IMG/VR virus record: IMGVR_UViG_3300021964_000012
Coordinates: 1 to 64,000 of that record
Strand: one strand, 5' to 3'
Length of the DNA: 64,000 nt
In this document: piece after piece, positions 1 through 64,000 of the stretch
Layout of the letters: each line of letters starts with the position of its first letter
Position numbering within the stretch: the first letter of the stretch is position 1
Position numbers and translations under genes: made by a program
Notes under the pieces: model-generated
Seen by the model: only the letters and a program-made list of their open reading frames with translations
What the model was told of the DNA's origin: nothing
Databases searched by the model: none

Positions 1-2
1 GA

Positions 3-1079
3 CTCACACTTGAAGCAGGATGTATAAAACTGAATAGTGGATCAGCTCCACCAGTGAGTAAAACTGTTGAGATACCTAAGTTAAGATTAGCAGATACAAA
101 ATTTTCTCCTCAACAAGGTTGGATACCAGAACCAAATGCAATTGAAACTATAGTTACAAGAGCTCCTACACATGAGCCTTATGCAGAAAGAGGCACTGGT
201 GTCAATACTAGTACCAGTTTACAATCACCTGCTGAGCAGGTTCCTTTGGATCCAAAAACCCAAGATGCAGTAACCAAAGCAGAATCAACAGAAATTGATA
301 GTGTTACAGAAGCAGATTATGAAAAACAATCTCAAGCAAAAACCAACGTTGGTAAAATACCACCAGAAAAAGTAACCAGTATGATAGCACAATCAAGCAA
401 ACTTGTGCCACAAGATTTCAATGAAATATCCAATTCCAACGGTGTTGGTAAATTTGGTTTTAGTGCAACTGAATTAGAAAAAGGAGGACTATTGAAACCA
501 GGCACTGCAGAGTTCTTTCTCAAGGATGCTACCTCTGATCTAAGTACAGTACTAGGAAGTGCAAGTGTTTGGACAGGTTCACAAGGTGTTAATGGACTTA
601 GTGATTTTTTAAACAACGAAACATTACAAGATGTAACCAAAACAGATTTATTCAACAAAGGATTAGGCGAGTTGCAGAATGCAGGAATAGTAACCGGCCT
701 AGAAGATGAATCTGCACTAGGCGGTTTGGTTAGTGGTGCAAGTAAATTTGGAGCAGACGCAGTTAAAAAATGGCAAGATGGTGCCGCAACACTAGGAGAA
801 ACATTTAGTGGAAGTAACAGTACAAAAATTACCAGTTCTGAAATGAATAAAGTTGTAAGAGGCGGTCAGTATTCAATACAATTAGCACAACAAAAATTGA
901 GTAACGAAGTACAAGGATTTTCAACTAGCAGTGGAGGCGTAGTGAGTACAACAGTAAGAAGTTCAATTGACACTGCGGTAGCAAGTGTAGTTACAAGTAA
1001 GAAAGTCAATGGAGTGGATGACGAAACTGCGGCATTTGAAGCTGAATTTGATGCACAAAATAATACCACAAATACGTAG
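3..1079 (+). CDS. C-terminal part of gp5-like baseplate hub protein (5' truncated by window), possible lysozyme-like domain
   Basis: Frame open from position 3 (LTLEAGCIKLNSGSAPP..), so the GTG at 54 is probably internal; IVTRAPTHEPY motif; GVGKFGF..LE..G.LKPG and WTG..G..S..FL segments; lies directly before the gp25-like gene. Confidence 0.6.
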   Translation, partial: LTLEAGCIKLNSGSAPPVSKTVEIPKLRLADTKFSPQQGWIPEPNAIETIVTRAPTHEPYAERGTGVNTSTSLQSPAEQVPLDPKTQDAVTKAESTEIDSVTEADYEKQSQAKTNVGKIPPEKVTSMIAQSSKLVPQDFNEISNSNGVGKFGFSATELEKGGLLKPGTAEFFLKDATSDLSTVLGSASVWTGSQGVNGLSDFLNNETLQDVTKTDLFNKGLGELQNAGIVTGLEDESALGGLVSGASKFGADAVKKWQDGAATLGETFSGSNSTKITSSEMNKVVRGGQYSIQLAQQKLSNEVQGFSTSSGGVVSTTVRSSIDTAVASVVTSKKVNGVDDETAAFEAEFDAQNNTTNT

Positions 1080-1080
1080 G

Positions 1081-1086
1081 TAAATA
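1081..1086 (+). promoter_or_regulatory. T4-like late promoter TAAATA, 4 nt before ATG
   Basis: TAAATA-catc-ATG(1091); no Shine-Dalgarno. Confidence 0.6.
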
Positions 1087-1090
1087 CATC

Positions 1091-1471
1091 ATGCCAACAT
1101 TTATCGGATATAGTACCATTGGAAGGTACAAGAACTATACAGTCACAGATTTTGAATTAATCAAGCGTGATTTATTAAATGCTCTTACAATCAGACAAGG
1201 AGAAATGCCTGGCAGACCTAATGTTGGTACAACTATATGGAGTTTGTTGTTCGAACCTCAAGGAGCTCCAACTTCAAAAGCAATTAACAAAGAACTACAA
1301 CGCATAGTTGCACAAGATCCAAGAATCAGTATCTCAGATATCAATGTTTACCCACAAGAGAATGGAATACTTATTGAACTTGAGGTTGATACTGTGAGTG
1401 GCCAACAAGGTGAACTACTTAATATATTTTTCAACAGTGAGACTATGAGAGCCGCTTACGCAGACGTGTAG
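1091..1471 (+). CDS. Baseplate wedge subunit, gp25-like
   Basis: LIKRDLLNALTIRQGEMPGRPNVGTTIWSLLFEP..QDPRI motif; 126 aa; position between hub and gp6-like gene. Confidence 0.85.
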   Translation: MPTFIGYSTIGRYKNYTVTDFELIKRDLLNALTIRQGEMPGRPNVGTTIWSLLFEPQGAPTSKAINKELQRIVAQDPRISISDINVYPQENGILIELEVDTVSGQQGELLNIFFNSETMRAAYADV

Positions 1472-1489
1472 ATAAACTACGTAGTTTAT
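1472..1489. repeat. Perfect 18-bp palindrome ATAAACTAC-GTAGTTTAT
   Basis: Read directly; followed by TAAATA at 1498-1503; 16 bp (1475-1490) recur identically at 50241-50256. Confidence 0.85.
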
Positions 1490-1521
1490 TATTTTCATAA
1501 ATACCATGTAAGGAAACACAC

Positions 1522-4500
1522 ATGGCTAAAACTACAAGACAAACAAGTATATTTGGTGTAGAAGATTGGAAGAGAATCTATCAAACCTATCGTGAAGCGG
1601 ACTTTCAAAGTTATGATTTTGAAACACTCCGGAAAACTTTCATTGATTATATAAGACTGTATTACCCCGAAAGTTTCAATGATTACATAGAGTCTAGCGA
1701 ATTTATTGCTATACTTGATGTTATGGCTTTTATGGGTCAAGCAGGCAGTTTTCGAAATGATCTTAATACACGTGAAAACTTTATTGATACTGCTGAAAGA
1801 AGAGACAGTGTTACTAGACTTGCAGAACTAGTTAGTTATACACCAAAGCGTAATACTGCCGCACAAGGTTTTTTAAAAGTACAAAGCATAAGCACCACTG
1901 AAGGTGTAATTGACTTTACTGGTGTTAACTTGTCCAATATCACAATAAATTGGAACGATACTACTAACCCGAATTGGCTAGAACAATTTACAGTTGTTGT
2001 AAATGCTGCTCTTAGCGGAAGTCAGCGTTTTGGAAAACCAGGAAATAGTCAAACACTTTTGGGAGTTGACACAGAAGAATATACACTCAATCTAATAGCA
2101 GGATTTTTACCTGTTGTACCGTTCAGTCAGACTGTAAATGGCACTAACATGACATTTGAAGCAGTAAATGCAACGTCATTAAATGAAACATACCTGTATG
2201 AGCCGGCACCTGCACCAAGCGGGCCGTTAAACATACTGTATAGAAATGACAAACAAGGATATGCTAGTGCAAACACTGGTTACTTTTTTTATTTTAAACA
2301 AGGCTCTCTACAAGATCAACAATTTAATCTTGGAGAAAGAATCAGCAACAGAATTGTTAACGTCAACATAGAAGGTATAAACAACGAAGATGTTTGGTTA
2401 TACCAACTTAATGCACAGAACTCAATAATTGCAGAATGGGAAAAAGTTGAAAATATCTACACTGGTGCAGTTGAAGAACTTACACCTGAACAACGCAGGT
2501 ATTTTAGTATTACATCAAGAACAAATGATCAAATTGACTTGAATTTTGGAGATGGTGTGTTTAGTAGTATACCAGTAGGAACATTTAGAACCTATGTTAG
2601 AAGTTCAAATGGCCTAAACTATATTATCAATCCAGATGAAATGCAAAATGTAACTTTTAATATAGGTTACGTAAGCAAAACAGGACGAAACGAAACACTA
2701 ACCTTCACTTGTGCGTTAACTGTACCGGTGAGCAATGCAAGCAGTAGAGAAAATATAAACGATATCAAACAAAGAGCCCCAGCAAGATATTATACCCAAG
2801 ATAGAATGGTCAACGGAGAAGACTACAACAATTTTCCATATACACTTTATTCAACTATAATCAAGTCCAAGGCTGTTAACAGAAGCTCAATTGGTACTAG
2901 TAGGTATCTGGACTTAGTAGATATCACTGGAAAATATTCAAGCACAAATGTTTTTGCCTCAGATGGCATGATCTACGAAAATACACAAGTACCCAGCTTT
3001 ACATTCACTTTTGCCGATGCAAACGACATTACCAATGTAATTGTAAACCAAGTTGAACCTCTATTAGCAAGTAGAGGAATGCAAGAATTCTATTACGAGA
3101 ACTTCAATCGACCAAGTTTAACAACGTTAAATCTTGAATGGAATCAAAGCACCACTAGTAATAGCGAGACAACTGGATTTTTTAAATTTGTATCAAACGG
3201 AGCACCTGCACCAGTAGGTCCTCAAGCAAGCGACAATAAAAAATATATCGCACAAGGTGGACTGGTAAAATTTACTCCACCAGCTGGACAGTATTTTACT
3301 GCAACAAATAGACTGGCAGTTGGTTCACCAACACTACCCGGCGATAAGATGGTTTTATGGGCAACTGTAACTGCTTTAGAGCTTGATGGGACAAACTTTG
3401 GAGTTGGAAATAATGCAGACGGAACTGGCCCTGTAACTTTAAATACTTTTATTCCAACAGGTGCAGTACCCACACAGGTAATTATAAATTTTATTACTGA
3501 TTTGCCTACCTCTATTGAAACTACAATGAGGGAAAATATTGAACTCTATCGAGATTTTGGGCTGGGTTACGATAATCTTACGCAGACATGGTATATTATT
3601 ACATCAACAAACATCGATAGCAGTATTACTTTTAGTTTAGCATATGCTCAAGATACGTCAGGCACGGGTTTAGATAATAGCTGGCTTGTTGATTTTCAAA
3701 CTGATGGTGTAACTTATACAGTAAGCTCTAGAAGCTTGGATCGTTTTTGGGCAAGTATCTTAGAAACACGCTTTTTCTATGATGGTACACAAAAAGTTTA
3801 TGACCCCAAAACAGGCAAAGTTGTTAATGATTTTATCAATGTACTAAAAACAAACAACCTACCTGACTCAAGTTCAACACTTAATAGTGATGAGATACTG
3901 GACATAATCGGACAACCAGTTGAAGCAGATGGCTTTATTGATGACTTTAGAGTAAGAGTCAGCTATAGAGATTCAGACAATGATGGCATTCCAGATAATC
4001 CAGATTATTTTGAAACATTGGTTGCACCAGATACAAATCCTGTTACCAAAAGGGTATACCTTCAGCAAACAATTGATTTTGATAATCTTGAAAGATATAC
4101 ACCACTTGCAAGTGGTGTAGTCAACGGCACTTATGCAACAAAAGATGCAATTGAACTAGATAAAAGCGAATATGCTGATGGGCAGGTTTTTTATGCGTAC
4201 ACAGATGAAAAATTCTATAAACTTACTGTAGCCTATGACGGAGTTAGAACTATTAGTGAAGTTAGTGGTTATCAAACCTATGTTGGTAGACAAGATCTTT
4301 ATTTTCAGTATCGACACAATGCTCCACTTAGTCGACGTATTGATCCAGGTACAACTAATATTATTGATATCTATCTTTTAACACAGGCATATTATAATGC
4401 GTATCAAAATTATCTTCGAGACACTACTGGTTCTGTTAAGGAACCAGCAAAACCGACTATCGACGAACTAACTACGTCCTATAATACACTTGATCAATAT

Positions 4501-4929
4501 AAAATGATTTCAGATAATATTATCTTAAACAGTGTAACATTCAAACCATTGTTCGGAACCAAAGCTCCAGAAGAACTTAGAGCAACTATTAAGTGTGTGA
4601 AAAACGCTACAAGCACAGTGAGCATAAGTGAAATTAAAAGTCAGGTTGTAAATGCTATCAATCAATATTTTACAATTGAAAATTGGGACTTTGGCGATAC
4701 CTTTTTCTTTTCAGAGCTAAGTTCATATTTACACGATCAACTTGGTTCAATAATAAGCACGGTTGTACTTGTTCCGACAAATCCTTTGAAATCTTTTGGA
4801 GATTTATACGAAATAAGATCTCAAGCAAATGAAATTTTTGTGAATGCCGCAACAGTGAATGACGTTGAAATTATTGATGCATTGACTAGCAGTCAACTTA
4901 GAACTGCACCAAATAGTGGAGTAGTTTAA
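1522..4929 (+). CDS. Baseplate wedge subunit, gp6-like (1135 aa)
   Basis: DFETLRK..IDY..YYPESFNDY.ESSE, FIDTAERRDSV..LAELVSY.PKR, FGDGVF, RMVNGEDY motifs of the gp6/baseplate J family. Confidence 0.85.
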   Translation: MAKTTRQTSIFGVEDWKRIYQTYREADFQSYDFETLRKTFIDYIRLYYPESFNDYIESSEFIAILDVMAFMGQAGSFRNDLNTRENFIDTAERRDSVTRLAELVSYTPKRNTAAQGFLKVQSISTTEGVIDFTGVNLSNITINWNDTTNPNWLEQFTVVVNAALSGSQRFGKPGNSQTLLGVDTEEYTLNLIAGFLPVVPFSQTVNGTNMTFEAVNATSLNETYLYEPAPAPSGPLNILYRNDKQGYASANTGYFFYFKQGSLQDQQFNLGERISNRIVNVNIEGINNEDVWLYQLNAQNSIIAEWEKVENIYTGAVEELTPEQRRYFSITSRTNDQIDLNFGDGVFSSIPVGTFRTYVRSSNGLNYIINPDEMQNVTFNIGYVSKTGRNETLTFTCALTVPVSNASSRENINDIKQRAPARYYTQDRMVNGEDYNNFPYTLYSTIIKSKAVNRSSIGTSRYLDLVDITGKYSSTNVFASDGMIYENTQVPSFTFTFADANDITNVIVNQVEPLLASRGMQEFYYENFNRPSLTTLNLEWNQSTTSNSETTGFFKFVSNGAPAPVGPQASDNKKYIAQGGLVKFTPPAGQYFTATNRLAVGSPTLPGDKMVLWATVTALELDGTNFGVGNNADGTGPVTLNTFIPTGAVPTQVIINFITDLPTSIETTMRENIELYRDFGLGYDNLTQTWYIITSTNIDSSITFSLAYAQDTSGTGLDNSWLVDFQTDGVTYTVSSRSLDRFWASILETRFFYDGTQKVYDPKTGKVVNDFINVLKTNNLPDSSSTLNSDEILDIIGQPVEADGFIDDFRVRVSYRDSDNDGIPDNPDYFETLVAPDTNPVTKRVYLQQTIDFDNLERYTPLASGVVNGTYATKDAIELDKSEYADGQVFYAYTDEKFYKLTVAYDGVRTISEVSGYQTYVGRQDLYFQYRHNAPLSRRIDPGTTNIIDIYLLTQAYYNAYQNYLRDTTGSVKEPAKPTIDELTTSYNTLDQYKMISDNIILNSVTFKPLFGTKAPEELRATIKCVKNATSTVSISEIKSQVVNAINQYFTIENWDFGDTFFFSELSSYLHDQLGSIISTVVLVPTNPLKSFGDLYEIRSQANEIFVNAATVNDVEIIDALTSSQLRTAPNSGVV

Positions 4930-4932
4930 AAT

Positions 4933-7900
4933 ATGGCTAAGCGTATTCGCTCAGAGGATTTCTTACCTGAAATCTTTCAAACACCAGCTAATAAGCAACT
5001 TCTAAGAAGTACTCTTGATCAGCTTACACAAAATCCTAAACTTAAACCAACAGAAGGTTACATAGGACGTAAAATTGGTCCAGGGGTAACTGCCAGTGAC
5101 AACTATATTCTTGAACCATCTGCAACCAGAACAGATTATCAATTGGAACCAGGGGTAGTTCAACTTCAACCTGATACAAGCACAGTTGATAATGCAATTA
5201 CCTATCCAGGTATAATTGATAGTTTGAAAATGCAAGGAGCAAATACAACAAGACACGATAGGTTATTCAATAGCGAGCATTATAGCTACGATCCAATGAT
5301 TGATTATGACAAATTTGTGAACTTTGGACAGTATTATTGGATACCAGCAGGTCCAAATAGTGTTGATGTATTTGCAAATACTATTCCAACTGCAGACAAC
5401 TTTGATGTAACCTACAGCGAAGTCGGGTACAAGTTTAGTGGTTATAGTGGCACACTGCCCACAATCACACTTGTAAGAGAAGGAAACTATACATTTGATG
5501 TAAACGCAAGTGGACGTAATTTTTGGATACAAAGTGTTCCTGGAACCAGTGGTGTATTACCACAACAAGCCAACCAAAGTTCTCGTGAAGTACTTGGAGT
5601 AACCAACAATGGTGATGATGTTGGAACAGTTTCTTTTAATGTTCCTGCAAAAACTGCACAGAATTTTTTCTTTAATCTTGCTGACATAGGTTCTACTGAC
5701 TTGGTCGAAGATACACTTCAGTTTAATCAAATAAACAATCGATATGTTGATGTTTTCTTAGAAGAACATGGCGGTATTGATGGCATAACTGATTTACAAA
5801 ACCGGACACTTATTTTCAATACAACCACAGACCAAGGTTGGGAAGATGAAGAACCATTTTCTAGTGAAGGGTTTGATACAACTGCATTTAGTGATTCAGG
5901 TGCAATTCCAACAGACGCCGATCGGTATGTCCAATGGCGTATAAATTACAACTACGACGATCCACTTCGTCCGTTTATGGAACTTACAAAAGTACAAAGC
6001 ATTGCAAATCTAAGCAAAACAAAGATAGAATATGGCACAGAATACTCTGGTAGCACTATGTACAAAACTGCTGAAGGTGTATTTGCACGTCAGCCACTGA
6101 TAACTGCTAATCTTGATATCTTGTACTATCAAGACGGTAGCGATGAACTAAATTTTGGTGTAATAAGAGTAGTAGACCAAATAAATTCCTCAGACTTAAA
6201 CATAGAAGATATCCTCGGTGAACCTAATTATACATCACCAAATGGTGTGGTTTTCACCAATGGCTTGAAAGTCAAATTTATTGGAAATGTGGTTCCTGCA
6301 AGTTATGCAAACGTAGAATACTATGTAGAAGGTGTTGGTACTGCGATTGAATTTGTAAAAGTTACCGACTTAATAACCCCTGAAACCTATACAAAGTCAG
6401 AAACAGTGCCTTTTGATAGTACTAGTTTCGACGAAGGTGGATTCGATGCAACTGCTGACGCTCCTATTGTACAAGATTATCTCTTAATTAACAGAGCAAG
6501 CATTAATCTAAATGCTTGGAGTAGAGGTAATAGATGGTTTCATATTGATGTGCTTACTGCAACTGCAAACTACAATAATACAGTATTAACCTTAGATAAT
6601 GATGCAAGAGCAAAACGACCAATTATTGAATTTGTTAAAAATCTAAAATTGTATAACTTTGGTACTCTTGCTACACAACCAGTTGATATTATTGATTTTG
6701 ACGAAACTGATGCGTTTAGTAATATAAATGGAACCTCTGGATATTCAGTAGATGGATATAGCCTAATTGAAGGTTCAAGAATTATATTCAATGCAGACGT
6801 TGATCCCGAAGTTGTAAATAAAATTTATACAGTACAATTTATTAATCTTGGAGCAGGTGATATAATTGACTTACAACCTGCAAGTTTGACCGAACCTGAC
6901 ATTGCAACTAATATAACTGTTGTTGTAAGATCTGGAGTAACTGAACAAGGAAAATCCTACTGGTTTAATGGCATCACTTGGACAGAAGCTCAACAAAAAA
7001 CAGATACAAACCAGGCACCATTATTTGATATCTACGATTCAAGTGGTTATAGTTTAAGCGATACTTTAGTTTACCCTTCTACTACTTTTGCAGGAACTAA
7101 AATTTTTAGCTATGCCGTTGGCACTGGAACTACAGATTCCATTATTGAACAACCTTTGAAATATTTAACCATCAATAATGTTGGTGACATTGTATTTGAT
7201 AATAATTTTTATTCAGATACGTTTACTTACGGCTCATCTAATAATGGTACTACAGCAAACATTTCTCTTGGTACAGTAAGACAGTACAACACAATTGATA
7301 CTTTTATAAAACTTCTTGGATGGCAAACAAGTTTTACAAATTATGTTCAACGACAAAGTTTTAGTTTTGAATTTGATGGGAACTCATTGATTCTTGATGT
7401 TGAAGTGTCAAATGATACAAGTATTGTACCAGTGAAAGTTTTTGTTGAAGGACAATTTATACTGTCTGATACCTATACCTATGCAACAAACAGTGCAGGG
7501 GTCACTGAAATTACATTCAATGCAAATGTGGTTGGACAACCAGCAACTGTTCCTCCAATAGGATCGGTAATAGAAGTGCAGGTCATAAGCAATAGTCCTA
7601 GTAGTGTTGCGTTCTATACTATTCCAGACAATCTAGAATCAAATGCTCTAAACGAAAATAGTTCTACTTTTACTCTAGGAACACTTAGGACACACTATGA
7701 AAGTATCTGTCAAAACCTTGAACACTTCTCAGGTAAGATACACGGAGCAAACAACATACGTGACCTTGGTAATATTATTCCATACGGTGATTTAATTCTA
7801 CAACAAAGTGCACCATTAACACTTACAACTCCTTTTATAAATGAAAGAAGCACTGATTACTTTAGATCATTGGAATTTAATGCTTCTGAGTATAATAAAA

Positions 7901-10900
7901 CCAAGAACAAAATACTTGATTATGTTGCAAACAACGATTGGGAAAACAAAACTGCGGCTGAGATTCTTGACCAAACTCTGCTTGCAATAAACGCTGGAAA
8001 AACTTCATCTTCATCATTTTACTGGACTGATGCGATTCCAACTGGAACAGTTTACGAACAAACAACATACACTGTGACTCCAATCACAACATATGTTTTT
8101 GATACACTCTACAATTATAACTTTACATCAGCAAACTATCAAGGTTTATTGGTTTATTATATTCCAGTTTCAACTGGAGTAGAGACACAACTAGTCGGCG
8201 ACGGGCATGAATATACAGTTGCTACTGATGGTCCAAGAATTACAATTAATTCTTCTGATATTACACTTTCAATTGGCGATAAGATTATTATACGAGAATA
8301 CAAAACAACATATGGAAGTTATGTGCCTGCAACTCCGAGCATGTTAGGCTTATACCAAGTATACATGCCAAGGGAGTTCCTTGACAATACCTATGTGGAA
8401 CCAACAAATGTAATACAAGGACATGATGGCAGCATCACAGTATCATTTCCAGATGGTGATTACAGAAATAGTGTGCTATTAGAGTTTGAAAAAAGATGTT
8501 ATAATAATATCAAACTTACAGCTGATGAAAAATACAATCCTATACTTCAAGCCGTTGATGTTATTCCAGGACAGTTTAGAACAACTGACTATACACTCAC
8601 TGAGATAAACGATATTCTTAATGTAAGTTTTCTTGCTTGGGTTGGTGCACAAAGAGTTCCGTACAAAATTCAAACCTACGATGCTGATAACGGTTTTACT
8701 TGGAATTACAGTCAGAGTGCAAATAGACTAGATGGAAAACCTTTACTTGGCTTCTGGCGTGGTATATATTTTAATCTCTACGACACAGATAGTCCTGATA
8801 CTCGTCCATGGGAAATGGTTGGTTTAAGTGAAAAACCAACCTGGTGGGAAACACGTTATGGTCCTGCTCCTTACACCAGTGGAAACACTGTACTATGGCA
8901 AGACATGGCAGATGGTAAAATTACCTATCCAACTGGTGATGTTATTAAACCAAGATTTGTTCGCCCAGAATTACTAGATTGTTTACCAACAGATTCACAG
9001 GGCAATCTAGTTGATCCAATGGTTTCGATTGTTGGAAGTTACGATATAAACAGTTTTAAAAAATCTTGGGTGGCTGGAGATTATGCTCCTACACAAACTG
9101 CTTGGAGAAGAAGTAGCTATTATCCGTTTGCTATTCAGAGATTGCTTGCTCTTACTATGCCTGCAAAGTATTTTGGTTTGTTTTCTGATGTAGACTTGTA
9201 CAAATACAACACAGATTTCAATCAATACCTTTACAATGATAGATATCGTGTTGATGCTTCAACCGTTGAAGTTTATGGTAATGGAACTGCAAAACACAGT
9301 TTCATAAATTTTGTAGTTGATTACAATAGATTAACAGGAGTTGATAGTACCGCTTTAGTAAAAACAAAACTAGAAAATCTTGACGTACGTTTATGCTATC
9401 GAATGGCAGGTTTCAGTGATAAGAGCTATTTAAAAATATTTTCTGAAAAATCATCTCCGAACAGTCTAAATAGCAGTTTGTTGTTGCCCGACGAAAGCTA
9501 TCAACTATTTTTATATAAAAATCCAAGTTTTTCTGAAGTCCAGTTTTCCAGTGTTATAGTTCAAAGAACAAACACAGGTTGGACAGTTGCTGGTTATTCT
9601 ACTACTAAACCGTATTTCAATATTTTAAAGAGCACTGCCGCAGGAACATTCAGTACCTTCACTGTAAATGGCAACACTTTTAGAGTACCTCAAACATTTA
9701 CGAATCAAGTGACACAAGTGCCTTACGGTTATGAATTTTCAAGCTCTAGTTCAGTAGTAGATTTTTTAGTGAGTTATGGTGAATTATTAAAGCAACAGGG
9801 CATGTCCTTTGACTCAACCGAGAATGAGGTTATTGTAAACTGGACACAAATGGCTCAAGAGTTTATCTACTGGGTTGGACAAAGTTGGACTGTAGGAAGT
9901 GTTATAAATTTAAATCCAGCGGCCAACATTCTAAAGCTAGAAAAAGACTTTAGTGTTGTTGAGAGCCTAGCAAGCGAAAATCTCAATGACGTAATATTGA
10001 ATCAAAATTTTAGACCTTTGTTGTCAGACGACTATGCAGTAGAAAGATTAGACAACGAACTGAAACTTATAGGATTGAATAATAATACTTTTAGTTTTCT
10101 ACAAGGAAGATTTACATCTTATGAACACATCATAGTCTTTGATAATATTAGTATTTTCAATGATCTGATCTATCAACCAGTAACTGGCGCAAGACAAAAT
10201 CGATTATTAGTTAATGGGTATACAGTGTATGACTGGAATGGTACATTAGATGCACAAGGCTTTATACTCAACCAAGATAATATAAAATCATGGGAGCCGA
10301 ATGTAGGCTACACCAAAGGGCAGATTGTAGAATATAAAAACTCTTATTGGAGTGCCACTACAATTTTATCACCAAGCCAAACTTTTGTTTTTGCAGACTG
10401 GATAAAAAGTGATTACGCTAGAATACAAACTGGTTTACTTCCTAACCTTGCAACTAAAGCAGATGAATTGCAAGATAATTATAACATTCACACTGCTAAT
10501 CTTGAAAGCGATTCAACATTACTAGGACTAGGACTAATTGGATTTAGACCAAGACAGTACATGCAAAATCTTAACCTCGACGACATTTCACAGGCTGGTT
10601 TGTACTCACAGTTCTTGGGCACAAAAGGCACTATTCGTGCCGCTGAACAATTTAAAAGTGCAAACCTTGGCAAAGAAGAAGCAGAATACGAAATCAGAGA
10701 AAATTGGGCAATCCAAAGAGCTATATATGGAGCAAATGCTAACCGAAGTTATTTTGAATTACAACTAGAAGAAAGCAAACTGCTTAGTAACCCAAGCACA
10801 ATAGCAGTAGTGGCGCCTGATACTATTTCAACTGCTGAACAAACAGTTTTAATTGATGATATTTACAAATCAAGTTATAAAATTAGCACCACTGATATTT

Positions 10901-13900
10901 TACCAACAATCAATGGTATTCCAGATAATGTTGGATTGCCAAGTGCTGGTTACGTAAATTATGATGATGTTGACATTAAAGTTTTTGATTTTGATGACCT
11001 AACAACTGTGATAAACAACCTTACTACTATTGTCGTTGGAACAAATATTTGGGTCGCAAAAGCAAACACTTTCGATTGGAATATTTACAGAGTTAATCTT
11101 GTAAATTCTACACTTTCAACAGTGATTGACAACCTAAACGGAACTTGCACATTCACTTTTACTAGTAACCATGGTTTAAGTGTTGGACAAAGATTAATTA
11201 TAAAATTTTTCAATAGTGCAGTTGACGGTGCTTATATTATTCAAACTGTACCTGGACTAAAAACATTAACAGTAAATCTCAGTCTGCCAGATGACGTAAC
11301 AACAATTACAAATGGAAATGGTAGAGCCTTTACACTAGAGAGTGTAAGAGTTGCTCAACCAAGTGATATTGCTGGACTTAGTTTTAGTACAAGTTTAGTT
11401 GCTACAAATCAAGTATGGGTCGATAATAACGGTAATGACAATTGGACAGTGTTACAAAAACAAAATCCATTCTCAACCACAGGCGAAATACAAGCCGAAA
11501 CACCAGTTATAAATGATCTACTCGGAACCTCGTTGGCACAAGGATTAAACAATGACGGATTGATTATTGGAGCAACAGGATACGCAAGTGGCATTGGTGG
11601 TGTTTATGCGTATAACAAGTTAGAGGATGGTTCAACAATTAATGGTTCAACCTATGCTCAGCAAACAATTCTTTCTCCTGATGCATCACTCCTGTTCACA
11701 GGTTTTGGATTTAGCACTGATGTAGGTGACACTGAATGGGCTATAGTTGGTGCACCTGATTCAGATTCTAATAAAGGTTATGCAAGTGCCATTGTTAGAA
11801 ATTCCTCAAACGCAACTTATAGTTTCTATCAGCACTTTAACACAGGAACAAATGACGCTGATAAATTTGGTTATAGCGTAGCCATTAGCGATGATGAACG
11901 CTGGATGTATATCAGTGCTCCAGCTGATAACAAAATTTATGCATATAACAAAGTAAATGTGCAAACACAGAGTTTAACATTCACTGGAGACGGAACAACA
12001 TTAAGTTTTGTAATAGAACCAACAATTCAAGTTGATGCCAGTGACGGAACCGCTCAAACACAAATCAAAGTCACAAGAAATACACTTGAACAAACTGCTG
12101 GTGTTGATTATACAGTCCTTACCTCAAATGATATACAATCAGTGATTTTTACCACTGCACCAAATCTTGATGATGTAATTGTTATTAGTAGACGTGAGAG
12201 CCAAAGTTTTAATCCAACTGTGTTAACAACAAACTTTAGTTTTACAACTTTGTTTACGGCCAGTGACATTTATTCAATGACTGTTGTGCAGGACTCAGTT
12301 TTATTGCGTCCATTTTTTGACTACACAGTTGTTGGATCTGACATTGTATTGACTTCAGGAATAAGTTCGGGAACTTTAACAATAAATGCAAAAACGCATT
12401 GGGATTTTGTTAATAGTTTTACTGCAAGTGGTCTTGGAGCCAGCGATCAATTTGGTTACAGTGTATCAACAACCACAGATGGCAGACAAATTTTAATTGG
12501 CACTCCAGATGCAACCATTGAAACAAATACTTTTGCTGGTGAAAGTTATATTGTTGATAGAAGTGTAGAAAGATTTCAAGTTACCAATGCCGCTACAGTT
12601 TCTTATACAACCAGCATTGTTCCTACTGTTCCAGTTACAGTCAAACTTAACGGAACATTCTTAATTCCAACTGGAAATGCAAACAATGCACAATTTAGTG
12701 TTGCTGGAAGTGTAATAACTATCGGAACAACACTTAATCCAGTAACTCTTTCAGTTGGTGATATAATCGAAATTGAAACTAATAGTTTTACTACACTACA
12801 AAATTTTAACAGTGCCTTAAACGGTGAAAACTATTATTTTGGTAGAGCCGTTGACATGTGTTCAACTAATTGTAGTGCATATATCAGTATGCCACACGAT
12901 AGTGCAGTGGCAGTTGAACAAGGTAGTGTAGAGCGTTGGATAAATCAAAGCCGACTTTTTGGAACTATTACCGGTACTGTGTCTAATCCTGTGCTTAGTG
13001 CCGCAGACAGTATCCGTATCAACAACTACTATGTAACACTCACAGGAACAACAGTTGAGAGTTTGGTTACTGATATTACAAATGCAAATATTCCAAATAT
13101 AGTTGGTGCTACAGTAAATGGCGCATTACAAATTACATTGGTTGATATAGAAGCTGGAGAACAGTTTATCAAACTAGAAGTAGCACCGGGTACAGGAACT
13201 GCATTTAGTGATTTAGGATTGAAACCTTGGGTATATGCTCAAACAATTGTTCCACCTGTTGCACAAGCATATGGACATTTTGGCACAAGTATTAACATTA
13301 GTGATGATGCACTTACATTAAGTGTTGGAGCTCCAGATGCAACTGCATTCTTATCTACTACTTTTGATAATTCAACAACAGATTTTGATTCTGGATCAAC
13401 AAACGTGGTAGATCCAATGCCTGAATCAGGCGTTGCATATACATACGATTTTTTAAATTCTGCATCTCCAAGTGCAACAAACTCTGGCAAGTTTGTATAC
13501 GGACAACAAATTTACGATATGAGTATTACCAGCCTTGACAAATTTGGAAGTAGTGTAAGTTATGTAGACGGAATCTTACTTGTTGGTGCACCAAATGATG
13601 ATCTTGGCGATAGCTCTGGTAACTTTGGTCGTGTAACACAGTTCACAAATGCTGATAATGAACCAAGTTGGAAAGCAAGATATACGGAAGCCCCAGTTGT
13701 AGATTCAGCATTGTTAAATAGTGTGTTTATATACAATAAAGTTTCTAATAGTATTACAAGATACTTAGATTTCATAGATCCACTGCAAGGTAGAATACTA
13801 GGAGCCGCAAACGCCAACATTGACTACACAGGCGGAATTGACCCTGCGTTGTATAACACAGGTACAGTGAACAACTTTGGAAGCATGTGGAGAGAAGAAC

Positions 13901-16900
13901 ACCTTGGAGAAATCTGGTGGGACTTATCAACGGTTAGATTTATAGATTATAATCAAGATGACATACAGTTTAGAGCAAGACGGTGGGGTCAGTTATTTGA
14001 TGGTTCTAGTGTAGATATCTATCAATGGACTGAGAACAGAGTACCGCCTGCAAATTATAGTGGACCTGGAACAGTGTATACAACTGATAGTTATACAACT
14101 ATAACGTATCTTGACAGTGCTGGCACCTTTGTAACAAAGTATTTTTATTGGATCAAAGGATTGACTGCTATCAGCCCAAACAAAACACTAAGTTCGAGCG
14201 GTATAGAACAGTACATTTCCAATCCACGTGCCAGTGGTATTAGTTATGCAGCCGCAATTGCAAAAAATGAAATTACACTTTTTAACTCAAGAAACCTTAT
14301 AAGTGCTGATGACTCAATATTGCATGTTGAATTTGATAAAATTGCCAATGATGACAATGTTCATAGTGAATATGATATCATAACCGACGCAGATAAGAAC
14401 AGTTTCTTAGGAACACAATTGTATAGAAAATATCTTGACAGTTTTTGCGGAGCTGATACATCAGGAAATGCAGTTCCAGATACAACACTTAGTCTTGCGA
14501 ATAGATATGGTGTTAGTTTTCGACCAAGACAAAGTATGTTTGTTGATAGATTTCTTGCACTTAAGAACTACATGACCAGAGCAAATGCTATTATGAAGTT
14601 GTATACTATTTCAGAAAGCAAGAGTTTTACATTATTAAACAGCGAAGAACCTGAACCAACTCTAGCAAGTGGATTATGGAACAAGCGAGTTTTAACCTAT
14701 GCTGAGCTTACCTATCAAGACTTAGCACAGGTAGCAATTGGATATCAATATCTAGTGGCAAGCGATGTTAACAACGAAGGGCTATGGTCAATCTATACTG
14801 TACAATCAGATCAAACACTTTTATTAACTCGTGTACAAAGCTATAAAACAAATCTTTATTGGAGTTATGTTGATTGGTTTGGAATTAATGCTGATGGGTC
14901 GTTTTACAATAGTGATAATACTTCTTCTTATGAGGTTGCAGTTTACAGTAATCTTTTAGCTCTCAACAATGTACAAAACGGCGAATGGGCAACTGTTACT
15001 GCAAACAGTAATGGAAAAACAGAAGTTTACCAATATAGCACAACATCAGGTGAATGGACAAGAGTTTATTTAGAAGATGGTACAATTGAAATAGACGCAA
15101 CTATCTGGGATTATACGATTGAAAATCCCATAGCTGGCGAAGAACCAATTACAGAAACAAGACAAATATTACAAGCTCTAAACACTGAAATATTTGTAGG
15201 AGATTTATTAGTAAGACGTAATGAATTATTAATATTGATGTTTGAATTTATAATGAGTACATTGGCCGCGCCAAACTGGTTGTTTAAAACTAGTTTAATT
15301 GATATAAATCATAAAATACGTGACTTAATTGAATATCCAATATTCAGAAGAGATAATCAAGACTTTGTTGAGGATTATATCAAAGAAGTTAAACCATATC
15401 ATGTTCAAATTAGAGAATTCAATTTAAGATACGAAGGTGAAGATACTTACAACGGAAGTGTAACTGATTTTGATTTACCAGCATATTACGATAATACTTT
15501 ACAACAGTTTGTATCGCCAATATTAGATGATAGTACAAATCCAGAATCAAAAAGTGCCGTGCCAAGTACATCATCATTATGGACGACGTTTCCATGGAGT
15601 CAATGGTATCAAAACTATCTATTGGTGGTTTCAACTGCTACAGTAGTTAATGGTGGGTCTGGGTATACAGTGGCACCACAAGTTATTGTTACAGGTGATG
15701 CTACAACACAGGCAACTATGACAGCAACTGTAAACACCGCTGGAGTAGTAACTGCTATCAATGTTATTACTCCTGGTAGTGGATATACCACCACACCGAT
15801 TATTACTATTTCAGGTGGTAACGGTAGTGGAGCAACTGCAATAGCAGTGCTAGGCACACAACAAGTACGTGATTTTACAACTACTATTGCTTATAACAGA
15901 ATTACATACTCAAGCACAGTAATAGATTGGACTGCAAATACTGCATACACTGCTGGACAATTAGTGCGTTATCCAGTGCCAATTGTAGGTGTAGTTAATG
16001 TTGCTGAACCTAAAATTTACAATGTAACTTCGAATTTTACGTCGACTTCTGAGTTTAATCCAGATAATTATACTGTTGTTGATCCTGACACACTAGATGC
16101 CGCTGACAGAACCATTGGATTGTATAATCCAGGTCCAAACGAACCTGGACGCGAGTTAGCACAGGTAATGACTGGTATTGACTATCCTGGTGTGCAGGTC
16201 GATGCTCCGGACTTTAATCAAAATACTGGTTTTGATATTGGAAATTATGATATAAATCCATTTGATAATATCAGTTTTGGCCCAGAAGGGTTACCCACAT
16301 ACGACGATTCTATACTAGATGTGATATATGAAAGCAGTTTTACTGATACCTATTTAGGAACAAGAGCAACAGATATTAACGTAGAGGGCGGCGGATTTAT
16401 CGACACATATAGTTCACATGCTCCTGAAGAACTTGTGCCTGGAAGCGAATTTGACACACTAGATATAAAAGTTTTTACTAGACCCGGCAGTGACTGGAGT
16501 AATAATGGACACGGGTTTGAAATTAAAAGCACTAATAGTTTCTTTGAAGCAACTGGAGTAACAATTAGTTTTCTAAACCTTGTTCAACATCCTGTTAATG
16601 TAAATGTTATAAACATATCAACTGGGCAGGTTCTACCACCATCTGTAATTGCAATCAATTGGGTAACAAAAACTGTGGTTGTGAGTGCTAGTGCAAATGC
16701 AAGTGTTGATGATGTGATTAGAGTTGAAGTATATGGAGTAGGTGGAGGTTCGCAACTTTATAAAGAAAGTTTTGTTGGAAGTTCTATAACAAACCGTACA
16801 CAAATAATACCTGTGGCATTTTCAGAAATCAATGAAATGCTTATTTTCTTAGATGGCAGTGAAACAACTGATTATACTTTTGCAGCCAGCGGTAGTTTTG

Positions 16901-18405
16901 CGACAGAAATCACTTTTGGCAGTCAGCCTACCAGCACACAATGGCTTACAATTATTGCTCTTGGAGAAACTACACCAATACAATATAGTTGGAGCACAGA
17001 GGTAAAAGATTACTTTAACTATGATGGATCTAGCACACAATATCCATTAAGTGCAAGTCTACAAGGAACAAACGTTGCAAACATGATTGTTGATAAAGAT
17101 GGTTTAAGATTGCGTCCACCAGAAGGAATAGAATATACTGGTGATGGATCAAGTCTTGGGCCTTATTATCTAAGTACCACTGCAAAAACAAACCAAGCAT
17201 TAATTAGTTCTGCTGATTTACTGGTGTATGTCGATAATGTGAGACAGAATGTTTCTGTAAACTGGACTCTAAGTCCATGGGATGGCAGTAGTGATAGATA
17301 TATTGAATTTAATACGCAGTCTTTGCCAGCAGCTGGATCAAGAATAGAAATTTATACTACCACTGAAGCTGACTATACAATTGTTAATACCAGTGATATC
17401 AATCTAAGAGTCAGTGCTGCTTTTGATACACTATTTGATGTTACTACATATAACGATACATCTCAACAAAAAATCTTAACCAAGGTGTTTGTTGGACCTA
17501 CAACCGAAGGTGCAATTGAAACAAACAACTTTGCACTAGGAAGACTGGTAACAGATACACAAAGAGTTATTGTTACTTTAAATGGACAATATTTACAACC
17601 AACCGTCGATTTTACAATATCAACAGATGGTACCCAACTTAGTACCTTGGTACTAGATCTAAGTCTTCTGAATGCTTCAGACGTTTTAGCAGTAACAATT
17701 TTTACGAATAGTGTTGTACCAAACAGTCTTAACTTCCGTATCTTCCAAGACATGATTGGTAATCAAAAACTGCTTAGATTTAATAAAACAAACACTACTG
17801 AACTAGCACAGACAGTGGCAATCTCAGATGATACTATTTTTGTTAATGATGTTAGCAAGCTAGGTGAACCTAATCTTACACAAGGTATTTTTGGACAACT
17901 GATTGTAGGTGGCGAAAGAATTACTTATAGATCAAGAAATACAGGAAACAATAGTGTTAGTGGCTTGAGAAGGGGAACTGCTGGTACTGGAATATATCAA
18001 CATGAAGTTGGTGAAACTGTTAGTGATGTTGGTGCAGGACAACAACTGCCTGCCCGTTATCAAGAAAAAACCACCACTGACAAAACAAATGTAGGTGACG
18101 GATCAACTAGAGTTTTTGAAACATCTATTGTGATTCCAACACTTATCGACAGTACAGAAATCACAGATGCAATTAGCGTAATAGTTGGAGGAACAGTATT
18201 GGTACCTGAAACAGATTATTCTGTTACTGAAGTAAATGTAACAACAACTGAAGTAACATTGGTAACTGCACCAGCTGATGGAGTGGAAGTGTACTTTAGC
18301 CAAGTTACTGCAAATGTAATGTATGCTCAGGGTGCAAGTACTGCAAGTAACGGAGTTGCACTACAAGATCAAACCACACCAGCTGCTCTGTTTTTGAAAG
18401 ACTAG
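4933..18405 (+). CDS. Giant baseplate/virion structural protein (gp7-position, 4490 aa)
   Basis: Single ORF following the gp6-like gene; IKEVKPYHVQIREF motif; FG-GAP repeats, GSGY repeats, GDG-type domains. Confidence 0.8.
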   Translation: MAKRIRSEDFLPEIFQTPANKQLLRSTLDQLTQNPKLKPTEGYIGRKIGPGVTASDNYILEPSATRTDYQLEPGVVQLQPDTSTVDNAITYPGIIDSLKMQGANTTRHDRLFNSEHYSYDPMIDYDKFVNFGQYYWIPAGPNSVDVFANTIPTADNFDVTYSEVGYKFSGYSGTLPTITLVREGNYTFDVNASGRNFWIQSVPGTSGVLPQQANQSSREVLGVTNNGDDVGTVSFNVPAKTAQNFFFNLADIGSTDLVEDTLQFNQINNRYVDVFLEEHGGIDGITDLQNRTLIFNTTTDQGWEDEEPFSSEGFDTTAFSDSGAIPTDADRYVQWRINYNYDDPLRPFMELTKVQSIANLSKTKIEYGTEYSGSTMYKTAEGVFARQPLITANLDILYYQDGSDELNFGVIRVVDQINSSDLNIEDILGEPNYTSPNGVVFTNGLKVKFIGNVVPASYANVEYYVEGVGTAIEFVKVTDLITPETYTKSETVPFDSTSFDEGGFDATADAPIVQDYLLINRASINLNAWSRGNRWFHIDVLTATANYNNTVLTLDNDARAKRPIIEFVKNLKLYNFGTLATQPVDIIDFDETDAFSNINGTSGYSVDGYSLIEGSRIIFNADVDPEVVNKIYTVQFINLGAGDIIDLQPASLTEPDIATNITVVVRSGVTEQGKSYWFNGITWTEAQQKTDTNQAPLFDIYDSSGYSLSDTLVYPSTTFAGTKIFSYAVGTGTTDSIIEQPLKYLTINNVGDIVFDNNFYSDTFTYGSSNNGTTANISLGTVRQYNTIDTFIKLLGWQTSFTNYVQRQSFSFEFDGNSLILDVEVSNDTSIVPVKVFVEGQFILSDTYTYATNSAGVTEITFNANVVGQPATVPPIGSVIEVQVISNSPSSVAFYTIPDNLESNALNENSSTFTLGTLRTHYESICQNLEHFSGKIHGANNIRDLGNIIPYGDLILQQSAPLTLTTPFINERSTDYFRSLEFNASEYNKTKNKILDYVANNDWENKTAAEILDQTLLAINAGKTSSSSFYWTDAIPTGTVYEQTTYTVTPITTYVFDTLYNYNFTSANYQGLLVYYIPVSTGVETQLVGDGHEYTVATDGPRITINSSDITLSIGDKIIIREYKTTYGSYVPATPSMLGLYQVYMPREFLDNTYVEPTNVIQGHDGSITVSFPDGDYRNSVLLEFEKRCYNNIKLTADEKYNPILQAVDVIPGQFRTTDYTLTEINDILNVSFLAWVGAQRVPYKIQTYDADNGFTWNYSQSANRLDGKPLLGFWRGIYFNLYDTDSPDTRPWEMVGLSEKPTWWETRYGPAPYTSGNTVLWQDMADGKITYPTGDVIKPRFVRPELLDCLPTDSQGNLVDPMVSIVGSYDINSFKKSWVAGDYAPTQTAWRRSSYYPFAIQRLLALTMPAKYFGLFSDVDLYKYNTDFNQYLYNDRYRVDASTVEVYGNGTAKHSFINFVVDYNRLTGVDSTALVKTKLENLDVRLCYRMAGFSDKSYLKIFSEKSSPNSLNSSLLLPDESYQLFLYKNPSFSEVQFSSVIVQRTNTGWTVAGYSTTKPYFNILKSTAAGTFSTFTVNGNTFRVPQTFTNQVTQVPYGYEFSSSSSVVDFLVSYGELLKQQGMSFDSTENEVIVNWTQMAQEFIYWVGQSWTVGSVINLNPAANILKLEKDFSVVESLASENLNDVILNQNFRPLLSDDYAVERLDNELKLIGLNNNTFSFLQGRFTSYEHIIVFDNISIFNDLIYQPVTGARQNRLLVNGYTVYDWNGTLDAQGFILNQDNIKSWEPNVGYTKGQIVEYKNSYWSATTILSPSQTFVFADWIKSDYARIQTGLLPNLATKADELQDNYNIHTANLESDSTLLGLGLIGFRPRQYMQNLNLDDISQAGLYSQFLGTKGTIRAAEQFKSANLGKEEAEYEIRENWAIQRAIYGANANRSYFELQLEESKLLSNPSTIAVVAPDTISTAEQTVLIDDIYKSSYKISTTDILPTINGIPDNVGLPSAGYVNYDDVDIKVFDFDDLTTVINNLTTIVVGTNIWVAKANTFDWNIYRVNLVNSTLSTVIDNLNGTCTFTFTSNHGLSVGQRLIIKFFNSAVDGAYIIQTVPGLKTLTVNLSLPDDVTTITNGNGRAFTLESVRVAQPSDIAGLSFSTSLVATNQVWVDNNGNDNWTVLQKQNPFSTTGEIQAETPVINDLLGTSLAQGLNNDGLIIGATGYASGIGGVYAYNKLEDGSTINGSTYAQQTILSPDASLLFTGFGFSTDVGDTEWAIVGAPDSDSNKGYASAIVRNSSNATYSFYQHFNTGTNDADKFGYSVAISDDERWMYISAPADNKIYAYNKVNVQTQSLTFTGDGTTLSFVIEPTIQVDASDGTAQTQIKVTRNTLEQTAGVDYTVLTSNDIQSVIFTTAPNLDDVIVISRRESQSFNPTVLTTNFSFTTLFTASDIYSMTVVQDSVLLRPFFDYTVVGSDIVLTSGISSGTLTINAKTHWDFVNSFTASGLGASDQFGYSVSTTTDGRQILIGTPDATIETNTFAGESYIVDRSVERFQVTNAATVSYTTSIVPTVPVTVKLNGTFLIPTGNANNAQFSVAGSVITIGTTLNPVTLSVGDIIEIETNSFTTLQNFNSALNGENYYFGRAVDMCSTNCSAYISMPHDSAVAVEQGSVERWINQSRLFGTITGTVSNPVLSAADSIRINNYYVTLTGTTVESLVTDITNANIPNIVGATVNGALQITLVDIEAGEQFIKLEVAPGTGTAFSDLGLKPWVYAQTIVPPVAQAYGHFGTSINISDDALTLSVGAPDATAFLSTTFDNSTTDFDSGSTNVVDPMPESGVAYTYDFLNSASPSATNSGKFVYGQQIYDMSITSLDKFGSSVSYVDGILLVGAPNDDLGDSSGNFGRVTQFTNADNEPSWKARYTEAPVVDSALLNSVFIYNKVSNSITRYLDFIDPLQGRILGAANANIDYTGGIDPALYNTGTVNNFGSMWREEHLGEIWWDLSTVRFIDYNQDDIQFRARRWGQLFDGSSVDIYQWTENRVPPANYSGPGTVYTTDSYTTITYLDSAGTFVTKYFYWIKGLTAISPNKTLSSSGIEQYISNPRASGISYAAAIAKNEITLFNSRNLISADDSILHVEFDKIANDDNVHSEYDIITDADKNSFLGTQLYRKYLDSFCGADTSGNAVPDTTLSLANRYGVSFRPRQSMFVDRFLALKNYMTRANAIMKLYTISESKSFTLLNSEEPEPTLASGLWNKRVLTYAELTYQDLAQVAIGYQYLVASDVNNEGLWSIYTVQSDQTLLLTRVQSYKTNLYWSYVDWFGINADGSFYNSDNTSSYEVAVYSNLLALNNVQNGEWATVTANSNGKTEVYQYSTTSGEWTRVYLEDGTIEIDATIWDYTIENPIAGEEPITETRQILQALNTEIFVGDLLVRRNELLILMFEFIMSTLAAPNWLFKTSLIDINHKIRDLIEYPIFRRDNQDFVEDYIKEVKPYHVQIREFNLRYEGEDTYNGSVTDFDLPAYYDNTLQQFVSPILDDSTNPESKSAVPSTSSLWTTFPWSQWYQNYLLVVSTATVVNGGSGYTVAPQVIVTGDATTQATMTATVNTAGVVTAINVITPGSGYTTTPIITISGGNGSGATAIAVLGTQQVRDFTTTIAYNRITYSSTVIDWTANTAYTAGQLVRYPVPIVGVVNVAEPKIYNVTSNFTSTSEFNPDNYTVVDPDTLDAADRTIGLYNPGPNEPGRELAQVMTGIDYPGVQVDAPDFNQNTGFDIGNYDINPFDNISFGPEGLPTYDDSILDVIYESSFTDTYLGTRATDINVEGGGFIDTYSSHAPEELVPGSEFDTLDIKVFTRPGSDWSNNGHGFEIKSTNSFFEATGVTISFLNLVQHPVNVNVINISTGQVLPPSVIAINWVTKTVVVSASANASVDDVIRVEVYGVGGGSQLYKESFVGSSITNRTQIIPVAFSEINEMLIFLDGSETTDYTFAASGSFATEITFGSQPTSTQWLTIIALGETTPIQYSWSTEVKDYFNYDGSSTQYPLSASLQGTNVANMIVDKDGLRLRPPEGIEYTGDGSSLGPYYLSTTAKTNQALISSADLLVYVDNVRQNVSVNWTLSPWDGSSDRYIEFNTQSLPAAGSRIEIYTTTEADYTIVNTSDINLRVSAAFDTLFDVTTYNDTSQQKILTKVFVGPTTEGAIETNNFALGRLVTDTQRVIVTLNGQYLQPTVDFTISTDGTQLSTLVLDLSLLNASDVLAVTIFTNSVVPNSLNFRIFQDMIGNQKLLRFNKTNTTELAQTVAISDDTIFVNDVSKLGEPNLTQGIFGQLIVGGERITYRSRNTGNNSVSGLRRGTAGTGIYQHEVGETVSDVGAGQQLPARYQEKTTTDKTNVGDGSTRVFETSIVIPTLIDSTEITDAISVIVGGTVLVPETDYSVTEVNVTTTEVTLVTAPADGVEVYFSQVTANVMYAQGASTASNGVALQDQTTPAALFLKD
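11521..13600 (+). repeat. Seven FG-GAP-like propeller blades within the giant protein
   Basis: LGTSLA (11521), GFGFSTD..VGAPD (11701), KFGYSVAIS (11863), QFGYSVS..IGTPD (12448), YFGRAVD (12835), HFGTSINIS..VGAPD (13276), KFGSSVS..VGAPND (13540). Confidence 0.7.
15646..15846 (+). repeat. Two tandem G(G/S)GYT..P...I.GG..GA.A units
   Basis: VNGGSGYTVAPQVIVTG and TPGSGYTTTPIITISGGNGSGATA. Confidence 0.7.
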
Positions 18406-18419
18406 GTAATTTATTAAGG

Positions 18420-18425
18420 TAAATA
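18420..18425 (+). promoter_or_regulatory. Late promoter TAAATA, 4 nt before ATG
   Basis: TAAATA-cagc-ATG(18430). Confidence 0.6.
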
Positions 18426-18429
18426 CAGC

Positions 18430-19092
18430 ATGGAACAAGAAAATGCAAATGAGGAATCAGTGACAGAATCAGTTGACGAAGTTCGTCCAAATGAAAATGG
18501 TCAAATTGCTATTAGTGGACACATAAAAATATTTGATCCTAATAGCGGTGAAGTCATTGTTGATAAACGCAATGCCATACATTATGAAAATATTAGTGAA
18601 GCATTAGCAAATAGTCTTGCAAATAAAGCAGTTGGACAAATTTACAGTATGGCATTTGGAAATGGAGGTAGTAGTGTTGATACCACTGGTGTTATCACAT
18701 ATTTGCCACCAAATACAACTGGACAAAATGCCAACCTCTACAACCCAACATATTCAAAAGTTGTAGATGATAATAGTGCAAGTAATACTGATACTACAAG
18801 AAATAAACTAACAGTTACACATACAACTGGAAAAGTATACACAGATATACTAGTAAGTTGTTTATTAGATTATGGCGAGCCTTCAGGTCAACAGGCTTTT
18901 GATAATTCAACAGATTTCAATGGTGATTATGTTTTTGATGAGTTAGGTTTAAAAACTTGGAATGGCAGTGCAACCGACTTAAGATTAATAACACATGTGA
19001 TTTTTCATCCAGTGCAAAAAAGTTTAAACAGACAGATACAGATTGATTATACTGTGCGTATACAGACATTAACCAATCTTAGTTCAACATAA
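18430..19092 (+). CDS. Putative baseplate-associated structural protein
   Basis: 220-aa ORF inside the structural operon with a late-promoter motif; function not recognised. Confidence 0.55.
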   Translation: MEQENANEESVTESVDEVRPNENGQIAISGHIKIFDPNSGEVIVDKRNAIHYENISEALANSLANKAVGQIYSMAFGNGGSSVDTTGVITYLPPNTTGQNANLYNPTYSKVVDDNSASNTDTTRNKLTVTHTTGKVYTDILVSCLLDYGEPSGQQAFDNSTDFNGDYVFDELGLKTWNGSATDLRLITHVIFHPVQKSLNRQIQIDYTVRIQTLTNLSST

Positions 19093-19148
19093 ATACAGGT
19101 ATATTATAAAAATAATAAGTACACTTGTAGTAAACGGAGTAAAACAAA

Positions 19149-20705
19149 ATGGCATATACCATTAACCTGACAGATGGTACAATATTTGCAGTAGTTGCAG
19201 ATGGTACTATCAATACAGATTCAAGCCAAACACTAGTTGGAAAAAACTATGCTGGATATGGAGAGTTCTTAGATGAGAACTTTATTAAACTACTTGAAAA
19301 TGCAGCCAACACTAGTGCACCAGGAGCACCATTAACAGGTCAGCTTTGGTATGATAAAACTAACAACATAATAAAAGTTTACAATGGTACAATATTTAAG
19401 TCATTATCAGGTGCCATAGCATCTACAAGTCAGCCAAGTTCAAATGTAGAAGGTGACTTGTGGTTTGATTCAACAAACGACCAGTTAAAAGTTTATAATG
19501 GATCAAGTTTTATCACTATTGGTCCTGCAAGCACAAGTGGACAAGGAACATCAGGTGCAATAGTAGCAACAATTACCGACAATCTTGCAGCAGATCATGT
19601 AATTGTACAAATGTATGTAAACAATGTTATCGTTTCAATATTCTCAAAAGACGCTACTTTTACTCCAGCAGTGGCTATTTCAGGATTTGCAACTATAGGC
19701 CCAGGTCTAAACATGAGTACCACAGTATCTAACGCAGTGTTCAACGGAACCGCAACAAACGCTGATACACTTGATACATTAAACTCAACTTCGTTTATGA
19801 GATCAGATGCTGCCACGAGCAACGACACAAGCATAAGTGTTCTGTCAGATACTGGTTTGTACATTGGTGCAGACAGTGACGGTCATATAAGTGTAAGCGG
19901 AACAGATGTAAGATTTGACAACGACACACAAGACGGTGATTTAATTTTCCGTGTCAATGATGGTGGTGTGGTAACCACTGCAATGACCATTGATGGTGCA
20001 ACATCAGTTGTAAACATTAACACAAGTGCAGTAGCAACTGGGAATATCACTGCCAATAATTTTGACACTGTTGGCCTTGTATCAGCTGGTAATATAACCG
20101 CAACAGGAGACGTGTTTGGAGCCACAGTGACCGCGAGTGGTAATGTAACTGGTGGCGCCTTAACTACAACTGGAAATGTAACTGCGTCGAATATGACAGT
20201 GGCTACTGGTGATGTAGCAGTTGGTAGTATTACAAACAACAATGCATCAGGAGTCGGAAACATTGGAAGTGCAAGTGTTGCATTTAACACAGTCCATGCT
20301 CTTGCAACATCAGCACAATATGCTGATATGGCAGAACGTTTCCATGCAGACGCAGAGTATTCACCAGGCACAGTGGTTGAAATAGGTGGGGTAAATGAAG
20401 TTACAATATGTGACACAGAATTAAGCGATAAAGTATTTGGAGTAGTATCTGAACAACCAGCATATTTAATGAATGGTGGTGCAGGAACAAATGCTACACA
20501 TCCACCAATTGCAATGAGTGGACGAGTACCAGTCAATGTTATAGGTTTTGTCACAAAAGGTGACAGATTAGTCAGTGCAGGTAACGGATTAGCCAGAGCT
20601 GGAAACTTGGACGAGCTTTCAAGTTTCAATGTAATTGGACGTGCATTAGAGAACAAAACAAAAGGAGAAATTGGCACTGTAGAGGCTATTGTAAAGATAG
20701 TGTAA
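19149..20705 (+). CDS. Tail fibre/spike-like protein with C-terminal intramolecular chaperone (peptidase G2-like)
   Basis: GQLWYD/GDLWFD repeats at the N-terminus, G/T/N/A-rich shaft, ADMAERF..PGTVV..KVFGVVS..PAYLMN..GRVPV C-terminus; SD GGAG; TAAATA and TAAGTA upstream. Confidence 0.75.
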   Translation: MAYTINLTDGTIFAVVADGTINTDSSQTLVGKNYAGYGEFLDENFIKLLENAANTSAPGAPLTGQLWYDKTNNIIKVYNGTIFKSLSGAIASTSQPSSNVEGDLWFDSTNDQLKVYNGSSFITIGPASTSGQGTSGAIVATITDNLAADHVIVQMYVNNVIVSIFSKDATFTPAVAISGFATIGPGLNMSTTVSNAVFNGTATNADTLDTLNSTSFMRSDAATSNDTSISVLSDTGLYIGADSDGHISVSGTDVRFDNDTQDGDLIFRVNDGGVVTTAMTIDGATSVVNINTSAVATGNITANNFDTVGLVSAGNITATGDVFGATVTASGNVTGGALTTTGNVTASNMTVATGDVAVGSITNNNASGVGNIGSASVAFNTVHALATSAQYADMAERFHADAEYSPGTVVEIGGVNEVTICDTELSDKVFGVVSEQPAYLMNGGAGTNATHPPIAMSGRVPVNVIGFVTKGDRLVSAGNGLARAGNLDELSSFNVIGRALENKTKGEIGTVEAIVKIV

Positions 20706-20854
20706 AAATAATAAATATATTGATATCCAGCTATAGCAAAAAAAAATTTATGACGTGGATGAAAATCTAAACTAATAAAACTGCAAAGATATATAACGCA
20801 GGACGCCATAAGCAATAGCGTATAATAAAATACTAATACAAAGGAAAAAACAAA

Positions 20855-21766
20855 ATGACATATAGCTCAGGAAATACCATCTTAGATGATGACTATAATG
20901 GATTCAAAGATGATATAAACACAATCTGGAGCACCGGATCAGGCGATTCTGGATATGGTCAAAGTGCAGTATCAGCAGTAAGTGCAGGATCAACTATAAC
21001 TGCAACACAATGGGGCAGTTTGTTAACACCAATGACAAGTGCTGGTGCACATCAAAACACAAGTTTATCACCCATAGGAAATCCAAGTGCGGGAGATACA
21101 ATACAGGCTTACACAACACTAGCAAGTAATATTACGGCTATTACAAATGGTCGTTTGGATGCCAACGCTAGTGGCACAGACGCCAGTGCAACTACTACAA
21201 CAACCAGTGCATGGAGTGCTTCTGCAACTACATCAAAAACCATAACATTTGCCAGTGCAAACCAACTGCGTTATTTTTTCAACGCTGGTGGTATGATAAG
21301 AATGAGTTTTTCACGCTCAGGTGGTTCTAGTAACACACAAAACACCAGTTGGACAAACCTACTTACTGCAACAGGTACTATTGTTGCAACAGGATCAGCT
21401 GCTAGTAGAAATGTTGCTGGAGTAATCTACACAGGCACTACAAAAATTGGCGGATCAGGCACAGAGGACACTCTAAATACTGCTTACGGTGCAGTAACAA
21501 ACTATACCGGAACAGCAACAACAATTTTGAAAAAATTTACAACTACCTATCTATACACCAGTAACTTTATTGAAATAAAGGCAAGTGTATCAGGATCTGT
21601 CATCACATTTGCAGTTACCTTAGATGATAACGATAGCACAATTGGAACTGATCAGGTAGACGGTACACTAACAATGACAACAGTTGTACGTCCACCATCA
21701 ACAGCCAATCTAAGTGACAGTTGGGGAACAGTAAGTCAGAACAGTGCAACGTGGTCATTAACATAA
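20855..21766 (+). CDS. Virion structural protein (S/T/G-rich)
   Basis: 303-aa ORF, SD AAGGA, low-complexity fibre-like composition, follows the tail fibre. Confidence 0.6.
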   Translation: MTYSSGNTILDDDYNGFKDDINTIWSTGSGDSGYGQSAVSAVSAGSTITATQWGSLLTPMTSAGAHQNTSLSPIGNPSAGDTIQAYTTLASNITAITNGRLDANASGTDASATTTTTSAWSASATTSKTITFASANQLRYFFNAGGMIRMSFSRSGGSSNTQNTSWTNLLTATGTIVATGSAASRNVAGVIYTGTTKIGGSGTEDTLNTAYGAVTNYTGTATTILKKFTTTYLYTSNFIEIKASVSGSVITFAVTLDDNDSTIGTDQVDGTLTMTTVVRPPSTANLSDSWGTVSQNSATWSLT

Positions 21767-21812
21767 AATTTAAAAATTAAACCATACAATAGTTTGCATA
21801 CTAATTAACAGT

Positions 21813-22115
21813 ATGCAAACAGATCAACTTTCCCAAAATATTAAAACAAGATTTAACCATCAACAAGCAAGGACTATTTTGCGTGAAACCTATCAGGCCA
21901 AGATGGTTTTTGCACACAATGGCGGCATGTGGCGTGCATCACCTGAACTGATTGTGTTGTGCAATTCGTGCGAAGGCACTGTTGTGCTAGAAGACATATA
22001 CAATACTCCAGTTAGTGTCGATAGCAATGAATTATGTGACTTAGCAAAACAACGCTGGCAAGAACAAATGAATGCTTGGCAAGCAGAATACAAAGAAATC
22101 TCAAAAAATCGATGA
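21813..22115 (+). CDS. Hypothetical protein (possible fibre-assembly factor)
   Basis: 100 aa; TAATTA 5 nt before ATG; stop overlaps the next start. Confidence 0.55.
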   Translation: MQTDQLSQNIKTRFNHQQARTILRETYQAKMVFAHNGGMWRASPELIVLCNSCEGTVVLEDIYNTPVSVDSNELCDLAKQRWQEQMNAWQAEYKEISKNR

Positions 22116-22906
22116 CAGTTGGTGCTTTGATTTTTGCTTTTGATAGCGAGATATCTTACACTAGATTGGCAATGGAATGTGCAAGTCGTGTAATCAAATA
22201 TCTTGATATTCCTGTCACGCTTGTAACGGACAAACACATTGACACAGACGTGTTTGAAAAACAAATCATTGTTGACAGAGGTGCTGATACCAATCGTCGA
22301 TTTTTTGTTGATAGACAATCATCTACAACTTGGTATAATTTTGGAAGATATCGTGCTTTAGAATTGTCGCCATACACCAGAACACTGCTCATTGACAGTG
22401 ACTATATGATCAACAATGATGCACTGCTACCATTTTTTACAAGCTCACAACCTTTTTTGTGTCATAGATCAGTACAGAGTATACATCATGCTAAATCAAG
22501 AATAGAAAAGTTTGGTACCAAAAACACAAACATGTGGTGGGCCACTGTGGTTATATTTGAAAAAAGCAATAGTTTCACAGAAGATGTGTTTACAGTTTGG
22601 AAAATGGTCCAAGAAAATTATAAACACTATGCTGAACTTTTTGGTTTTAGTACAAAACAGTTTAGAAATGACTATGCACTAAGCATTGCTCTTTTATTGT
22701 GCAACGGAAATCTACATCCAACACAGTGTGAAATTCCGTGGCCTTTGTTAAATGTTGATACTGATGTAAAAGTAAGTTATATGGACAACACCTGGTGGAT
22801 CGAGTACCAAGAAAAAAATAACAATAAAAAAATATGTGTGAAAAACAATGATTTACACGTGATGTGTAAAACTTATCTAGAAGAATTATATGCAATACCA
22901 AGCTGA
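22112..22906 (+). CDS. Glycosyltransferase, GT8-like (GT-A fold)
   Basis: ALELSPYTRTLLIDSDY (DxD), FRNDYALSIA, LHVMCK; start reassigned to MTVG at 22112 (ATGA overlap). Confidence 0.7.
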   Translation: MTVGALIFAFDSEISYTRLAMECASRVIKYLDIPVTLVTDKHIDTDVFEKQIIVDRGADTNRRFFVDRQSSTTWYNFGRYRALELSPYTRTLLIDSDYMINNDALLPFFTSSQPFLCHRSVQSIHHAKSRIEKFGTKNTNMWWATVVIFEKSNSFTEDVFTVWKMVQENYKHYAELFGFSTKQFRNDYALSIALLLCNGNLHPTQCEIPWPLLNVDTDVKVSYMDNTWWIEYQEKNNNKKICVKNNDLHVMCKTYLEELYAIPS

Positions 22907-23669
22907 AAAAGGATACATGATAGTTGCTGGTCTCGACGAGCAAGTAGACTATTTGACATGTGCTATCACTCTGGCACGAAGTATAAAATACTGGCACAAA
23001 GATGCAAAGGTATGTTTACTTACAGATGTTGAAAACTATCAAAACAGTGTATTTGACTATGTGGTAAATTTTCCTTATGGAAATACTGGCGGCTGGACCA
23101 CAGATTGGCAAGTGTTTGATGCAAGCCCTTTCCATGAAACTGTCAAACTAGAGGCAGATATGCTGGTAAGTGGTCCAATTGATCACTGGTGGACACTGTT
23201 CAGGAACAAACCTGTCTGGATTTCCTCAGGCTGCAGAGACTTTCATGGTCAAACTGCAAAAAATCGACACTATCGCAAAATCTTTGATCAGAATAACCTT
23301 CCAGATGTTTATAATGCCATAACATATTGGAGAGTGAGCAGAGAAGCACAAAACTTTTTTTATCAGACAAGGCAAATCTTTGAACAATGGGATTCAGTAA
23401 AAACTATGATACAGGGTGCTCAAGACGAAATAGCCAGCACAGATCTAGTTTATGCTTTGGGTGCAGATGAATTTGTTACACCTGGTGTAGGTCCGCAGAT
23501 TGTTCATATGAAGTCGCACATAATTGGAACCAGTGCAGAAGATTGGAGTAAAGAACTAGTTTGGGAAGTGATTGATGGAGTGTTACGTATCAACGGACAT
23601 AATCAAACTGGAATCGTACACTATAATCAAAAACACCTAGCCAAAAATTTTGGAGACTATTATGGATGA
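22890..23669 (+). CDS. Glycosyltransferase, GT8-like paralog
   Basis: KGYMIVA..DYLTCAITLARSIK, ASPFHETVKLEADM, STDLVYALG, VHY. Confidence 0.7.
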   Translation: MQYQAEKGYMIVAGLDEQVDYLTCAITLARSIKYWHKDAKVCLLTDVENYQNSVFDYVVNFPYGNTGGWTTDWQVFDASPFHETVKLEADMLVSGPIDHWWTLFRNKPVWISSGCRDFHGQTAKNRHYRKIFDQNNLPDVYNAITYWRVSREAQNFFYQTRQIFEQWDSVKTMIQGAQDEIASTDLVYALGADEFVTPGVGPQIVHMKSHIIGTSAEDWSKELVWEVIDGVLRINGHNQTGIVHYNQKHLAKNFGDYYG

Positions 23670-24009
23670 AGATGTATTTGCAATTTTTAATCGTTTGATA
23701 GCCGATATAGAAAAAAATAAGGTTGACTATGAGTACAGATTATACTATAATAAAGAAACATGTGAGCCTCTTTTTTATACCATGGATGATAAATCTCAAG
23801 GTGATTATATTGTAGTCTCGAAAGAACAATATACCGAAGGACGTTATGATGTCAGGATACGTAACGGCATTATTGAAAAATTAGTGGATGCCGAAGTTTG
23901 GACCAAACTTGTACCAAGCAATGAAGGAACAACTACTAGAGCAGACAACGTGATGATTATAGATCAAAATGGTTCATTTAAATGGAAAATTAAAAGCTAC
24001 TATCAATAA
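23650..24009 (+). CDS. Hypothetical protein
   Basis: 119-aa ORF coupled to the upstream gene. Confidence 0.6.
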   Translation: METIMDEDVFAIFNRLIADIEKNKVDYEYRLYYNKETCEPLFYTMDDKSQGDYIVVSKEQYTEGRYDVRIRNGIIEKLVDAEVWTKLVPSNEGTTTRADNVMIIDQNGSFKWKIKSYYQ

Positions 24010-24036
24010 TTAAGGTGCAGGGGAAAAGTAAAAACA

Positions 24037-24966
24037 ATGAACAAAACTGTTGACGTGGCTGATATAGATTGTGTATATTTAAGCTACGATGAACCCAAGA
24101 AAGAAGAATTTTGGGTAAAAATCCGCAACATAGTGCCATGGGCAAAACGTGTTGATGGAGTAAAAGGTTCAGACGCCGCACACAAAGCTGCCGCTGAAGC
24201 CAGTGATACAGAACGTTTTATATTGATTGATGGTGACAATCTACCTGAAGAAAATTTTTTCAACGAAACCTTAGAATACAAAACTGAACAATATGAACAT
24301 GCCGTATATAGATGGCGTGCCCGTAACGATATCAATGGATTGATGTACGGCAATGGTGGTATAAGCTCGTGGACAAAAACATTTGTACGTAACATGCGTA
24401 CACACGAAGCCTCAGAAGGTGCAGATGACACTGACGTTGAGTTTTGCTTTGATGATCTATATTGGCCAATGTACAACTGTTACTCAACTACATACCCCGG
24501 AGAAAGTGCAAAGCATGCTTTTCGTGCGGGCTTTAGAGAAGGCGTAAAAATGTGCCTTGATAGAGGTACAAAGCCTAGTGCAAGTGAATTCAAAGAACGT
24601 GTACACAACAGGAACTTGGACCATTTAACCATCTGGCACAATGTAGGCGCAGATACTGAACATGGATTGTGGGCAATTGCAGGATCAAGGTTAGGCACAT
24701 GGAAAACCATGCTCAGTGATTGGGATTACAAACAGGTGCAAGACTTTGCTTTACTTGAAGATATGTGGAATGATGTTAAACATATACCTCCTGGAGAACT
24801 TGTTACTATAAAGGCAGAAGATCTAGCAAGACAATTAGCACTTCCTATGAACATATATACTCCGATACAAAGTAAGTTTTTTAAACACCATTATAGAAGT
24901 AATTGGCACAACAAAACAATTATGACTCGCGAAATAGACATAATTAAACAACAAGAGGGTTGGTAA
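24037..24966 (+). CDS. GT-A-like glycosyltransferase
   Basis: DCVYLSYDEP..RVDGVKGSDAAHKAAA..FILIDGD; homologous to the C-terminal domain of 44248..46236. Confidence 0.65.
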   Translation: MNKTVDVADIDCVYLSYDEPKKEEFWVKIRNIVPWAKRVDGVKGSDAAHKAAAEASDTERFILIDGDNLPEENFFNETLEYKTEQYEHAVYRWRARNDINGLMYGNGGISSWTKTFVRNMRTHEASEGADDTDVEFCFDDLYWPMYNCYSTTYPGESAKHAFRAGFREGVKMCLDRGTKPSASEFKERVHNRNLDHLTIWHNVGADTEHGLWAIAGSRLGTWKTMLSDWDYKQVQDFALLEDMWNDVKHIPPGELVTIKAEDLARQLALPMNIYTPIQSKFFKHHYRSNWHNKTIMTREIDIIKQQEGW

Positions 24967-25503
24967 ATGCTAGAAGCAGTTAAATTAAATTATGATATAG
25001 ACATATTCACACGTGCAGATTATCAAGTACATAGTGGTAGCTGTATTAGTCATCAGGTACATGAATTGAAAGATATACACGAAAAATTTGGAGGCTTTCC
25101 AGATAGTTATGATATGGGTAATACTCTTATTAGACAACTATGGTGGACTAGAGAACAAGTAGACTTTGAAGAAATAGGAAAGCAATTGGGAATAGAGGTT
25201 GTAACGATAAGCAGTATTTTACAACCCCCAGGCAACATTATACCAGTACACCGAGATACATTCTTTCAAATTAAAAAAGCACATCCTGATGATACTAGAT
25301 TAAAAATAAGAGCAAATATATACTTGCAAGACTGGTCCATTGGTGAGTTTCTGCAATACGAAAAAGATAACGAATGGCATAATTCAACACATTGGAAAGC
25401 AGGCGAAGGTTGGATTTGGGATAGCGACCATTTACATCTAAGTGCTAATGCCGGAATGAGAGACAAATATACACTACAGGTAAGCGGTTTTTATATCAGA
25501 TGA
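24967..25503 (+). CDS. 2OG-Fe(II) oxygenase / cupin (Asp/Asn beta-hydroxylase-like)
   Basis: QPPGNIIPVHRD (HxD) ... WKAGEGWIWDSDHLHLSANAG (distal His). Confidence 0.7.
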   Translation: MLEAVKLNYDIDIFTRADYQVHSGSCISHQVHELKDIHEKFGGFPDSYDMGNTLIRQLWWTREQVDFEEIGKQLGIEVVTISSILQPPGNIIPVHRDTFFQIKKAHPDDTRLKIRANIYLQDWSIGEFLQYEKDNEWHNSTHWKAGEGWIWDSDHLHLSANAGMRDKYTLQVSGFYIR

Positions 25504-26510
25504 ATATTATTGTAAAAAGCAGTAATAACCATATCTGGAATCTTAATGAAATATATTCTAATATTGATACTGCTATGCTTCATAATCAAGATATTACTCT
25601 CGACTTAAACTACGAAGGTCCTGATATTTCGAATACTGAGCTCGAAAATTATATTATGCACTGTGCAAATTTACACAATTATAATCCATCAAGGATATCG
25701 GTACAAACTTCAAATCAAGTACAGAAACATGACGTTTTTAAAATTGATATACACTCGCCAATTTATATAAAAGAAATTGCAAAAGAATACGAACACACTT
25801 ATGACAAAGATATTATTAAACATTTTGGTATGTTTATAGGAAGAAGTAATGCACCAAGACTTGACTTAGCAAGTTACTTATATTATGCTGGATTTCGTGA
25901 TCAAAGTTATCTTACATACCATTATAATGTGCAAAGCCAATATCATAGAGAAAATATAGGTATTGAAGAATTGTTAATTGACTTTAACCACACAGATTTA
26001 GATATTCCGGCACTTTTTTTAAACAAATGTCCAATTGCAAGTGCTATAGTTGAGCCACAAACAAACATAGATTTATGTCATTGTCAACAGTTATTACAAA
26101 ACGATAATAAAAATTTCTTACAAAATTATCATAACTTTTTTGTTGAAATTGTTTGCGAAACCTGTTATACTGGTAATACGTTTTTCCCAACAGAAAAAAC
26201 TTGGCGACCAATATTACTTAAAACTCCTTTTATTATACAAGGACCACAATGGTACTTGCACAGATTAAAAGATATGGGTTTTAAAACATTCAGTGATTGG
26301 TGGGACGAAGGTTACAGCGAAGATCCTGCTTCTTGGCAACCTACAGAAATTAAAAAAGTTATAAGTTCTATTAGTGAACTAGGGATTACTAACTTACAAG
26401 AAATGTATAGAGAAATGCAGCCAGTACTTGAACATAATAAAAAAAGGTTTTTAGAACTTACGAGCAACGATTTTGACATATTTAAAAATGACAAATATCA
26501 AACAAAATAA
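25500..26510 (+). CDS. TEK-motif (GT10-like) putative glycosyltransferase 1
   Basis: VEIVCET..FPTEKTWRPI..PFIIQG..LKDMGFKTF..WWDEGY. Confidence 0.55.
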   Translation: MNIIVKSSNNHIWNLNEIYSNIDTAMLHNQDITLDLNYEGPDISNTELENYIMHCANLHNYNPSRISVQTSNQVQKHDVFKIDIHSPIYIKEIAKEYEHTYDKDIIKHFGMFIGRSNAPRLDLASYLYYAGFRDQSYLTYHYNVQSQYHRENIGIEELLIDFNHTDLDIPALFLNKCPIASAIVEPQTNIDLCHCQQLLQNDNKNFLQNYHNFFVEIVCETCYTGNTFFPTEKTWRPILLKTPFIIQGPQWYLHRLKDMGFKTFSDWWDEGYSEDPASWQPTEIKKVISSISELGITNLQEMYREMQPVLEHNKKRFLELTSNDFDIFKNDKYQTK

Positions 26511-27927
26511 AGGTGATGGTGTTGATGAGAACTTCAAAAGTGATTTCTTATCAGATGCAGAACGTGCTGAACAAAAGTTAAATACTGTATCACCAAGTTT
26601 TTGTTTAGCTAAATGGAAGCAACTTAGTTTGCATTTAACAACTGGTATGAATAATAGTTGTTATCATCCTCCATTGCATAGGGCAGATGCAAACGCAATC
26701 AGAGACAATCCTAGTGCATTGCATAACACAGAACACAAAAAACAACAACGTAAATTGATGTTGGAAGGTACGCGACCCACTGAGTGTAGTTACTGCTGGG
26801 CTATGGAAGACAATGGTAAACTCAGTGACAGACACTATCGTTCAGGTGAGCCTTGGGCAATTAAAGACTTTGAAACTATAAAAAATTCTTCATGGGATCA
26901 AGATATTACTCCTAGTTATGTTGAAGTAGATTTTAATAGTGCATGTAATCTCAGTTGCAGTTATTGTTCTCCCCAGTATAGTTCAACATGGATGAAAGAA
27001 ACACAACGTGAAGGTGCATGGCCAACATCAACACCACACAATGATCCTAGTCACTTTGTAGGAGAACGCAGGCCCATACCTGCAAGAGAACACAATCCAT
27101 ATGTAGAAGCATTTTGGGAGTGGTGGCCTACACTTTATCCAGAACTTGAACATTTTAGAATGACCGGTGGCGAACCAATGATGGATAAAAACACATATCG
27201 TGTTTTTGATTACGTGCTACAAAATCCTTCGCAAAAGTTACATTTAAGTACAACTTCAAATTTCAGTGTAGAAGAAAAACTTTGGCAACGTTACAAAGCA
27301 TATGTCACTATGCTTTGCGAAAGTCCAGGTACAGTTGAACATTTTATGCAATATGTGAGTCTGGACGGTATGTTTAAGCCAGCAGAATACATGCGTCATG
27401 GTTTAGATTTTAATTTGCTCTGGGATCGAGTAAATCAATTTTTGAACGACATACCAGAACGCAGTAGTATCACTTTTATAATTACTATGAATAATCTTAG
27501 TGTAACCACACTGAAGAATCTGTTTGCTGGTATACTTGGACTTAGGCAAATATACAGTAACACCTATCAACGTGTATGGTTTGATACACCTGTACTACGT
27601 ACACCTACCTGGCAGAGTTTGCAGTTATTGCCAGAAAGTTATGTATATGAACTTGAGCTTTGCAAGACGTGGATGAATGATCAATTAGAAAAACCTGAAA
27701 CACGTTTTAAAGGATTTAAAGATTACGAAGTTAACAGGCTAGACAGAGACATTGCTTGGATGCGTAACGGACAACATCTCGATCCTGTCTATATTAACAA
27801 AAACAAAGCAGACTTCTACAGGTTTTTTAACGAACACGATAGACGTAGAGGCACAGACTTTTTAAAAACTTTTCCTGAAATGTCATCTTGGTGGGAAGAG
27901 TGCAAATATTTGGCTAGTAAACAATAA
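26488..27927 (+). CDS. Radical SAM enzyme with N-terminal SPASM/twitch-like module (subfamily A)
   Basis: CLAKW..SCYHP..CSYCW; CNLSCSYC (CxxxCxxC); TGGEP; start at 26488 or 26473. Confidence 0.85.
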   Translation: MTNIKQNKGDGVDENFKSDFLSDAERAEQKLNTVSPSFCLAKWKQLSLHLTTGMNNSCYHPPLHRADANAIRDNPSALHNTEHKKQQRKLMLEGTRPTECSYCWAMEDNGKLSDRHYRSGEPWAIKDFETIKNSSWDQDITPSYVEVDFNSACNLSCSYCSPQYSSTWMKETQREGAWPTSTPHNDPSHFVGERRPIPAREHNPYVEAFWEWWPTLYPELEHFRMTGGEPMMDKNTYRVFDYVLQNPSQKLHLSTTSNFSVEEKLWQRYKAYVTMLCESPGTVEHFMQYVSLDGMFKPAEYMRHGLDFNLLWDRVNQFLNDIPERSSITFIITMNNLSVTTLKNLFAGILGLRQIYSNTYQRVWFDTPVLRTPTWQSLQLLPESYVYELELCKTWMNDQLEKPETRFKGFKDYEVNRLDRDIAWMRNGQHLDPVYINKNKADFYRFFNEHDRRRGTDFLKTFPEMSSWWEECKYLASKQ

Positions 27928-27942
27928 GCGATAACTACATTT

Positions 27943-28776
27943 ATGAAAGTTATAGTTACAGGATCCGGTGGTTTCTTAGGAAGCCACACAGTAAAATATT
28001 TCCGCAATAAAGGTCACGAAGTCACTGCATTTACACAAGATGTACGTCGTAACCTGCCTTACGAAAACTTTGATTGTTTGTGTCATTTTGCTGCCTATGT
28101 TGGTGGACGTAAAGGTATTGATAATAATAAATGGCTTATTACTGAAAATATAGAAATTGATAGAATTACATTTAGATGGGCTGAAGAATGGTGTAAGAAA
28201 ATAATCTATCCTAGCAGTTGTGCGGCCTATCCTCTGCACCTACAAGAAATGCCTGACACACCGATGCAAGAAGAACAGTTTGGAAGTAGTAAAACTTTTG
28301 ACATATACGGGCTTGCTAAAGTTGTTGCAGAAAGTATGCTTAAAACATTACACATTCCTGTACACGTCATGCGACCTTTTAGCATATACGGCCCTGGACA
28401 AGACTTGGATTATCCGATACCTGCAATAATACAAAGAGCAAAGAAAGGTGAGTGTAGTGTGTGGGGAAGTGGTACACAAACAAGAGACTGGGTTTACATA
28501 GATGATGCACTGAAAATATTTGAATACCTACTACACAAACAAGAATCTACTACAGTAAATATTGCAACAGGCAAAGCAATAACATTCAAAGAAATAGCAG
28601 AAACAGTATATAAGTTAATGCATGGTGTAAAAATTCCTGTGAAGACACAAACAGACCAACCCGAAGGTGCTGGACATAGGGTTGGTAGCACTGAGCGTAT
28701 GAGCAGTCTTGGGCTGAGATGTGATATACCAATTGAATACGGAATTAGAAAGATGATCGAATGGTCACAAGAATAG
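27943..28776 (+). CDS. NAD-dependent epimerase/dehydratase
   Basis: TGSGGFLG, YGLAK (YxxxK), YGPGQ, TRDWVYIDD; TAACTA 5 nt before ATG. Confidence 0.9.
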   Translation: MKVIVTGSGGFLGSHTVKYFRNKGHEVTAFTQDVRRNLPYENFDCLCHFAAYVGGRKGIDNNKWLITENIEIDRITFRWAEEWCKKIIYPSSCAAYPLHLQEMPDTPMQEEQFGSSKTFDIYGLAKVVAESMLKTLHIPVHVMRPFSIYGPGQDLDYPIPAIIQRAKKGECSVWGSGTQTRDWVYIDDALKIFEYLLHKQESTTVNIATGKAITFKEIAETVYKLMHGVKIPVKTQTDQPEGAGHRVGSTERMSSLGLRCDIPIEYGIRKMIEWSQE

Positions 28777-29819
28777 GCACACACTTTCCTTTAGATTGGG
28801 CTTATGGAAAAGATGAATTATATATCTTTGATAAAACGCACAGTCAAATTGATAAAAAGTTTCCAAATCAGCGTAACTTGTTAATTAATACCACATGGTT
28901 TGGCAGTCAATTTGGTGATAATAACGACTGCTGGACAGAAGCGATGAATTTAGAAGGTAAATTTACTAATCTATTTTTATTATGTATTATTGATCCAATA
29001 TATCTTTTTGAAGAAGATCTAGAAAAAATAATAAACAAGTACAATATTAAAAACATATATCGAATCGGAATGTTCGAAGGTGAAGCAATGGAATGGAACT
29101 TTCATGCACTTATTGCCAACGACCGCATGCCTGAATATAAGGAAGAAGAGGTATTAATGCAAAGTGCAGACTTTGCGTATATGCTATATCAAAGAAAACC
29201 AAGACTGCATCGAGTTGAAATTACCAATATTTTAAGAGAACAACCGCATCTGTTAGAACGTGGTATTGTTACATTAGGTGGAGTAGCAAAAGATGGAACA
29301 GATTGGCACCAAGGTCTTGAAGTTATTCCAATGACAATAGATGATCTACCGTCGGCATACAAGCAGACAGACGGAGATGATGACGATCATGCTGGAGTTC
29401 CAAATGATCTTGTAACAATTGGACGCCTTGATTTGTGGCAAAACCATTTTTTAAATGTGGTAAGCGAAACAGAATTTGACGAATGGAAACCTGTGTTTAT
29501 GACAGAAAAAATTTGGAAGCCAATGATAGGACTACGTCCGTTTCATGTGCATGGTAATCCAAGATCTTATCAATGGTTAAGAGACAGAGGATTTCGAACA
29601 TTTAATCATTATTGGAAACATTTGCCGGTTGAGACAATTACAGAAGAATACGGTCAACATAATGCACTAATGGATGTAATAAATTATCTAGTGGATATGC
29701 CAAGATTAGAAATAGAACAAATGTACCTTGACATGTTACCAGATTTGCGTTATAATAAAGCTCGCCTTAAAGAATTTAGTAAAGAACAAAAATATAAAAT
29801 GGAGAACTTGTTTGCCTAA
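28761..29819 (+). CDS. TEK-motif putative glycosyltransferase 2
   Basis: FLNVVSET..MTEKIWKPMIGLRPF..LRDRGFRTF. Confidence 0.55.
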   Translation: MVTRIGTHFPLDWAYGKDELYIFDKTHSQIDKKFPNQRNLLINTTWFGSQFGDNNDCWTEAMNLEGKFTNLFLLCIIDPIYLFEEDLEKIINKYNIKNIYRIGMFEGEAMEWNFHALIANDRMPEYKEEEVLMQSADFAYMLYQRKPRLHRVEITNILREQPHLLERGIVTLGGVAKDGTDWHQGLEVIPMTIDDLPSAYKQTDGDDDDHAGVPNDLVTIGRLDLWQNHFLNVVSETEFDEWKPVFMTEKIWKPMIGLRPFHVHGNPRSYQWLRDRGFRTFNHYWKHLPVETITEEYGQHNALMDVINYLVDMPRLEIEQMYLDMLPDLRYNKARLKEFSKEQKYKMENLFA

Positions 29820-31170
29820 GCAACCAAACGAGACTGATCTAGCATATAAAGAACGTGTACTTAATCCACTTAGTGATAGCATGTGTGGAGCCAAATGGTA
29901 TAATGCAACTATATGGTTAGGCTCAGGCATGACAACTAGTTGCCATCATCCACTTCCACATCATGTAAGTGTAGAGAATGTTATTGCTAATCCTAAGGCA
30001 CTACACAACACGCCACATAAAAAACATGAGCGTTTGCAGATGCAATATGGCGAGCGTCCAAAGGGTTGCGAGTATTGTTGGAAAGTAGAAGACATAGGCA
30101 GAGACAACATCAGTGATAGGGTTTACAAGAGTGTAATCTACGATGATGAAGCACTCAAACATGCCCATGAAACCGACCACAATGAGGACATAGACTTAAA
30201 AACACTAGAAATAGCATTTGATCGTACTTGTAACCTAGCATGCAGTTATTGTAATCCTGCTTTTAGCACCACATGGGTAAAAGATATAAAGAAGAACGGT
30301 GCATATCAAGGCCTCGTAAGCGATGGCCGCAATCATTTTACACATCCACATGATAGCTCGCAGTTGTATAGGTTCAACGAAACTAATCCTTACATCGAAG
30401 CGTTCTTTAAATGGTGGGAATCAGATCTGCACAGAACTTTACAAGAATTACGCATAACAGGTGGAGAACCAATGATGAGCGGACACCTGTGGAAACTATT
30501 AGACTGGTTCAAAGAAAACAAAGGCGCAAGTAAAACACGCATTGCTATCAACAGTAATCTACAGTGTAGCACAGATGATATAGAAAAACTACTTGATCGG
30601 GCTGATAGTGCTCCGCTGGACATTTATACAAGTAACGAAAGCATAGTAGATCAAGCAGAATACATACGTGATGGACTTGACTGGAACACATGGCAGACAA
30701 ACTTTGAAATGTTGGCCTCAAGCAATAAGTTACGTGGTTTGCACAACATGTGTACAATTAATGCATTGTGTTTGGAGTCATTGCCAGAATTTTTAGATTA
30801 TTTACTGAATATAAAAGCAAAATATGGCAGAGACTTTCCTAGTTTTACACTTAATATACTTCGATTTCCTAGTTTTCAAAGTGCATTAGCATTACCTGAC
30901 CAAATACGCTCGGCATACAAAGATCGATTACAACATTGGTTTGATCTCAATGTAGACAACAAACTATTTCATGAACATGAACTTAATCAAACACAACGTT
31001 TATTAGATTACTTAGATGTAGTTAAAACTCCGCACAGTGAAGCATTTGAGACACCAAAACTACACAACGACTTTGTAAAATTTTATACACAGTATGATAT
31101 CAGACGTAATAAAAATTTTAATAAAGTATTTCCAAGTATGAAAGAATGGTTTAATGAGTTACAACTATAA
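29812..31170 (+). CDS. Radical SAM enzyme, N-terminal SPASM/twitch (subfamily A)
   Basis: CGAKW..SCHHP..CEYCW; CNLACSYC; TGGEP; likely TTG start at 29812 with GGAG at 29801. Confidence 0.85.
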   Translation: MPKQPNETDLAYKERVLNPLSDSMCGAKWYNATIWLGSGMTTSCHHPLPHHVSVENVIANPKALHNTPHKKHERLQMQYGERPKGCEYCWKVEDIGRDNISDRVYKSVIYDDEALKHAHETDHNEDIDLKTLEIAFDRTCNLACSYCNPAFSTTWVKDIKKNGAYQGLVSDGRNHFTHPHDSSQLYRFNETNPYIEAFFKWWESDLHRTLQELRITGGEPMMSGHLWKLLDWFKENKGASKTRIAINSNLQCSTDDIEKLLDRADSAPLDIYTSNESIVDQAEYIRDGLDWNTWQTNFEMLASSNKLRGLHNMCTINALCLESLPEFLDYLLNIKAKYGRDFPSFTLNILRFPSFQSALALPDQIRSAYKDRLQHWFDLNVDNKLFHEHELNQTQRLLDYLDVVKTPHSEAFETPKLHNDFVKFYTQYDIRRNKNFNKVFPSMKEWFNELQL

Positions 31171-32437
31171 CAGTAGCGATCCAATAAAAATAAAACTAAG
31201 TGACTTAGAAGAACGTGAACGTTTCTTATTAAGTGAAAGCAAGACTTTTTGCATGTATCCATGGATACACTTACATGCATATCCAACTGGTGAAGCATAT
31301 CCTTGTTGTCATGCTGAAATGGGTGTAGGACAGGTAGGCAACTGCAAAACAAATACAATGTTAGAAATTTGGAATAGCCCTGAACAAAAGAAACTACGTC
31401 AAGATATGTTAACTGAAACCAAAAATGACGCATGCGGAAGATGCTATGAACAAGAAGCATCAGGATTCTTTTCAGGTAGACAAAGTGCAAACAAGCATCA
31501 TGGACACCACATACACAGAACACAAGACACAACTGTCGAGGGTGAGTATAAAGATTTTGAAATGACCTATTGGGATATACGTTTTTCAAACTTGTGTAAT
31601 CTAAGTTGTCGGAGTTGTGGACATATATTTTCTAGTAGTTGGCATAAAGACCAGACTGCTCTTGCTGGCCCCGAATGGGCAAAAAATAACAAGGTGTTAA
31701 ACTATGCAGGACGGTTTAAAACTGATATGATGGAACAGTTAATGGAGCATCTTGACTATGTAGAACAAATATACTTTGCTGGTGGTGAACCACTGATGAT
31801 GGATGAACACTATGTGATACTTGAAGAGCTTGAACGTAGAGGCCGTTTTGATGTGCGACTCATTTACAATACAAATTTTACGCATGTTCAACTTAAAGAA
31901 AGATTGGTTTTTGATTATTGGAAAAAGTTTGACAGTGTAGCAGTTGGTGCAAGTTTGGATGCAATGGGTCCTCGTGCTGAGTACATACGTAAAGGCGCCA
32001 AATGGGACATAGTTGAACAAAACAGACATAAAATGATGGAAATATGTCCAAAGGTTGACTTTTATATTTCACCAACACTTAGTATCATGAATGCCTTGCA
32101 CATACCAGACTTTCACAGAGACTGGGTAAACAAAGGATTGCTTCAAGCACAGGATCTAAACATCAATATATTACAAGATCCTAATTACTATAGAATTGAC
32201 ATTGCACCACAAGCGTACAAAGATCAAATCGTTGATGCGTATGAGAAACATCTTGTTTGGTTACGCCCACAAGATAAACTAAACAGAGCAACTGTTGGTT
32301 TTGAAAGTGCATTACAGTATTTAAAAACAGACAACACGCACTTGTTGGAAAAATTTTGGCAAAAGACTCAACAACTTGATGGCATTCGCAATGAAAATAT
32401 TCTTGACATTATACCAGAATTGGATGCATTAAAGTGA
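31154..32437 (+). CDS. Radical SAM enzyme, N-terminal SPASM/twitch (subfamily B)
   Basis: CMYPW..PCC..CGRC; CNLSCRSC; AGGEP. Confidence 0.9.
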   Translation: MSYNYNSSDPIKIKLSDLEERERFLLSESKTFCMYPWIHLHAYPTGEAYPCCHAEMGVGQVGNCKTNTMLEIWNSPEQKKLRQDMLTETKNDACGRCYEQEASGFFSGRQSANKHHGHHIHRTQDTTVEGEYKDFEMTYWDIRFSNLCNLSCRSCGHIFSSSWHKDQTALAGPEWAKNNKVLNYAGRFKTDMMEQLMEHLDYVEQIYFAGGEPLMMDEHYVILEELERRGRFDVRLIYNTNFTHVQLKERLVFDYWKKFDSVAVGASLDAMGPRAEYIRKGAKWDIVEQNRHKMMEICPKVDFYISPTLSIMNALHIPDFHRDWVNKGLLQAQDLNINILQDPNYYRIDIAPQAYKDQIVDAYEKHLVWLRPQDKLNRATVGFESALQYLKTDNTHLLEKFWQKTQQLDGIRNENILDIIPELDALK

Positions 32438-33639
32438 AGTTACCACATGAAAAGTTTTGTGTGTTGCCATGGGTAAGTTTAGAAACATCACCAATTGGAA
32501 CAGTCCGACCTTGTTGTCTAGCAGAAGATGAAATAACAGACAATAACGGCAAAAAATATAGTTTGCTTAATACCGACCTAAATAAAATACACAATAGTGA
32601 TTATATGCAAACATTGCGTAAAGAGTTTTTAGATGGCATTCAACCTGAAACTTGTCGTAAATGTTGGAACGAAGAACGCTCAGGTCGTACCTCAAAACGG
32701 ATGCACACACTTAACAGATTAGAACATATTGTTACAGACACCGAATGGACTGTTGATGCAAAACCCTTGGTGTTTATAGATTTTAAACTTGGCAACATAT
32801 GTAATTTAAAATGTAGAATATGTGGATCGTGGAGCTCGAGTACGTTTGCTGCTGAAGAAGTTAAATTTGAGGGTAAAGACAGCTTTCATTATCAAATGCT
32901 TAAAGATGGAGCATGGCCAAGACGCAATCAAAAGTTTTGGACAGAGATTGATAAACTAATGGAGCAAGTACAATACTTGGAGTTTACTGGTGGCGAACCA
33001 TTTATGATACAAGAACATTTTGATTTACTACAAAGAATGGTTGATCAAGGCATTGCATCAAATGTAGAAATACATTACAATACAAACGGAACACACTTTC
33101 CAGACCATGCAGAATCAATTTGGAAAAATTTTAAATTGGTTGAGATTGCTTTTAGCATAGACGATGTTGGTCCACGTTTTGAATATCAACGTGCAAATGC
33201 CGTATGGGATGAAGTAAATGCAAACATGGATAGATTTGAGGCTCTGCGTGATCGCAACACAAACATACAATTGCAAGTGTGTTCAACTGTGAATATTTTT
33301 AACGTTATGTACTTGGAAGGCTTGGCAAATTGGATTGACCAACGTAATTTTGATTTTATATACTGGAACATGCTACACGAAGCACGGCATCACAGTGTTG
33401 GTACTCTGCCTGACCGTGCAAAAGAGCTTGTATCTAATAAATTAATGTCTGCTAAGGTATCTAATTTTCATATGAAAGAGTTTGTCAAGATAGTAGATTT
33501 TATAGAAGCAGGTATCAGTTTAGATGGCACAGAACTACGTAGAAGTGTGCAACAGGTAGACCGTCGAAGATCACAGGATTTGCGTATACACCATCCAGAA
33601 CTCGCAGATGCAATAGATTACGAAGGACCAAACACATGA
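32434..33639 (+). CDS. Radical SAM enzyme, N-terminal SPASM/twitch (subfamily B)
   Basis: CVLPW..PCC..CRKC; CNLKCRIC; TGGEP; GTGA overlap start. Confidence 0.9.
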   Translation: MKLPHEKFCVLPWVSLETSPIGTVRPCCLAEDEITDNNGKKYSLLNTDLNKIHNSDYMQTLRKEFLDGIQPETCRKCWNEERSGRTSKRMHTLNRLEHIVTDTEWTVDAKPLVFIDFKLGNICNLKCRICGSWSSSTFAAEEVKFEGKDSFHYQMLKDGAWPRRNQKFWTEIDKLMEQVQYLEFTGGEPFMIQEHFDLLQRMVDQGIASNVEIHYNTNGTHFPDHAESIWKNFKLVEIAFSIDDVGPRFEYQRANAVWDEVNANMDRFEALRDRNTNIQLQVCSTVNIFNVMYLEGLANWIDQRNFDFIYWNMLHEARHHSVGTLPDRAKELVSNKLMSAKVSNFHMKEFVKIVDFIEAGISLDGTELRRSVQQVDRRRSQDLRIHHPELADAIDYEGPNT

Positions 33640-34202
33640 TATTAGTTGTCATAGCACTAGAAGAAGAATTACCAGGATCGTTACCAAGCGGATATAAAAA
33701 ATTAATCACAGGCGTAGGGAAAGTAAATGCAAGTATCGCACTTACTGCTGAGTTATGCCATAACAATCATTATACAAAAATTATAAACTACGGTTCAGCA
33801 GGCGGCAGTAAAGAAATTAAAGGCGAACTTGTAGGAGTAAGTGCAGTTATTGAACGTGATATGGATTGCACTCCTCTTGGCTTGCCATTGTATGTTTCAC
33901 CTGGCGATGAAGAACAAATGATAGTGTGTCAGACCAAACACGACAGTCTGTTTGTGTGCGGAACAGGAGACAGTTTTAGCGTGCCGCACATTAACTATCA
34001 AATATGCGAAATGGAAGCATACGCACTCGCAAAAGTTTGTCATAAATTCAATATTCCTTTTGACTGTTACAAGTACATTTCAGACAGTGACGCAGACGGT
34101 GAAGATCAAGGCCGTGAATGGGAAGCAAATGTTCACAAGGGTGCAGAACTGTTTAGAAGAACAATACTCACTGAACAAGAACAGATAGCATTTGAATGGT
34201 AG
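33636..34202 (+). CDS. mtnN: 5'-methylthioadenosine/S-adenosylhomocysteine nucleosidase
   Basis: ITGVGKVNA, INYGSAG, TGDSF, EMEAYALAKVC, KYISD motifs. Confidence 0.8.
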   Translation: MILVVIALEEELPGSLPSGYKKLITGVGKVNASIALTAELCHNNHYTKIINYGSAGGSKEIKGELVGVSAVIERDMDCTPLGLPLYVSPGDEEQMIVCQTKHDSLFVCGTGDSFSVPHINYQICEMEAYALAKVCHKFNIPFDCYKYISDSDADGEDQGREWEANVHKGAELFRRTILTEQEQIAFEW

Positions 34203-35506
34203 ACAGGCCTGAACAAAAGCCTGAAACCTTATGCATGGCTCCGTGGACACACACCTATCTATCTCCGCAGACCGAACGCAGAATGTGTTGTGCTAGTCGT
34301 GAATCAGCACAGAGCTTTAAACAGTATATTGATACTGGATCGGGCACAGGAACATACAATCCGCAAACACTAGAAGAACATTGGAACGGCGATCATATGC
34401 GTAGTGTAAGAAGGCGTATGATGGCTGGTGAAAAACTAAGCGAGTGCGAAGTTTGTACAGATAAACTTCTTAATACTGATGTGTATAGAACTTACTTTTG
34501 GCACTTGTTTCAACACCGTTATGATGAGCTATGGACCAGTACCGACGACACTGGTTGGACCTCAATGAAGCCAATCAGTTGGGACTATAGATTTTCAAAC
34601 TTGTGTAACTTTAAATGTCGTACCTGTGGTGATATGCTTAGTTCAAGTTGGGAAACAGAACAACGTAAACACAACATGGTTAATTTAGACAACCCAAAAA
34701 ACAACTGGATGCGGCCAGAGGTTCGTAAAGAAATAAGCAAATTTCAGGATACACAAATTGAAAAAGAGTTTTCAGATGCAGTTGAAGAACATAGAATTGA
34801 AGAAATCTATTGGGTAGGTGGCGAACCACTGATGTATGAACAACACTGGCGATACATGAAACGCATAGTCGAACTTGGCGATGGGCCTGGATTGTATGCA
34901 CGTTATAATAGCAATCTTAGTAGAGTGAATTATAAAGGTCAAAATCTCTATAAAGATATACTTGCTAATATACGTGATTGGCAGATATGTGCCAGTATTG
35001 ATGGCACAGGTGCTATTGGTGAATATATAAGAACTGGACTAAACTATGATCAATTTGTAGATAATTTTAAACAAGGTTGTGATATCGCAACGCACAGACG
35101 GCAAATGCGTTTAGACTTTACTCTTACACTACCTGGATTGTTTGAAGTTGTACACATGCAACAATTAGCCGATAGATTAGGTGTTGACATCCTTGCTAAA
35201 GTTATTTTTACATTTACGCCAGATATTATTATGTCACCACTTGCATTGCCTCGTAAATTATTAGATCGCATGGTCAACCAACTAATTAACAATAATGTAT
35301 TAGGAACTGCATTGCAAGACGTGCTTGTCCAACTTAAAAATAGACCAACGATGGAAGAACAGTTTCCTGATTACATACAAGGTATGCAAGAAGGAAAAAG
35401 GCGTGTACTCAAATTAGAAGAGATTAGAAATGATAAGTTTACTATGAAAGATATACTCAGCAAAGATCAAGAAGTGTTAGATTGGTGGAATAGCATTGAT
35501 GCTTGA
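34196..35506 (+). CDS. Radical SAM enzyme, N-terminal SPASM/twitch (subfamily B)
   Basis: CMAPW..MCC..CEVC; CNFKCRTC; VGGEP. Confidence 0.9.
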   Translation: MVDRPEQKPETLCMAPWTHTYLSPQTERRMCCASRESAQSFKQYIDTGSGTGTYNPQTLEEHWNGDHMRSVRRRMMAGEKLSECEVCTDKLLNTDVYRTYFWHLFQHRYDELWTSTDDTGWTSMKPISWDYRFSNLCNFKCRTCGDMLSSSWETEQRKHNMVNLDNPKNNWMRPEVRKEISKFQDTQIEKEFSDAVEEHRIEEIYWVGGEPLMYEQHWRYMKRIVELGDGPGLYARYNSNLSRVNYKGQNLYKDILANIRDWQICASIDGTGAIGEYIRTGLNYDQFVDNFKQGCDIATHRRQMRLDFTLTLPGLFEVVHMQQLADRLGVDILAKVIFTFTPDIIMSPLALPRKLLDRMVNQLINNNVLGTALQDVLVQLKNRPTMEEQFPDYIQGMQEGKRRVLKLEEIRNDKFTMKDILSKDQEVLDWWNSIDA

Positions 35507-36554
35507 TCGGGTTGAAATGCAATTGCGTGGGCCAAATGGTTTGTTGCCTGTATTCTTTGATGTGTATGATAATAGTTTAAGTCGTAAATGGTTAACTGCA
35601 TTTAATAATTTACTGGATAATAAATTACATCTTGAAAAAAACTATTGCTTTTTTGGATTTCCTGACAATGAACGTAACTTAGACTTTTTAGCCAGTGAAA
35701 TCAATAGAACTATTGCAGGGATAAATGGCAGCAACATTGACTATGTTATAAAAGATTATTTTTCTGCTGAAAATATGGTTGAAAAAAATTGGAGTGAACT
35801 TAACCAAGCAGTGAAAATTGATATAAATCATACAAAATTCAACCAGTTGCATTTATACTTTGAGGAAACACAAGGTGTGAGTGGTGCAATGAGCGAACAT
35901 TATACTAATGCTGATGCAGAAACACGTTGGTATATCAGGCAACTTAATTTATTATGTCATGAAGCAGAATGTCTTATAATAAGTTTAGGAAGAAAAGATG
36001 CGGCTCCGGAATGGATACGTCCTAGTAATGTTATGTGTTGGTTGCATGCTCCAAGATTTGTACTAGATGCTGAAGATTATAATCAATTTGGAGTTGACAC
36101 AATAGCAAGAGATCACGGTGGTGTATACGTTGGTGTTAACAAAGCAGTAGGAAAACATCATTATGAGGTTTTTAGCGACGAAGGCAGAGACAGTAGAATT
36201 GACGAGCTTACAACCACCACACTTAAACCACAAACAGAAGCTGCAGGTGATTTTGACATAGAATGGGGTAAAGCAACTTCTGACCAAAGTTTTATGCAAA
36301 CAAAACTAAATGATTTTAGAACATGGCTCAAGGCAAACAATTTTGATCCAGATGACCCTAGTTTGACAATAGGTCATCCAAAAATTGGACAGGTTGATTT
36401 AAAACACAGTTTTGGCACAGAGGATTTTTTGCAAGTGTTAGCAAAATTATCACAATATCTTGATGTATACAGTATCAAAACCAGTAAAAGTTATTGCGAA
36501 TACGATTACACATGGCATCAAAGTAAAGAACTACAAATACCTTTAATTGATTGA
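35496..36554 (+). CDS. Hypothetical protein (HLYFE / LCHEAE possible metal ligands)
   Basis: 352-aa ORF coupled to the rSAM gene; no family recognised. Confidence 0.6.
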   Translation: MMLDRVEMQLRGPNGLLPVFFDVYDNSLSRKWLTAFNNLLDNKLHLEKNYCFFGFPDNERNLDFLASEINRTIAGINGSNIDYVIKDYFSAENMVEKNWSELNQAVKIDINHTKFNQLHLYFEETQGVSGAMSEHYTNADAETRWYIRQLNLLCHEAECLIISLGRKDAAPEWIRPSNVMCWLHAPRFVLDAEDYNQFGVDTIARDHGGVYVGVNKAVGKHHYEVFSDEGRDSRIDELTTTTLKPQTEAAGDFDIEWGKATSDQSFMQTKLNDFRTWLKANNFDPDDPSLTIGHPKIGQVDLKHSFGTEDFLQVLAKLSQYLDVYSIKTSKSYCEYDYTWHQSKELQIPLID

Positions 36555-36579
36555 CAACTACACTAAAGGAGTGTATAAT
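36551..36579 (+). promoter_or_regulatory. Consensus sigma70 promoter TTGACA-17-TATAAT upstream of metK
   Basis: TTGACA 36551-36556, TATAAT 36574-36579; overlaps a stop and a start codon. Confidence 0.55.
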
Positions 36580-36682
36580 GATAAAATGGTTCAAGAATCT
36601 TATCAGCAAAATAAAACTAGAAATAAGATATCGTAAAAAATTAAAAGAACTGAGGAAAAGGGATCCTTTTATATACAAATGA
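36578..36682 (+). CDS. Small basic protein, 34 aa (MIKWFK..RYRKKLKELRKRDPFIYK)
   Basis: AAGGAG SD; ATGA overlap with metK; below the ORF-track cutoff. Confidence 0.7.
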   Translation: MIKWFKNLISKIKLEIRYRKKLKELRKRDPFIYK

Positions 36683-37779
36683 GTTATATTTTCACATCAG
36701 AGTCAGTGAGCAAAGGCCATCCTGACAAAATAGCAGACCAAATATCAGATGCATTAGTCGATGCTGGTTTGCAAGCCGGTGACGAAACAACACGTGTTGC
36801 AGTTGAAACAATGGTAACAACAAATTATGTTGTACTAGCAGGAGAAGTAAAAAACTTCAACGTCACTGATGAACAAGTTGAGCAGATTATTAGAGACAAA
36901 GTTAAAGAGATCGGCTATGAGCAAGAAGGCTTTCATTGGGATAAACTTAAAGTTGATAACAAAACAATCAACAACCAGTTGCACTCTCAAAGTTCAGACA
37001 TTGCTCTAGGTACAGATGATTTTGGTGCAGGTGATCAAGGTATTATGTTTGGATATGCTTGCAATGACAATGAAGCAATGATGCCAGCACCTATCTATTA
37101 TTCACACGAACTACTAAAAGAACTAAATGACATGCGAGCAGATGGTTATCATTTTTTGCTACCAGATGCAAAGAGTCAAGTTAGTGTTGAATATGAAGGC
37201 GGAAAAGTAAAACGTATTGATCAAGTTGTTATAAGTCATCAACACAAAGAAGGTTTTCAACATAGTGTTATAGCACCTTTCAAAACCGCAGTAGAAAAAG
37301 TACTAGGCAATTTAATAGATGACAATACAGTATTTCATTTTAATCCTACTGGCAAATTTGTTATTGGTGGACCCGATGGTGACACTGGACTTACTGGTCG
37401 TAAAATTATTGTTGATACCTATGGTGGTTTTGCTCCTCACGGTGGTGGGGCATTTAGTGGAAAAGATCCTACTAAGGTAGACCGTAGTGCGGCCTATATG
37501 GCTCGTTGGTTGGCAAAGAATGTAGTTGCAGACGATATGGCTGACTGGTGTCAAATACAATTAAGTTATGCTATTGGCGTAAAAGAACCTACCAGCATCT
37601 ATGTAGATTCAAATGGACACAACAGAAGTATACAAAAGTTTATCAGAGACAATATTGATCTTACGCCAAAAGGTATAATTGATAGATTTGATCTTTTTAA
37701 ATTTTATGAATACAGTGCAAATTGCACATACGGACACTTTGGCAACAAAGATGTTCCTTGGGAAAAGGTAGGCTGGTAA
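36679..37779 (+). CDS. metK: S-adenosylmethionine synthetase
   Basis: FTSESVSKGHPDKIADQISD, GAGDQGIMFGYA, GGGAFSGKDPTKVDRSAAY. Confidence 0.97.
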   Translation: MSYIFTSESVSKGHPDKIADQISDALVDAGLQAGDETTRVAVETMVTTNYVVLAGEVKNFNVTDEQVEQIIRDKVKEIGYEQEGFHWDKLKVDNKTINNQLHSQSSDIALGTDDFGAGDQGIMFGYACNDNEAMMPAPIYYSHELLKELNDMRADGYHFLLPDAKSQVSVEYEGGKVKRIDQVVISHQHKEGFQHSVIAPFKTAVEKVLGNLIDDNTVFHFNPTGKFVIGGPDGDTGLTGRKIIVDTYGGFAPHGGGAFSGKDPTKVDRSAAYMARWLAKNVVADDMADWCQIQLSYAIGVKEPTSIYVDSNGHNRSIQKFIRDNIDLTPKGIIDRFDLFKFYEYSANCTYGHFGNKDVPWEKVGW

Positions 37780-37889
37780 TGTTTCCACTTAATGATTATG
37801 ATCCAAATTTTTGGGTTAAATGGGCAGCAAATATTATAATTATATTACTTGTATTTTTTGTTGGCATGTCATTATTAGGATTTTTCTAA
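37779..37889 (+). CDS. Small membrane protein, 36 aa
   Basis: MFPLNDYDPNFWVKWAANIIIILLVFFVGMSLLGFF; fills the gap exactly with TAATG and TAA-ATG junctions. Confidence 0.6.
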   Translation: MFPLNDYDPNFWVKWAANIIIILLVFFVGMSLLGFF

Positions 37890-39395
37890 ATGAGAATACT
37901 AGGAGTTAGTGCAGGATTCCACGATGCCGCTCTTACTGTGGTACACAATCACAGAATACTGTTTGCAGGTCATGCTGAACGATATAGCAAAAAGAAAAAC
38001 GATCCTACTATTCCTCAAAGTCTTCAAGAACACGTTCTTAAATATGGACCTTTTGACATGATAGTCTACTATGAAAAGCCATATCTAAGACAACTGCGTA
38101 AAATTAAAAGTGGCGAAAATTGGGGAGGTGCTTGGCGTACACGTACCGAACTCGTACGTACAATTCCTTATATAATGGAAAACACCAAAGCAGAAATAAG
38201 CAGTGTTGGACATCATCTATCGCATGCGGCCGCAGGCTTTCAAACATCACCATTCGATGATGCAACAGTAGTTGTTATTGATGCAATAGGTGAGTCGGAT
38301 ACTATAAGCATATACCACGCCTACTACAATGGTGCATGTTTAGCAGGTGAACATGCTAAGGCAAATTACAAACTATTATACAAACAAACCTATCCACACA
38401 GTATTGGTATGTTCTACAGTGCAGTTACACAACGTTGTGGACTGAAGCCAATGGACGAAGAGTACATCACAATGGGCATGGCCGCATATGGGGATGCCGA
38501 CAAGGCATACAAAACATTAAAACGTGCAACTGTACAATTCGCAGATATTCCACTGTTTAAAGAAAACCTACACATAGGTATTGATGATGTTGAGTTTGCA
38601 CCTGATGTTACTGCTGAAGACATAGCTGCCGCAGGACAACAGTTATGCGAAGAAATGGTTATGGCTGTAATGCGTAGGGCAAAGGCCATTGGCACTAGTA
38701 AAAATCTAGTGTACATGGGAGGAGTTGCACTTAACTGTGTGATCAATCGTCGATTGGGTGAACTGTTTAACAAAATATGGATAATGCCCAACCCAGGAGA
38801 TGCAGGAAGCAGTTTGGGAGCCGCGGCCTACACATATGGTAGAGACATAAACTTTACAACACCATACTTGGGCTCAAATATAGCAGGTGAATATCCAGTG
38901 GATGAACTGTTAAAAGAATTAGAAACAAATCAAATTGTTGGAGTCGCAAATGGACGTGCAGAATTTGGTCCAAGAGCGTTAGGTAACAGAAGTTTACTAG
39001 CCGATCCGCGTGGACGAAATATCAAGGATCGAGTGAATGAGATAAAACGTAGACAAAAGTTTAGACCGTTTGCTCCTGTGATACTTGAAGAACATGTGCA
39101 TGACTATTTTGTAATGCCTCTTTATCAACCCACAAGTCGCTACATGCAGGTAGTAGCACGTTGCACAAAGCCAGATAAGTTTCCTGCTATTATACACGTA
39201 GATGGCACATCAAGAGTACAAACAGTTCCTGACAATGATAGTGGTATAAGACGGTTGTTGAGTGCGTGGTATAAAAAAACCGGTTGTCCTATGTTGTTGA
39301 ATACCAGTTTAAACATAAGAGGCGAGCCAATGGTTGATGATAGATTTGATGCTAATCGCTTTCAAAAAGAGTATGGAGTAACTGTATGCAGTTAG
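37890..39395 (+). CDS. O-carbamoyltransferase, NodU/CmcH family
   Basis: GFHDAA..ERYSKKKND, HHLSHAAAGF, GGVALNC, PGDAGSSLG, RAEFGPRALGNRS, FRPFAP, LLNTSLN. Confidence 0.92.
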   Translation: MRILGVSAGFHDAALTVVHNHRILFAGHAERYSKKKNDPTIPQSLQEHVLKYGPFDMIVYYEKPYLRQLRKIKSGENWGGAWRTRTELVRTIPYIMENTKAEISSVGHHLSHAAAGFQTSPFDDATVVVIDAIGESDTISIYHAYYNGACLAGEHAKANYKLLYKQTYPHSIGMFYSAVTQRCGLKPMDEEYITMGMAAYGDADKAYKTLKRATVQFADIPLFKENLHIGIDDVEFAPDVTAEDIAAAGQQLCEEMVMAVMRRAKAIGTSKNLVYMGGVALNCVINRRLGELFNKIWIMPNPGDAGSSLGAAAYTYGRDINFTTPYLGSNIAGEYPVDELLKELETNQIVGVANGRAEFGPRALGNRSLLADPRGRNIKDRVNEIKRRQKFRPFAPVILEEHVHDYFVMPLYQPTSRYMQVVARCTKPDKFPAIIHVDGTSRVQTVPDNDSGIRRLLSAWYKKTGCPMLLNTSLNIRGEPMVDDRFDANRFQKEYGVTVCS

Positions 39396-40228
39396 AACAC
39401 ACACGAACAAGATATCATCGAAACTTTGCCTATTGGAAAAATGACGAAGTTATTGGAAAAAATCTTAGAGAGTATGGCGAATATCAGCAAAAAGAAATTG
39501 ATCTATTAGTTGGTTTATTAAACAGTGTAAATAGCAAACAAAAAGTGGTTTGGGACATTGGTGCCAACATAGGAGTTCATACTATGGCATTTTCTAAACA
39601 TAGTACTTTTGTTTGCAGTTGGGAAGCAAATCCACAAAACTTCAAACTACTACAAATGAATACACAAGGAAAACTTGCTCCAAATGTAAAAGTACACAAT
39701 GTTGCTATTAGCAATGGTAAAAAAGACACAATACAAATACAAGACTTTGATCAGTCTAAGTCTAGTAACAAAGGTGAATTATCAATTGTAGAAAAAGGTG
39801 GAGTAGAAATTTCAGCAAGAAGCATCGACAGTTATATGATGAATTATCCTCTTCCTAGTTTGATAAAAATTGATGTAGAAGGTCATGAACTTGAAGTACT
39901 GCAAGGTGCACTTGTAATGCTAAAAACAGTAAAACCAATATTGTATTTTGAAACTGCTGATAAAGTGAGTTATGCAGAACATATAACATTTCTTAAAGAT
40001 CTTGAATATCGCATGTGGTGGTTTGCATGTCCTAATTTTAATAAAAATAATTATAATAAAAATGACAATAATACCTGGGGTAGAAGTGTTATCTGTAGTA
40101 TACTCGCAATACACAAGGATGTGGTTGGATTAAATACTATAGAATTGCAAGAAGTAATTGATGCCGACGATCATTGGTTAAAGATGGATTGGGATTACGA
40201 TACAGGACTTACAAGAGCAATAGAATGA
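39386..40228 (+). CDS. FkbM-family SAM-dependent methyltransferase
   Basis: WDIGANIGVHT, LIKIDVEGHELEVLQGA. Confidence 0.88.
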   Translation: MQLEHTRTRYHRNFAYWKNDEVIGKNLREYGEYQQKEIDLLVGLLNSVNSKQKVVWDIGANIGVHTMAFSKHSTFVCSWEANPQNFKLLQMNTQGKLAPNVKVHNVAISNGKKDTIQIQDFDQSKSSNKGELSIVEKGGVEISARSIDSYMMNYPLPSLIKIDVEGHELEVLQGALVMLKTVKPILYFETADKVSYAEHITFLKDLEYRMWWFACPNFNKNNYNKNDNNTWGRSVICSILAIHKDVVGLNTIELQEVIDADDHWLKMDWDYDTGLTRAIE

Positions 40229-40539
40229 CCAAAGAAAACGATTTAAGACAACGTGTAATAGAATCACTTCAAACAGTATTTGATCCTGAGATGCCCAGTA
40301 TAAGTGTTTACGATTTAGGTTTAATCTATAAGATAGAGATCAAAGGTGACTGGGTTGGCATAGAACATACACTAACTAGTATGGCATGTCCTTTTGCAGA
40401 TCAAATTTGTGCCGATATAGAACATGCAGTTATTAGTACACCTGGCGTGCGTGCTATTGATAGACAATTGGTATTTGAACCTATTTTTACAATAGAAATG
40501 GTTCCTGAAGAAACCAAACTAATAATGGGCTGGTACTAA
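40225..40539 (+). CDS. SufT/DUF59-type Fe-S cluster assembly protein
   Basis: LQTVFDPEM..VYDLGLIY..TLTSMACP; start reassigned to 40225 (ATGA overlap). Confidence 0.85.
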   Translation: MTKENDLRQRVIESLQTVFDPEMPSISVYDLGLIYKIEIKGDWVGIEHTLTSMACPFADQICADIEHAVISTPGVRAIDRQLVFEPIFTIEMVPEETKLIMGWY

Positions 40540-40655
40540 TGGATACAAGAATGATTTTTGCCTTACTTGCATTGCCGTTATTATCATACATTGGTTACTA
40601 TGTTGGTTTAGAACTTTGGTGCTATGTTTACGGGATTATCTATCCAATTGTATAA
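40539..40655 (+). CDS. Small membrane protein, 38 aa
   Basis: MDTRMIFALLALPLLSYIGYYVGLELWCYVYGIIYPIV; TAATG coupling; overlaps the convergent gene. Confidence 0.45.
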   Translation: MDTRMIFALLALPLLSYIGYYVGLELWCYVYGIIYPIV

Positions 40656-41297
40656 TTCTTCCGCTATCTTTTCATGACCAAGTTCACTTGGATGACCATC
40701 ACCTGAAATAAAGTTGTCATTTGTATAGCTTATTTGTGTAAGGTTTCCAATGGTACCGGGGACTAATTCTCCTGATTTTCCATTGGCAGCAAGTAGCTCC
40801 ATTGCATTTTCTTTAGCATTTTTGTAAAAACGCGATTTGTCAATTTCTGGCACCAGTGTCGGATGCTGCCAACCAAGCAGATAGGTGTCTCGAATATGGT
40901 ATTTGGTGCAAAGATTTTGTAAAATATACAAGGTGTTGTTAAGGTGCCATTCACCTAGTTTATTTGTGTATACCAATCTATAATAGAGTTTATCTCTATC
41001 GTTTTGTGGATGCATTTCGATTGCCTTACCACTTTCATCAAGTGCTATTTGTCTTTCTAAAGCAGTGATAAAAAATATTGCACTATAGGTATGGTCTTTT
41101 TGATAGTCATTCTCAAGGAATTTTCTTAATTGAAATAGCATATGATGTACACTGCTTGAACCTTGACTAAGATCAATTAATTCGCAATTGAGTCTTCTTG
41201 CTAGTATACCTGCATATATTTTTTCTGGCGGATATAGTCCTCCAATTGCCTGACCAGTGGCCCAACTGTCGCCAAAGTTTAGTAGATAGTGTGTCAA
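40608..41297 (-). CDS. SGNH/GDSL-like hydrolase or acyl-transfer protein
   Basis: FGDSW near the N-terminus and DGHPSELGH..IA near the C-terminus. Confidence 0.6.
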   Translation of the reverse strand: MTHYLLNFGDSWATGQAIGGLYPPEKIYAGILARRLNCELIDLSQGSSSVHHMLFQLRKFLENDYQKDHTYSAIFFITALERQIALDESGKAIEMHPQNDRDKLYYRLVYTNKLGEWHLNNTLYILQNLCTKYHIRDTYLLGWQHPTLVPEIDKSRFYKNAKENAMELLAANGKSGELVPGTIGNLTQISYTNDNFISGDGHPSELGHEKIAEELYNWIDNPVNIAPKF

Positions 41298-42325
41298 AGA
41301 TAGGTTTCCAATTCACCTTTACGTCTAATGTCTTGTGTACAACAACTAACGCCACCGTCCCAAAAGTAGCTGTGTCTAAGTTCTGAAATAATTGGGTTTA
41401 TACGATGCTTTTCACAGAAATCAAATACCTGTTTATTGTAGGCACTGAATATAACATTCTCTTCGTCTAGTACTAAGCAGTTTACATCAAATACAGTATC
41501 GCTTACATACCCAACCCATTCTTTGAGATAGGTATCAACAAATTTTGTAAACTCAGGTGTAGGAGTTTGTCCTTGTACATACCAAGCACCATTGAAGTTT
41601 TCTTCTTTGAATTTACCTACTGCCATTGCATGCCATATTGTGCTAGATTCAAGTTTACTAACTTCCCAACCTGGAAAGTCTGAGTCTAGGTCCAATTGGT
41701 CGTCCCATTTACTACTCAATATCACACCAGGCTTTAGAATTGCAAATACTGCATCGCCATGTCCATCTGTGATTGCTTCATGAAAACGATATCGACTGTC
41801 TAAACAATTTTCTTGTATCCAACGACTTTGATCTGGTTTAAGATAATCACTATTATCAAAGAATATATCGGTCCCACAACGTACTATACAACTTGCACTT
41901 GCACCGGCTACAACACAATCTGGATCATGTGCTAAAAACTCGCCATGAGGATTAATCACTGCATCACCATATTCAGCACAAATATCATCTAATTCAAGTA
42001 CTCTGAGAACACGTAACAGTTTGTCACCTAAGGTGATTTGCCAATCTCTTGGCGTTAAAGGCGGCAACGGTGCACCATTGTCTTTTATATTGAAATATTG
42101 AAAATCTTCTTTGCTAATCAGACCAGGACGTTTAACAAGTGCACCATATTGCTCGCAGGTCTTTTGTAAATTATCTAAGTCTTCATTTGTTTCATCTAAT
42201 ATCTGCCCTAATTGATCTCGTACTGTAGAGTTGTTAATAAAATCAAAATAATCTGGAGTGTATGCTCTACCTACTATAACTTCTTCTAGAGGTTGCCAAC
42301 TGGTGTAACTATTTACTTTGGACAT
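41294..42325 (-). CDS. Amidinotransferase (AGAT/StrB1-like)
   Basis: VNSYTSWQPLEEVIVG, PRD, GHGD, C-terminal GGVSCCTQDIRR. Confidence 0.85.
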   Translation of the reverse strand: MSKVNSYTSWQPLEEVIVGRAYTPDYFDFINNSTVRDQLGQILDETNEDLDNLQKTCEQYGALVKRPGLISKEDFQYFNIKDNGAPLPPLTPRDWQITLGDKLLRVLRVLELDDICAEYGDAVINPHGEFLAHDPDCVVAGASASCIVRCGTDIFFDNSDYLKPDQSRWIQENCLDSRYRFHEAITDGHGDAVFAILKPGVILSSKWDDQLDLDSDFPGWEVSKLESSTIWHAMAVGKFKEENFNGAWYVQGQTPTPEFTKFVDTYLKEWVGYVSDTVFDVNCLVLDEENVIFSAYNKQVFDFCEKHRINPIISELRHSYFWDGGVSCCTQDIRRKGELETYL

Positions 42326-43200
42326 ATTAATATATCATTGCTTTCTTTGTTTAAGAACAATTGTTGATTATGTATGAGATCATCTTTGCAATCCACATAC
42401 ATACTGTGCGTCTTTTTTGATTTTGCAATTCTACACATTTCTGTACATACTGCCTTCCAACGTTCAGTTGCATCTTCAATCTCATCATATGAATGATCAA
42501 CTACATGATCAAATGTTTTATATCCCATTTCACGTAATTGAGTTACTGACCCCATTGCCCCTGCTAAGACAAATGGTTGACAGTTTTTAATTGCTCTAAA
42601 AACTTTTTCAGTTAATCTGACAGGACCGTTGAGATCACTTTCTATAACAAAATTAAAGTAAGCATCACTGTGATGCAGTCCTACTGTGTATTTCATGTCT
42701 GCATGTTCGTCTGGTGTCAATAAGTCACAATGAAAAGGAGCCATTTTTAAAAAAAATTCTGTATGATGTTTTAGACTTCCTAAGTTGCTAGTATCAATTG
42801 GGTTTATATCATCTTCCACAGTGATTCGATTGTTATATCCAAAGTATCCTTTCTTGTGTAAACCTTTACTCCATAATCTTGCCATTGTGTATGCACGCCA
42901 TTGTCTGTGTGTGCGGACAAGTGCAGTAAAATTCTTGCTCCGTTCTTGAGTATGAAATACAGTAGGCATACTTCTATTACGATGGCGGTAAAGCAGTTCA
43001 TCGCTACACGTATAGGTAATACCTGCGAGATCACGACTTTTAGTGGATTTTTCGATAAAATGTAAATTTTCTGCCTTAAAACCTGCTCGTACAGCATCAG
43101 CACTAACATTTTTTACTAATAAATTTTCTGGTAATAAAAAATAAAGATTTGTAATGTTTTTAAACATAATAGTTTCAGCTAGATCTGTTATCAAATCCAT
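42313..43200 (-). CDS. TEK-motif putative glycosyltransferase 3
   Basis: YFNFVIES..LTEKVFRAI..PFV..LREMGYKTF..DHSYD. Confidence 0.55.
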   Translation of the reverse strand: MDLITDLAETIMFKNITNLYFLLPENLLVKNVSADAVRAGFKAENLHFIEKSTKSRDLAGITYTCSDELLYRHRNRSMPTVFHTQERSKNFTALVRTHRQWRAYTMARLWSKGLHKKGYFGYNNRITVEDDINPIDTSNLGSLKHHTEFFLKMAPFHCDLLTPDEHADMKYTVGLHHSDAYFNFVIESDLNGPVRLTEKVFRAIKNCQPFVLAGAMGSVTQLREMGYKTFDHVVDHSYDEIEDATERWKAVCTEMCRIAKSKKTHSMYVDCKDDLIHNQQLFLNKESNDILICPK

Positions 43201-44249
43201 TTTGCCATCATTCCTTGTAGTTCATTCCATAAGAGTTTTTCAAAATCTGCACTGTAAAACCAATTGTAGTTGTGCTCTACAATGCTATTTACTGCGGTTT
43301 GCAAGGTGGTCTTTTCTTTTTGACTCATATTATTAATGTCTTGTAACAGTTTGCCTATCTCATATGTGCGAACTGAATCATCTGCTTCATCGTATGATTC
43401 GTCCCAAAATTCACTAAATGTTTTAAAACCATATCTACGCAAATACTCTAAGCTACCTTTGCAACTCTGTATTATAAAAGGTTGTTGCATTACAATTGGT
43501 TTGAAAGATTTTTCTGTTAGATGATTTTTACGTCCTCGATATACTGTTTCAGTAACTATGTGTATCAGACTATTGTTTGCTTGTTCCCATAAATCAATTT
43601 GATGGCTCTTTGCCGCATAACCTGACCCGTTATCTATCATTAAGGGTAGTCGAACCTGAGGACAATCTAAATCATACTTTACACATAATAATTGTAAACT
43701 TTGTCCTTCGTATGGACATACGTCTGGAAATGATATTAAATTTTTATCAAGTAAATCTCGCCCAACAAACTGTTGAAGCATTTCAATACGATGTTTACGT
43801 TCTCCACCAATTATGTTGTTAGGACAAAGAAAAGTATTATAAGGCTTGCGTTCTGAAAATTTTTGTGCTATACTAGTTCTATTATAACCTCGATACCAAT
43901 CAAGTGCAGCCCAGCCATGAAAGAAATAGTAGTCCATTTCAAGACCATAAGTATCTTTGGCCCAAGAAGCATCTTCGCTGTTGTATTCGCTCGTAACAAG
44001 TCTACATTTGTTTGTATGCAAATAAAGTGGTTTGAACTGGTCAATAAATGGTATAAATCTATTACGATAAATTGGTTCTTGATCCCACATTATAATTCTA
44101 TTATTAGGAACGCCATGTACTGCCGGCTTGTTACAAATATCCTTAAAATCTGTACTACCAAATGGGTCAAACCAATGGAGTCCTGTACTGGGTATGTTTT
44201 TAACAACTGGTACAAAAACACCATCGTAAATTTCATCAATTCTAATCAT
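43191..44249 (-). CDS. TEK-motif putative glycosyltransferase 4
   Basis: IHIVTET..LTEKSFKPI..PFII..LRRYGFKTF..WDESYD. Confidence 0.55.
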   Translation of the reverse strand: MIRIDEIYDGVFVPVVKNIPSTGLHWFDPFGSTDFKDICNKPAVHGVPNNRIIMWDQEPIYRNRFIPFIDQFKPLYLHTNKCRLVTSEYNSEDASWAKDTYGLEMDYYFFHGWAALDWYRGYNRTSIAQKFSERKPYNTFLCPNNIIGGERKHRIEMLQQFVGRDLLDKNLISFPDVCPYEGQSLQLLCVKYDLDCPQVRLPLMIDNGSGYAAKSHQIDLWEQANNSLIHIVTETVYRGRKNHLTEKSFKPIVMQQPFIIQSCKGSLEYLRRYGFKTFSEFWDESYDEADDSVRTYEIGKLLQDINNMSQKEKTTLQTAVNSIVEHNYNWFYSADFEKLLWNELQGMMAKWI

Positions 44250-46236
44250 GTTTGATAAATGTTACTCATACAATAAAGATTCTCTTGCACAGTGCAAGAC
44301 TAGGTACTTATGGGTACTAAATAAGCACTGTGATTATTCTAATTTTGACTTTGCCTGGGAGCCGGCTCCCTGGGAAAAAGATTTTAGACATGCTTTTGGA
44401 TCACAGTGGCAAAAGGATTCTGGTACATATCTTGTTCCAAAACATGGGTATACCGAAACAAAATACAATCAAGAACAAACAGTGACACGATTACCTACAC
44501 AGGATAATTGGGATAGCACAGAATTTGAATTTGACTATTCATGGCACCCTGATCCAACAGAGCCAGATTTTATCTATCAATTTGGCACACAATGGCAAAA
44601 AACAGGCGGCCCAAGGTACGTGATTCCTGGTGCTACAAACATAAAATATGTAGATAGTCCTCGCATTAATAAAACATCAGTTGATTTACATTGGGTTGTA
44701 CCTGAAGCAAATATCGAAAACTTTGATTATACATGGCATCCTGACAACACTGAGAAACCTTTCATTTATCAATTTGGCACACAACATCAAAAAACAGGTG
44801 GGCCACGATATGAGGTACCAGGAGCAATCGAAGTCAAGTATGTAGGAGATATTACCACAAAAGTAAAAGCTGTTGCTTCAGGCGTAGTGCTTATTAAACA
44901 TCTTAACAAAGACTTTGTTTATCAAGGTACAATTCCTATTTTAAGTACTACTAGATTTATATCAAACTATCTTGACACACTAATACGTGTTTTGAAAAAG
45001 CTAAATGGTCATGAGTATGTTTGGATAATAAGCGACCTATGCGATTATGAAAACTTTGACTTTAGTTGGCATCCTGAACTATGGCAACACAGCATGTTAC
45101 ATGTATTTCCTAGTAACGAACAAGAGTTTGGTGATACGTTTTTTATTAATGTAGAAAGTTTTTTGGAAAATGCAAAAAACATCAAATTGTTGGAATGGTA
45201 CAATCCTTTAAATTTTGTTCCTTATACAGTAAAACGTAAGGATTGTCCTCAGATAAAGTATGATTCAGACAGTGTAGTTGATGCAGTCTGGAGTCATAAT
45301 TTTCAAGAGCCAGTGGTACAATTTTACAGGTATAAACCAGAGAAACAAGTTACCATTAGTTTATGGCAAGAAAGACTCAGAACAGTTGTTCCTTTAGCAA
45401 AAGGAAGTGAGTGTGTGTTAGTACCTAAAGATGCAAAAAATTATATTAATACACAAGTATATGATTATAAATGGATAGATAAAAAACACAAACCTAAACA
45501 AGCTAGACCACTTGATATTGTTTTTATTAGCAATGATGAAAGCAATGCCGAAAAAAATTGGGAACATCTAATTAAAGTACATAAAGGTCAAAATCGTATT
45601 GTCAGAGTAGATGGAGTAAAAGGCAGAGCAGAAGCATATCGTGCTAGTTTAGAAGCAAGTAACACCGACTGGGCATTTTGTGTGTTCGCTAAACTTGAAG
45701 TGAACGCAGATTTTGATTGGACGTGGCAACCAGATAGGTTACAACAAGCAAAGCACTATATATTTCATGCTAAAAATCCTGTAAATGGATTGGTATATGG
45801 ACACATGGCAATGATTGCATATAATAAAAAACTTGTTGCAGTGAACCAATCTCAAGGGTTAGACTTTACACTTGATCAAGAACATGAAGTTGTGCCACTT
45901 CTCAGTGGTATTGCTCGTTATGCTGATGACCCATGGATTGCCTGGCGTAGTGCGTTTCGTGAATGTTTAAAGCTCAAAAATAGTTTGCCCAACATAGAAT
46001 CCAACTACCGTCTTAAACAGTGGTTAAAAGCAGATACAACGTCTGCTGTAGCTGGTTGGAGTGCAATTGGTGCACAAGATGCAGTTGATTACTATGACGC
46101 AGTTGAAGGCAATTTTGCAAAACTGCGTCTAACATACGAATGGGATTGGCTGGCAGAATACCTATTCAAGCAACACAATCTAACACCTGATCAATTATGT
46201 ACTCAACTTCAAGATCAGTCAATTCAGGGTATATAG
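44248..46236 (+). CDS. Multidomain protein: WHP repeats plus C-terminal GT-A-like domain
   Basis: 64-aa tandem repeat FDY.WHPD..FIYQFGTQ.QKTGGPRY; LDIVFISNDE..RVDGVKG..AY. Confidence 0.7.
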   Translation: MFDKCYSYNKDSLAQCKTRYLWVLNKHCDYSNFDFAWEPAPWEKDFRHAFGSQWQKDSGTYLVPKHGYTETKYNQEQTVTRLPTQDNWDSTEFEFDYSWHPDPTEPDFIYQFGTQWQKTGGPRYVIPGATNIKYVDSPRINKTSVDLHWVVPEANIENFDYTWHPDNTEKPFIYQFGTQHQKTGGPRYEVPGAIEVKYVGDITTKVKAVASGVVLIKHLNKDFVYQGTIPILSTTRFISNYLDTLIRVLKKLNGHEYVWIISDLCDYENFDFSWHPELWQHSMLHVFPSNEQEFGDTFFINVESFLENAKNIKLLEWYNPLNFVPYTVKRKDCPQIKYDSDSVVDAVWSHNFQEPVVQFYRYKPEKQVTISLWQERLRTVVPLAKGSECVLVPKDAKNYINTQVYDYKWIDKKHKPKQARPLDIVFISNDESNAEKNWEHLIKVHKGQNRIVRVDGVKGRAEAYRASLEASNTDWAFCVFAKLEVNADFDWTWQPDRLQQAKHYIFHAKNPVNGLVYGHMAMIAYNKKLVAVNQSQGLDFTLDQEHEVVPLLSGIARYADDPWIAWRSAFRECLKLKNSLPNIESNYRLKQWLKADTTSAVAGWSAIGAQDAVDYYDAVEGNFAKLRLTYEWDWLAEYLFKQHNLTPDQLCTQLQDQSIQGI

Positions 46237-47260
46237 GTAAACTAAGCACACGTCGTGAAAGGCTTGTACTGCTGGCAAGCAATGGTTTTACACCATGAAA
46301 TGATCCTATTTCGTTAATACCATATTCATAGTGTACTTTGGAATCTATACCTGCTTGTTGTAAATACTCTTTTATTTTATTTCTATCTGTATTGCAATCA
46401 ATGACAAATTTATGAAAACAATGTTCCTGTAAATTAGAACTATCAATTAAGCATCTAATATCTGACTTTTCGTTTAATCTTTCTATCCAATAAAGACCAA
46501 TTGTTTGTCTGCGTTCTTGCCATTCGTCTATGTATTTGGTTTTAACAAGCATTGTTGCACAGTCTATTTCACTCATACGACTGTTTGTTCCACCAGTAAC
46601 ATGGGCCGACCCATTGGCTCTGTACCATCTTACAAATCTATCTATACTTACAGTGTTGGTAAGCACGGCTCCGCCGTTGGCATAGTTTGCAAGATTCTTT
46701 GTAGGATCAAAACTTATTGCACTGGTGGAGATTCTTTTACAATCCCAACTGAGCCAATGCTGAGCCGCATCTTCTACCAAGATCCAATCGTGTTCTGCAA
46801 CCAAATCTCTAAAACGTTGTGTTTGATAATTCTTTAGACTGTTGCCATACAATCCTACCAAACACACTGCCATTGTGTTGTAGTGATGTGGTTGTATACT
46901 GTCAATATCCAGCATGCCATATGAGTCAGTATCAGCTACCACAACTTCCCATCCTGCTGAAATCCATGAGTTTGCAGTTGCACGATAGGTTAAGTTCGGA
47001 ACGATAACCTGTGGCTTATTGAGATTAAGTTGTTTGTAATGATAACGTGCTATTGCTTCAAGTGCAACTGTACCTGAACCAATTGTAATGGCATGATCAA
47101 CGTTGTTTCGTTTTGCTAACCATGATTCAAATTCTTGTGTGTAGTTGCCATTCATCAGTTGGCCACTACGCAATACTATATCAATGGTATCGAGAACTTC
47201 TGATCTAAGGTTATTATACTGTTTTTTTAGTCCAGTAAACGGAATTTCTAAGCCACTCAT
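46166..47260 (-). CDS. DegT/DnrJ/EryC1/StrS PLP-dependent sugar aminotransferase
   Basis: SGTVAL, EDAAQ, SFDPTKNL (PLP Lys), GGA, NSRMSE, LSLPIYPEL. Confidence 0.92.
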   Translation of the reverse strand: MSGLEIPFTGLKKQYNNLRSEVLDTIDIVLRSGQLMNGNYTQEFESWLAKRNNVDHAITIGSGTVALEAIARYHYKQLNLNKPQVIVPNLTYRATANSWISAGWEVVVADTDSYGMLDIDSIQPHHYNTMAVCLVGLYGNSLKNYQTQRFRDLVAEHDWILVEDAAQHWLSWDCKRISTSAISFDPTKNLANYANGGAVLTNTVSIDRFVRWYRANGSAHVTGGTNSRMSEIDCATMLVKTKYIDEWQERRQTIGLYWIERLNEKSDIRCLIDSSNLQEHCFHKFVIDCNTDRNKIKEYLQQAGIDSKVHYEYGINEIGSFHGVKPLLASSTSLSRRVLSLPIYPELTDLEVEYIIDQVLDCVA

Positions 47261-48251
47261 GGTATAGTTTGATGCCTTCTTCTAAGTTGATTTTTGGATC
47301 AAAGTTCAAATCCGTTTTTGCTTTATCAATGTTTAATGTGCCTCTACTAGGCATATTTGCATCTCGATCATTGATCTCAACTGTGCCTTTGCCTACAATT
47401 TTAACAACTGCGTCTGCGGCTTCTTTTATTGTTTTAGCATCACCTTTAGTTAGATGATAGATGCCAGTTTTACCCTTCAGCAATGCTAAAATCATTCCTT
47501 CGGCTAGATCATCAACATAGGTAAAATCCAATCTCTCATCTTCACCATTTACTGATAGTGTTCTATCTGCTTTAGCATTTAGAATAAATTTTCCTATAAC
47601 TCTATCACAGTTATCCAATGGGCCATAAACTGCACTTGGTCGAACTGTTACATAATCAAGGTTGTGTTGTTTATTAAAGTTTTCTACCAATTTTTCACCA
47701 GCATGTTTCCATATAGCATAACTGCCTTTTGGATCTGGAGTGTGTGTTTCATCAGCAGGAAACGAAAAGTCGCCAAGTACCATGCTTGAACTTACATACA
47801 ATAACCTTTTGATGTTGTGTCTTGCACTGTTTTCCAATATGTTAGCAAGTCCCTGACACATTGTATGTGCAGCTTCTACTGGGTTTTCACTTGCCAACTT
47901 TTCATTTGGAAAACTAGCAAGATGTACAACATAGTCTGGTTTCAATTTTAAGAAAATATCATTTACCAATTCAATTTCAGCAACATCAATTTTGTGAATC
48001 ATTGTGTCATCATCAAATTTTGCCAGTCTTTCATTGTATAGATATTCTAATTCACTTTTGTCTAATAGTCCGTAAGTGGTTAGTGCATCAATTACTTCGA
48101 CTCGATGATTTTGTTTTTGCAACTGTTCAACAACCTTGTGCCCAATGAAGCCAAGACCTCCTGTCACAAGTATTCTTTTTTGTTCAACCTTTACTGCGGT
48201 TTGTTTAGGTTGTCTTGTGATTGATTTTTTCTTTTTTCTATTCTTTGCCAT
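47214..48251 (-). CDS. NAD-dependent epimerase/dehydratase with basic N-terminal extension
   Basis: VTGGLGFIG, YAIWK, VYGP, LDFTYVDD. Confidence 0.9.
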   Translation of the reverse strand: MAKNRKKKKSITRQPKQTAVKVEQKRILVTGGLGFIGHKVVEQLQKQNHRVEVIDALTTYGLLDKSELEYLYNERLAKFDDDTMIHKIDVAEIELVNDIFLKLKPDYVVHLASFPNEKLASENPVEAAHTMCQGLANILENSARHNIKRLLYVSSSMVLGDFSFPADETHTPDPKGSYAIWKHAGEKLVENFNKQHNLDYVTVRPSAVYGPLDNCDRVIGKFILNAKADRTLSVNGEDERLDFTYVDDLAEGMILALLKGKTGIYHLTKGDAKTIKEAADAVVKIVGKGTVEINDRDANMPSRGTLNIDKAKTDLNFDPKINLEEGIKLYHEWLRNSVYWTKKTV

Positions 48252-48921
48252 GAGCATACGCCTTTATGTTAGGAAATATTTTTGCTATTGCATCAGCACA
48301 GGCATGAGCAATTTGCATATGCTCTAGTTGTGTGCCGTTAGCACCACGCAGATCAATATAGTGTATCCAACTACGTATTGTACCATTCATGTAAAGTCTT
48401 GTTTTTGTTAATCCTTCAGGAAGAATCTTTCTAGCTTGTTCTTTTGCTATGTTGTTTTCAATTGCCCATTCGTATGCTTCTTTGCATGCTTCTATTACTT
48501 TGTCCTGCATTTCAGTCCACTCTTGGTGCAACATAACATTTTCAGTTTGAATACTGTTCTGTCTGTTTTTTGTATCCTGCAATCTGCATTCAGCATACTC
48601 AAACATGTCTCCCATTTCTTGTGGATTCGCATAACGTTGTGAAAATTCTTGAAAACTAAAACTACGATGACGTACTATTTGATGTGCAATATCACGTGTT
48701 GTATCTACTTCTAAGCAGGCACTGGCCATTTCAAATGGTGACCAATGTTTGTGTTTTACCAAATAGTTTAGTAGACGTTCGTGTGTTTCTGTGTTGATTT
48801 GATGATTTGGATTTGAAACTTTTGCACAATAGGCAATTAAATCCTGTATATCTAATAACCCGCCTTCTTCGTAGGTTTCGAATTCACTTGCTTTACTATA
48901 TGATACTAATCTTACGTTCAT
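48238..48921 (-). CDS. thyX: Flavin-dependent thymidylate synthase
   Basis: HWSPFE, RHRSFSFQEFSQRY, KEQARKILP, RSWIHYIDLR. Confidence 0.95.
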   Translation of the reverse strand: MNVRLVSYSKASEFETYEEGGLLDIQDLIAYCAKVSNPNHQINTETHERLLNYLVKHKHWSPFEMASACLEVDTTRDIAHQIVRHRSFSFQEFSQRYANPQEMGDMFEYAECRLQDTKNRQNSIQTENVMLHQEWTEMQDKVIEACKEAYEWAIENNIAKEQARKILPEGLTKTRLYMNGTIRSWIHYIDLRGANGTQLEHMQIAHACADAIAKIFPNIKAYAHGKE

Positions 48922-49220
48922 AGTTTCTCTAAATACCTTTCAGTGAGTGGTTTAATTTTTTTTGCAATGCTTTCAACATCTAGTACAAAATGCAAACGAT
49001 TTACCTGGTTAGAAAATGATGTAAGATGACGATTTACAACTACTTCGATATCTTCAATGTGCAATCCTTGTTTTTTTAACTTTTCTAAATTGATGGTTTT
49101 TTGTTTGCCATCTTGTAATTTGAAAACGACCTTTTTAATATGATCCACCGGAACCATTTCTTGATCAATTTCATTTAGAACCAATCGAAATTTTTCAACA
49201 TCATCTACTGCTATTTGCAT
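48918..49220 (-). CDS. Hypothetical protein
   Basis: Likely start MQIAVDDVEKF at 49220, just after the upstream stop. Confidence 0.6.
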   Translation of the reverse strand: MQIAVDDVEKFRLVLNEIDQEMVPVDHIKKVVFKLQDGKQKTINLEKLKKQGLHIEDIEVVVNRHLTSFSNQVNRLHFVLDVESIAKKIKPLTERYLEKL

Positions 49221-49221
49221 T

Positions 49222-49965
49222 TTATACTTTTGCTTTAGCAGGTCTTCCACGTTTCTTTTTAGCAGGTGCTTCTTGTACACCCATCATGGCATTGGCTTCT
49301 GCTTGCATACGTTGTGATTCTGCTAACAAACTCTGTGCTTCAGCAGCCATTCTTTCTGCTTGAGTTTTCATATTAGATGCTATTGCTTCATCACTGAGTG
49401 CTCCTGTAGTAGGTGCCTGTATTGGTGCGGCAGACTGAGCTCTTTGTGTATTTGCCGCAGCCAATGCAGCCTTGTTACTCTGTTCCATTAGACTTCCTGG
49501 AGCAGGAACATTCACACCTGGACCACCAACATCACGTCCGTAGTCATCTCTGCGTCTGGCTTTACCAGTATAACCCGCGTCAGCATCAAGTTCTGCTAAA
49601 CGTTGTACTGCTTCTTCACCTTTTGCCATCTCATTAACAATACGGTTCATCTCATTGAGGTAAACACTTGAAGTTGGAGTAGGTGTAACAATTATTTGTT
49701 CAGTTTGAACTTTTTTCATCATGCCTTCGACATGTATTCTTTCTAGTATCGAGGTACCATCATTGAATCTTTTGCTCATAAGAGCATTACCTAAGTCAGT
49801 GGCGGCTTGTCCTTCTGTGCTTTCGATAGCCTGCATTAGACTGTCATGCATGCTCTGTTGCATTGTTTCTGGGTATACTACCAAGCACATATGCTCTTCA
49901 CCGGGAACTTCTCTAAATATTATAGCAACCTTTCGATCGCCGTGTTTACCAACATGTTTAATCAT
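49222..49965 (-). CDS. Hypothetical protein with Ala/Gln-rich coiled C-terminus
   Basis: MIKHVGKHGDRKVAIIFREVPGEEHMCLVVY; SD AGGAG. Confidence 0.7.
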   Translation of the reverse strand: MIKHVGKHGDRKVAIIFREVPGEEHMCLVVYPETMQQSMHDSLMQAIESTEGQAATDLGNALMSKRFNDGTSILERIHVEGMMKKVQTEQIIVTPTPTSSVYLNEMNRIVNEMAKGEEAVQRLAELDADAGYTGKARRRDDYGRDVGGPGVNVPAPGSLMEQSNKAALAAANTQRAQSAAPIQAPTTGALSDEAIASNMKTQAERMAAEAQSLLAESQRMQAEANAMMGVQEAPAKKKRGRPAKAKV

Positions 49966-50215
49966 TTTTTGTTTCTCCTTGCTCTTCGGACGTCTCCTCA
50001 GATGCTGTTTCTACCTTAGGTTCCTGTTGTTGTAACCATACGGTAATCTTATTATAGACAAAACCAACTGTGGCTAGCTCATCTGCTTTCCAAGCATTTC
50101 TGTCTGTAGCAGTTTCAATAATGGTTTTACAGAACTTGATATCTGTCAGTGTTAATTGTACTGGTTCCTCACTTGAACCTGATTCCAATTTAATTTCTTT
50201 GTTTTCTTCTGACAT
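49958..50215 (-). CDS. Small hypothetical protein
   Basis: LTLTDI..IIE.A..R.AWKA.EL..VG.VYNK; SD AAGGAG; TAAATA upstream. Confidence 0.7.
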   Translation of the reverse strand: MSEENKEIKLESGSSEEPVQLTLTDIKFCKTIIETATDRNAWKADELATVGFVYNKITVWLQQQEPKVETASEETSEEQGETKND

Positions 50216-50240
50216 TATATTAGTTATCTCCTTTATCGTT

Positions 50241-50258
50241 AACTACGTAGTTTATTTA
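50241..50258 (-). promoter_or_regulatory. Second copy of AACTACGTAGTT palindrome fused to a TAAATA late motif
   Basis: 50241-50256 identical to 1475-1490; TAAATA on - at 50253-50258. Confidence 0.7.
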
Positions 50259-50279
50259 ATAGTTTAATACATCCAGGTA

Positions 50280-50453
50280 TTATTTTTCCATAAAGCAGGC
50301 AGTTTCTGGATCATTCCATTCTAATTCATACTTGCTACGTATAAACCAATCTCTTGGACATGCCCATTCTGGTGCATCACTATAGTCATGATTGGTTACT
50401 TCTTCTAAACAAGTGATTTCTTCGAGATCTAAATGGTCAGGATCATGAATCAT
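50280..50453 (-). CDS. Small acidic protein, 57 aa
   Basis: MIHDPDHLDLEEI..; the longer 131-aa call overlaps the VWA gene, so the start was moved to 50453. Confidence 0.5.
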   Translation of the reverse strand: MIHDPDHLDLEEITCLEEVTNHDYSDAPEWACPRDWFIRSKYELEWNDPETACFMEK

Positions 50454-51705
50454 CTTCGTATAGTGCCCATGTACCAAAGGGCGGATTAGGATTCTTATCG
50501 CCATGTATAATAAAAACTGTATCACAGTAGTTAGGATCGCCCCATGAATCAAATGGATAACCATCTGTAAACATAACCAATCTTTTAGGATCAATACCTT
50601 CTTCTTTAAGGTAGTCAAACACACAATCAAAGTCAGTACCACCACCACCTTTGATCTCGTACTCGTCGATAGCATCTATGTTATCGTCAGTAAATGTTTG
50701 TACATTATAAACACTAGTATCAAAACAACATATAGTAACACGGAACTGCCCATACTCTTCCATAATTCCTTTGACTTCACTCATAAAGTCTCTACCTTGC
50801 TCTGCGCCAATTGAACCACTCATGTCTAATGCACAAAAGATATCAACATATTCGTCGTTGTCCATACCTGGAAGTATAGCATCCATGTGCCAGCCCTTAC
50901 GATGCATACGTTTAAATGTGTAGTCAGACTTGATAGTTGACTGCATCTGCATACGTAACAGTTCTCTCCAGTTTAATTTAGGCTCGGTGAGTTGTGCAAC
51001 AATACGTTTTACCCCTGCTGGTACGTTGCCAGGATCTGATGCCTGTGCGGCACTCAGCATGGCTTCTTTTATTTCTTCTTTAATCTTTTCACGTTCTTCT
51101 TTTGAATATTTTGTAGGTCCTTTACCTTCTTCGTCATTGTCGCCATCACCTTCTTTACCATCCAAGTGCTGATCAATCAACTGTTTTACAAGCTCATCCA
51201 TATCGATCTTATCAGCATTCTCATAAAGGTCGTCATATACTTCTTCTGAACTCCAACCTTCATACTTAACATCATACAAACATGGAACAGTCTTAATAAA
51301 CTCGCCTACTCTGTGTTTTTGTAGATCAGCATTTACACAATAGTCAGCAGCTATGTTGTGCAACTGAGGATCTCTGTCACCACGTCTACCAAAATGATCA
51401 TATACACAATGCAATACTTCATGTCCAAAAAGAAATTCAACTTCTTTAGGACGTAGCATTTTAATAAACTTTGAATTGTAGTAGAAGTTTCTACCATCAG
51501 TTGCGGCAGTTGCACACCATTCATCAGCATTGACTAGTTTCAATCTAGTAGCAAGGTTACCAAAAAAACTAGCACGTAACAACATACCAACACGGGCAGT
51601 AATTAATATTTCACGTACTTCTCTATCACGTGCAGGATCCATTGGACCTAGTATATCTTTAAATTTGTCTGCTAAGTCTTTGTTTACTGTTGTATCTTGC
51701 GACAT
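50443..51705 (-). CDS. HExxH metallopeptidase-like + VWA domain protein (DUF2201-type)
   Basis: TAATDG, HEVLH, DMSGS (MIDAS), GGGGTDF, FTDG. Confidence 0.88.
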   Translation of the reverse strand: MSQDTTVNKDLADKFKDILGPMDPARDREVREILITARVGMLLRASFFGNLATRLKLVNADEWCATAATDGRNFYYNSKFIKMLRPKEVEFLFGHEVLHCVYDHFGRRGDRDPQLHNIAADYCVNADLQKHRVGEFIKTVPCLYDVKYEGWSSEEVYDDLYENADKIDMDELVKQLIDQHLDGKEGDGDNDEEGKGPTKYSKEEREKIKEEIKEAMLSAAQASDPGNVPAGVKRIVAQLTEPKLNWRELLRMQMQSTIKSDYTFKRMHRKGWHMDAILPGMDNDEYVDIFCALDMSGSIGAEQGRDFMSEVKGIMEEYGQFRVTICCFDTSVYNVQTFTDDNIDAIDEYEIKGGGGTDFDCVFDYLKEEGIDPKRLVMFTDGYPFDSWGDPNYCDTVFIIHGDKNPNPPFGTWALYEDDS

Positions 51706-51735
51706 GTGCTACTCCTAATTTCTAACTGTATATAC

Positions 51736-51765
51736 ATTGTAACACATATTGTGAAAGTGTCAACC
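51736..51765 (-). promoter_or_regulatory. Early sigma70-type promoter GGTTGACA-16-TACAAT (TGn extended)
   Basis: -35 at 51758-51763, -10 at 51736-51741, followed by GTATATACAGTTAGAAA and AGGAG. Confidence 0.8.
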
Positions 51766-51948
51766 TAATTTGCCATTTAGAGGCACGATTGTTATTAATA
51801 TATTCCAATTATCAGGATCACTAAATTCAAGACTTTCTTCACCGCCGGCATCTGCAAGTTCTTTGTTTTCATACACACCAACTAACTGTCTATAGTCTGA
51901 ATGTCTTTTCTGTTTTTCAACAACATACATACTAGTTCCAGTATTCAT
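51760..51948 (-). CDS. Hypothetical protein
   Basis: 62-aa ORF coupled to the Smr gene. Confidence 0.5.
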   Translation of the reverse strand: MNTGTSMYVVEKQKRHSDYRQLVGVYENKELADAGGEESLEFSDPDNWNILITIVPLNGKLG

Positions 51949-52169
51949 CTAAGTCTCACTTTCCAACTGCCACGATTATATGGTTCAGTTTCCCATTTAC
52001 GGACATGGTTAGAGGCCTCGCACCAGCTGGGGAATTCTTTTTGTATGGCGCCGTGACCGGTGATAACTCGTATTTCTTTTTCTTTGTCTAGCCATTTTTC
52101 ATATGCAAATGCTATGAATAACTTCCATGCATCATGTACGGTTCTACCATGTAGATCAATTGTTTTCAT
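51945..52169 (-). CDS. Stand-alone Smr-domain nuclease
   Basis: IDLHG..A...F....IRVITGHG..; 74 aa. Confidence 0.8.
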   Translation of the reverse strand: MKTIDLHGRTVHDAWKLFIAFAYEKWLDKEKEIRVITGHGAIQKEFPSWCEASNHVRKWETEPYNRGSWKVRLR

Positions 52170-52518
52170 CTTTCGCCCATTTAAGTTTAAAGAAGCTAAC
52201 TTCTTTTTCGCTTTTCATGTATAAACGTAAATTTTCACTTCCGTTTGTCCAACTCCACTGCTGATTAACAAAATGTGGTGCATCACTGTTAGGAACATTA
52301 AACTGTTGGCGTTTTAGCAACATTCCTCTAATGTACATGAAGTCACGTACTTCAGCACTATACCCATAGGTTTCTATCATCCAGCCCATACAAGTATGAA
52401 AATCAAATGGTCCAAATGTGCTGCGTTGAAACTCTATACAATATTCAAAGTAATTATTATATGCATAACGTCCGTCAAGTTTTTTAACAGTGTATTTCAT
52501 GCTAGTATTTAAGTCCAA
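52156..52518 (-). CDS. Hypothetical protein (F..E.D/E..F.LKW family)
   Basis: C-terminus LRLYMKSEKEVSFFKLKW. Confidence 0.6.
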   Translation of the reverse strand: MDLNTSMKYTVKKLDGRYAYNNYFEYCIEFQRSTFGPFDFHTCMGWMIETYGYSAEVRDFMYIRGMLLKRQQFNVPNSDAPHFVNQQWSWTNGSENLRLYMKSEKEVSFFKLKWAKDENN

Positions 52519-52813
52519 ACATCACTGCGTCTGATTCTTTTTTAAAGTAGAATATCACATGCCATTCGTTCACTGCCACACCACGCCATTCTGGATCTTC
52601 CATCATTTTACGTTGCCATTCATGATCTAGCATCCAAGCCCAACGTTCACTAGGACGTCCAAAATCTTGATGTACCTGTTTAAGTAGGTTGGTCCATTCT
52701 CGAGGATCATAAGGTGTATAACGACGAGGCACTTGAACATAATCTTTCAAGTGCCTCTGAAGTATAGTGTCTATGTCATCCATAGCACCTGTAATTTGGT
52801 TGAGGGCCTGCAT
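52502..52813 (-). CDS. Hypothetical protein (F..E.D/E..F.LKW family)
   Basis: C-terminus IFYFKKESDAVMFGLKY. Confidence 0.6.
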   Translation of the reverse strand: MQALNQITGAMDDIDTILQRHLKDYVQVPRRYTPYDPREWTNLLKQVHQDFGRPSERWAWMLDHEWQRKMMEDPEWRGVAVNEWHVIFYFKKESDAVMFGLKY

Positions 52814-52862
52814 AGTTATGCCTTAGGTGTTACAGTTAGAAAATGGCCCTCAACCAATTCTG

Positions 52863-53957
52863 TTATCCTTGACTAGCAAGTATGTACTTGCCATAACGTT
52901 GATGAAACTCATCAAAGTTTTTAAGTTTAGTAGGTTGAAACGGAATAGCATATGTTGTCAATGCAATCCTTGCACCCATAACAACCAACTCAGTTTCAAA
53001 GTTATCCATCATAAACCTAAAGAAGTTATCACTCATCTTGTGAAACTCAGCATCTTTAACAGTTGCTAATGCTTCTTTAAGCTCATAACACATACTAATA
53101 GTAAGTGAATACATTGCACTAACTTCTTGCACATCCAGTTTGCTAACCTTACCAGCAAGCACATCTGTTGGATTAGGAAGTTTACCAGCAATCTTTCTGT
53201 GTGCTTGAAACTTAACTGCAAGACCTTCACCAATGGTACCAGCAATCAGATCAGTTGCAGTGGTTTCCGTCATGTCCTCTTCAATAAGTTCGCTTACAAA
53301 ACTCCATGATCTTGGAGTAGCAAAAGCTCTACTTGCACTCTTTGCATCAAAATCATACAAGTCCTGTTTAGCAAAACTCAAGTAACCTACTACATCAGGA
53401 TGTATACCATTTTCAACGGCCCAATCAAACCATGCTTCATAGTCTGCACGTATCTCTACGTGTACAAATCTATTTGCAAGTGGAGTAGGCATTCTAAAGG
53501 TAACACCTTTGTCTGACTCTCTGTTACCAGCGGCAATAATAACCACATTGTCCGGCAATACATACTTGCCTAATCTTCTGTTAAGCACCAACTGGTAAGC
53601 GGCGGCTTGTACACTAGCAGGTGCACTATTCATTTCATCCAAGAATACTGTGATCATTGGATAGTCTTTGGCAAATTCTGGTGATGGAAGATCAATAGGC
53701 GGAGCCCAATCCATTACGCCTAGTTCTTTGTTGAAGTAGGGCATACCTCTAAGGTCTGTTGGATCCATTTGACCTAAACGTAAATCAAACATATAACCTC
53801 CAGCATCATTGGTAATCTGCTGAACTATATCTGACTTACCAACACCTGGAGGTCCCCATAAAAATATTGGTCTTTGTTTTTTGAATGCTACTTTAATTGC
53901 ACTTTTTGCACCAGCAGTAGTAACTGTTCTGTATTCAATTTGACTTGAACTTGACAT
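52863..53957 (-). CDS. MoxR-like AAA+ ATPase
   Basis: GPPGVGKS (Walker A), VFLDEMN (Walker B), AAGNR, LANRF, TPRSW. Confidence 0.9.
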   Translation of the reverse strand: MSSSSQIEYRTVTTAGAKSAIKVAFKKQRPIFLWGPPGVGKSDIVQQITNDAGGYMFDLRLGQMDPTDLRGMPYFNKELGVMDWAPPIDLPSPEFAKDYPMITVFLDEMNSAPASVQAAAYQLVLNRRLGKYVLPDNVVIIAAGNRESDKGVTFRMPTPLANRFVHVEIRADYEAWFDWAVENGIHPDVVGYLSFAKQDLYDFDAKSASRAFATPRSWSFVSELIEEDMTETTATDLIAGTIGEGLAVKFQAHRKIAGKLPNPTDVLAGKVSKLDVQEVSAMYSLTISMCYELKEALATVKDAEFHKMSDNFFRFMMDNFETELVVMGARIALTTYAIPFQPTKLKNFDEFHQRYGKYILASQG

Positions 53958-53988
53958 AAGCTATCTCCTTGTTTCTAACTGTATATAC

Positions 53989-54018
53989 ATAGTAACACAG
54001 GATTATATTATGTCAACC
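53989..54018 (-). promoter_or_regulatory. Early promoter GGTTGACA-16-TACTAT
   Basis: -35 at 54011-54016, -10 at 53989-53994; 27/28 nt shared with the VWA promoter-leader. Confidence 0.8.
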
Positions 54019-54024
54019 AGTTTT

Positions 54025-55110
54025 TTACGGAAGATAGTTATTTTTATATACAGAAATACTTTCTAAATTTTTTGGATTGAGCTTTTTAATTACAGCCTTG
54101 CTTAATCCACCATGCATTACTTGATCAAGGACAACATCTGGTTCGGCATACAAACATTCAATTGCAATATCAAGATTTCTCAAAGGTGTAAAAGTAATAG
54201 CATTATCAAGATGCCACATTTGAAAATCGTTTAAGGCAACATTGGCAGTATGATTAAATCCTTCATCTTGGTCGTAAAATATTTCATTACGTTTTAATAT
54301 CTTATTTCGATACTTTTCATTGAAGAATCCCTTCATATAACAGCTATCAATGTTGTCAAATTCTTGGCATAAATCAATTCCGTGACAATCTAGAAGCCAT
54401 TGAACAAACATGGGATTTCTTAAAAGTAATTCATCGCCAGAAAACCCTGTAAGTTGCATATGTGGAGTGTCGATAACGTGCATTTGATCGTAACCCCAAC
54501 CTAAATTAGATAAGTCTTGTTTGGTCGAAGATTGGTTACCAGTAGAATATTCTATGTTACAATAATCAAATGCACTTTTAACCATAGCAACATCAACACC
54601 TGGGCTATCTGCCGCTATTAGCGGAATGGTAGTTTCAAGTTGTTGTGTTACTGTAATCAAATAATTGCACACTACATCAACTAGTTCAGTCTTATTGTAA
54701 ATTTTGTGATCAGAATCAAAACTAATTGAATATTTTTCATCAGCCTGTTTCCATCTCCATTCATCATTCACGTTGATTGCAGTGCCATTGAAATAAATTG
54801 TTTCTAATAGGTTATCATTGATATTTGTTAATATATCTTTGTTTAAAAATAATGGAAAGCCTCGAGAATCGTCGTAGTAGATAGCAGGTGTGTGAGAAAA
54901 ATCCAAAATTACATAGTTGCCTCTGGTAGTACTAAAGTTATAAGATTGTACTTTGCTTTCTAAATTTTCACCAATGGTATAGCCTTTATAAAAGATATTA
55001 TTGAATCTTTGCCAGCCTTTGTCTAGTTGTATATAATAGTCTTTTACTTTGTATGTCGTGCTTAGGGGTTTTTTGTACTCTGATTCAGTACGAGAAATAT
55101 AGAAAAACAT
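54025..55110 (-). CDS. Degenerate asparagine-synthetase-like (adenylating) protein
   Basis: DDSRGFPLF, DSPGVD in place of SGGxDS, LTGFSGDEL. Confidence 0.5.
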   Translation of the reverse strand: MFFYISRTESEYKKPLSTTYKVKDYYIQLDKGWQRFNNIFYKGYTIGENLESKVQSYNFSTTRGNYVILDFSHTPAIYYDDSRGFPLFLNKDILTNINDNLLETIYFNGTAINVNDEWRWKQADEKYSISFDSDHKIYNKTELVDVVCNYLITVTQQLETTIPLIAADSPGVDVAMVKSAFDYCNIEYSTGNQSSTKQDLSNLGWGYDQMHVIDTPHMQLTGFSGDELLLRNPMFVQWLLDCHGIDLCQEFDNIDSCYMKGFFNEKYRNKILKRNEIFYDQDEGFNHTANVALNDFQMWHLDNAITFTPLRNLDIAIECLYAEPDVVLDQVMHGGLSKAVIKKLNPKNLESISVYKNNYLP

Positions 55111-55125
55111 AAAGACCTTTTTAGT

Positions 55126-55383
55126 TTATTTTCTTTTTTCTTTTCCGCCACCTGTCCAAACATCACGTGCATTTACACGTATGTAACGTTTGTTGGTTTC
55201 GTTGGTGTTTGGGTTAGGGATAGTAATCATAACACGTCTACCTCTTTTAAATGCCGCAAGTTGATTGTTTAATCTTTCAACACTCTGCATATATTCTTTT
55301 CTCAGTGCTTTTGATGCATGCTTGTATGAATTGCCTACCATGCCTTTTGAGGTTTGACTGGTTCTTGATTTCTTTTTACCCAT
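55126..55383 (-). CDS. Small basic hypothetical protein
   Basis: MGKKKSRTSQTSKG..ITIPNPNTNETNKRYIRV; start moved to 55383. Confidence 0.7.
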   Translation of the reverse strand: MGKKKSRTSQTSKGMVGNSYKHASKALRKEYMQSVERLNNQLAAFKRGRRVMITIPNPNTNETNKRYIRVNARDVWTGGGKEKRK

Positions 55384-55567
55384 TTGCTTTTTCCCATTCT
55401 TTTTCAAATCTATCTAGTGTACAAGGCAGTCTTTCGCAGTTGCCCCATAGCCTTTTGATGTATGCTCGTTCCATACGTTCAATGTCTGACACATTCCATG
55501 AATCTGGAATTAATTGTCCTTTTACTGCAAACATTAATTCATTTTGAAACCGATTACCGTTTGGCAT
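55376..55567 (-). CDS. Hypothetical protein
   Basis: Likely start MPNGNRF at 55567, coupled to neighbours. Confidence 0.5.
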   Translation of the reverse strand: MPNGNRFQNELMFAVKGQLIPDSWNVSDIERMERAYIKRLWGNCERLPCTLDRFEKEWEKANG

Positions 55568-55766
55568 ATAAATTCTCCCAATATTTAAGTCTATCTGCCC
55601 AAGGTGTGCGATTTTTATCGTGTTCAATTAACTTTTTCATGTAGTGTGCATGGCCACCGTCCCATGGTGTTTTAGTACCAAATCCACATTTCAGCTGATA
55701 TATCTGCAAGCCGTCATCATCATATTCCCACAATCGAAGATCAGGATCTAGTTCAATTTCATTCAT
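55554..55766 (-). CDS. Hypothetical protein
   Basis: 70-aa ORF with ATGA coupling. Confidence 0.55.
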   Translation of the reverse strand: MNEIELDPDLRLWEYDDDGLQIYQLKCGFGTKTPWDGGHAHYMKKLIEHDKNRTPWADRLKYWENLYAKR

Positions 55767-55870
55767 AGTTGATCCTTAAAAATAACAAACACTCCAATGA
55801 TTTGTAGCATTAGAAACACAAACGTGAAAAGCAGTTGTCCTAGTAATTCACGAAGTTCATCTCTTTTCAT
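55763..55870 (-). CDS. Small membrane protein, 35 aa
   Basis: MKRDELRELLGQLLFTFVFLMLQIIGVFVIFKDQL fills the gap. Confidence 0.5.
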   Translation of the reverse strand: MKRDELRELLGQLLFTFVFLMLQIIGVFVIFKDQL

Positions 55871-55878
55871 TGTGATAT

Positions 55879-56478
55879 TTATTTCTTCTGTTGTGACCGT
55901 TCAAACATTTGACTAACCAATGGCAAACTTACTGGATGTTCACTACAACGTTGTGTACCTTCAATGGTGCTTTCAATCAAGAATGCAGTCTCTGGTGGTT
56001 CTTGCCCCATTGGGCAACTACATACAGCCAATCCGTTTTTGTCTATTTTGCAGTTCCAACTGAAGCAATTACTTGCTCGATGTCCTTGTTTGAGGCTGGC
56101 TGGACATTCAACAATGTTTCCTCTCATTTTTTCTGTGTTATGAGAAAAATCATTTTGTTGTCTTGGATAATCAGCTCTTGGCCAAAACGTACTCCATACT
56201 GAATTTTCGCCTGTTGGTTCACAACTTGTCATGTTTCCTGCACTTAGATCAGCTATGTTATCACCAAATAATATAGGACAAGTACATTTCACTTCTGGAA
56301 ATGATTCTCCAGATTGATTGGTAATTGTTCCACCTGTTGGTTTGCATGCACTAGCGGCACACAATGCAAATTGTCCATGACATATGGTAATACCTTTATC
56401 TGCAAATGCAGAAGCACTCCAAAGAAGTGCAAGCAGTGTAACTAAGAATATTCTAATGTTAAATTTATGTATTTTCAT
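55879..56478 (-). CDS. Secreted cysteine-rich protein
   Basis: Signal peptide ending SASAFA; 12 Cys in the mature part. Confidence 0.7.
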   Translation of the reverse strand: MKIHKFNIRIFLVTLLALLWSASAFADKGITICHGQFALCAASACKPTGGTITNQSGESFPEVKCTCPILFGDNIADLSAGNMTSCEPTGENSVWSTFWPRADYPRQQNDFSHNTEKMRGNIVECPASLKQGHRASNCFSWNCKIDKNGLAVCSCPMGQEPPETAFLIESTIEGTQRCSEHPVSLPLVSQMFERSQQKK

Positions 56479-56972
56479 TCATGTTCTCCCCCGGGATCAT
56501 TTTTATCTAACTTGATTTTTTCACCGTTCACCCACATATAGCCTCTACTTCTGCTTGGTGTGTGATATCCATTGTTTAAAAAGAAACTGGGCTTACGTTT
56601 TGCAGTCTCAAATATCACAACTGTTGCAACAATACCTGCAATTAACAATGTGTGTGCTACTGCGGTATAGGCAAATACTGTTAAACTGCCCAAGCCCATG
56701 CTAAAAATAATACACCACATCCATGCTAATACCTGCATGACCATGTGTCTTACATTTGTGTCTGGAATAGCACTAAGAGGATTTCGTCGATCATCCATTA
56801 TACTATTCCAACAACTAACAATCCATTCTTTCATCGGATAAACTCCTTTTTCAAATGTCACTTTTATTGGATAATTTGCATCGACAACATCTTTGAAATC
56901 AATTGCATCATATCTTGAATTAAAATATTGCACAATTTTTGTTTCACGCCAATAGCCTGTGACTCTATACAT
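56475..56972 (-). CDS. Membrane protein
   Basis: NPLSAIPD..RHMVMQVLAWMWC, two hydrophobic segments. Confidence 0.65.
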   Translation of the reverse strand: MYRVTGYWRETKIVQYFNSRYDAIDFKDVVDANYPIKVTFEKGVYPMKEWIVSCWNSIMDDRRNPLSAIPDTNVRHMVMQVLAWMWCIIFSMGLGSLTVFAYTAVAHTLLIAGIVATVVIFETAKRKPSFFLNNGYHTPSRSRGYMWVNGEKIKLDKNDPGGEHE

Positions 56973-57230
56973 TTAGTTATCAAGGATGGGGTCTGTTTCT
57001 TTAGGAAAATGCTGTCGATATTTGTTTACCATCAACTCTCTATTTTCTTCAATTGATATCAGCCCTGCTTCAATTTCCCTAAGAGCAGTCATTCCTCTTT
57101 TGTTAAAATGCGGAGTCAATGGCTGATTGTCAGCACTGTAACTTCTTGCTCTTGTGGATGCAGCCATAATTAAATCATATCTACTTCCGCCTACGTTTTT
57201 TGTGCCTTTGGTATTACTGATTCTTGCCAT
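56973..57230 (-). CDS. RNA polymerase omega-subunit-like protein
   Basis: SRYDLIMAASTRAR...MTALREIEAGLI resembles RpoZ helices 1-3. Confidence 0.7.
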   Translation of the reverse strand: MARISNTKGTKNVGGSRYDLIMAASTRARSYSADNQPLTPHFNKRGMTALREIEAGLISIEENRELMVNKYRQHFPKETDPILDN

Positions 57231-57420
57231 TGATATTGTACCTTTTTATTGTTTCAGTTGTCATAATTCCACTGCGGAAGTTTTCCACTGCGTCTTCAAC
57301 ATAATGCATACTATGGTCACTGTAATCAATTAAACCTAGTAATCTGTTGTCTTCATAAAACTCGACATAGTGCTTGTTGCCGACTTTTTTAAACTTTGTA
57401 TCTCGATTTTCTAAATACAT
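57214..57420 (-). CDS. Hypothetical protein, 68 aa
   Basis: GGAGGT SD before MYLENRDTK; start moved to 57420. Confidence 0.65.
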   Translation of the reverse strand: MYLENRDTKFKKVGNKHYVEFYEDNRLLGLIDYSDHSMHYVEDAVENFRSGIMTTETIKRYNINGKNQ

Positions 57421-57433
57421 ATTACCTCCAATA

Positions 57434-57619
57434 CAATGCAGAGTGTTGCACATGTTTAAGGACCCTCTCATGATCTAAACGGGAGGTGCTGTGTGTCACC
57501 TCCGACCAGGTCCGCCTGATATTCTAACAAGAGATCTAGGCTCCCGTACCTCTTTGCAACTAGGGGGCTGGGGACATAAGTTTTACCTTCTTGCCCACCT
57601 CTTTCCAAACCCTGCACTG
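57434..57619 (-). ncRNA. Candidate structured RNA, about 186 nt, multibranch
   Basis: GC-rich intergenic; closing helix CAGUGCAGGG/CUCUGCAUUG, helix GUUGCA/UGCAAC, hairpins GGAGGUG/CACCUCC and CAGG-CGGA-CCUG. Confidence 0.6.
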
Positions 57620-57625
57620 TAAACC

Positions 57626-57850
57626 TTAGTCTTTTCTAATGTTTTTTAACTTGTTTAGTTCGTAACTTTCACTGAGCCACCAAACCAACATTCCAAAACA
57701 TGCCGCAATGCCAAAACCTGTTACAACCTGTTGTGCTTCAAACCCATATGTATTCGCTATGTATATTAAACCACGTACGGCGGCTAAAACTACAGCAGTT
57801 GCAATTGCAATTATGGCTAGTCTTGACACAATATATTTTGTTTTTTCCAT
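57626..57850 (-). CDS. Small membrane protein
   Basis: 74 aa, two hydrophobic helices, AAGGA SD. Confidence 0.65.
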   Translation of the reverse strand: MEKTKYIVSRLAIIAIATAVVLAAVRGLIYIANTYGFEAQQVVTGFGIAACFGMLVWWLSESYELNKLKNIRKD

Positions 57851-57886
57851 TTTAAGTTCCTTTTCTGTTTTCTAACTTTATAATGT

Positions 57887-57917
57887 ATATTAACACTATA
57901 TATTGTGTCTGTCAACC
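57887..57917 (-). promoter_or_regulatory. Early promoter GGTTGACA-17-TAATAT
   Basis: -35 at 57910-57915, -10 at 57887-57892, downstream GTTAGAAA. Confidence 0.7.
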
Positions 57918-57929
57918 ACTATTTGCATA

Positions 57930-58367
57930 TTATTTGCGAAATTTTAATGTGTGTTGCTTTCCATTTCCATCAGTAAAAGTAATTGTACTGTGTGAATAAA
58001 TATCATTCTGCTGAACTTCGTTGTATCTGGTTTGATAACTACACTGTCTTTGTACACCACCTCTAGCATCACTGTTCATGTTGCCCAATAACCCACCTAG
58101 TATAGCACCAGCAGTGCCACCATCAGGCATGTTTTTGGTTACATTGTTACCAATGATACCACCAATGATTGCACCTCTTAGTGTGTCGTGTGTTCTATCA
58201 CCACCAATTGAAACATCTTGACATACTTCAACCTGATATGGTTGTTGTTTGATTATGCTTTTGTAATGGTCTCTAATTACACCATTTGTATTAGAATCAA
58301 ATGCTTGTACTGGTAATGCGACTAGTGCTAAAGCAGTACTTGCAATGGCAATGTTTAATAGTTTCAT
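57930..58367 (-). CDS. Secreted glycine-zipper 2TM protein (YcfJ-like)
   Basis: Signal peptide; GAIIGGIIGN..GAILGGLLGN. Confidence 0.75.
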   Translation of the reverse strand: MKLLNIAIASTALALVALPVQAFDSNTNGVIRDHYKSIIKQQPYQVEVCQDVSIGGDRTHDTLRGAIIGGIIGNNVTKNMPDGGTAGAILGGLLGNMNSDARGGVQRQCSYQTRYNEVQQNDIYSHSTITFTDGNGKQHTLKFRK

Positions 58368-58397
58368 GTAAATAACTCCTTATCAATTAATATACTT

Positions 58398-58427
58398 ATA
58401 ATAGCATCTATTTACAGTATGTCAACC
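58398..58427 (-). promoter_or_regulatory. Early promoter GGTTGACA-16-TATTAT
   Basis: -35 at 58420-58425, -10 at 58398-58403 with TGn. Confidence 0.75.
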
Positions 58428-58440
58428 TTTTTTTATAAAA

Positions 58441-58593
58441 TGGTAGCCGCCACCTAACCTCGCCAACTACCTTGTGCAACACAGAACGTTACACCCCGAC
58501 TCTCAGTATACCTCTCCTGAGACTTGTCAAGGCGAAAGACATAGTCGGTTCACAGCGAGGGTAACGCAATAATTGAATATACTATGTCTTTAC
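58441..58593 (-). ncRNA. Candidate structured RNA, about 150 nt, rod-like, ending ..GGCUACCA
   Basis: GC-rich intergenic; helices CCUCGCUG/UGGCGAGG, CCUUG/CAAGG, UCUCAG/CUGAGA; alternative 11-bp AAAGACAUAGU/ACUAUGUCUUU; TAAGTA at 58599-58604. Confidence 0.5.
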
Positions 58594-58604
58594 AAATTTA
58601 CTTA

Positions 58605-60473
58605 TCACCAGGTAATCTGGACACCTGCAGAAATGACATTAGTATTACCTAAGTCTGTCATTGATCTGTTTGCTTCGACTCTAAAAGTTATATTTTCATT
58701 AACTTTCTCAAGTCCGACTGCAATATCATTTACACCATCTGTGTGATGCAATACTGTGAAATCAACTGGACCTAGATCTCCTTTTAGACCTACAGTTGCA
58801 TAGCCATAGTTATCAGTATCATTTGCTACTGTTCTAAGACTTTGTACTGAACCTGTTTCTGTGTATCCACTTACTTTTTTCTTACCTTTTGTTAATCCAA
58901 CAATAGGACGAAACTTTTCATTTGTTGGGCTAAAACTTACACTGATTGAAGTATCTGTTCCATTAGTATCCGCAGTGTTTGAGAAATCACCAATAATACG
59001 TGACACATCATAGTCTGTCATTGCGTGTTTCAGGCCTATTGTAACATCACCCTGTGTGACTTTTTTGCCTACATTTACACCCAGTACATTTGTTTTAGCA
59101 GTAACAGTATCATCATTGCCTTTTAGACTAGTGCTAAATTTTGCAGCACCTAATGCTATAGCATAACCTGTGTCATTGTTTATTTTACTAGCACCCAATA
59201 CTGCACCTTTTGTAGTACCAGTTAGTCCACCACTCATTTTACTATCCATAGCAATTGCTTTTGGACCATCAAAAGTTAGGTTGCGTATTGCAGTACTTGT
59301 AACATCTTGTGCTGATGCAACCTGATCTATACGTCCTGTAAAAGGAGTAAGAGTTTCTACTGTTGTACCTGTTAGTGTGTTTGTACCATCATCATAAACA
59401 TCAAATGTACTGGTAGTTTTTTCTCTAGCAATAGTTTGTATCTTAGCAGTTTCTGATGCAGTGTGACTTGTAACACTTGATGTTGCAGTTCCTATTTTAG
59501 TTGGGCCACTTGCAGCATCTGTTGCTGATCCTTCATCATTGACATCACCCCAGTCACTAGGTGTTTCGCCTGCAGTTCCACCACCTGCACCGCCTTCGAT
59601 AGCAGTATCAGCGGCACCAAAAGCACTAGGACCAAAAATGTAAGCATATTCGGCAGTTAAAATATCACCTGCACTTACGCCTGTCCAATGCCAAGTTAAA
59701 CCAATAGTATGATCACCATTGCCATAATTTACACTATTACCATCACTATCTGTGTAAGGTGATCCTGTGTAACCGTCTGCTTCTGTTGTCCAACCATTGC
59801 TAATACCAGCATCAACATTAGAGTTTGTTGAATATAAACCTAATGCATAACGACTTGTTGTTGCCTCACTAAATGCAACGTTGCTATCAGGGATACCTGA
59901 ATAACCTAGCACGTTATCTGTAGCACTTGTATCACCTGCTTCTGGCATAGCATCTGGATCTATGAATCGTCCAAAATAAACGTCATCTGCTGCACCACCT
60001 GCAGTAATATTTGTTGTGATATCAACATATTCACTTGTAGTACCTAAACTATAGATGTTTTCTATTTCCCAACCTGTGTGTGCAGTGTTTGTACCGTTCC
60101 AAGTAAATGTATTAGTACCGTCTGTAAGTCCATCACTGTCTGTCCATGCGTTGGAACCCGAATTGTTGTTTGTGCTATTTGTTCCGTCAATTTTTAAAGC
60201 AAAGCCATCAAACGGTGATCCTGGTGTTAAGTAGTCGCCCTGCTCACTGTCTCCAGGAAATGTTCCTGAACCTGTTGAATCATACTGTAGTCCTGGTCTT
60301 GTGCCACCGCCAGAACCAAATGTACCACTAGTACCATTTACGCCTGCACGTACATAATCATTTTCAAGTATACCCATGCCTGTTACACTGGTATTCATAC
60401 TTGATGTATCCGACAACGCCGTTGTTGTCATCAATGCAGTCAAGACTGCACCGACTAATAAAGTTCTTTTCAT
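58605..60473 (-). CDS. Autotransporter/outer-membrane beta-barrel-like protein
   Basis: Signal peptide, G/T/D/S-rich passenger, alternating beta-strand C-terminal region ending in Trp. Confidence 0.6.
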   Translation of the reverse strand: MKRTLLVGAVLTALMTTTALSDTSSMNTSVTGMGILENDYVRAGVNGTSGTFGSGGGTRPGLQYDSTGSGTFPGDSEQGDYLTPGSPFDGFALKIDGTNSTNNNSGSNAWTDSDGLTDGTNTFTWNGTNTAHTGWEIENIYSLGTTSEYVDITTNITAGGAADDVYFGRFIDPDAMPEAGDTSATDNVLGYSGIPDSNVAFSEATTSRYALGLYSTNSNVDAGISNGWTTEADGYTGSPYTDSDGNSVNYGNGDHTIGLTWHWTGVSAGDILTAEYAYIFGPSAFGAADTAIEGGAGGGTAGETPSDWGDVNDEGSATDAASGPTKIGTATSSVTSHTASETAKIQTIAREKTTSTFDVYDDGTNTLTGTTVETLTPFTGRIDQVASAQDVTSTAIRNLTFDGPKAIAMDSKMSGGLTGTTKGAVLGASKINNDTGYAIALGAAKFSTSLKGNDDTVTAKTNVLGVNVGKKVTQGDVTIGLKHAMTDYDVSRIIGDFSNTADTNGTDTSISVSFSPTNEKFRPIVGLTKGKKKVSGYTETGSVQSLRTVANDTDNYGYATVGLKGDLGPVDFTVLHHTDGVNDIAVGLEKVNENITFRVEANRSMTDLGNTNVISAGVQITW

Positions 60474-60561
60474 TATTTGTTACCCTCTCTGCGAACACGA
60501 ATGCTCACATATATTTAACAGGTTAACAATTTTTTAATATTGTAATAAAATAAATATTTTT

Positions 60562-60906
60562 ATGCTAGAAAAGATAAAAAAACGTTGGCGTGAATGGCGT
60601 GATAAGTGGACTGTTGATCATACCATTGATGTAATAGTTGACATTACACTATTGCTTATAGATGTAATAATGTCACCTGTATTAATAATTGTTAGACTTG
60701 TTAGATATGTAATCGGAGATTGGATTGCAGATAAACTTAAATGGATTATTAAGGCTATAGTGCATTGGTATCAAAAACAACACCCTTTAGTGAAAAGACT
60801 AATAGTTGTATTTTTCCTTTTAGCACTTCCGTTTTTATTAATTATACTGTGGAGTTTCAGTAGTATATGGACCATGTATTGGGAAATTATTTGGGGAGAC
60901 AAATAA
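60562..60906 (+). CDS. Small membrane protein
   Basis: 114 aa, hydrophobic segments; TAAATA 5 nt before ATG. Confidence 0.65.
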   Translation: MLEKIKKRWREWRDKWTVDHTIDVIVDITLLLIDVIMSPVLIIVRLVRYVIGDWIADKLKWIIKAIVHWYQKQHPLVKRLIVVFFLLALPFLLIILWSFSSIWTMYWEIIWGDK

Positions 60907-60927
60907 GCAATCTCAAAGTGTATTTCT

Positions 60928-61884
60928 TTAATCAGGAAAGCTACTAATAGAATCTTTTTTCTTATTTGTTGCACTGATTTTTTCATTTGTATTATCTGTC
61001 GTGTGTGCTGGACAAAACTTACACTGTGGAATCACATCATCAATACCATCAATGAACTCTTTTCCTCTTTGTGCAAATTCGTGTACACTAAGTGGATGAT
61101 AGTTGTGCAGTAACTGTCTGTCTTCTTCGGTTATATCAAAATTATGTTGTAAATCAAATTCTGGAAACAACCCAACCGGACCGCATTTGTAGAGTTTTGC
61201 TCTAATAAAATGATGACATTGAAACTGTACAAAGCCACATGCATTATGTGCTTGCTGAGGATCACTTTGGAATAGTGTGAATTTTCCGTTTTCGTTTTTT
61301 TGTACGGCACTTGTATAAAACTCATCCTGTAACCAATAATGAATTTTTACATGATTGTTATCTGTTAGTGCATAGTGACTTTCGTTTGTGATTTCTCCAT
61401 TGGAGAGTTGTCTTACTCCTGAACCTTGAAGAAACTTTTTGCCTTCTTCTAAGTGTCGGTCTAGATCATTCTCGTTATGAACACTTACGCCAATCCAGTT
61501 CTTTTCCTCGTTATGGGTACCAGTGTAATTATTCAGCACATCATACAAGCCTGAAACATGATTTATTCTCACACCATTGGTGAGTATCTGTACTGGTTTA
61601 TTCCACAACCTGTTAATGCCATTTACCCAATCACATATAGTTGGATTAAGCAATGGTTCACCTCCAAGAATAGTCACTTTTTGTAGGCGTATCTTTCCTG
61701 CCCATGCGGTGTACTCTGCTTCATAGTCAGTCCATTTTTGATAACCACTAAAAGCATGATTGTTGAATCGGTTACAGTTTGAGCACGTTAAATTGCACAC
61801 ATTGGTAATATAAAATTCAATGTTAGGTACATATGTGCGAGGATCATCAGGATGTTCATCTGGAAAGTGTTTTGGGTATCTCAT
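60928..61884 (-). CDS. Radical SAM enzyme with C-terminal Cys cluster
   Basis: CNLTCSNC, ILGGEP, C..C..KC..CKFC; start MRYPK at 61884 with TAAGTA 4 nt upstream. Confidence 0.85.
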   Translation of the reverse strand: MRYPKHFPDEHPDDPRTYVPNIEFYITNVCNLTCSNCNRFNNHAFSGYQKWTDYEAEYTAWAGKIRLQKVTILGGEPLLNPTICDWVNGINRLWNKPVQILTNGVRINHVSGLYDVLNNYTGTHNEEKNWIGVSVHNENDLDRHLEEGKKFLQGSGVRQLSNGEITNESHYALTDNNHVKIHYWLQDEFYTSAVQKNENGKFTLFQSDPQQAHNACGFVQFQCHHFIRAKLYKCGPVGLFPEFDLQHNFDITEEDRQLLHNYHPLSVHEFAQRGKEFIDGIDDVIPQCKFCPAHTTDNTNEKISATNKKKDSISSFPD

Positions 61885-61902
61885 AGTGTACTTAGTAAAA
61901 AA

Positions 61903-61978
<76 letters not shown>

Positions 61979-61998
61979 ACGATTCACCTTTTTACTTA

Positions 61999-63066
61999 TT
62001 AATCGTTATTTGGATAAACTCTTTCTAAGAGTTTTGAATAAGCATTTGCAATAGTTTTTTCATTTATAGCAGGTCCTATTGTTTTATTATCAATTATACA
62101 TGTCCATACGTATGCTAGATAATTCAGTACAATTGAAGGATTTTGTCCGTACCCAATATCATATGGTAAAGCATTATGTGTGCCAACAGGATTATAAACA
62201 TTTGCCTCACATAAACGATCAACTTCTTTACCACTGAAAGTTGTAATATCATAATCTTTAAGTTGGAAGTTTGCCAGTTCTTCTACAATTGCAATCCAGC
62301 GATCAGAACAATCCATGGCCTTTCCTGCTAACATTGCTATACCAGAGCATACCTGCACATGAAAGTGTCCGCGTCCAGGTGCATCTAGTTTATCCATATA
62401 AGATAATTCATCTGCAACCATTGCAACTTGATCAAATATATCATGGACTCCTGGTGTCTGAAAGTAACTTTTGCCTCCATAAGGAGCAGAAACATTAAGT
62501 GCACCACCTATTTGTCCTTTTTTAACTTTGAAGTTAGTAAAACGATTTAACAGGTTATTGGCACGAAATGCACTTGTGATCTTATCTGCTTTGGTTTCAA
62601 CTGCATCCATACTATCAATAATACCATATAATTTACATGCTTCGTATGCATCATCTACTTCGTATACTCTAACTGATACTTGTTCTGGTATAGGAAGTGT
62701 TTTGACATTGTTATTAACCACTTGATTTTCAATGTAGTGTTTCTTCCATGCATATTGTCTAGTATTACCGTCTAGTACATATGTTGTATCTTTTCTAAAA
62801 AATGCTGGCTTACTTGTGGTTTCACCGGTATAATGAAGTAGGTCAACTTCAGCATGTTTATACATTGGAGTTACAAAACGTGTGGCGGCCCTTTTGGCAC
62901 GACGTTCAACGTCTCGGTTAGCTGGAAATGTTGGAATTTTTAAAAAATCATCAAGTTTCATAATACTAGCAAGGTCTTTAGACATTGGAAACTTTTTTAT
63001 TTCATAAGTTTTTTCTTCGTTAACGTCAAATAGGTCGTTAGTGACCAGCTCTAGATTTTTGTTCAT
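61999..63066 (-). CDS. Hypothetical protein, possible ParB/Srx-like N-terminus
   Basis: NRD..R and VLDGNTR motif; likely start MNKNLE with AAGGA SD. Confidence 0.55.
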   Translation of the reverse strand: MNKNLELVTNDLFDVNEEKTYEIKKFPMSKDLASIMKLDDFLKIPTFPANRDVERRAKRAATRFVTPMYKHAEVDLLHYTGETTSKPAFFRKDTTYVLDGNTRQYAWKKHYIENQVVNNNVKTLPIPEQVSVRVYEVDDAYEACKLYGIIDSMDAVETKADKITSAFRANNLLNRFTNFKVKKGQIGGALNVSAPYGGKSYFQTPGVHDIFDQVAMVADELSYMDKLDAPGRGHFHVQVCSGIAMLAGKAMDCSDRWIAIVEELANFQLKDYDITTFSGKEVDRLCEANVYNPVGTHNALPYDIGYGQNPSIVLNYLAYVWTCIIDNKTIGPAINEKTIANAYSKLLERVYPNND

Positions 63067-63102
63067 AGTTTTTTCCTTGTTCTCAAACAATGTTAATGTA
63101 TC

Positions 63103-63180
63103 GTTAACCGCAGTTAACTTACACTTTAGTTATTCAACCAAGATTGTCTTGGTTAAAATTCTATACACAACGTATAGAAT
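63103..63180. repeat. Three adjacent inverted repeats
   Basis: GTTAAC-cgca-GTTAAC; AACCAAGA-ttg-TCTTGGTT; ATTCTATAC-acaac-GTATAGAAT. Confidence 0.8.
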
Positions 63181-63183
63181 ACT

Positions 63184-63257
63184 TGGCAGAGGACCAAGGA
63201 GTCGAACCCTGGCTTAGTGGGTTGGAGCCACTCGTGCTACCGTAACACTTGTCCTCT
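63184..63257 (-). tRNA. tRNA-Trp(CCA)
   Basis: AGAGGAC/GTCCTCT acceptor, AGTGG-CTCCAAC-CCACT anticodon arm, GTTCGACTC, encoded CCA. Confidence 0.9.
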
Positions 63258-63263
63258 ATAATT

Positions 63264-63340
<77 letters not shown>

Positions 63341-63348
63341 GTAATTCT

Positions 63349-63432
63349 TTATACGTTTATCGCAACGTACACTAATAATGCAAAAATTCCAATGTTAATT
63401 AACATATTCACATAATGTGGATTTGGTGCCAT
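63349..63432 (-). CDS. Micro membrane protein, 27 aa
   Basis: MAPNPHYVNMLINIGIFALLVYVAINV with AGGAG SD, directly after the early promoter. Confidence 0.55.
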   Translation of the reverse strand: MAPNPHYVNMLINIGIFALLVYVAINV

Positions 63433-63454
63433 TGTATTCTCCTAATAAAAATAC

Positions 63455-63484
63455 ATTATAGCATCTTTAGAATAAAAGTCAACC
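63455..63484 (-). promoter_or_regulatory. Early promoter GGTTGACT-16-TATAAT driving the tRNA cluster
   Basis: -35 at 63477-63482, TGc-TATAAT at 63455-63460. Confidence 0.8.
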
Positions 63485-63571
63485 AAAATATATATTATAA
63501 AGTATGCCTATTGTGACTGCACATATCACACAGTTCAACAGATGAAGTGCAATGTAATCTTGTGGCTTCAT
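63479..63571 (-). CDS. Micro membrane protein, 30 aa
   Basis: MKPQDYIALHLLNCVICAVTIGILYNIYFG; GGAG upstream. Confidence 0.45.
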   Translation of the reverse strand: MKPQDYIALHLLNCVICAVTIGILYNIYFG

Positions 63572-63756
63572 AAACGTTCTCCAAGATTAGGAGTATCTTC
63601 AATACAAACATAGCCAACACCAGGCTTGGCTTTTATCTCTGCTTGAAGTGCATCCGCATAACACTCCTCCAAAGTGATATAATAATTAAGTGTTTTTCCT
63701 TCAACATTTCCTTGCAAAGAAATATACACCATTGTCAAAATGTATCCTAGTATCAT
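63568..63756 (-). CDS. Small hypothetical protein
   Basis: 62 aa, Y.T.EEC...VC pattern; ATGA coupling. Confidence 0.6.
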   Translation of the reverse strand: MILGYILTMVYISLQGNVEGKTLNYYITLEECYADALQAEIKAKPGVGYVCIEDTPNLGERL

Positions 63757-63890
63757 TTTCTATATGTCCCATCTCTGTTGAAAAATAATGCATTGAATGC
63801 ACAATAGTATATGCTGGCAAAACGTCCATACACAGGTGCTTGTTGTTTGTACCACCAAATAAAATCTTCACAAAATGTTTTATAATGCAT
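63753..63890 (-). CDS. Small hypothetical protein, 45 aa
   Basis: MHYKTFCEDFIWWY..; coupled on both sides. Confidence 0.5.
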   Translation of the reverse strand: MHYKTFCEDFIWWYKQQAPVYGRFASIYYCAFNALFFNRDGTYRK

Positions 63891-64000
63891 TAGCCAAGTA
63901 TTGTTTTTTGTTCTTTAAGATTTTTTTGCAACTTTTCTTTAAAAAGTTGATTTCTAAAATTTGGTGTGATTGTAAGCAGAGCTTGTTTTAAATTAGGTTC
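63890..64000 (-). CDS. 3' end of an ORF entering from beyond the window
   Basis: Open frame EPNLKQ..KTILG-stop. Confidence 0.45.
   Translation of the reverse strand, partial: EPNLKQALLTITPNFRNQLFKEKLQKNLKEQKTILG

What the first reader, a model, noticed from the sequence alone, without database searches (positions are those of the whole stretch)
37890..47260. Enzyme set mirrors aminoglycoside/aminocyclitol biosynthetic logic
Seen together: DegT aminotransferase, amidinotransferase, NodU/CmcH carbamoyltransferase, twitch-type rSAM enzymes and GTs. Known: streptidine uses StsC (DegT) then StrB1 (amidinotransferase); tobramycin uses TobZ (NodU/CmcH); butirosin uses BtrN (twitch rSAM). Inference: the phage may make guanidino- and carbamoyl-aminosugars, giving a cationic glycan or even a diffusible small molecule. 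Family-level similarity only.
Basis: inference. Interest (0 to 1): 0.7.

Follow-up and report, generated by a model that had tools for sequence, protein, structure and literature searches.

The report
Phage sugar-tailoring and glycosylation gene island
A 328-kb marine jumbo phage carries a roughly 27-kb block of soluble enzymes that most likely tailors nucleotide sugars and builds a decorated glycan. It includes a phage-only amidinotransferase family, but nothing shows that it makes an aminoglycoside-type cyclitol.

Summary
DegT (46166-47260), a NodU/CmcH carbamoyltransferase (37890-39395), a distant but solid amidinotransferase (41294-42325) and glycosyltransferases (42313-46236) lie inside the stated coordinates. 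The five twitch radical-SAM genes lie upstream (26473-35506).

The window is the start of a complete 328-kb jumbo myophage that is common in marine and estuarine metagenomes. The island continues from the baseplate/fibre genes. It also holds MetK, a nucleosidase, a SufT-like protein, an FkbM methyltransferase, an SGNH-like protein and two sugar SDRs.

The aminocyclitol analogy is not supported:
- The genome has no DHQ-synthase-type or inositol-phosphate-synthase-type cyclitol enzyme.
- No island protein has a membrane segment.
- The twitch domain is N-terminal and shows no similarity to BtrN.
- DegT is lost in two sub-lineages that keep the amidinotransferase.

The best reading is a cytoplasmic nucleotide-sugar tailoring and glycosyltransfer system with a macromolecular acceptor, possibly the adjacent fibres. 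A guanidino-sugar is possible but unshown. The amidinotransferase family is essentially phage-restricted, has 2-4 paralogues per genome and lacks the third residue of the AGAT catalytic triad. I rate this a new variant of known phage glycan islands.

The parts
20855..21766 (+). 303-aa protein, 33% Ser+Thr, lying between the fibre genes and the island; a candidate glycosylation acceptor (context only)
   Evidence: Composition; no family hit; follows the 518-aa fibre-like gene 19149-20705
24037..24966 (+). GT-A-like protein, homologous to the C-terminal domain of the 662-aa protein
   Evidence: blastp 1e-8 to residues 422-609 of 44248-46236; aligned in A3; weak Glycos_transf_2 hit, E 0.14
25500..26510 (+). 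Paralogue of the new GT-B-like family
   Evidence: blastp 3e-16 to 43191-44249
26473..27927 (+). N-terminal-twitch radical SAM enzyme 1
   Evidence: NF033640 299 bits, cut-off 170; CxxxCxxC motif and N-terminal Cys cluster
27943..28776 (+). Extended SDR, GDP-fucose-synthase-like (epimerase/reductase type)
   Evidence: PF01370 2e-31; NCBIfam best hit GDP-L-fucose synthase, below cut-off
28761..29819 (+). Paralogue of the GT-B-like family
   Evidence: blastp 1e-10 to 25500-26510 and 3e-7 to 43191-44249
29728..33639 (+). Three tandem N-terminal-twitch radical SAM genes (29728-31170, 31154-32437, 32434-33639)
   Evidence: NF033640 297, 405 and 342 bits
33636..34202 (+). MTA/SAH (5'-deoxyadenosine) nucleosidase-like protein
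   Evidence: PNP_UDP_1 2e-13; nucleosidase PRK05634 9e-23, below cut-off
34196..35506 (+). N-terminal-twitch radical SAM enzyme 5
   Evidence: NF033640 283 bits
35496..36554 (+). Conserved 352-aa protein of unknown fold; part of the clade's core set
   Evidence: No hit in Pfam, NCBIfam, PHROGs or the Atlas; present in all full-length related loci
36679..37779 (+). S-adenosylmethionine synthetase (MetK)
   Evidence: All three MetK Pfam domains, 4e-31 to 6e-58
37890..39395 (+). NodU/CmcH-type O-carbamoyltransferase
39386..40228 (+). FkbM-family methyltransferase; a strain-variable cassette
   Evidence: TIGR01444 8e-25; PF05050; absent in many relatives; exact deletion joint 39395->40232 in a metatranscriptome contig
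40174..40539 (+). SufT/PaaD-like Fe-S cluster assembly protein
   Evidence: PF01883 1e-15; TIGR02945 2e-25, below cut-off
40608..41297 (-). SGNH/GDSL-like hydrolase, by motifs only; a strain-variable cassette
   Evidence: GDS and DGHP motifs read in the sequence; Lipase_GDSL E 0.06; found only in the identical contigs L014/L015; deletion joint 40626->41296
41294..42325 (-). Amidinotransferase-family (pentein) enzyme of a phage-restricted subfamily
   Evidence: Cys328, His189, Asp94 and Asp191 conserved; Ser143 at the AGAT Asp254 position
42313..43200 (-). Short member of the GT-B-like family (295 aa; orthologues are about 390-400 aa)
43191..44249 (-). GT-B-fold glycosyltransferase of a new phage family
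   Evidence: Model pLDDT 91.7; Foldseek and VIA matches to GT-B enzymes
44248..46236 (+). 662-aa protein: N-terminal domain, two W-x-P-x-P...FG-x-Q-W repeats, then central and C-terminal GT-A-like domains
   Evidence: Alignment A3, repeat number 0-8 among orthologues; model pLDDT 70, C-terminal part 80-90; GT-A matches at E 1e-4 to 1e-2
46166..47260 (-). DegT/DnrJ/EryC1 PLP-dependent sugar aminotransferase
   Evidence: PF01041 1e-53; PDB best hits 7b0d, DesV, QdtB and WbpE; S-F-x-x-x-K lysine motif visible
47214..48257 (-). Extended SDR acting on NDP-sugars, epimerase/oxidoreductase type; not a canonical 4,6-dehydratase
   Evidence: PF01370 4e-45; PDB best hit UDP-glucose 4-epimerase; S-S-S-M-V where dehydratases have T-D-E, plus Y-x-x-x-K

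Best explanation
The finding is the distal third of a roughly 27-kb island (about 20.9-48.3 kb) of a marine jumbo myophage. I read the island as three layers.

1. Support layer. MetK makes SAM. A Pfs-like nucleosidase removes 5'-deoxyadenosine, SAH and MTA. A SufT-like protein helps Fe-S cluster maturation. Together these would support five N-terminal-twitch radical SAM enzymes and a SAM-dependent methyltransferase. This role is inferred from gene content.

2. Tailoring layer. An epimerase-type SDR and a DegT aminotransferase would make an amino sugar from a host NDP-sugar. A second, fucose-synthase-like SDR, the FkbM methyltransferase, the NodU-type carbamoyltransferase, the SGNH-like esterase, the radical SAM enzymes and the amidinotransferase would then decorate sugars. 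The families are shown; substrates and order are inferred.

3. Assembly layer. Four members of a new GT-B family and two GT-A-like proteins would transfer these sugars to an acceptor.

All proteins are soluble, so assembly is cytoplasmic. The acceptor is most likely a macromolecule. My first choice is the virion fibre or baseplate proteins encoded directly upstream on the same strand. My second choice is a host envelope glycan intermediate.

The amidinotransferase probably moves the amidino group of arginine, through a Cys328 thiouronium intermediate, onto an amine made in this pathway. Its acceptor is unknown. The system is a glycan-decoration island, not an aminocyclitol or aminoglycoside pathway.
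For: - Family assignments.
- GT-B fold at pLDDT 91.7 with GT-B matches only. Viral structural relatives include fusions of this fold to a UDP-glucose/GDP-mannose dehydrogenase domain and to an FkbM domain.
- GT-A-like matches for the 662-aa protein.
- Conserved core across 33 contigs: radical SAM genes 3-5, the unknown at 35496, the carbamoyltransferase, the amidinotransferase, the GT-B genes and the 662-aa protein.
- Tailoring genes come and go as cassettes. FkbM, SGNH, MetK, Pfs, SufT and an extra DegT plus radical SAM pair vary between relatives. This fits glycan diversification.
- The amidinotransferase is the most conserved gene of its block (61-84% identity), whereas the glycosyltransferases fall to 30-40%.
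- In a lineage at 33-35% identity the amidinotransferase again neighbours a DegT, an NDP-sugar dehydrogenase-family gene, GT-B-like genes and a second pentein.
- No membrane segment in any island protein.
- The island follows gp25, a 1135-aa baseplate-module gene, a 4490-aa protein, a fibre gene and a 33% Ser/Thr protein on the same strand. The 31-36 kb spacing between the 1135-aa gene and the amidinotransferase holds in six relatives, down to 61% identity.
- No cyclitol-forming enzyme in the genome.
- The literature already proposes comparable sugar and carbamoyltransferase clusters in cyanophages (PMC7824862) and notes T4-like marine genomes rich in radical SAM and PaaD genes (PMC5332604).
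Against: - No substrate, product or acceptor is shown.
- No canonical 4,6-dehydratase was found. The SDR lacks the T-D-E motif, and the only other SDR checked is a GalE.
- No strong sugar nucleotidyltransferase was found; there is one weak hit far away.
- DegT is absent from five related loci that keep the amidinotransferase.
- More distant amidinotransferase homologues often sit among replication genes or in radical-SAM-dense regions without sugar genes.
- Proximity to fibre genes may only reflect conserved genome architecture.
- The best solved structural matches of the GT-B protein are the two T4 DNA glucosyltransferases.
Confidence: 0.5

Rival explanations
1. Host-surface remodelling. The island makes modified NDP-sugars and glycosyltransferases that alter the host's O-antigen or capsule during infection, to block superinfection or to stop released virions sticking to lysed-cell debris. 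This has been proposed for the LPS clusters of P-SSM2-type cyanophages.
For: Same enzyme classes as the cyanophage LPS clusters (PMC7824862). The only cultured-phage homologue of the amidinotransferase lies next to KdsA, KdsB and glycosyltransferases in a Synechococcus phage. Peripheral O-antigen glycosyltransferases are often soluble. Cassette-like variation of tailoring genes.
Against: The island has no initiating phosphoglycosyltransferase, flippase, polymerase or ligase. The only polytopic proteins I looked at in the genome are TctA-like. The host is unknown. The island is joined to the structural module.
Confidence: 0.2
2. DNA hypermodification. The GT-B family glycosylates modified bases in phage DNA, and the other enzymes tailor the attached sugar, as a defence against restriction.
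For: The best solved structural matches of the GT-B model are T4 beta- and alpha-glucosyltransferase (Z 12.1 and 10.7, against about 10.6 for a fucosyltransferase). The phage has a T4-type capsid. ThyX lies next to the sugar genes.
Against: No ThyA-type dCMP/dUMP hydroxymethylase and no C5 DNA methylase. No TET/JBP hit, but the control for that search was silent. No DpdA/TGT or QueC. The Z margin over ordinary GT-B enzymes is small and identity is 9-11%. Swiss-Prot model matches are generic GT-B enzymes. At least seven paralogues would be unusual for DNA glycosyltransferases.
Confidence: 0.08
3. The enzymes build a free, diffusible, cationic aminoglycoside-like small molecule carrying guanidino and carbamoyl groups.
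For: DegT, an amidinotransferase, a TobZ-family carbamoyltransferase and radical SAM enzymes co-occur. The best PDB name for the DegT is a 'glutamine-scyllo-inositol transaminase' entry. A secondary-metabolite reading has been suggested for cyanophage carbamoyltransferase clusters (PMC7824862).
Against: No cyclitol synthase. No exporter or membrane protein in the island. The radical SAM family is unrelated in architecture to BtrN. DegT is not always co-inherited. Six glycosyltransferase-like genes suggest an oligo- or polysaccharide.
Confidence: 0.07
4. The amidinotransferase is not a sugar enzyme. It, and its 2-3 paralogues, act on arginine-derived small molecules or on protein or peptide amines, together with the radical SAM enzymes. 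It is linked to the sugar genes only by position.
For: There are 2-4 paralogues per genome. Homologues occur beside replication genes, beside a large S8-peptidase protein, in radical-SAM-dense regions without sugar genes (L079, L081, L087), and next to an arginyl-tRNA-protein-transferase-like gene. DegT is dispensable in some relatives.
Against: Adjacency to GT-B-like genes recurs in four separate lineages and adjacency to DegT in two. In the window it overlaps the start of one GT-B gene and lies in one co-directional run with both.
Confidence: 0.15

Closest known systems
Cyanophage 'LPS' and sugar/carbamoyltransferase gene clusters (P-SSM2, S-SSM6a type), as analysed in PMC7824862
   Same: Large lytic phages carrying blocks of SDR epimerase/dehydratases, several glycosyltransferases, methyltransferases and NodU/CmcH carbamoyltransferases, with gene content varying between relatives. 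Predicted to decorate polysaccharide or to make a metabolite.
   Different: Here there is also an amidinotransferase, five N-terminal-twitch radical SAM enzymes with MetK, Pfs and SufT support, and a new GT-B family. There is no sugar kinase and no clear nucleotidyltransferase. The island is attached to the baseplate/fibre module. The phage has no psbA, and its capsid protein groups with the PA5oct and Vibrio 2.275.O jumbo phages.
Arginine amidinotransferases AGAT, StrB1, SxtG, HsvA (pentein fold)
   Same: Full-length profile similarity at 1e-30 to 1e-33. The catalytic Cys and His, both guanidino-binding Asp residues and the C-terminal G-G-x-x-C-x-T-x-D-x-R-R-x-G motif are conserved.
   Different: Below Pfam and NCBIfam detection. 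The AGAT Asp254 position is Ser143 and is not conserved in the family (Asp in 9 of 50). The family has its own invariant motifs (R-H-x-x-F-W-D before the Cys; E-T-x-F-D-V-N). It is found only in phage contigs and is multi-copy per genome.
Streptomycin/bluensomycin and 2-deoxystreptamine aminoglycoside pathways (StsC, StrB1, TobZ, BtrN)
   Same: The same four enzyme superfamilies are present: DegT, amidinotransferase, a TobZ-family carbamoyltransferase and twitch-type radical SAM.
   Different: No cyclitol-forming enzyme. The radical SAM twitch domain is N-terminal and no similarity to BtrN is detectable. No exporter or resistance gene. Many glycosyltransferases. The DegT/amidinotransferase pairing is not obligate.
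T4-like marine environmental viral genomes rich in radical SAM and PaaD genes (PMC5332604)
   Same: T4-type marine phages with up to 12 radical SAM genes plus a PaaD/SufT-like Fe-S protein. This genome has 11 NF033640 paralogues plus three other radical SAM genes.
   Different: That paper treated them as Fe-S-related auxiliary genes. Here five are embedded in a sugar island with SAM supply and by-product removal genes.
Virus-encoded virion glycosylation (mycobacteriophage capsid/tail glycans; Mimivirus fibril and chlorovirus capsid glycans)
   Same: Soluble virus-encoded glycosyltransferases and sugar-tailoring enzymes beside structural genes. Structural matches include Mimivirus R699 and PBCV-1 A64R.
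   Different: No evidence here that any virion protein is glycosylated. This is an analogy from gene position only. The mycobacteriophage and Mimivirus facts are cited from PMC12619734 and from my own knowledge.

Membership tests
Arginine amidinotransferase family (AGAT/StrB1/SxtG/HsvA) | Significant full-length sequence similarity to solved members, and not to pentein hydrolases | tested here: met
   phmmer 6e-13 to 8e-7. Profile of 50 sequences 1.7e-33 to 1.9e-30. Only amidinotransferases appear among all PDB hits at E<=1e-3.
Arginine amidinotransferase family (AGAT/StrB1/SxtG/HsvA) | Catalytic cysteine (AGAT Cys407) and histidine (His303) | tested here: met
   Cys328 aligns with Cys407 and is invariant in 50/50. 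His189 aligns with His303 and is present in 49/50.
Arginine amidinotransferase family (AGAT/StrB1/SxtG/HsvA) | Two aspartates that hold the guanidino group (AGAT Asp170, Asp305) | tested here: met
   Asp94 (P-R-D motif) and Asp191 (H-x-D motif) are invariant. The residue roles are from published AGAT structural work, recalled from memory.
Arginine amidinotransferase family (AGAT/StrB1/SxtG/HsvA) | Third triad residue (AGAT Asp254) | tested here: not met
   The aligned position is Ser143. Across the family it is Asp in 9/50, Ser in 8 and Asn in 6. The alignment in this segment is of lower confidence.
Arginine amidinotransferase family (AGAT/StrB1/SxtG/HsvA) | Amidino transfer from arginine to an amine acceptor | not testable with these tools
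   Needs an enzyme assay.
Aminoglycoside/aminocyclitol biosynthetic cluster | Cyclitol-forming enzyme (2-deoxy-scyllo-inosose synthase of the DHQ-synthase family, or myo-inositol-1-phosphate synthase) | tested here: not met
   PF01761 and PF01658 give no hit in the complete 328-kb genome, and the control genomes responded.
Aminoglycoside/aminocyclitol biosynthetic cluster | Co-inheritance of aminotransferase, amidinotransferase and carbamoyltransferase | tested here: inconclusive
   The carbamoyltransferase accompanies the amidinotransferase in all 33 clade loci. DegT does so in 25 of 30 informative loci and is absent in L029, L030, L033, L037 and L038. Outside the clade, DegT is a neighbour in one further lineage (L051, L052) and the carbamoyltransferase in one locus (L084).
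Aminoglycoside/aminocyclitol biosynthetic cluster | BtrN-type radical SAM enzyme (C-terminal twitch domain) | tested here: not met
   The SPASM/twitch match is at residues 9-98, before the radical SAM core. No PDB sequence hit at E<0.7.
Aminoglycoside/aminocyclitol biosynthetic cluster | Export or self-resistance function | tested here: not met
   No predicted membrane segment in any protein between 20.8 and 49.9 kb (a simple hydropathy scan). Resistance enzymes were not specifically searched.
NodU/CmcH (TobZ-type) O-carbamoyltransferase | Both the Kae1-like N-terminal and the YrdC-like C-terminal domain, with similarity to characterised members | tested here: met
   PF02543 and PF16861 both above cut-off. 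PDB hits 1.6e-46 (novobiocin carbamoyltransferase), GdmN and TobZ 8e-33. The first ~100 residues are not covered by the Pfam N-terminal match but are covered by PHROG 1601.
DegT/DnrJ/EryC1 sugar aminotransferase | Full-length family match and the PLP-binding lysine motif | tested here: met
   PF01041 residues 19-359 against 4-359 of 360. An S-F-D-P-T-K motif is present (the motif's role is from knowledge of the family). Regiospecificity is undetermined; the nearest solved relatives are mostly C-3 aminotransferases.
NDP-hexose 4,6-dehydratase (RmlB/Gmd) | Catalytic Thr-Asp-Glu motif plus Y-x-x-x-K | tested here: not met
   47214-48257 has S-S-S-M-V at that position, with Y-A-I-W-K present. NCBIfam dTDP-glucose dehydratase scores 135 bits against a cut-off of 365. 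The best PDB match is a UDP-glucose 4-epimerase. The motif rule is recalled from the RmlB/GalE literature.
N-terminal-twitch radical SAM (NCBIfam NF033640) | Score above the curated cut-off, a CxxxCxxC motif and an N-terminal auxiliary Cys cluster | tested here: met
   283-405 bits against a cut-off of 170 for five island proteins and 11 proteins genome-wide. Invariant Cys33, Cys94, Cys97, Cys148, Cys152 and Cys155.
GT-B glycosyltransferase fold | Two Rossmann-like domains that match solved GT-B enzymes over most of the chain | tested here: met
   pLDDT 91.7. Foldseek probability 0.95-1.0 to GT-B enzymes. VIA Z 9-12 over 240-280 residues.
T4 DNA glucosyltransferases (BGT/AGT) | Specific relationship to BGT/AGT, and a pathway that puts a hydroxymethyl base in the DNA | tested here: inconclusive
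   They are the top structural matches, but only 1.5 Z units above a fucosyltransferase and at 9-11% identity. No ThyA-type hydroxymethylase or C5 methylase. No TET hit either, but the control for that search was silent, so it is uninformative.

The most novel reading that the evidence does not exclude
A widespread clade of marine jumbo phages makes a guanidinylated and carbamoylated amino-sugar glycan. It uses a phage-only amidinotransferase family together with a large set of N-terminal-twitch radical SAM enzymes, and displays the glycan on its tail fibres or virion. As far as I know, a guanidino sugar installed by a pentein amidinotransferase has not been described in any glycan. The same enzyme set could alternatively release a free cationic pseudo-oligosaccharide.
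Probability: 0.15. Interest if true: 0.85.

Novelty: new variant of a known kind. Interest (0 to 1): 0.58.

Why it matters
This phage and its relatives are abundant. Amidinotransferase relatives were found as 1,712 clusters at 90% identity, many from Tara Oceans and estuary data. The radical SAM orthologues gave more than 7,500 such clusters.

If the island decorates virions or host surfaces with unusual cationic or carbamoylated sugars, it would affect host recognition, defence evasion and particle stickiness for a common group of ocean viruses. It would also add new enzymes to glycobiology: a phage-only amidinotransferase family, a new GT-B family, and an uncharacterised radical SAM family that has its own SAM supply and clean-up genes.

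Even on the conservative reading, the island gives a concrete set of soluble enzymes whose chemistry can be tested in vitro without culturing the host.

Tried and rejected
- Direct nucleotide match to known phages: none.
- Pfam, NCBIfam and PHROG searches for the five unknown genes between 40.6 and 46.2 kb: nothing usable.
- ESM Atlas feature searches: only viral unnamed clusters, a sub-threshold GT10 lead for 43191-44249, and no usable hit for 35496-36554.
- PDB sequence searches for a radical SAM gene and for 22076-22906 and 22890-23669: nothing. My impression that the last two look GT8-like is unverified and I have dropped it.
- I first labelled 47214-48257 a 4,6-dehydratase. I withdrew that label after the motif check.
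- DNA-modification routes (ThyA-type hydroxymethylase, TET/JBP, C5 methylase, TGT/DpdA, QueC): none found. The TET search had a silent control and is uninformative.
- T4 late-promoter motif TATAAATA as a timing clue: 0 hits against 7.3 expected, so it could not be used.
- Search for bacterial homes of the amidinotransferase family, to borrow context: only mis-binned phage contigs.
- Search with a radical SAM protein for named or bacterial relatives: only close phage orthologues were listed.
- Literature searches combining these enzyme names with phages: no paper on this combination. The PDB entry 7b0d could not be traced to a paper.
- Metatranscriptome contigs cover parts of the region at 90-99% identity, but DNA carry-over cannot be excluded, so I do not claim expression.

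Full report
WHAT THE WINDOW IS

The window is bases 1-64000 of a complete 328,292-bp virus record with direct terminal repeats. The genome has a T4-type major capsid protein (PF07068, E 4.5e-100). That protein is 61-65% identical to the capsid proteins of jumbo myophages such as Vibrio phage 2.275.O, Pseudomonas PA5oct and large Escherichia and Sinorhizobium phages. The genome has no psbA, and no cultured phage matches the region at nucleotide level. Nearly the same DNA is present in many estuarine and marine metagenomes.

CHECK OF THE OBSERVATION

Inside 37890-47260 I confirmed the following genes:
- A NodU/CmcH carbamoyltransferase with both domains. Its PDB relatives are a novobiocin carbamoyltransferase, GdmN and TobZ.
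- An FkbM methyltransferase and a SufT/PaaD-like Fe-S protein.
- An SGNH-like protein, identified by motifs only.
- The amidinotransferase at 41294-42325.
- Two paralogous genes of unknown family (42313-43200 and 43191-44249).
- A 662-aa repeat protein.
- A full-length DegT aminotransferase.

A profile of 50 diverse relatives raises this to 1.7e-33 through 1.9e-30, and no pentein hydrolase appears.

The twitch radical SAM genes are real but lie upstream, at 26473-35506. All five score well above the NF033640 cut-off. Their auxiliary-cluster domain is N-terminal.

The glycosyltransferases needed structure prediction:
- 43191-44249 folds with pLDDT 91.7 into a GT-B fold.
- The 662-aa protein folds less well (pLDDT 70; C-terminal part 80-90). 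It matches GT-A enzymes, including multi-GT-A proteins such as LH3, K4CP and Mimivirus R699. Its C-terminal domain is homologous to 24037-24966.

THE REAL EXTENT OF THE FEATURE

The finding is the distal part of an island running from about 20.9 to 48.3 kb. On the + strand the order is:
1. gp25 baseplate wedge, a 1135-aa protein, a 4490-aa protein with FG-GAP and weak CBM5/12 matches, a 518-aa fibre-like protein and a 303-aa protein that is 33% Ser+Thr.
2. A GT-A-like gene, a GT-B-like gene, a radical SAM gene, a fucose-synthase-like SDR, a GT-B-like gene and three radical SAM genes.
3. A Pfs-like nucleosidase, a radical SAM gene, a conserved unknown, MetK, the carbamoyltransferase, FkbM and the SufT-like gene.

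Converging on it from the - strand are the SGNH-like gene, the amidinotransferase, two GT-B genes, DegT and an NDP-sugar SDR, followed by ThyX. The 662-aa gene is inverted between GT-B and DegT.

I first called the SDR at 47214-48257 a 4,6-dehydratase and withdrew that. It has S-S-S-M-V where dehydratases have T-D-E, and its best solved relative is a UDP-glucose 4-epimerase.

No island protein has a predicted membrane segment.

Genome-wide there are 11 NF033640 paralogues plus three other radical SAM genes. There are also at least seven members of the GT-B-like family, a second full-length amidinotransferase paralogue (207640-208878, 31% identity), one or two weaker ones, and a true GalE.

CO-INHERITANCE

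A scan of viral contigs gave 56 loci. In the 33 loci whose amidinotransferase is 61-100% identical, the core set is always present where the flank reaches. That set is radical SAM genes 3-5, the unknown at 35496, the carbamoyltransferase, the amidinotransferase, the GT-B genes and the 662-aa protein.

Other genes vary:
- MetK, Pfs, SufT, FkbM and SGNH come and go. Close relatives carry an extra DegT plus radical SAM pair.
- Two metatranscriptome contigs carry exact deletions of the FkbM gene and of the SGNH gene, so these behave as cassettes.
- DegT is missing from five informative loci in two sub-lineages that keep the amidinotransferase and carbamoyltransferase. In one of them the SDR is also replaced by an unrelated 289-aa ORF.

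The amidinotransferase is the best-conserved gene of its block, while the glycosyltransferases diverge to 30-40% identity. The distance from the 1135-aa baseplate-module gene to the amidinotransferase (31-36 kb) is kept in six relatives.

Further away, the picture is mixed:
- In a lineage with 33-35% identical amidinotransferases, the neighbours are a UDP-glucose/GDP-mannose-dehydrogenase-family gene, a second pentein, a DegT, GT-B-like genes and in one case a radical SAM gene. This is independent support for a sugar context.
- Other homologues lie beside replication genes as a tandem pair, beside a giant S8-peptidase protein, or in radical-SAM-dense regions (L079, L081, L087).
- Cyanophage-type homologues (28-30%) share no neighbours with the window. 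The one cultured example sits next to KdsA, KdsB and glycosyltransferases.
- Because these genomes hold about one radical SAM gene per 30 kb, a single neighbouring radical SAM gene is close to the chance expectation. Only the dense clusters are informative.

THE AMIDINOTRANSFERASE FAMILY

A search of 1.84 billion representative proteins found 680 clusters at E<=1e-3. All those I looked up are unnamed metagenomic proteins.

Among one genome for each of 185,579 prokaryotic species, only 15 loci matched. All are MAG contigs, and the larger ones share many genes, some at 60-80% identity, with this phage, so they are mis-binned phage DNA. The family therefore looks phage-restricted.

Asp94, Asp191, Asn282, Gly325, Cys328 and Arg335 are invariant, and His189 is nearly so. 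These map onto AGAT Asp170, Asp305, Cys407 and His303. The position of AGAT Asp254 is Ser143 here and varies across the family. So one defining feature of the classical triad is not met, although the alignment there is weaker. Whether the enzyme transfers or hydrolyses, and onto what, cannot be decided by sequence.

WHY THE AMINOCYCLITOL READING FAILS

- The genome has no DHQ-synthase-family gene and no inositol-1-phosphate-synthase-family gene; control genomes responded in both searches.
- The radical SAM family is architecturally different from BtrN and has no solved relative by sequence.
- There is no transporter in the island.
- There are six glycosyltransferase-like genes.
- DegT's nearest solved relatives are sugar aminotransferases: DesV, QdtB, WbpE and NtdA. 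One entry is named glutamine-scyllo-inositol transaminase, and I could not trace it to a paper.

From memory only, the same gene set resembles Nod-factor and fucosylated-glycan decoration at least as well as it resembles streptomycin. The parallels are NodU/NolO carbamoylation, FkbM-family NoeI methylation and a fucose-synthase-type SDR.

MECHANISM I COMMIT TO

A support layer (MetK, nucleosidase, SufT-like protein) sustains radical SAM and methyl chemistry. A tailoring layer makes and decorates amino and deoxy sugars on nucleotide carriers. Soluble GT-B and GT-A enzymes then assemble a glycan in the cytoplasm on a macromolecular acceptor.

My probabilities are:
- About 0.7 that this is nucleotide-sugar tailoring plus glycosyltransfer.
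- About 0.3 that the acceptor is a virion fibre or baseplate protein.
- About 0.2 that it is a host envelope glycan.
- About 0.08 that it is DNA. The T4 DNA glucosyltransferases are the top structural matches, but no pathway for a hydroxymethyl base, and no deazaguanine system, was found.
- About 0.07 that the product is a free small molecule.

KNOWN CONTEXT AND NOVELTY

Phage sugar clusters with carbamoyltransferases have been described and interpreted as polysaccharide decoration or secondary metabolism (PMC7824862). T4-like marine genomes with up to 12 radical SAM genes and PaaD have been noted (PMC5332604). I found no paper that describes an amidinotransferase in such a cluster, the N-terminal-twitch radical SAM expansion with its own SAM cycle genes, or this GT-B family.

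I therefore rate the feature a new variant of a known kind, of moderate to good interest.

Noticed in passing
window 4933-18405 (+): A single 4490-aa ORF directly after the gp25 baseplate gene and a 1135-aa baseplate-module gene. It has FG-GAP repeats and a weak CBM5/12 match, and is probably a giant fibre or baseplate-attached protein.
   Followed up: partly
G000 whole genome (e.g. 83703-84848, 139043-140734, 159762-161315, 254029-255468, 261580-262782, 317147-318691): Eleven paralogues of the N-terminal-twitch radical SAM family NF033640 in one phage genome, plus three other radical SAM genes. Four of the paralogues carry an extra N-terminal domain of about 100-150 aa.
   Followed up: partly
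G000 311831-313085; L075, L083, L086: A trio of small genes lies next to amidinotransferase-2-type homologues in other phage contigs: a 169-aa unknown, a 143-aa protein matching the arginyl-tRNA-protein transferase C-terminal domain (E 9e-6), and a 105-aa DUF6614 protein. Both the transferase-like protein and the amidinotransferase point to arginine chemistry.
   Followed up: partly
window 39395-40232 and 40626-41296: Metatranscriptome contigs of related strains carry exact deletions of the FkbM gene and of the SGNH-like gene. These two tailoring genes are therefore presence/absence cassettes in natural populations.
   Followed up: partly
window 38300-44249, run X15: One public run labelled as an organism rather than a metagenome holds the whole stretch at about 3x depth and 98-99% identity. 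This may be a clue to the host or to a culture that carries the phage. The name is coded, so I could not pursue it.
   Followed up: no
window 44248-46236 and orthologues (alignment A3): The number of W-x-P-x-P...Y-I-Y-x-F-G-x-Q-W repeats in the 662-aa protein ranges from none to about eight among orthologues (proteins of 521 to 1073 aa). The GT-A-like C-terminal half stays conserved.
   Followed up: partly
L074-L088: All 15 hits for the amidinotransferase family in the species-representative genome collection are MAG contigs. They are binned as Saccharibacteria, Bdellovibrio-like, Legionella, Haliscomenobacter, Chloroflexota, Pacearchaeota and others. The larger ones share many genes with this phage, some at 60-80% identity, so they are probably mis-binned phage DNA.
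   Followed up: yes
whole window: The T4 late-promoter octamer TATAAATA is absent from all 64 kb on both strands, against 7.3 expected from shuffles.
   Followed up: no
window 44248/44249 and 46166-46236: The start codons of the GT-B gene (- strand) and the 662-aa gene (+ strand) overlap divergently by 2 nt. The 662-aa gene's 3' end overlaps the 3' end of DegT by 71 nt. So this one inverted gene has no intergenic space on either side.
   Followed up: no
window 60928-66600 (continues into G000): A second small group of related genes: another radical SAM gene (60928-61917), a 363-aa unknown, three tRNA genes (Thr, Trp, Arg at 61903-63340) and two more GT-B-like paralogues (63890-64924, 65641-66600).
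   Followed up: partly
G000 94014-94985; 74217-75686; 162614-164053: A bona fide UDP-glucose 4-epimerase (E 4e-65 to solved GalE enzymes). Of two polytopic proteins, 162614-164053 is homologous to a gene carrying a Pfam TctA match (TctA-like transporter), and 74217-75686 resembles it more weakly.
   Followed up: partly
window 50443-53957 (-): A DUF2201 metallopeptidase/VWA protein and a MoxR-like AAA ATPase lie just downstream of the island. The first of these is conserved at the same position in relatives.
   Followed up: no

What the first reader, a model, noticed from the sequence alone, without database searches (positions are those of the whole stretch)
56973..57230. Phage-encoded RNA polymerase omega-like subunit
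Seen: SRYDL...A..RAR and TALREIEAG, the two conserved RpoZ segments. Known: omega binds beta-prime and forms ppGpp site 1 in proteobacteria. Inference: swapping in a phage omega could desensitise RNAP to the stringent response or bias sigma choice. It lies within 1.4 kb of two structured-RNA candidates.
Basis: partly seen in the sequence, partly recalled or inferred. Interest (0 to 1): 0.62.

Follow-up and report, generated by a model that had tools for sequence, protein, structure and literature searches.

The report
Jumbo phage carries its own RNAP omega
An uncultured 328-kb marine phage that has no RNA polymerase of its own encodes a conserved, diverged copy of omega, the smallest subunit of the bacterial enzyme, probably to fit or maintain the host polymerase it depends on; I found no published report of a phage omega.

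Summary
Window 56973-57230 (-) is an 85-aa ORF that passes the curated cut-offs of Pfam RNA_pol_Rpb6 (32.9 bits, cut-off 26) and TIGR00690 rpoZ (29.4, cut-off 23.6). It aligns colinearly from Met1 with E. coli omega. Its AF2 model (pLDDT 82) finds only RNAP omega chains among its top 50 PDB matches.

The record is a complete 328,292-bp T4-related jumbo phage, with a Gp23 capsid and a gp6-like baseplate. No beta, beta' or T7-type RNAP was detected.

Omega sits in a minus-strand operon behind two sigma70-type promoters. It is under purifying selection (dN/dS 0.02-0.2). It occurs in all three complete or near-complete genomes of an uncultured aquatic phage clade that I checked, but not in five cultured distant relatives. 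Phage omegas group together and are at most 49-55% identical to any cellular omega sampled.

The most likely mechanism is that it binds host beta' as a substitute or extra omega. A co-fold with E. coli beta' fragments gave only weak support (0.56 against best control 0.16).

The ppGpp-contacting N-terminus MAR(I/V)S is invariant in this marine subclade, and site 1 is the lesser ppGpp site. Some sister freshwater phage omegas do alter that N-terminus. Four full-text searches found no paper on a phage-encoded omega.

The parts
56973..57230 (-). rpoZ-like gene: 85-aa omega homologue (MARISN...GGSRYDLIMAASTRARS...MTALREIEAGL... plus a phage-specific C-terminal helix and acidic tail)
   Evidence: dN/dS 0.02-0.2.
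57887..57915 (-). Sigma70-type promoter-like site, TTGACA-17-TAATAT with TG extended -10. It lies 37 nt upstream of ORF 57626-57850 and is the nearest candidate promoter of the operon that holds omega.
   Evidence: It belongs to a genome-wide class of which 25 of 55 sites fall in the 5.5% of the genome that is intergenic.
58398..58425 (-). Second sigma70-type promoter-like site, TTGACA-16-TATTAT (11 of 12 matches, TG), 31 nt upstream of the Gly-zipper gene.
57626..57850 (-). First gene of the unit: a 74-aa hydrophobic (membrane-type) protein.
   Evidence: Syntenic in relatives.
57472..57625 (-). GC-rich conserved intergenic element inside the operon, upstream of omega. Possibly a structured RNA; unproven.
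57214..57471 (-). Small ORF immediately upstream, overlapping the omega start by 17 nt. The true start is probably the Met of MYLENRD, which follows a GGAGG, giving about 68 aa. No family hit. It is linked to omega only in the window's subclade.
56475..56972 (-). 165-aa membrane-type ORF whose ATG abuts the omega stop (TAA-ATG). It sits at this position only in the window's subclade.
55879..56478 (-). 199-aa Cys-rich protein with a signal peptide. It is the one neighbour next to omega in all three marine subclades with flanking sequence (63-94% identity).

Best explanation
The ORF encodes a true but strongly diverged homologue of the bacterial RNA polymerase omega subunit (RpoZ). It is fixed as a gene of an uncultured aquatic clade of T4-related jumbo phages that have no RNA polymerase of their own. 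Shown: family membership, omega-like predicted fold, phage location, conservation under purifying selection, and position behind sigma70-type promoters. Inferred: it is made early by host sigma70 holoenzyme and then binds host beta' at the normal omega site, replacing or supplementing host omega. There it would keep beta' folded and assembled and the elongating enzyme stable and processive through a long infection in which the host core enzyme must read both the early sigma70-type and the T4-late-type (ATAAATAC) phage promoters. It would also expose phage-specific surfaces (residues 5-16 and the conserved C-terminal helix and tail) that could retune regulation or dock phage factors. Because MAR(I/V)S is invariant in this subclade, the ppGpp site-1 half contributed by omega is probably kept rather than destroyed.
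For: Family membership: PF01192 at 32.9 bits (cut-off 26) and TIGR00690 at 29.4 bits (cut-off 23.6).
Alignment: colinear with E. coli omega over residues 1-60.
Fold: AF2 model with pLDDT 82 and helices 7-13, 17-29, 45-54, 60-70. All top 50 Foldseek PDB hits are omega chains, with TM-score by query length 0.51-0.59 and probability 0.98-1.00.
Phage context: G000 is a 328,292-bp record with direct terminal repeats and 100% CheckV completeness. It has a Gp23 capsid at 332 bits and a gp6-like baseplate 33-35% identical to Atu_ph07, 121Q, GAP32, CBB and SCTP-2.
No own RNAP: PF00623, PF00562, PF04997, PF00940 and Sigma70_r2 all gave nothing. Group 2 jumbo phages are described as relying on host RNAP (PMC7824862).
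Promoters: 25 of 55 TTGACA-N16-18-TAnnnT sites lie in the 5.5% intergenic DNA, two of them upstream of omega. 32 of 58 TAAATAC sites (extended consensus ATAAATAC) lie within 60 nt upstream of gene starts, including the baseplate genes.
Selection and distribution: dN/dS 0.02-0.2. There are 93 protein clusters at 62-93% identity in marine metagenomes. Omega is present in G001 (353 kb, complete), G003 (316 kb) and G004 (300 kb).
Phylogeny: phage omegas form one group, supported 100/100 against 64 cellular sequences and SH-aLRT 83 in the joint tree.
Co-fold: with E. coli beta' 335-660 plus 1135-1407, ipSAE was 0.56 against a best control of 0.16, the tool's 'weak support'. That mark was reached by 51 of 78 solved complexes and 2 of 108 mismatched pairs, but scores of 0.60 or under came from only 5 of those 78 solved complexes and from all 4 mismatches that passed. 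Runs agreed in at least 56% of contacts and partner pLDDT was at least 67.
Known omega roles: beta' folding and assembly latch (PMC7700224); processivity and resistance to termination (PMC13192885).
Against: Binding to host beta' has not been shown. The co-fold pass is weak, used E. coli rather than the unknown host, and may reflect the model's memory of solved RNAP structures.
The host already has omega, and omega is dispensable in E. coli, so the benefit of an extra copy is not obvious.
The marine subclade has lost parts of the canonical first conserved region: GNRF has become GGS(R/Q/P)(Y/F). One relative scores below the Pfam cut-off, at 23.6 bits. The surface has therefore changed and the partner could differ.
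The host is unidentified.
Highly divergent phiKZ-type RNAP subunits might escape the Pfam models, although this phage belongs to the T4-like group, which lacks them.
Confidence: 0.6

Rival explanations
1. Stringent-response bypass: phage omega replaces host omega and abolishes or weakens ppGpp site 1, so that phage transcription continues in starved, ppGpp-rich marine hosts.
For: Omega contributes residues 2-5 to site 1, and omega lacking residues 2-5 loses ppGpp binding (PMC7676912). The residues after MAR differ from cellular omegas: SN..G..GGS against TVEDAV..GN. Freshwater phage omegas carry N-terminal extensions or substitutions (MTESRARY, MTDSRVQY, MAK) that would displace the N-terminus. 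The genome also carries a MazG.
Against: M1-A2-R3-(I/V)4-S5 is invariant across all three marine subclades despite 45-50% overall identity, which is the opposite of what loss of the site predicts. Site 2 (DksA) dominates the response and is untouched, and delta-rpoZ has mild phenotypes. No DksA/TraR or RelA/SpoT homologue was found in the genome.
Confidence: 0.12
2. Adaptor omega: the phage-specific surfaces (residues 5-16 and the C-terminal helix and acidic tail) make omega a docking site for a phage activator or late-transcription factor, as GafA uses omega to activate RcGTA genes.
For: A natural activator works through direct contact with omega (PMC9638019). The C-terminal 60-85 region is conserved within subclades and predicted helical. 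The small ORF 57214-57471 is translationally linked to omega in the window's subclade.
Against: No partner has been identified. The linked small ORF is absent from the other subclades. The C-terminal tail differs between subclades. This reading is compatible with the best explanation rather than exclusive of it.
Confidence: 0.13
3. Poison omega for host shut-off: like the dominant-lethal 'structured' E. coli omega mutants, it binds core more tightly and makes RNAP defective in sigma70 initiation while still competent for elongation. This would switch off host and early transcription.
For: Such mutants exist, cluster near the third conserved region and the C-terminus (for example N60D), are more helical and bind more tightly (PMC7700224). 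In the phage protein the segment after the third conserved region is a confidently predicted helix, 60-70.
Against: The phage needs the same core enzyme throughout, since no RNAP of its own was found. It has about 25 sigma70-type promoters of its own. There is no direct evidence of toxicity.
Confidence: 0.08
4. Passenger or artefact: a recently captured host gene without function, or host DNA mis-assembled into a viral bin.
For: Phages often carry host-derived morons. The 'phage' hits in INPHARED were host rpoZ contaminants.
Against: The same gene in the same neighbourhood occurs on 16 IMG/VR contigs. dN/dS is 0.02-0.2. It is at most 49% identical to any cellular omega sampled and lies on a long separate branch. 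Its GC (38%) matches the genome (37.5%). The record is circularly closed and carries phage hallmark genes.
Confidence: 0.03

Closest known systems
Proteobacterial RNA polymerase omega subunit (RpoZ; Pfam PF01192, TIGR00690), e.g. E. coli omega in PDB 6ALF and 4JKR
   Same: Same length class (85 against 67-99 aa). It is colinear from Met1 and has the MAR N-terminus, the A..RAR motif and the ALREIE.G motif. It has the same four-helix arrangement, and the curated HMM cut-offs are passed.
   Different: It is encoded by a phage, not in the gmk-rpoZ-spoT context. It is only 33-49% identical to cellular omegas. MARVTVEDAV..GNRF is replaced by MARISN..G....GGS.(Y/F), and VIAL by MTAL. It has a distinct C-terminal helix and acidic tail. 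It sits on a long separate branch.
RPB6/RpoK-family subunits encoded by nucleocytoplasmic large DNA viruses (own knowledge, not tested here)
   Same: A virus-encoded member of the same small-subunit superfamily.
   Different: Those viruses encode the whole multisubunit RNAP, and the RPB6 homologue is one of its subunits. Here no beta or beta' is detected, so the subunit would have to join the host's enzyme.
Phage factors that re-programme host RNAP: T4 AsiA, Alc, Alt/ModA, gp33/gp55; phiKMV Rac (PMC7824862)
   Same: The presumed purpose is the same: adapting the host core enzyme to phage transcription in phages without an RNAP. T4-type late promoter-like motifs are present in this genome.
   Different: Those factors are phage inventions or enzymes that bind or modify alpha, beta, beta' or sigma. 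This one is a homologue of a core subunit itself. The survey of 224 jumbo phages does not mention omega.
GafA-omega activation of the Rhodobacter gene transfer agent (PMC9638019)
   Same: It shows that omega can be the contact point for control of phage-like genes.
   Different: There the omega is the host's own and the regulator is GTA-specific. Here the omega itself is viral, and no regulator has been identified.

Membership tests
RpoZ / RNA_pol_Rpb6 (bacterial omega) | Sequence match to the curated family models above their cut-offs | tested here: met
   PF01192 at 32.9 bits (cut-off 26). TIGR00690 equivalog at 29.4 bits (cut-off 23.6). The narrower model NF001579 was not reached: 18.5 bits against 58.
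RpoZ / RNA_pol_Rpb6 (bacterial omega) | Conserved motifs of the first and second/third conserved regions (A..RAR and AL.EI) | tested here: met
   A24, R27-A28-R29 and A49-L50-R51-E52-I53-E54 are invariant in the 10-sequence marine alignment. Across all 41 phage omegas L20, A24, R27, R29, L50, E52 and E54 are invariant, and A49 and I53 are at least 90% conserved. The motif is named in PMC7700224.
RpoZ / RNA_pol_Rpb6 (bacterial omega) | Omega fold (helical latch) | tested here: met
   AF2 pLDDT 82 with four helices. All 50 best PDB matches are omega chains, with TM-score by query length 0.51-0.59. Foldseek E-values are weak (2.5e-3 at best) because the protein is small.
RpoZ / RNA_pol_Rpb6 (bacterial omega) | Binds beta' and is part of the core enzyme | tested here: inconclusive
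   The co-fold with E. coli beta' fragments scored 0.56 against a best control of 0.16, the tool's 'weak support', and possibly reflects memory of solved RNAP structures. There is no biochemical test.
Proteobacterial ppGpp-site-1 omega (MAR-motif subgroup) | N-terminal M-A-R-x-T/S that coordinates the ppGpp phosphates | tested here: met
   MARIS in the window, and MAR(I/V)S in all marine relatives. The motif and its role come from PMC6416229 and PMC7676912. Actual ppGpp binding is not testable here.
Proteobacterial ppGpp-site-1 omega (MAR-motif subgroup) | ppGpp binding at the beta'-omega interface | not testable with these tools
   Needs DRaCALA, crosslinking or in vitro transcription with hybrid RNAP.
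Cellular rpoZ locus | Chromosomal context gmk-rpoZ-spoT (common in proteobacteria, not strictly defining) | tested here: not met
   The neighbours are small phage ORFs and envelope-type proteins. The Salmonella locus shows gmk-rpoZ-spoT.

The most novel reading that the evidence does not exclude
This is a 'subunit swap'. An abundant, uncultured aquatic lineage of jumbo phages that lacks any RNA polymerase encodes its own version of a core RNAP subunit. That version replaces host omega and converts the host enzyme into a phage-adapted form, with altered regulation by ppGpp or sigma competition, higher processivity, or a docking surface for phage factors. To my knowledge it would be the first phage-encoded core subunit meant to work inside a cellular RNAP.
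Probability: 0.45. Interest if true: 0.8.

Novelty: new variant of a known kind. Interest (0 to 1): 0.68.

Why it matters
Omega is the least understood core subunit of bacterial RNAP. Its proposed roles are beta' chaperone, ppGpp site 1, sigma competition, processivity and activator target.

A virus that keeps its own omega under purifying selection, while depending on the host enzyme, is a natural experiment showing which of these roles is worth paying for during infection. The natural variation at the ppGpp-contacting N-terminus is informative too: it is kept in marine phages and altered in some freshwater ones.

It would add a new class of host-takeover device, substitution of a core subunit, to the known binders and modifiers of RNAP. 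The phage clade is widespread: at least 597 IMG/VR contigs share its baseplate gene, and 93 omega protein clusters occur in ocean metagenomes. The effect could therefore matter for how large phages exploit slow-growing, nutrient-limited marine bacteria.

Tried and rejected
- Megablast of the region against INPHARED phages found no match.
- tblastn of omega against INPHARED returned only six hits, all enterobacterial rpoZ carried in contaminated or misfiled records.
- PHROGs gave no family for omega.
- The first genome-contig scan, with phage-only patterns, found nothing. The second needed a Salmonella omega in the alignment and is biased to [MV][TI]ALREIE-type omegas, so the donor lineage cannot be named.
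- 'Relatives' cannot be drawn for a virus record.
- Host identification from omega phylogeny failed: long branch, 85-91 columns.
- Rfam at E<=1 over 55500-58800 found nothing.
- Terminase_6C was not found. This is uninformative, because jumbo-phage terminases are divergent.
- The T7-type RNAP search did not ring in any control genome, so its negative result is weak.
- PMC3654024 (Ross 2013) is not held; the site-1 residues are taken from PMC7676912 instead.
- Four full-text searches found no paper on a phage-encoded omega. A fifth search that required only three of its four terms returned papers without the omega phrase and says nothing either way. The library lacks most subscription journals.
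- The large HMMER representative search was not run.

Full report
**1. The observation**

Window 56973-57230 on the minus strand is an 85-aa ORF, MARISNTKGTKNVGGSRYDLIMAASTRARSYSADNQPLTPHFNKRGMTALREIEAGLISIEENRELMVNKYRQHFPKETDPILDN.
- Pfam RNA_pol_Rpb6 matches residues 15-60 at 32.9 bits (gathering score 26, E 6.8e-8).
- NCBIfam TIGR00690 (rpoZ equivalog) gives 29.4 bits against a cut-off of 23.6.
- A six-frame scan of the whole genome finds only this place (E 2.9e-8).
- phmmer against PDB sequences finds E. coli omega first (E 3e-6), aligned from Met1 to residue 60 with two one-residue gaps.
- An AlphaFold2 model built on 41 phage homologues has pLDDT 82 and helices at 7-13, 17-29, 45-54 and 60-70.
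- All 50 best Foldseek matches in the PDB are omega chains of E. coli, Vibrio, Pseudomonas, Xanthomonas, Streptomyces and mycobacterial RNAP, with TM-score by query length 0.51-0.59.

**2. Where it lies**

The window is the first 64 kb of a 328,292-bp IMG/VR virus record with direct terminal repeats and 100% CheckV completeness. I measured 37.5% GC, a 105-bp terminal repeat, three tRNAs and about 94% coding density.
- It is a T4-related jumbo phage. It has a Gp23-type capsid gene (332 bits) and a T4 gp6-like baseplate wedge protein (phrog_10646, E 1e-283).
- That baseplate protein is 33-35% identical to those of Atu_ph07, Phosso, SCTP-2, 121Q, GAP32, CBB and Vibrio phage 2.275.O, which all infect Pseudomonadota.
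- No beta, beta' or single-subunit RNAP and no sigma70 region 2 was found.
- This agrees with the published description of 'group 2' jumbo phages as dependent on host RNAP (PMC7824862).

Two classes of promoter-like motif support that dependence.
- TTGACA-N16-18-TAnnnT, usually with a TGTG extended -10: 25 of 55 genomic sites fall in the 5.5% of the genome that is intergenic, mostly 23-43 nt upstream of minus-strand genes.
- A T4-late-like TAAATAC core (extended consensus ATAAATAC): 32 of 58 sites lie within 60 nt upstream of a gene start, including the baseplate genes at 1081, 1498, 18420 and 19090.

**3. The transcription unit**

Omega lies in a run of minus-strand genes. Sigma70-type sites sit at 58425-58398 (11 of 12 matches, TG) and 57915-57887 (10 of 12, TG), and the next one downstream is at 54016-53989.
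- The upstream small ORF (57214-57471) overlaps the omega start by 17 nt.
- The omega stop TAA is directly followed by the ATG of the next ORF.
- No late-type motif lies upstream.

I therefore infer early expression by host sigma70 holoenzyme.

**4. Conservation and spread**

- The word-index protein search found 93 clusters at 62-93% identity, all 53-90 aa long, from JGI, ENA, Logan and Tara ocean data. JGI's pipeline already labels several of them 'DNA-directed RNA polymerase omega subunit'.
- Sixteen IMG/VR contigs carry it, in three subclades that are 45-100% identical. All start with M-A-R-(I/V)-S-N and keep G14, G15, L20, I21, A24, R27, R29, P37, L38 and MTALREIE.
- Nei-Gojobori dN/dS is 0.02-0.2 for pairs whose synonymous sites are not saturated.
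- The 199-aa Cys-rich secreted protein is next to omega in every subclade for which downstream sequence is available, and a MoxR-like AAA gene lies 2-5 kb away. The other neighbours vary.
- The baseplate gene has at least 597 relatives in IMG/VR.
- PF01192 is present in all three complete or near-complete genomes of this clade that I checked: G000, G001 (352,754 bp, direct terminal repeats) and G003 (316 kb). It is also in G004 (300 kb, 86% complete) and G005.
- G001 carries a less derived omega (MARIVSEDAV..ENRFDLVLIASRR..; 46.3 bits). Its relatives lie on 13 further viral contigs of 35-51% GC. These have varied N-termini: MAR, MAK, MTESRARY and MTD(S/T)R(V/I)QY.
- One of those contigs (209 kb) has the same baseplate gene at 64% identity.
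- Five cultured distant relatives (Atu_ph07, Phosso, SCTP-2, Vibrio 2.275.O, 121Q) have no PF01192 match at E<=1.

**5. Origin**

The nearest cellular omegas found are 34-55% identical by best local segment, and at most 49% over the first 59 or more residues (Celerinatantimonas, Moritella, Colwellia, Psychromonas, Photobacterium, enterics). That scan was biased by its search pattern. G001's omega is 38-55% identical to Burkholderiales omegas.

In a tree with 64 proteobacterial omegas, the 22 marine phage sequences form one group (100/100) on a long branch. In a joint tree, all 19 phage omegas lie on one side of a branch with SH-aLRT 83. With only 85-91 alignment columns the donor cannot be named.

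The data fit one old capture followed by divergence within the phage lineage, and they exclude a recent host pick-up. The gene's GC (38%) matches the genome.

**6. Mechanism**

*What is known about omega.*
- It latches the N- and C-terminal parts of beta' and aids assembly. Delta-rpoZ RNAP recruits GroEL, and 'structured' omega mutants poison initiation (PMC7700224).
- Residues 2-5 help bind ppGpp at site 1, which has a smaller effect than the DksA-dependent site 2 (PMC7676912). The MAR motif marks ppGpp-binding omegas (PMC6416229).
- Omega raises processivity and resistance to termination (PMC13192885).
- It can be the contact of an activator of phage-like genes (PMC9638019).

*What I infer.* The phage protein occupies the omega site on host beta'. 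The co-fold with E. coli beta' 335-660 plus 1135-1407 scored ipSAE 0.56 against a best control of 0.16.
- The tool calls this weak support.
- That mark was reached by 51 of 78 solved complexes and 2 of 108 mismatched pairs. Scores of 0.60 or under came from only 5 of those 78 solved complexes and from all 4 mismatches that passed.
- The runs agreed in at least 56% of contacts and partner pLDDT was at least 67.
- The job was unlike the calibration, and a pass may come from the model's memory of solved RNAP structures.

Given the strong prior from homology, I put binding to beta' at about 0.7.

*Likely payoff.* The most likely benefit is a supply of omega that keeps the host core enzyme assembled and processive through a long infection of a 328-kb genome, which includes a 13.5-kb gene. 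Phage-specific surfaces may add regulation on top of that.

It stays open for the freshwater omegas with altered N-termini. No DksA/TraR or RelA/SpoT homologue is present. A MazG is present.

**7. Novelty**

Four full-text searches found no paper describing a phage-encoded omega. A fifth search, which required only three of its four terms, returned papers that lack the omega phrase and so says nothing either way. A comparative survey of 224 jumbo phages does not mention one. The library lacks most subscription journals, so this is absence in what I could search.

Automated JGI labels exist. I therefore rate it a new variant of a known kind: a clear RpoZ-family member in an unprecedented genetic setting, with a derived sequence.

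**8. Limits**

- The host is unidentified.
- Binding, ppGpp response and expression are untested.
- The trees rest on very few alignment columns.
- The promoter classes are consensus matches supported by their positions, not by transcript data.

Noticed in passing
window 58435-58600 (-): GC-rich intergenic element just after the stop of the 622-aa gene. It folds at -53.1 kcal/mol, better than all 200 shuffles (z -3.2), and ends in a terminator-like hairpin plus ATTTTAT. No Rfam hit at E<=1. Possible sRNA or structured 3' end.
   Followed up: partly
window 57472-57625 (-): GC-rich intergenic element inside the omega operon. Its folding energy is not unusual (z -0.2), but it is conserved in relatives, and 9 of 17 consensus pairs show compensatory changes.
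   Followed up: partly
G000 genome-wide; window examples 58398-58425, 57887-57915, 53989-54016, 51736-51763 (-): A strong sigma70-type promoter class, TTGACA-N14-TGTGTTAtaAT. 25 of 55 sites are intergenic, and nearly all are on the minus strand 23-43 nt upstream of a gene start.
   Followed up: yes
G000 genome-wide; window 1081, 1498, 18420, 19090 (+): A T4-late-like motif ATAAATAC with no -35 element. 32 of 58 TAAATAC sites lie within 60 nt upstream of gene starts, including structural genes. No gp55-like sigma was looked for.
   Followed up: partly
window 4933-18405 (+): A single 4,490-aa ORF directly after the gp6-like baseplate wedge gene (1522-4929). Not analysed.
   Followed up: no
window 58605-60473, 57930-58367, 55879-56478, 56475-56972 (-): Several envelope-type proteins cluster around omega: a 622-aa protein with a signal peptide and a C-terminal ...GVQITW (outer-membrane-barrel-like ending, no Pfam hit), a 145-aa Gly-zipper protein (PF05433), a 199-aa Cys-rich secreted protein that is always next to omega, and a 165-aa membrane protein.
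   Followed up: partly
window 26473-32437, 37890-39395, 60928-61917: Three radical-SAM-like ORFs in a row, a Nol-like carbamoyltransferase, and another radical SAM gene. Possibly a modification or biosynthetic module.
   Followed up: no
window 52863-53957 and 50443-51705 (-): A MoxR-like AAA ATPase, 80-98% identical across subclades and much more conserved than omega, lies near a DUF2201 metallopeptidase/VWA protein.
   Followed up: no
G000:143071-143268 (-): A MazG-family pyrophosphohydrolase (29.4 bits) preceded by a sigma70-type promoter site at 143447-143475.
   Followed up: no
L185, L187-L194, L196 (IMG/VR contigs, 35-42% GC): Phage omegas of a second type whose N-termini are not MAR: MTESRARY..., MTD(S/T)R(V/I)QY.... 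L195 has MAK. This is natural variation at the ppGpp-contacting end.
   Followed up: partly
window 61903-63340 (-): Three tRNA genes: Thr-TGT, Trp-CCA and Arg-ACG.
   Followed up: no
INPHARED records OR845831.1, OR851528.1, MG065691.1, MG065686.1: Records filed as phages (two very short, two Campylobacter phage genomes) contain an enterobacterial-type rpoZ identical in its match to Salmonella's. This looks like host or contaminant sequence rather than a phage omega.
   Followed up: no

Follow-up and report, generated by a model that had tools for sequence, protein, structure and literature searches.

The analyzed window is the first 64,000 bp of a 328,292-bp virus record with direct terminal repeats (contig Ga0222719_10000007), which represents an uncultured marine jumbo phage. 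Between two small genes on the - strand of this window lies a stretch of 190 nucleotides that is rich in GC (52% against about 36%; 0.52 at 57475-57624 against 0.31-0.42 in the flanks) and that encodes a structured RNA. The genes and other features around it are as follows.

63267-63340, 63187-63257 and 61906-61978, - strand: three tRNA genes, scoring 66, 50 and 71 bits, respectively, against the Rfam tRNA model.
60928-61917, - strand: a radical SAM protein gene next to the tRNA cluster.
57930-58367, - strand: a glycine-zipper protein gene.
57887-57915, - strand: a predicted sigma-70-like promoter, TTGACA-17-TAATAT with TG, upstream of TM74.
57626-57850, - strand: a gene for a 74-aa hydrophobic (predicted membrane) protein, TM74, whose stop codon lies 4 nt before the RNA element.
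57432-57621, - strand: the structured RNA element.
57418-57431, - strand: spacer, Shine-Dalgarno sequence GGAGG and ATG of the next ORF.
57214-57420, - strand: a 68-aa ORF of unknown function (P68), the usual first downstream gene.
56973-57230, - strand: an RNA polymerase omega-like gene (85 aa; Pfam PF01192 RNA_pol_Rpb6, E 6.8e-08, 32.9 bits against a cut-off of 26), followed by further small ORFs.
52863-53957, - strand: a MoxR-like AAA ATPase gene (phrog_1297).

The omega-like gene is conserved at 45-100% identity in a set of uncultured marine jumbo phages, but a tblastn search with its product found it in none of 50,697 deposited phage records. A blastn search of the element region against the same records also found nothing. 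Judged by the AAA ATPase, the nearest cultured relatives are PA5oct-like Pseudomonas jumbo phages (51% identity), followed by the Sinorhizobium and Agrobacterium jumbo phages.

Homologs and distribution

As a single sequence, the - strand of the element folded only modestly better than shuffled sequences (-63.7 kcal/mol, z = -1.94), and the + strand did not (z = -0.65). The evidence for the RNA comes from its homologs. Using the flanking proteins as anchors, we collected 16 IMG/VR loci and 80 metagenome loci from marine, estuarine and salt-marsh samples (loci are denoted by L and related genomes by G, each with a number). A covariance model of the 133-nt core detected the element in 59 loci, 50 of them distinct. 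It was present once in the 328-kb genome (161 bits) and once in each related genome that has it. Three structural subtypes were distinguished: a main group of 178-202 nt, which includes the element of the window, a D group of 227-228 nt, and an L011/L124 group of 233-236 nt. The last two are referred to as long variants.

The element was found only in one clade of uncultured jumbo phages that carry the omega-like gene. More distant phages with the omega-like gene had only an AT-rich spacer at this position and no element. A narrow pattern scan of 185,579 cellular genomes gave 9 hits, as many as estimated by chance, and none of them matched the model. A scan of viral contigs with a conserved 3′ motif returned only the known loci and one chance hit inside a 980-aa ORF.

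No family of Rfam 15 (4227 models, including riboswitches, ribozymes, 6S, SRP, RNase P, tmRNA, Y RNA and phage RNAs) matched the element. At the gathering score, only the three tRNAs were detected in the window. With E up to 10, nothing overlapped the element in a 701-nt search or in ten diverse homolog loci. Word-level resemblances to a B12 box (UCAGG..GACCUG) and to ydaO (ACGGGAGCC and GGUGAAAC) occur in a different order. Neither these nor resemblances to the 5S loop E region and to the Y RNA Ro site were supported by any model. A 2023 catalogue of more than 8,000 unnamed candidate structured RNAs of viruses (PMC10690425) was predicted from IMG/VR intergenic regions by covariation. A fragment of this element could be among its 8,495 unnamed DNA-virus candidates, which are 29-151 nt long and uncharacterized.

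Conserved secondary structure and pseudoknot

In the window, the element is composed of the following parts, listed from 5′ to 3′ on the - strand with coordinates verified.

57609-57621: P1 5′ strand, UACAGUGCAGGGU, pairing with 57432-57444.
57600-57608: junction J1/1a, a conserved KUGNRAAR-like sequence.
57565-57599: P1a, a hypervariable hairpin. The region between P1 and CCUA is 31-54 nt long in the lineages checked; its sequence is not conserved, but a hairpin is kept.
57561-57564: near-invariant CCUA just 5′ of P2.
57555-57560: P2 5′ strand, GUUGCA, pairing with 57445-57450.
57548-57554: P3 5′ strand, AAGAGGU, pairing with 57529-57535.
57536-57547: P3 loop, ACGGGAGCCUAG, in which GCCU (57538-57541) is the 5′ strand of a pseudoknot, PX.
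57529-57535: P3 3′ strand, AUCUCUU.
57518-57528: junction GUUAGAAUAUC between P3 and PX, with an AUAU-type motif conserved in all groups.
57514-57517: PX 3′ strand, AGGC, directly abutting P4.
57509-57513: P4 5′ strand, GGACC, pairing with 57460-57464 (GGUCC).
57504-57508: P4a 5′ strand, UGGUC, pairing with 57471-57475 (GAUCA).
57497-57503: P5 5′ strand, GGAGGUG, pairing with 57482-57488 (CACCUCC), with the loop ACACACAG at 57489-57496.
57476-57481: conserved bulge, CGUUUA.
57465-57470: conserved asymmetric internal loop, UGAGAG.
57451-57459: junction UUAAACAUG, in which CCUUAAAC is conserved in every lineage.
57445-57450: P2 3′ strand, UGCAAC.
57432-57444: P1 3′ strand, ACUCUGCAUUGUA.

In a full-length alignment of 38 distinct main-group sequences, 97.2% of cells formed standard pairs. 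Changes on both sides were seen in 15 of 43 pairs, covering 91 cells. None of 500 shuffles reached these values, and sliding the 3′ partners by 1-3 columns reduced pairing to 36-55%. The core alignment of 50 distinct sequences agreed with this result. Covariation supported P1, P2, P4 and P5, and gave weaker support to P3 and PX.

P1 was 13 bp long in the main group and 17 bp in the long variants, with 99.6% of cells paired, 24 distinct strand pairs, and more than one pair type at 9 of 13 positions across all lineages. P2 was 100% paired, with double changes in 3 of 5 counted pairs; GUUGCA/UGCAAC changed to ACUGCA/UGCAGU and ACUGUA/UACAGU. P3 was 82% paired, with one position often a mismatch and one compensatory path from AGAG/CUCU through AGAG/CACU to AGUG/CACU (A-U to U-A). 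P4 was 100% paired, with A-U, G-U and G-C at one position and C-G and U-A at another, and with GGAAU/AUUCC and GGAAC/GUUCC in the long variants. P4a was 99.5% paired but showed one-sided changes only, so that its support is weak. P5 was 100% paired, with double changes in 5 of 7 pairs.

For PX, the fourth pair was U-A in 11, A-U in 11, C-G in 4 and U-G in 6 of the 38 distinct sequences, with 6 mismatches. In the long variants, the same pairing was CCUGA/UCAGG, with U-A changing to C-G. A blind mutual-information scan for further tertiary pairs was swamped by phylogenetic signal.

Among the unpaired nucleotides, CCUA and CCUUAAAC were conserved across subtypes. UGAGAG was nearly invariant in the main group and the D group (AUGAGAG) but differed in L011/L124 (GUAGUAG, AUGCUAG). 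Two relatives departed from the common structure. L005 (93-265) lacked the whole P5 arm and the CGUUUAGAU segment through a 31-nt deletion while keeping everything else; either the arm is dispensable or this is a defective copy. L084 (39-253) carried an internal duplication of roughly 22 nt in the P3 loop, so that GGGAAGCCUAAG appears twice.

The G-U pairs, for example an almost invariant one in P4a (37 of 38) and one in 16 of 38 sequences at P1 position 11, would be A-C on the other strand. This places the RNA on the - strand. Although a 49-aa GTG ORF overlaps the element, coding was rejected, because stops occurred in nearly all frames and lengths differed by amounts that are not multiples of three. 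These results, together with covariation far above the controls, in effect exclude a chance GC-rich spacer, a small protein-coding gene or a DNA-level site.

What the sequence-only reading had observed, a GC-rich island encoding a multibranched RNA on the - strand, was confirmed, although its helices held to different degrees. Its 10-bp closing helix is real but 13 bp long. The element extends 2 nt further at each end than the proposed 57434-57619, and P1 ends 2 nt, rather than 4 nt, before the Shine-Dalgarno sequence. The proposed GUUGCA/UGCAAC and GGAGGUG/CACCUCC helices correspond to P2 and P5, and AAGAGGU/AUCUCUU, partly supported, to P3. The CAGG-CGGA-CCUG hairpin was contradicted: it was paired in only 43-87% of cells, and its bases belong to the covarying P4 and to PX. 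GUUUA/UAAAC never varied, and was missing in L005 and in the long variants. The ACGGGAG/CUCCCGU pairing, proposed to compete with two hairpins, could form in 95.5% of main-group cells, but this is no more than column composition predicts, it showed no covariation, and its 3′ partner is deleted in L005. PX was not part of that reading.

Genomic context and possible function

In every locus, an ORF with a Shine-Dalgarno sequence started downstream of P1 on the same strand, at 11-18 nt in the main group and up to 36 nt in the long variants. The Shine-Dalgarno sequence followed P1 within 2-8 nt in the main group. This ORF was P68 in most lineages, and otherwise an ORF of 71, 76, 99, 132 or 141 aa, or omega itself; none of them points to a metabolite. 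In one relative (L062, 1278-1301), the P68 ORF was cut by a stop codon after 8 codons while the element upstream was intact. On the other side, P1 started in most lineages 4-7 nt after the stop codon of a TM74 homolog that is only 35-100% identical, and in L011 it started 7 nt after the glycine-zipper gene.

A predicted sigma-70-type promoter (TTGACA-17-TACTAT with an extended -10) was conserved about 290 nt upstream of the element, before TM74, in nearly all main-group loci. In three separate lineages, a near-consensus promoter was predicted directly in front of the element. TTGACA-16-TATAAT ended 5 nt before P1 in L101, L106, L108 and L109, which have no TM74, and the upstream gene is divergent in L108. 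TTGACA-17-TATACT ended about 12 nt before P1 in the D group, as did TTGCTT or TTGCAT-17-TATACT in L124 and L125. In those lineages, the RNA is predicted to be the very 5′ end of a primary transcript.

No terminator-like site followed the element, and none was predicted on the - strand down to the next promoter at about 54.0 kb, in a prediction that does not cover Rho-dependent terminators. Contigs from salt-marsh and marine RNA libraries covered the element contiguously with both flanks (one metatranscriptome contig spans 57133-57742), with no sign of enrichment of the element alone. These contigs give no RNA ends and do not prove transcription, as DNA carry-over cannot be excluded. Contig breaks at 57604/57605 coincided with a strain variant.

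We regard the element as a new family of structured RNA with two stacked three-way junctions, a long closing helix and an H-type pseudoknot. In our view, it is transcribed from the - strand by host sigma-70 RNA polymerase as part of an early phage operon. Its most likely action, though we hold this only tentatively and at less than even confidence, is in cis as a leader or intercistronic sensor domain, riboswitch-like or factor-binding. The conserved junctions and the pseudoknot would bind a small molecule or a protein or RNAP factor, and so set how much of the downstream cistrons (P68, the omega-like subunit and others) is expressed. The constant position just upstream of a translated ORF, the promoter-proximal placement and the absence of a terminator favor this reading. 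The analysis itself establishes the fold, the strand, the conservation, the position relative to ORFs and predicted promoters, and the absence from Rfam, and we are highly confident that this is a genuine, selected RNA structure. Action in cis, a ligand or factor and its binding, and the regulatory read-out are inferred.

The interpretation in the sequence-only reading, a new riboswitch-like leader or processed ncRNA ahead of the operon leading to the omega-like gene, was partly supported. The RNA is undescribed, conserved and in the leader position of that operon, but the mutually exclusive helices that suggested a switch had no covariation support, and one of the hairpins involved was wrong. 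Like riboswitch aptamers, the element has a leader position, conserved junction nucleotides, a pseudoknot, variable peripheral hairpins and strong covariation. However, no expression platform was found: there was no intrinsic terminator, the Shine-Dalgarno sequence lies outside P1, and the pyrimidine strand of P5, a candidate anti-Shine-Dalgarno sequence, did not co-evolve with it (permutation p = 0.52). A closing helix of 13-17 bp is also unusually long for a riboswitch P1 and more typical of stable ncRNAs.

A stable trans-acting RNA, cut out just outside P1 and binding a phage or host protein, remains possible but unlikely. Its predicted ends pair in a long helix that starts at or within a few nt of the predicted transcription start, as in many stable ncRNAs. 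Its complex fold has conserved loops, and the downstream gene varies. Several RNA libraries hold a part of the 701-nt stretch about as long as the element (0.2-0.4 of the sampled words). Long terminal helices and a size of about 190 nt recall Y RNA/YrlA, 6S RNA, phi29 pRNA and retron ncRNA, and the multibranched form recalls Y-like RNAs and pRNA. Against this, no processing signal was recognized after P1, an ORF follows closely, and no partner protein was identified. The 328-kb genome had no match to TROVE/Ro (the search did detect it in control genomes), to RtcB or to a reverse transcriptase (RVT_1), and the element had no tRNA-like hit. For an autoregulatory leader of the T4 gp32 or RegA style, strict co-occurrence with the gene of the binding protein was not seen. 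P68 was absent from a genome that has the element (G001, 316 kb, 91% complete), and a protein-atlas search with P68 gave no lead. The omega-like gene occurred without the element in G002 and L014-L017.

An RNA that modifies host RNAP for processive antitermination, as HK022 put and the Bacillus EAR element do, is less likely still. The element is single-copy, on the same strand, and promoter-proximal or intercistronic in a long operon that is read by host-type promoters and encodes an omega-like subunit, and EAR is also intercistronic and pseudoknotted. However, there was no sequence or structure match, no downstream terminators were predicted, within the limits noted above, and the element is about three times the size of put. 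A self-cleaving ribozyme, or a processing and stability module separating the membrane-protein cistron from those downstream, is similarly doubtful. The intercistronic position, the pseudoknotted fold and the invariant unpaired nucleotides would fit, and small ribozymes are common in phage intergenic regions. But no ribozyme family matched, in four lineages there is no upstream cistron to separate from, and contigs from RNA libraries cross the element uncut, although contigs cannot show absence of cleavage.

Large, pseudoknotted RNAs with this much covariation and no family assignment are uncommon, and such RNAs have often proved to be riboswitches, ribozymes or RNP scaffolds. What is new here is the family, found in an uncultured clade of 300-kb marine phages; structured leader and non-coding RNAs of phages are already known. 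The element could show how jumbo phages sense or rewire the host at the onset of infection. In a more far-reaching reading, which is unlikely but not excluded, it would be the aptamer of a new riboswitch class, or a new RNAP- or factor-binding regulatory RNA. Phages would use it to read the state of the host at the very start of infection and to time expression of host-takeover genes, including their own omega subunit. The alignment, the structure and the consensus promoter predicted to start transcription at P1 make it ready for in vitro transcription, probing and reporter assays without a cultured host.

The TM74 promoter (57915-57887) belongs to a family of near-consensus sigma-70 early promoters, predicted also at 54016-53989, 51763-51736 and 58425-58398 on the - strand. 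They are preceded by GG and have the form GGTTGACA, 16-17 nt and a TA...T -10 hexamer. An extended TGTGTTAC -10 and a transcribed GTATATACAGTTAGAAA leader are shared by the 54016 and 51763 sites, and only in part by 57915. In the TM74 promoter, the spacer holds a conserved inverted repeat (ACACAA..TTGTGT) that looks like an operator.
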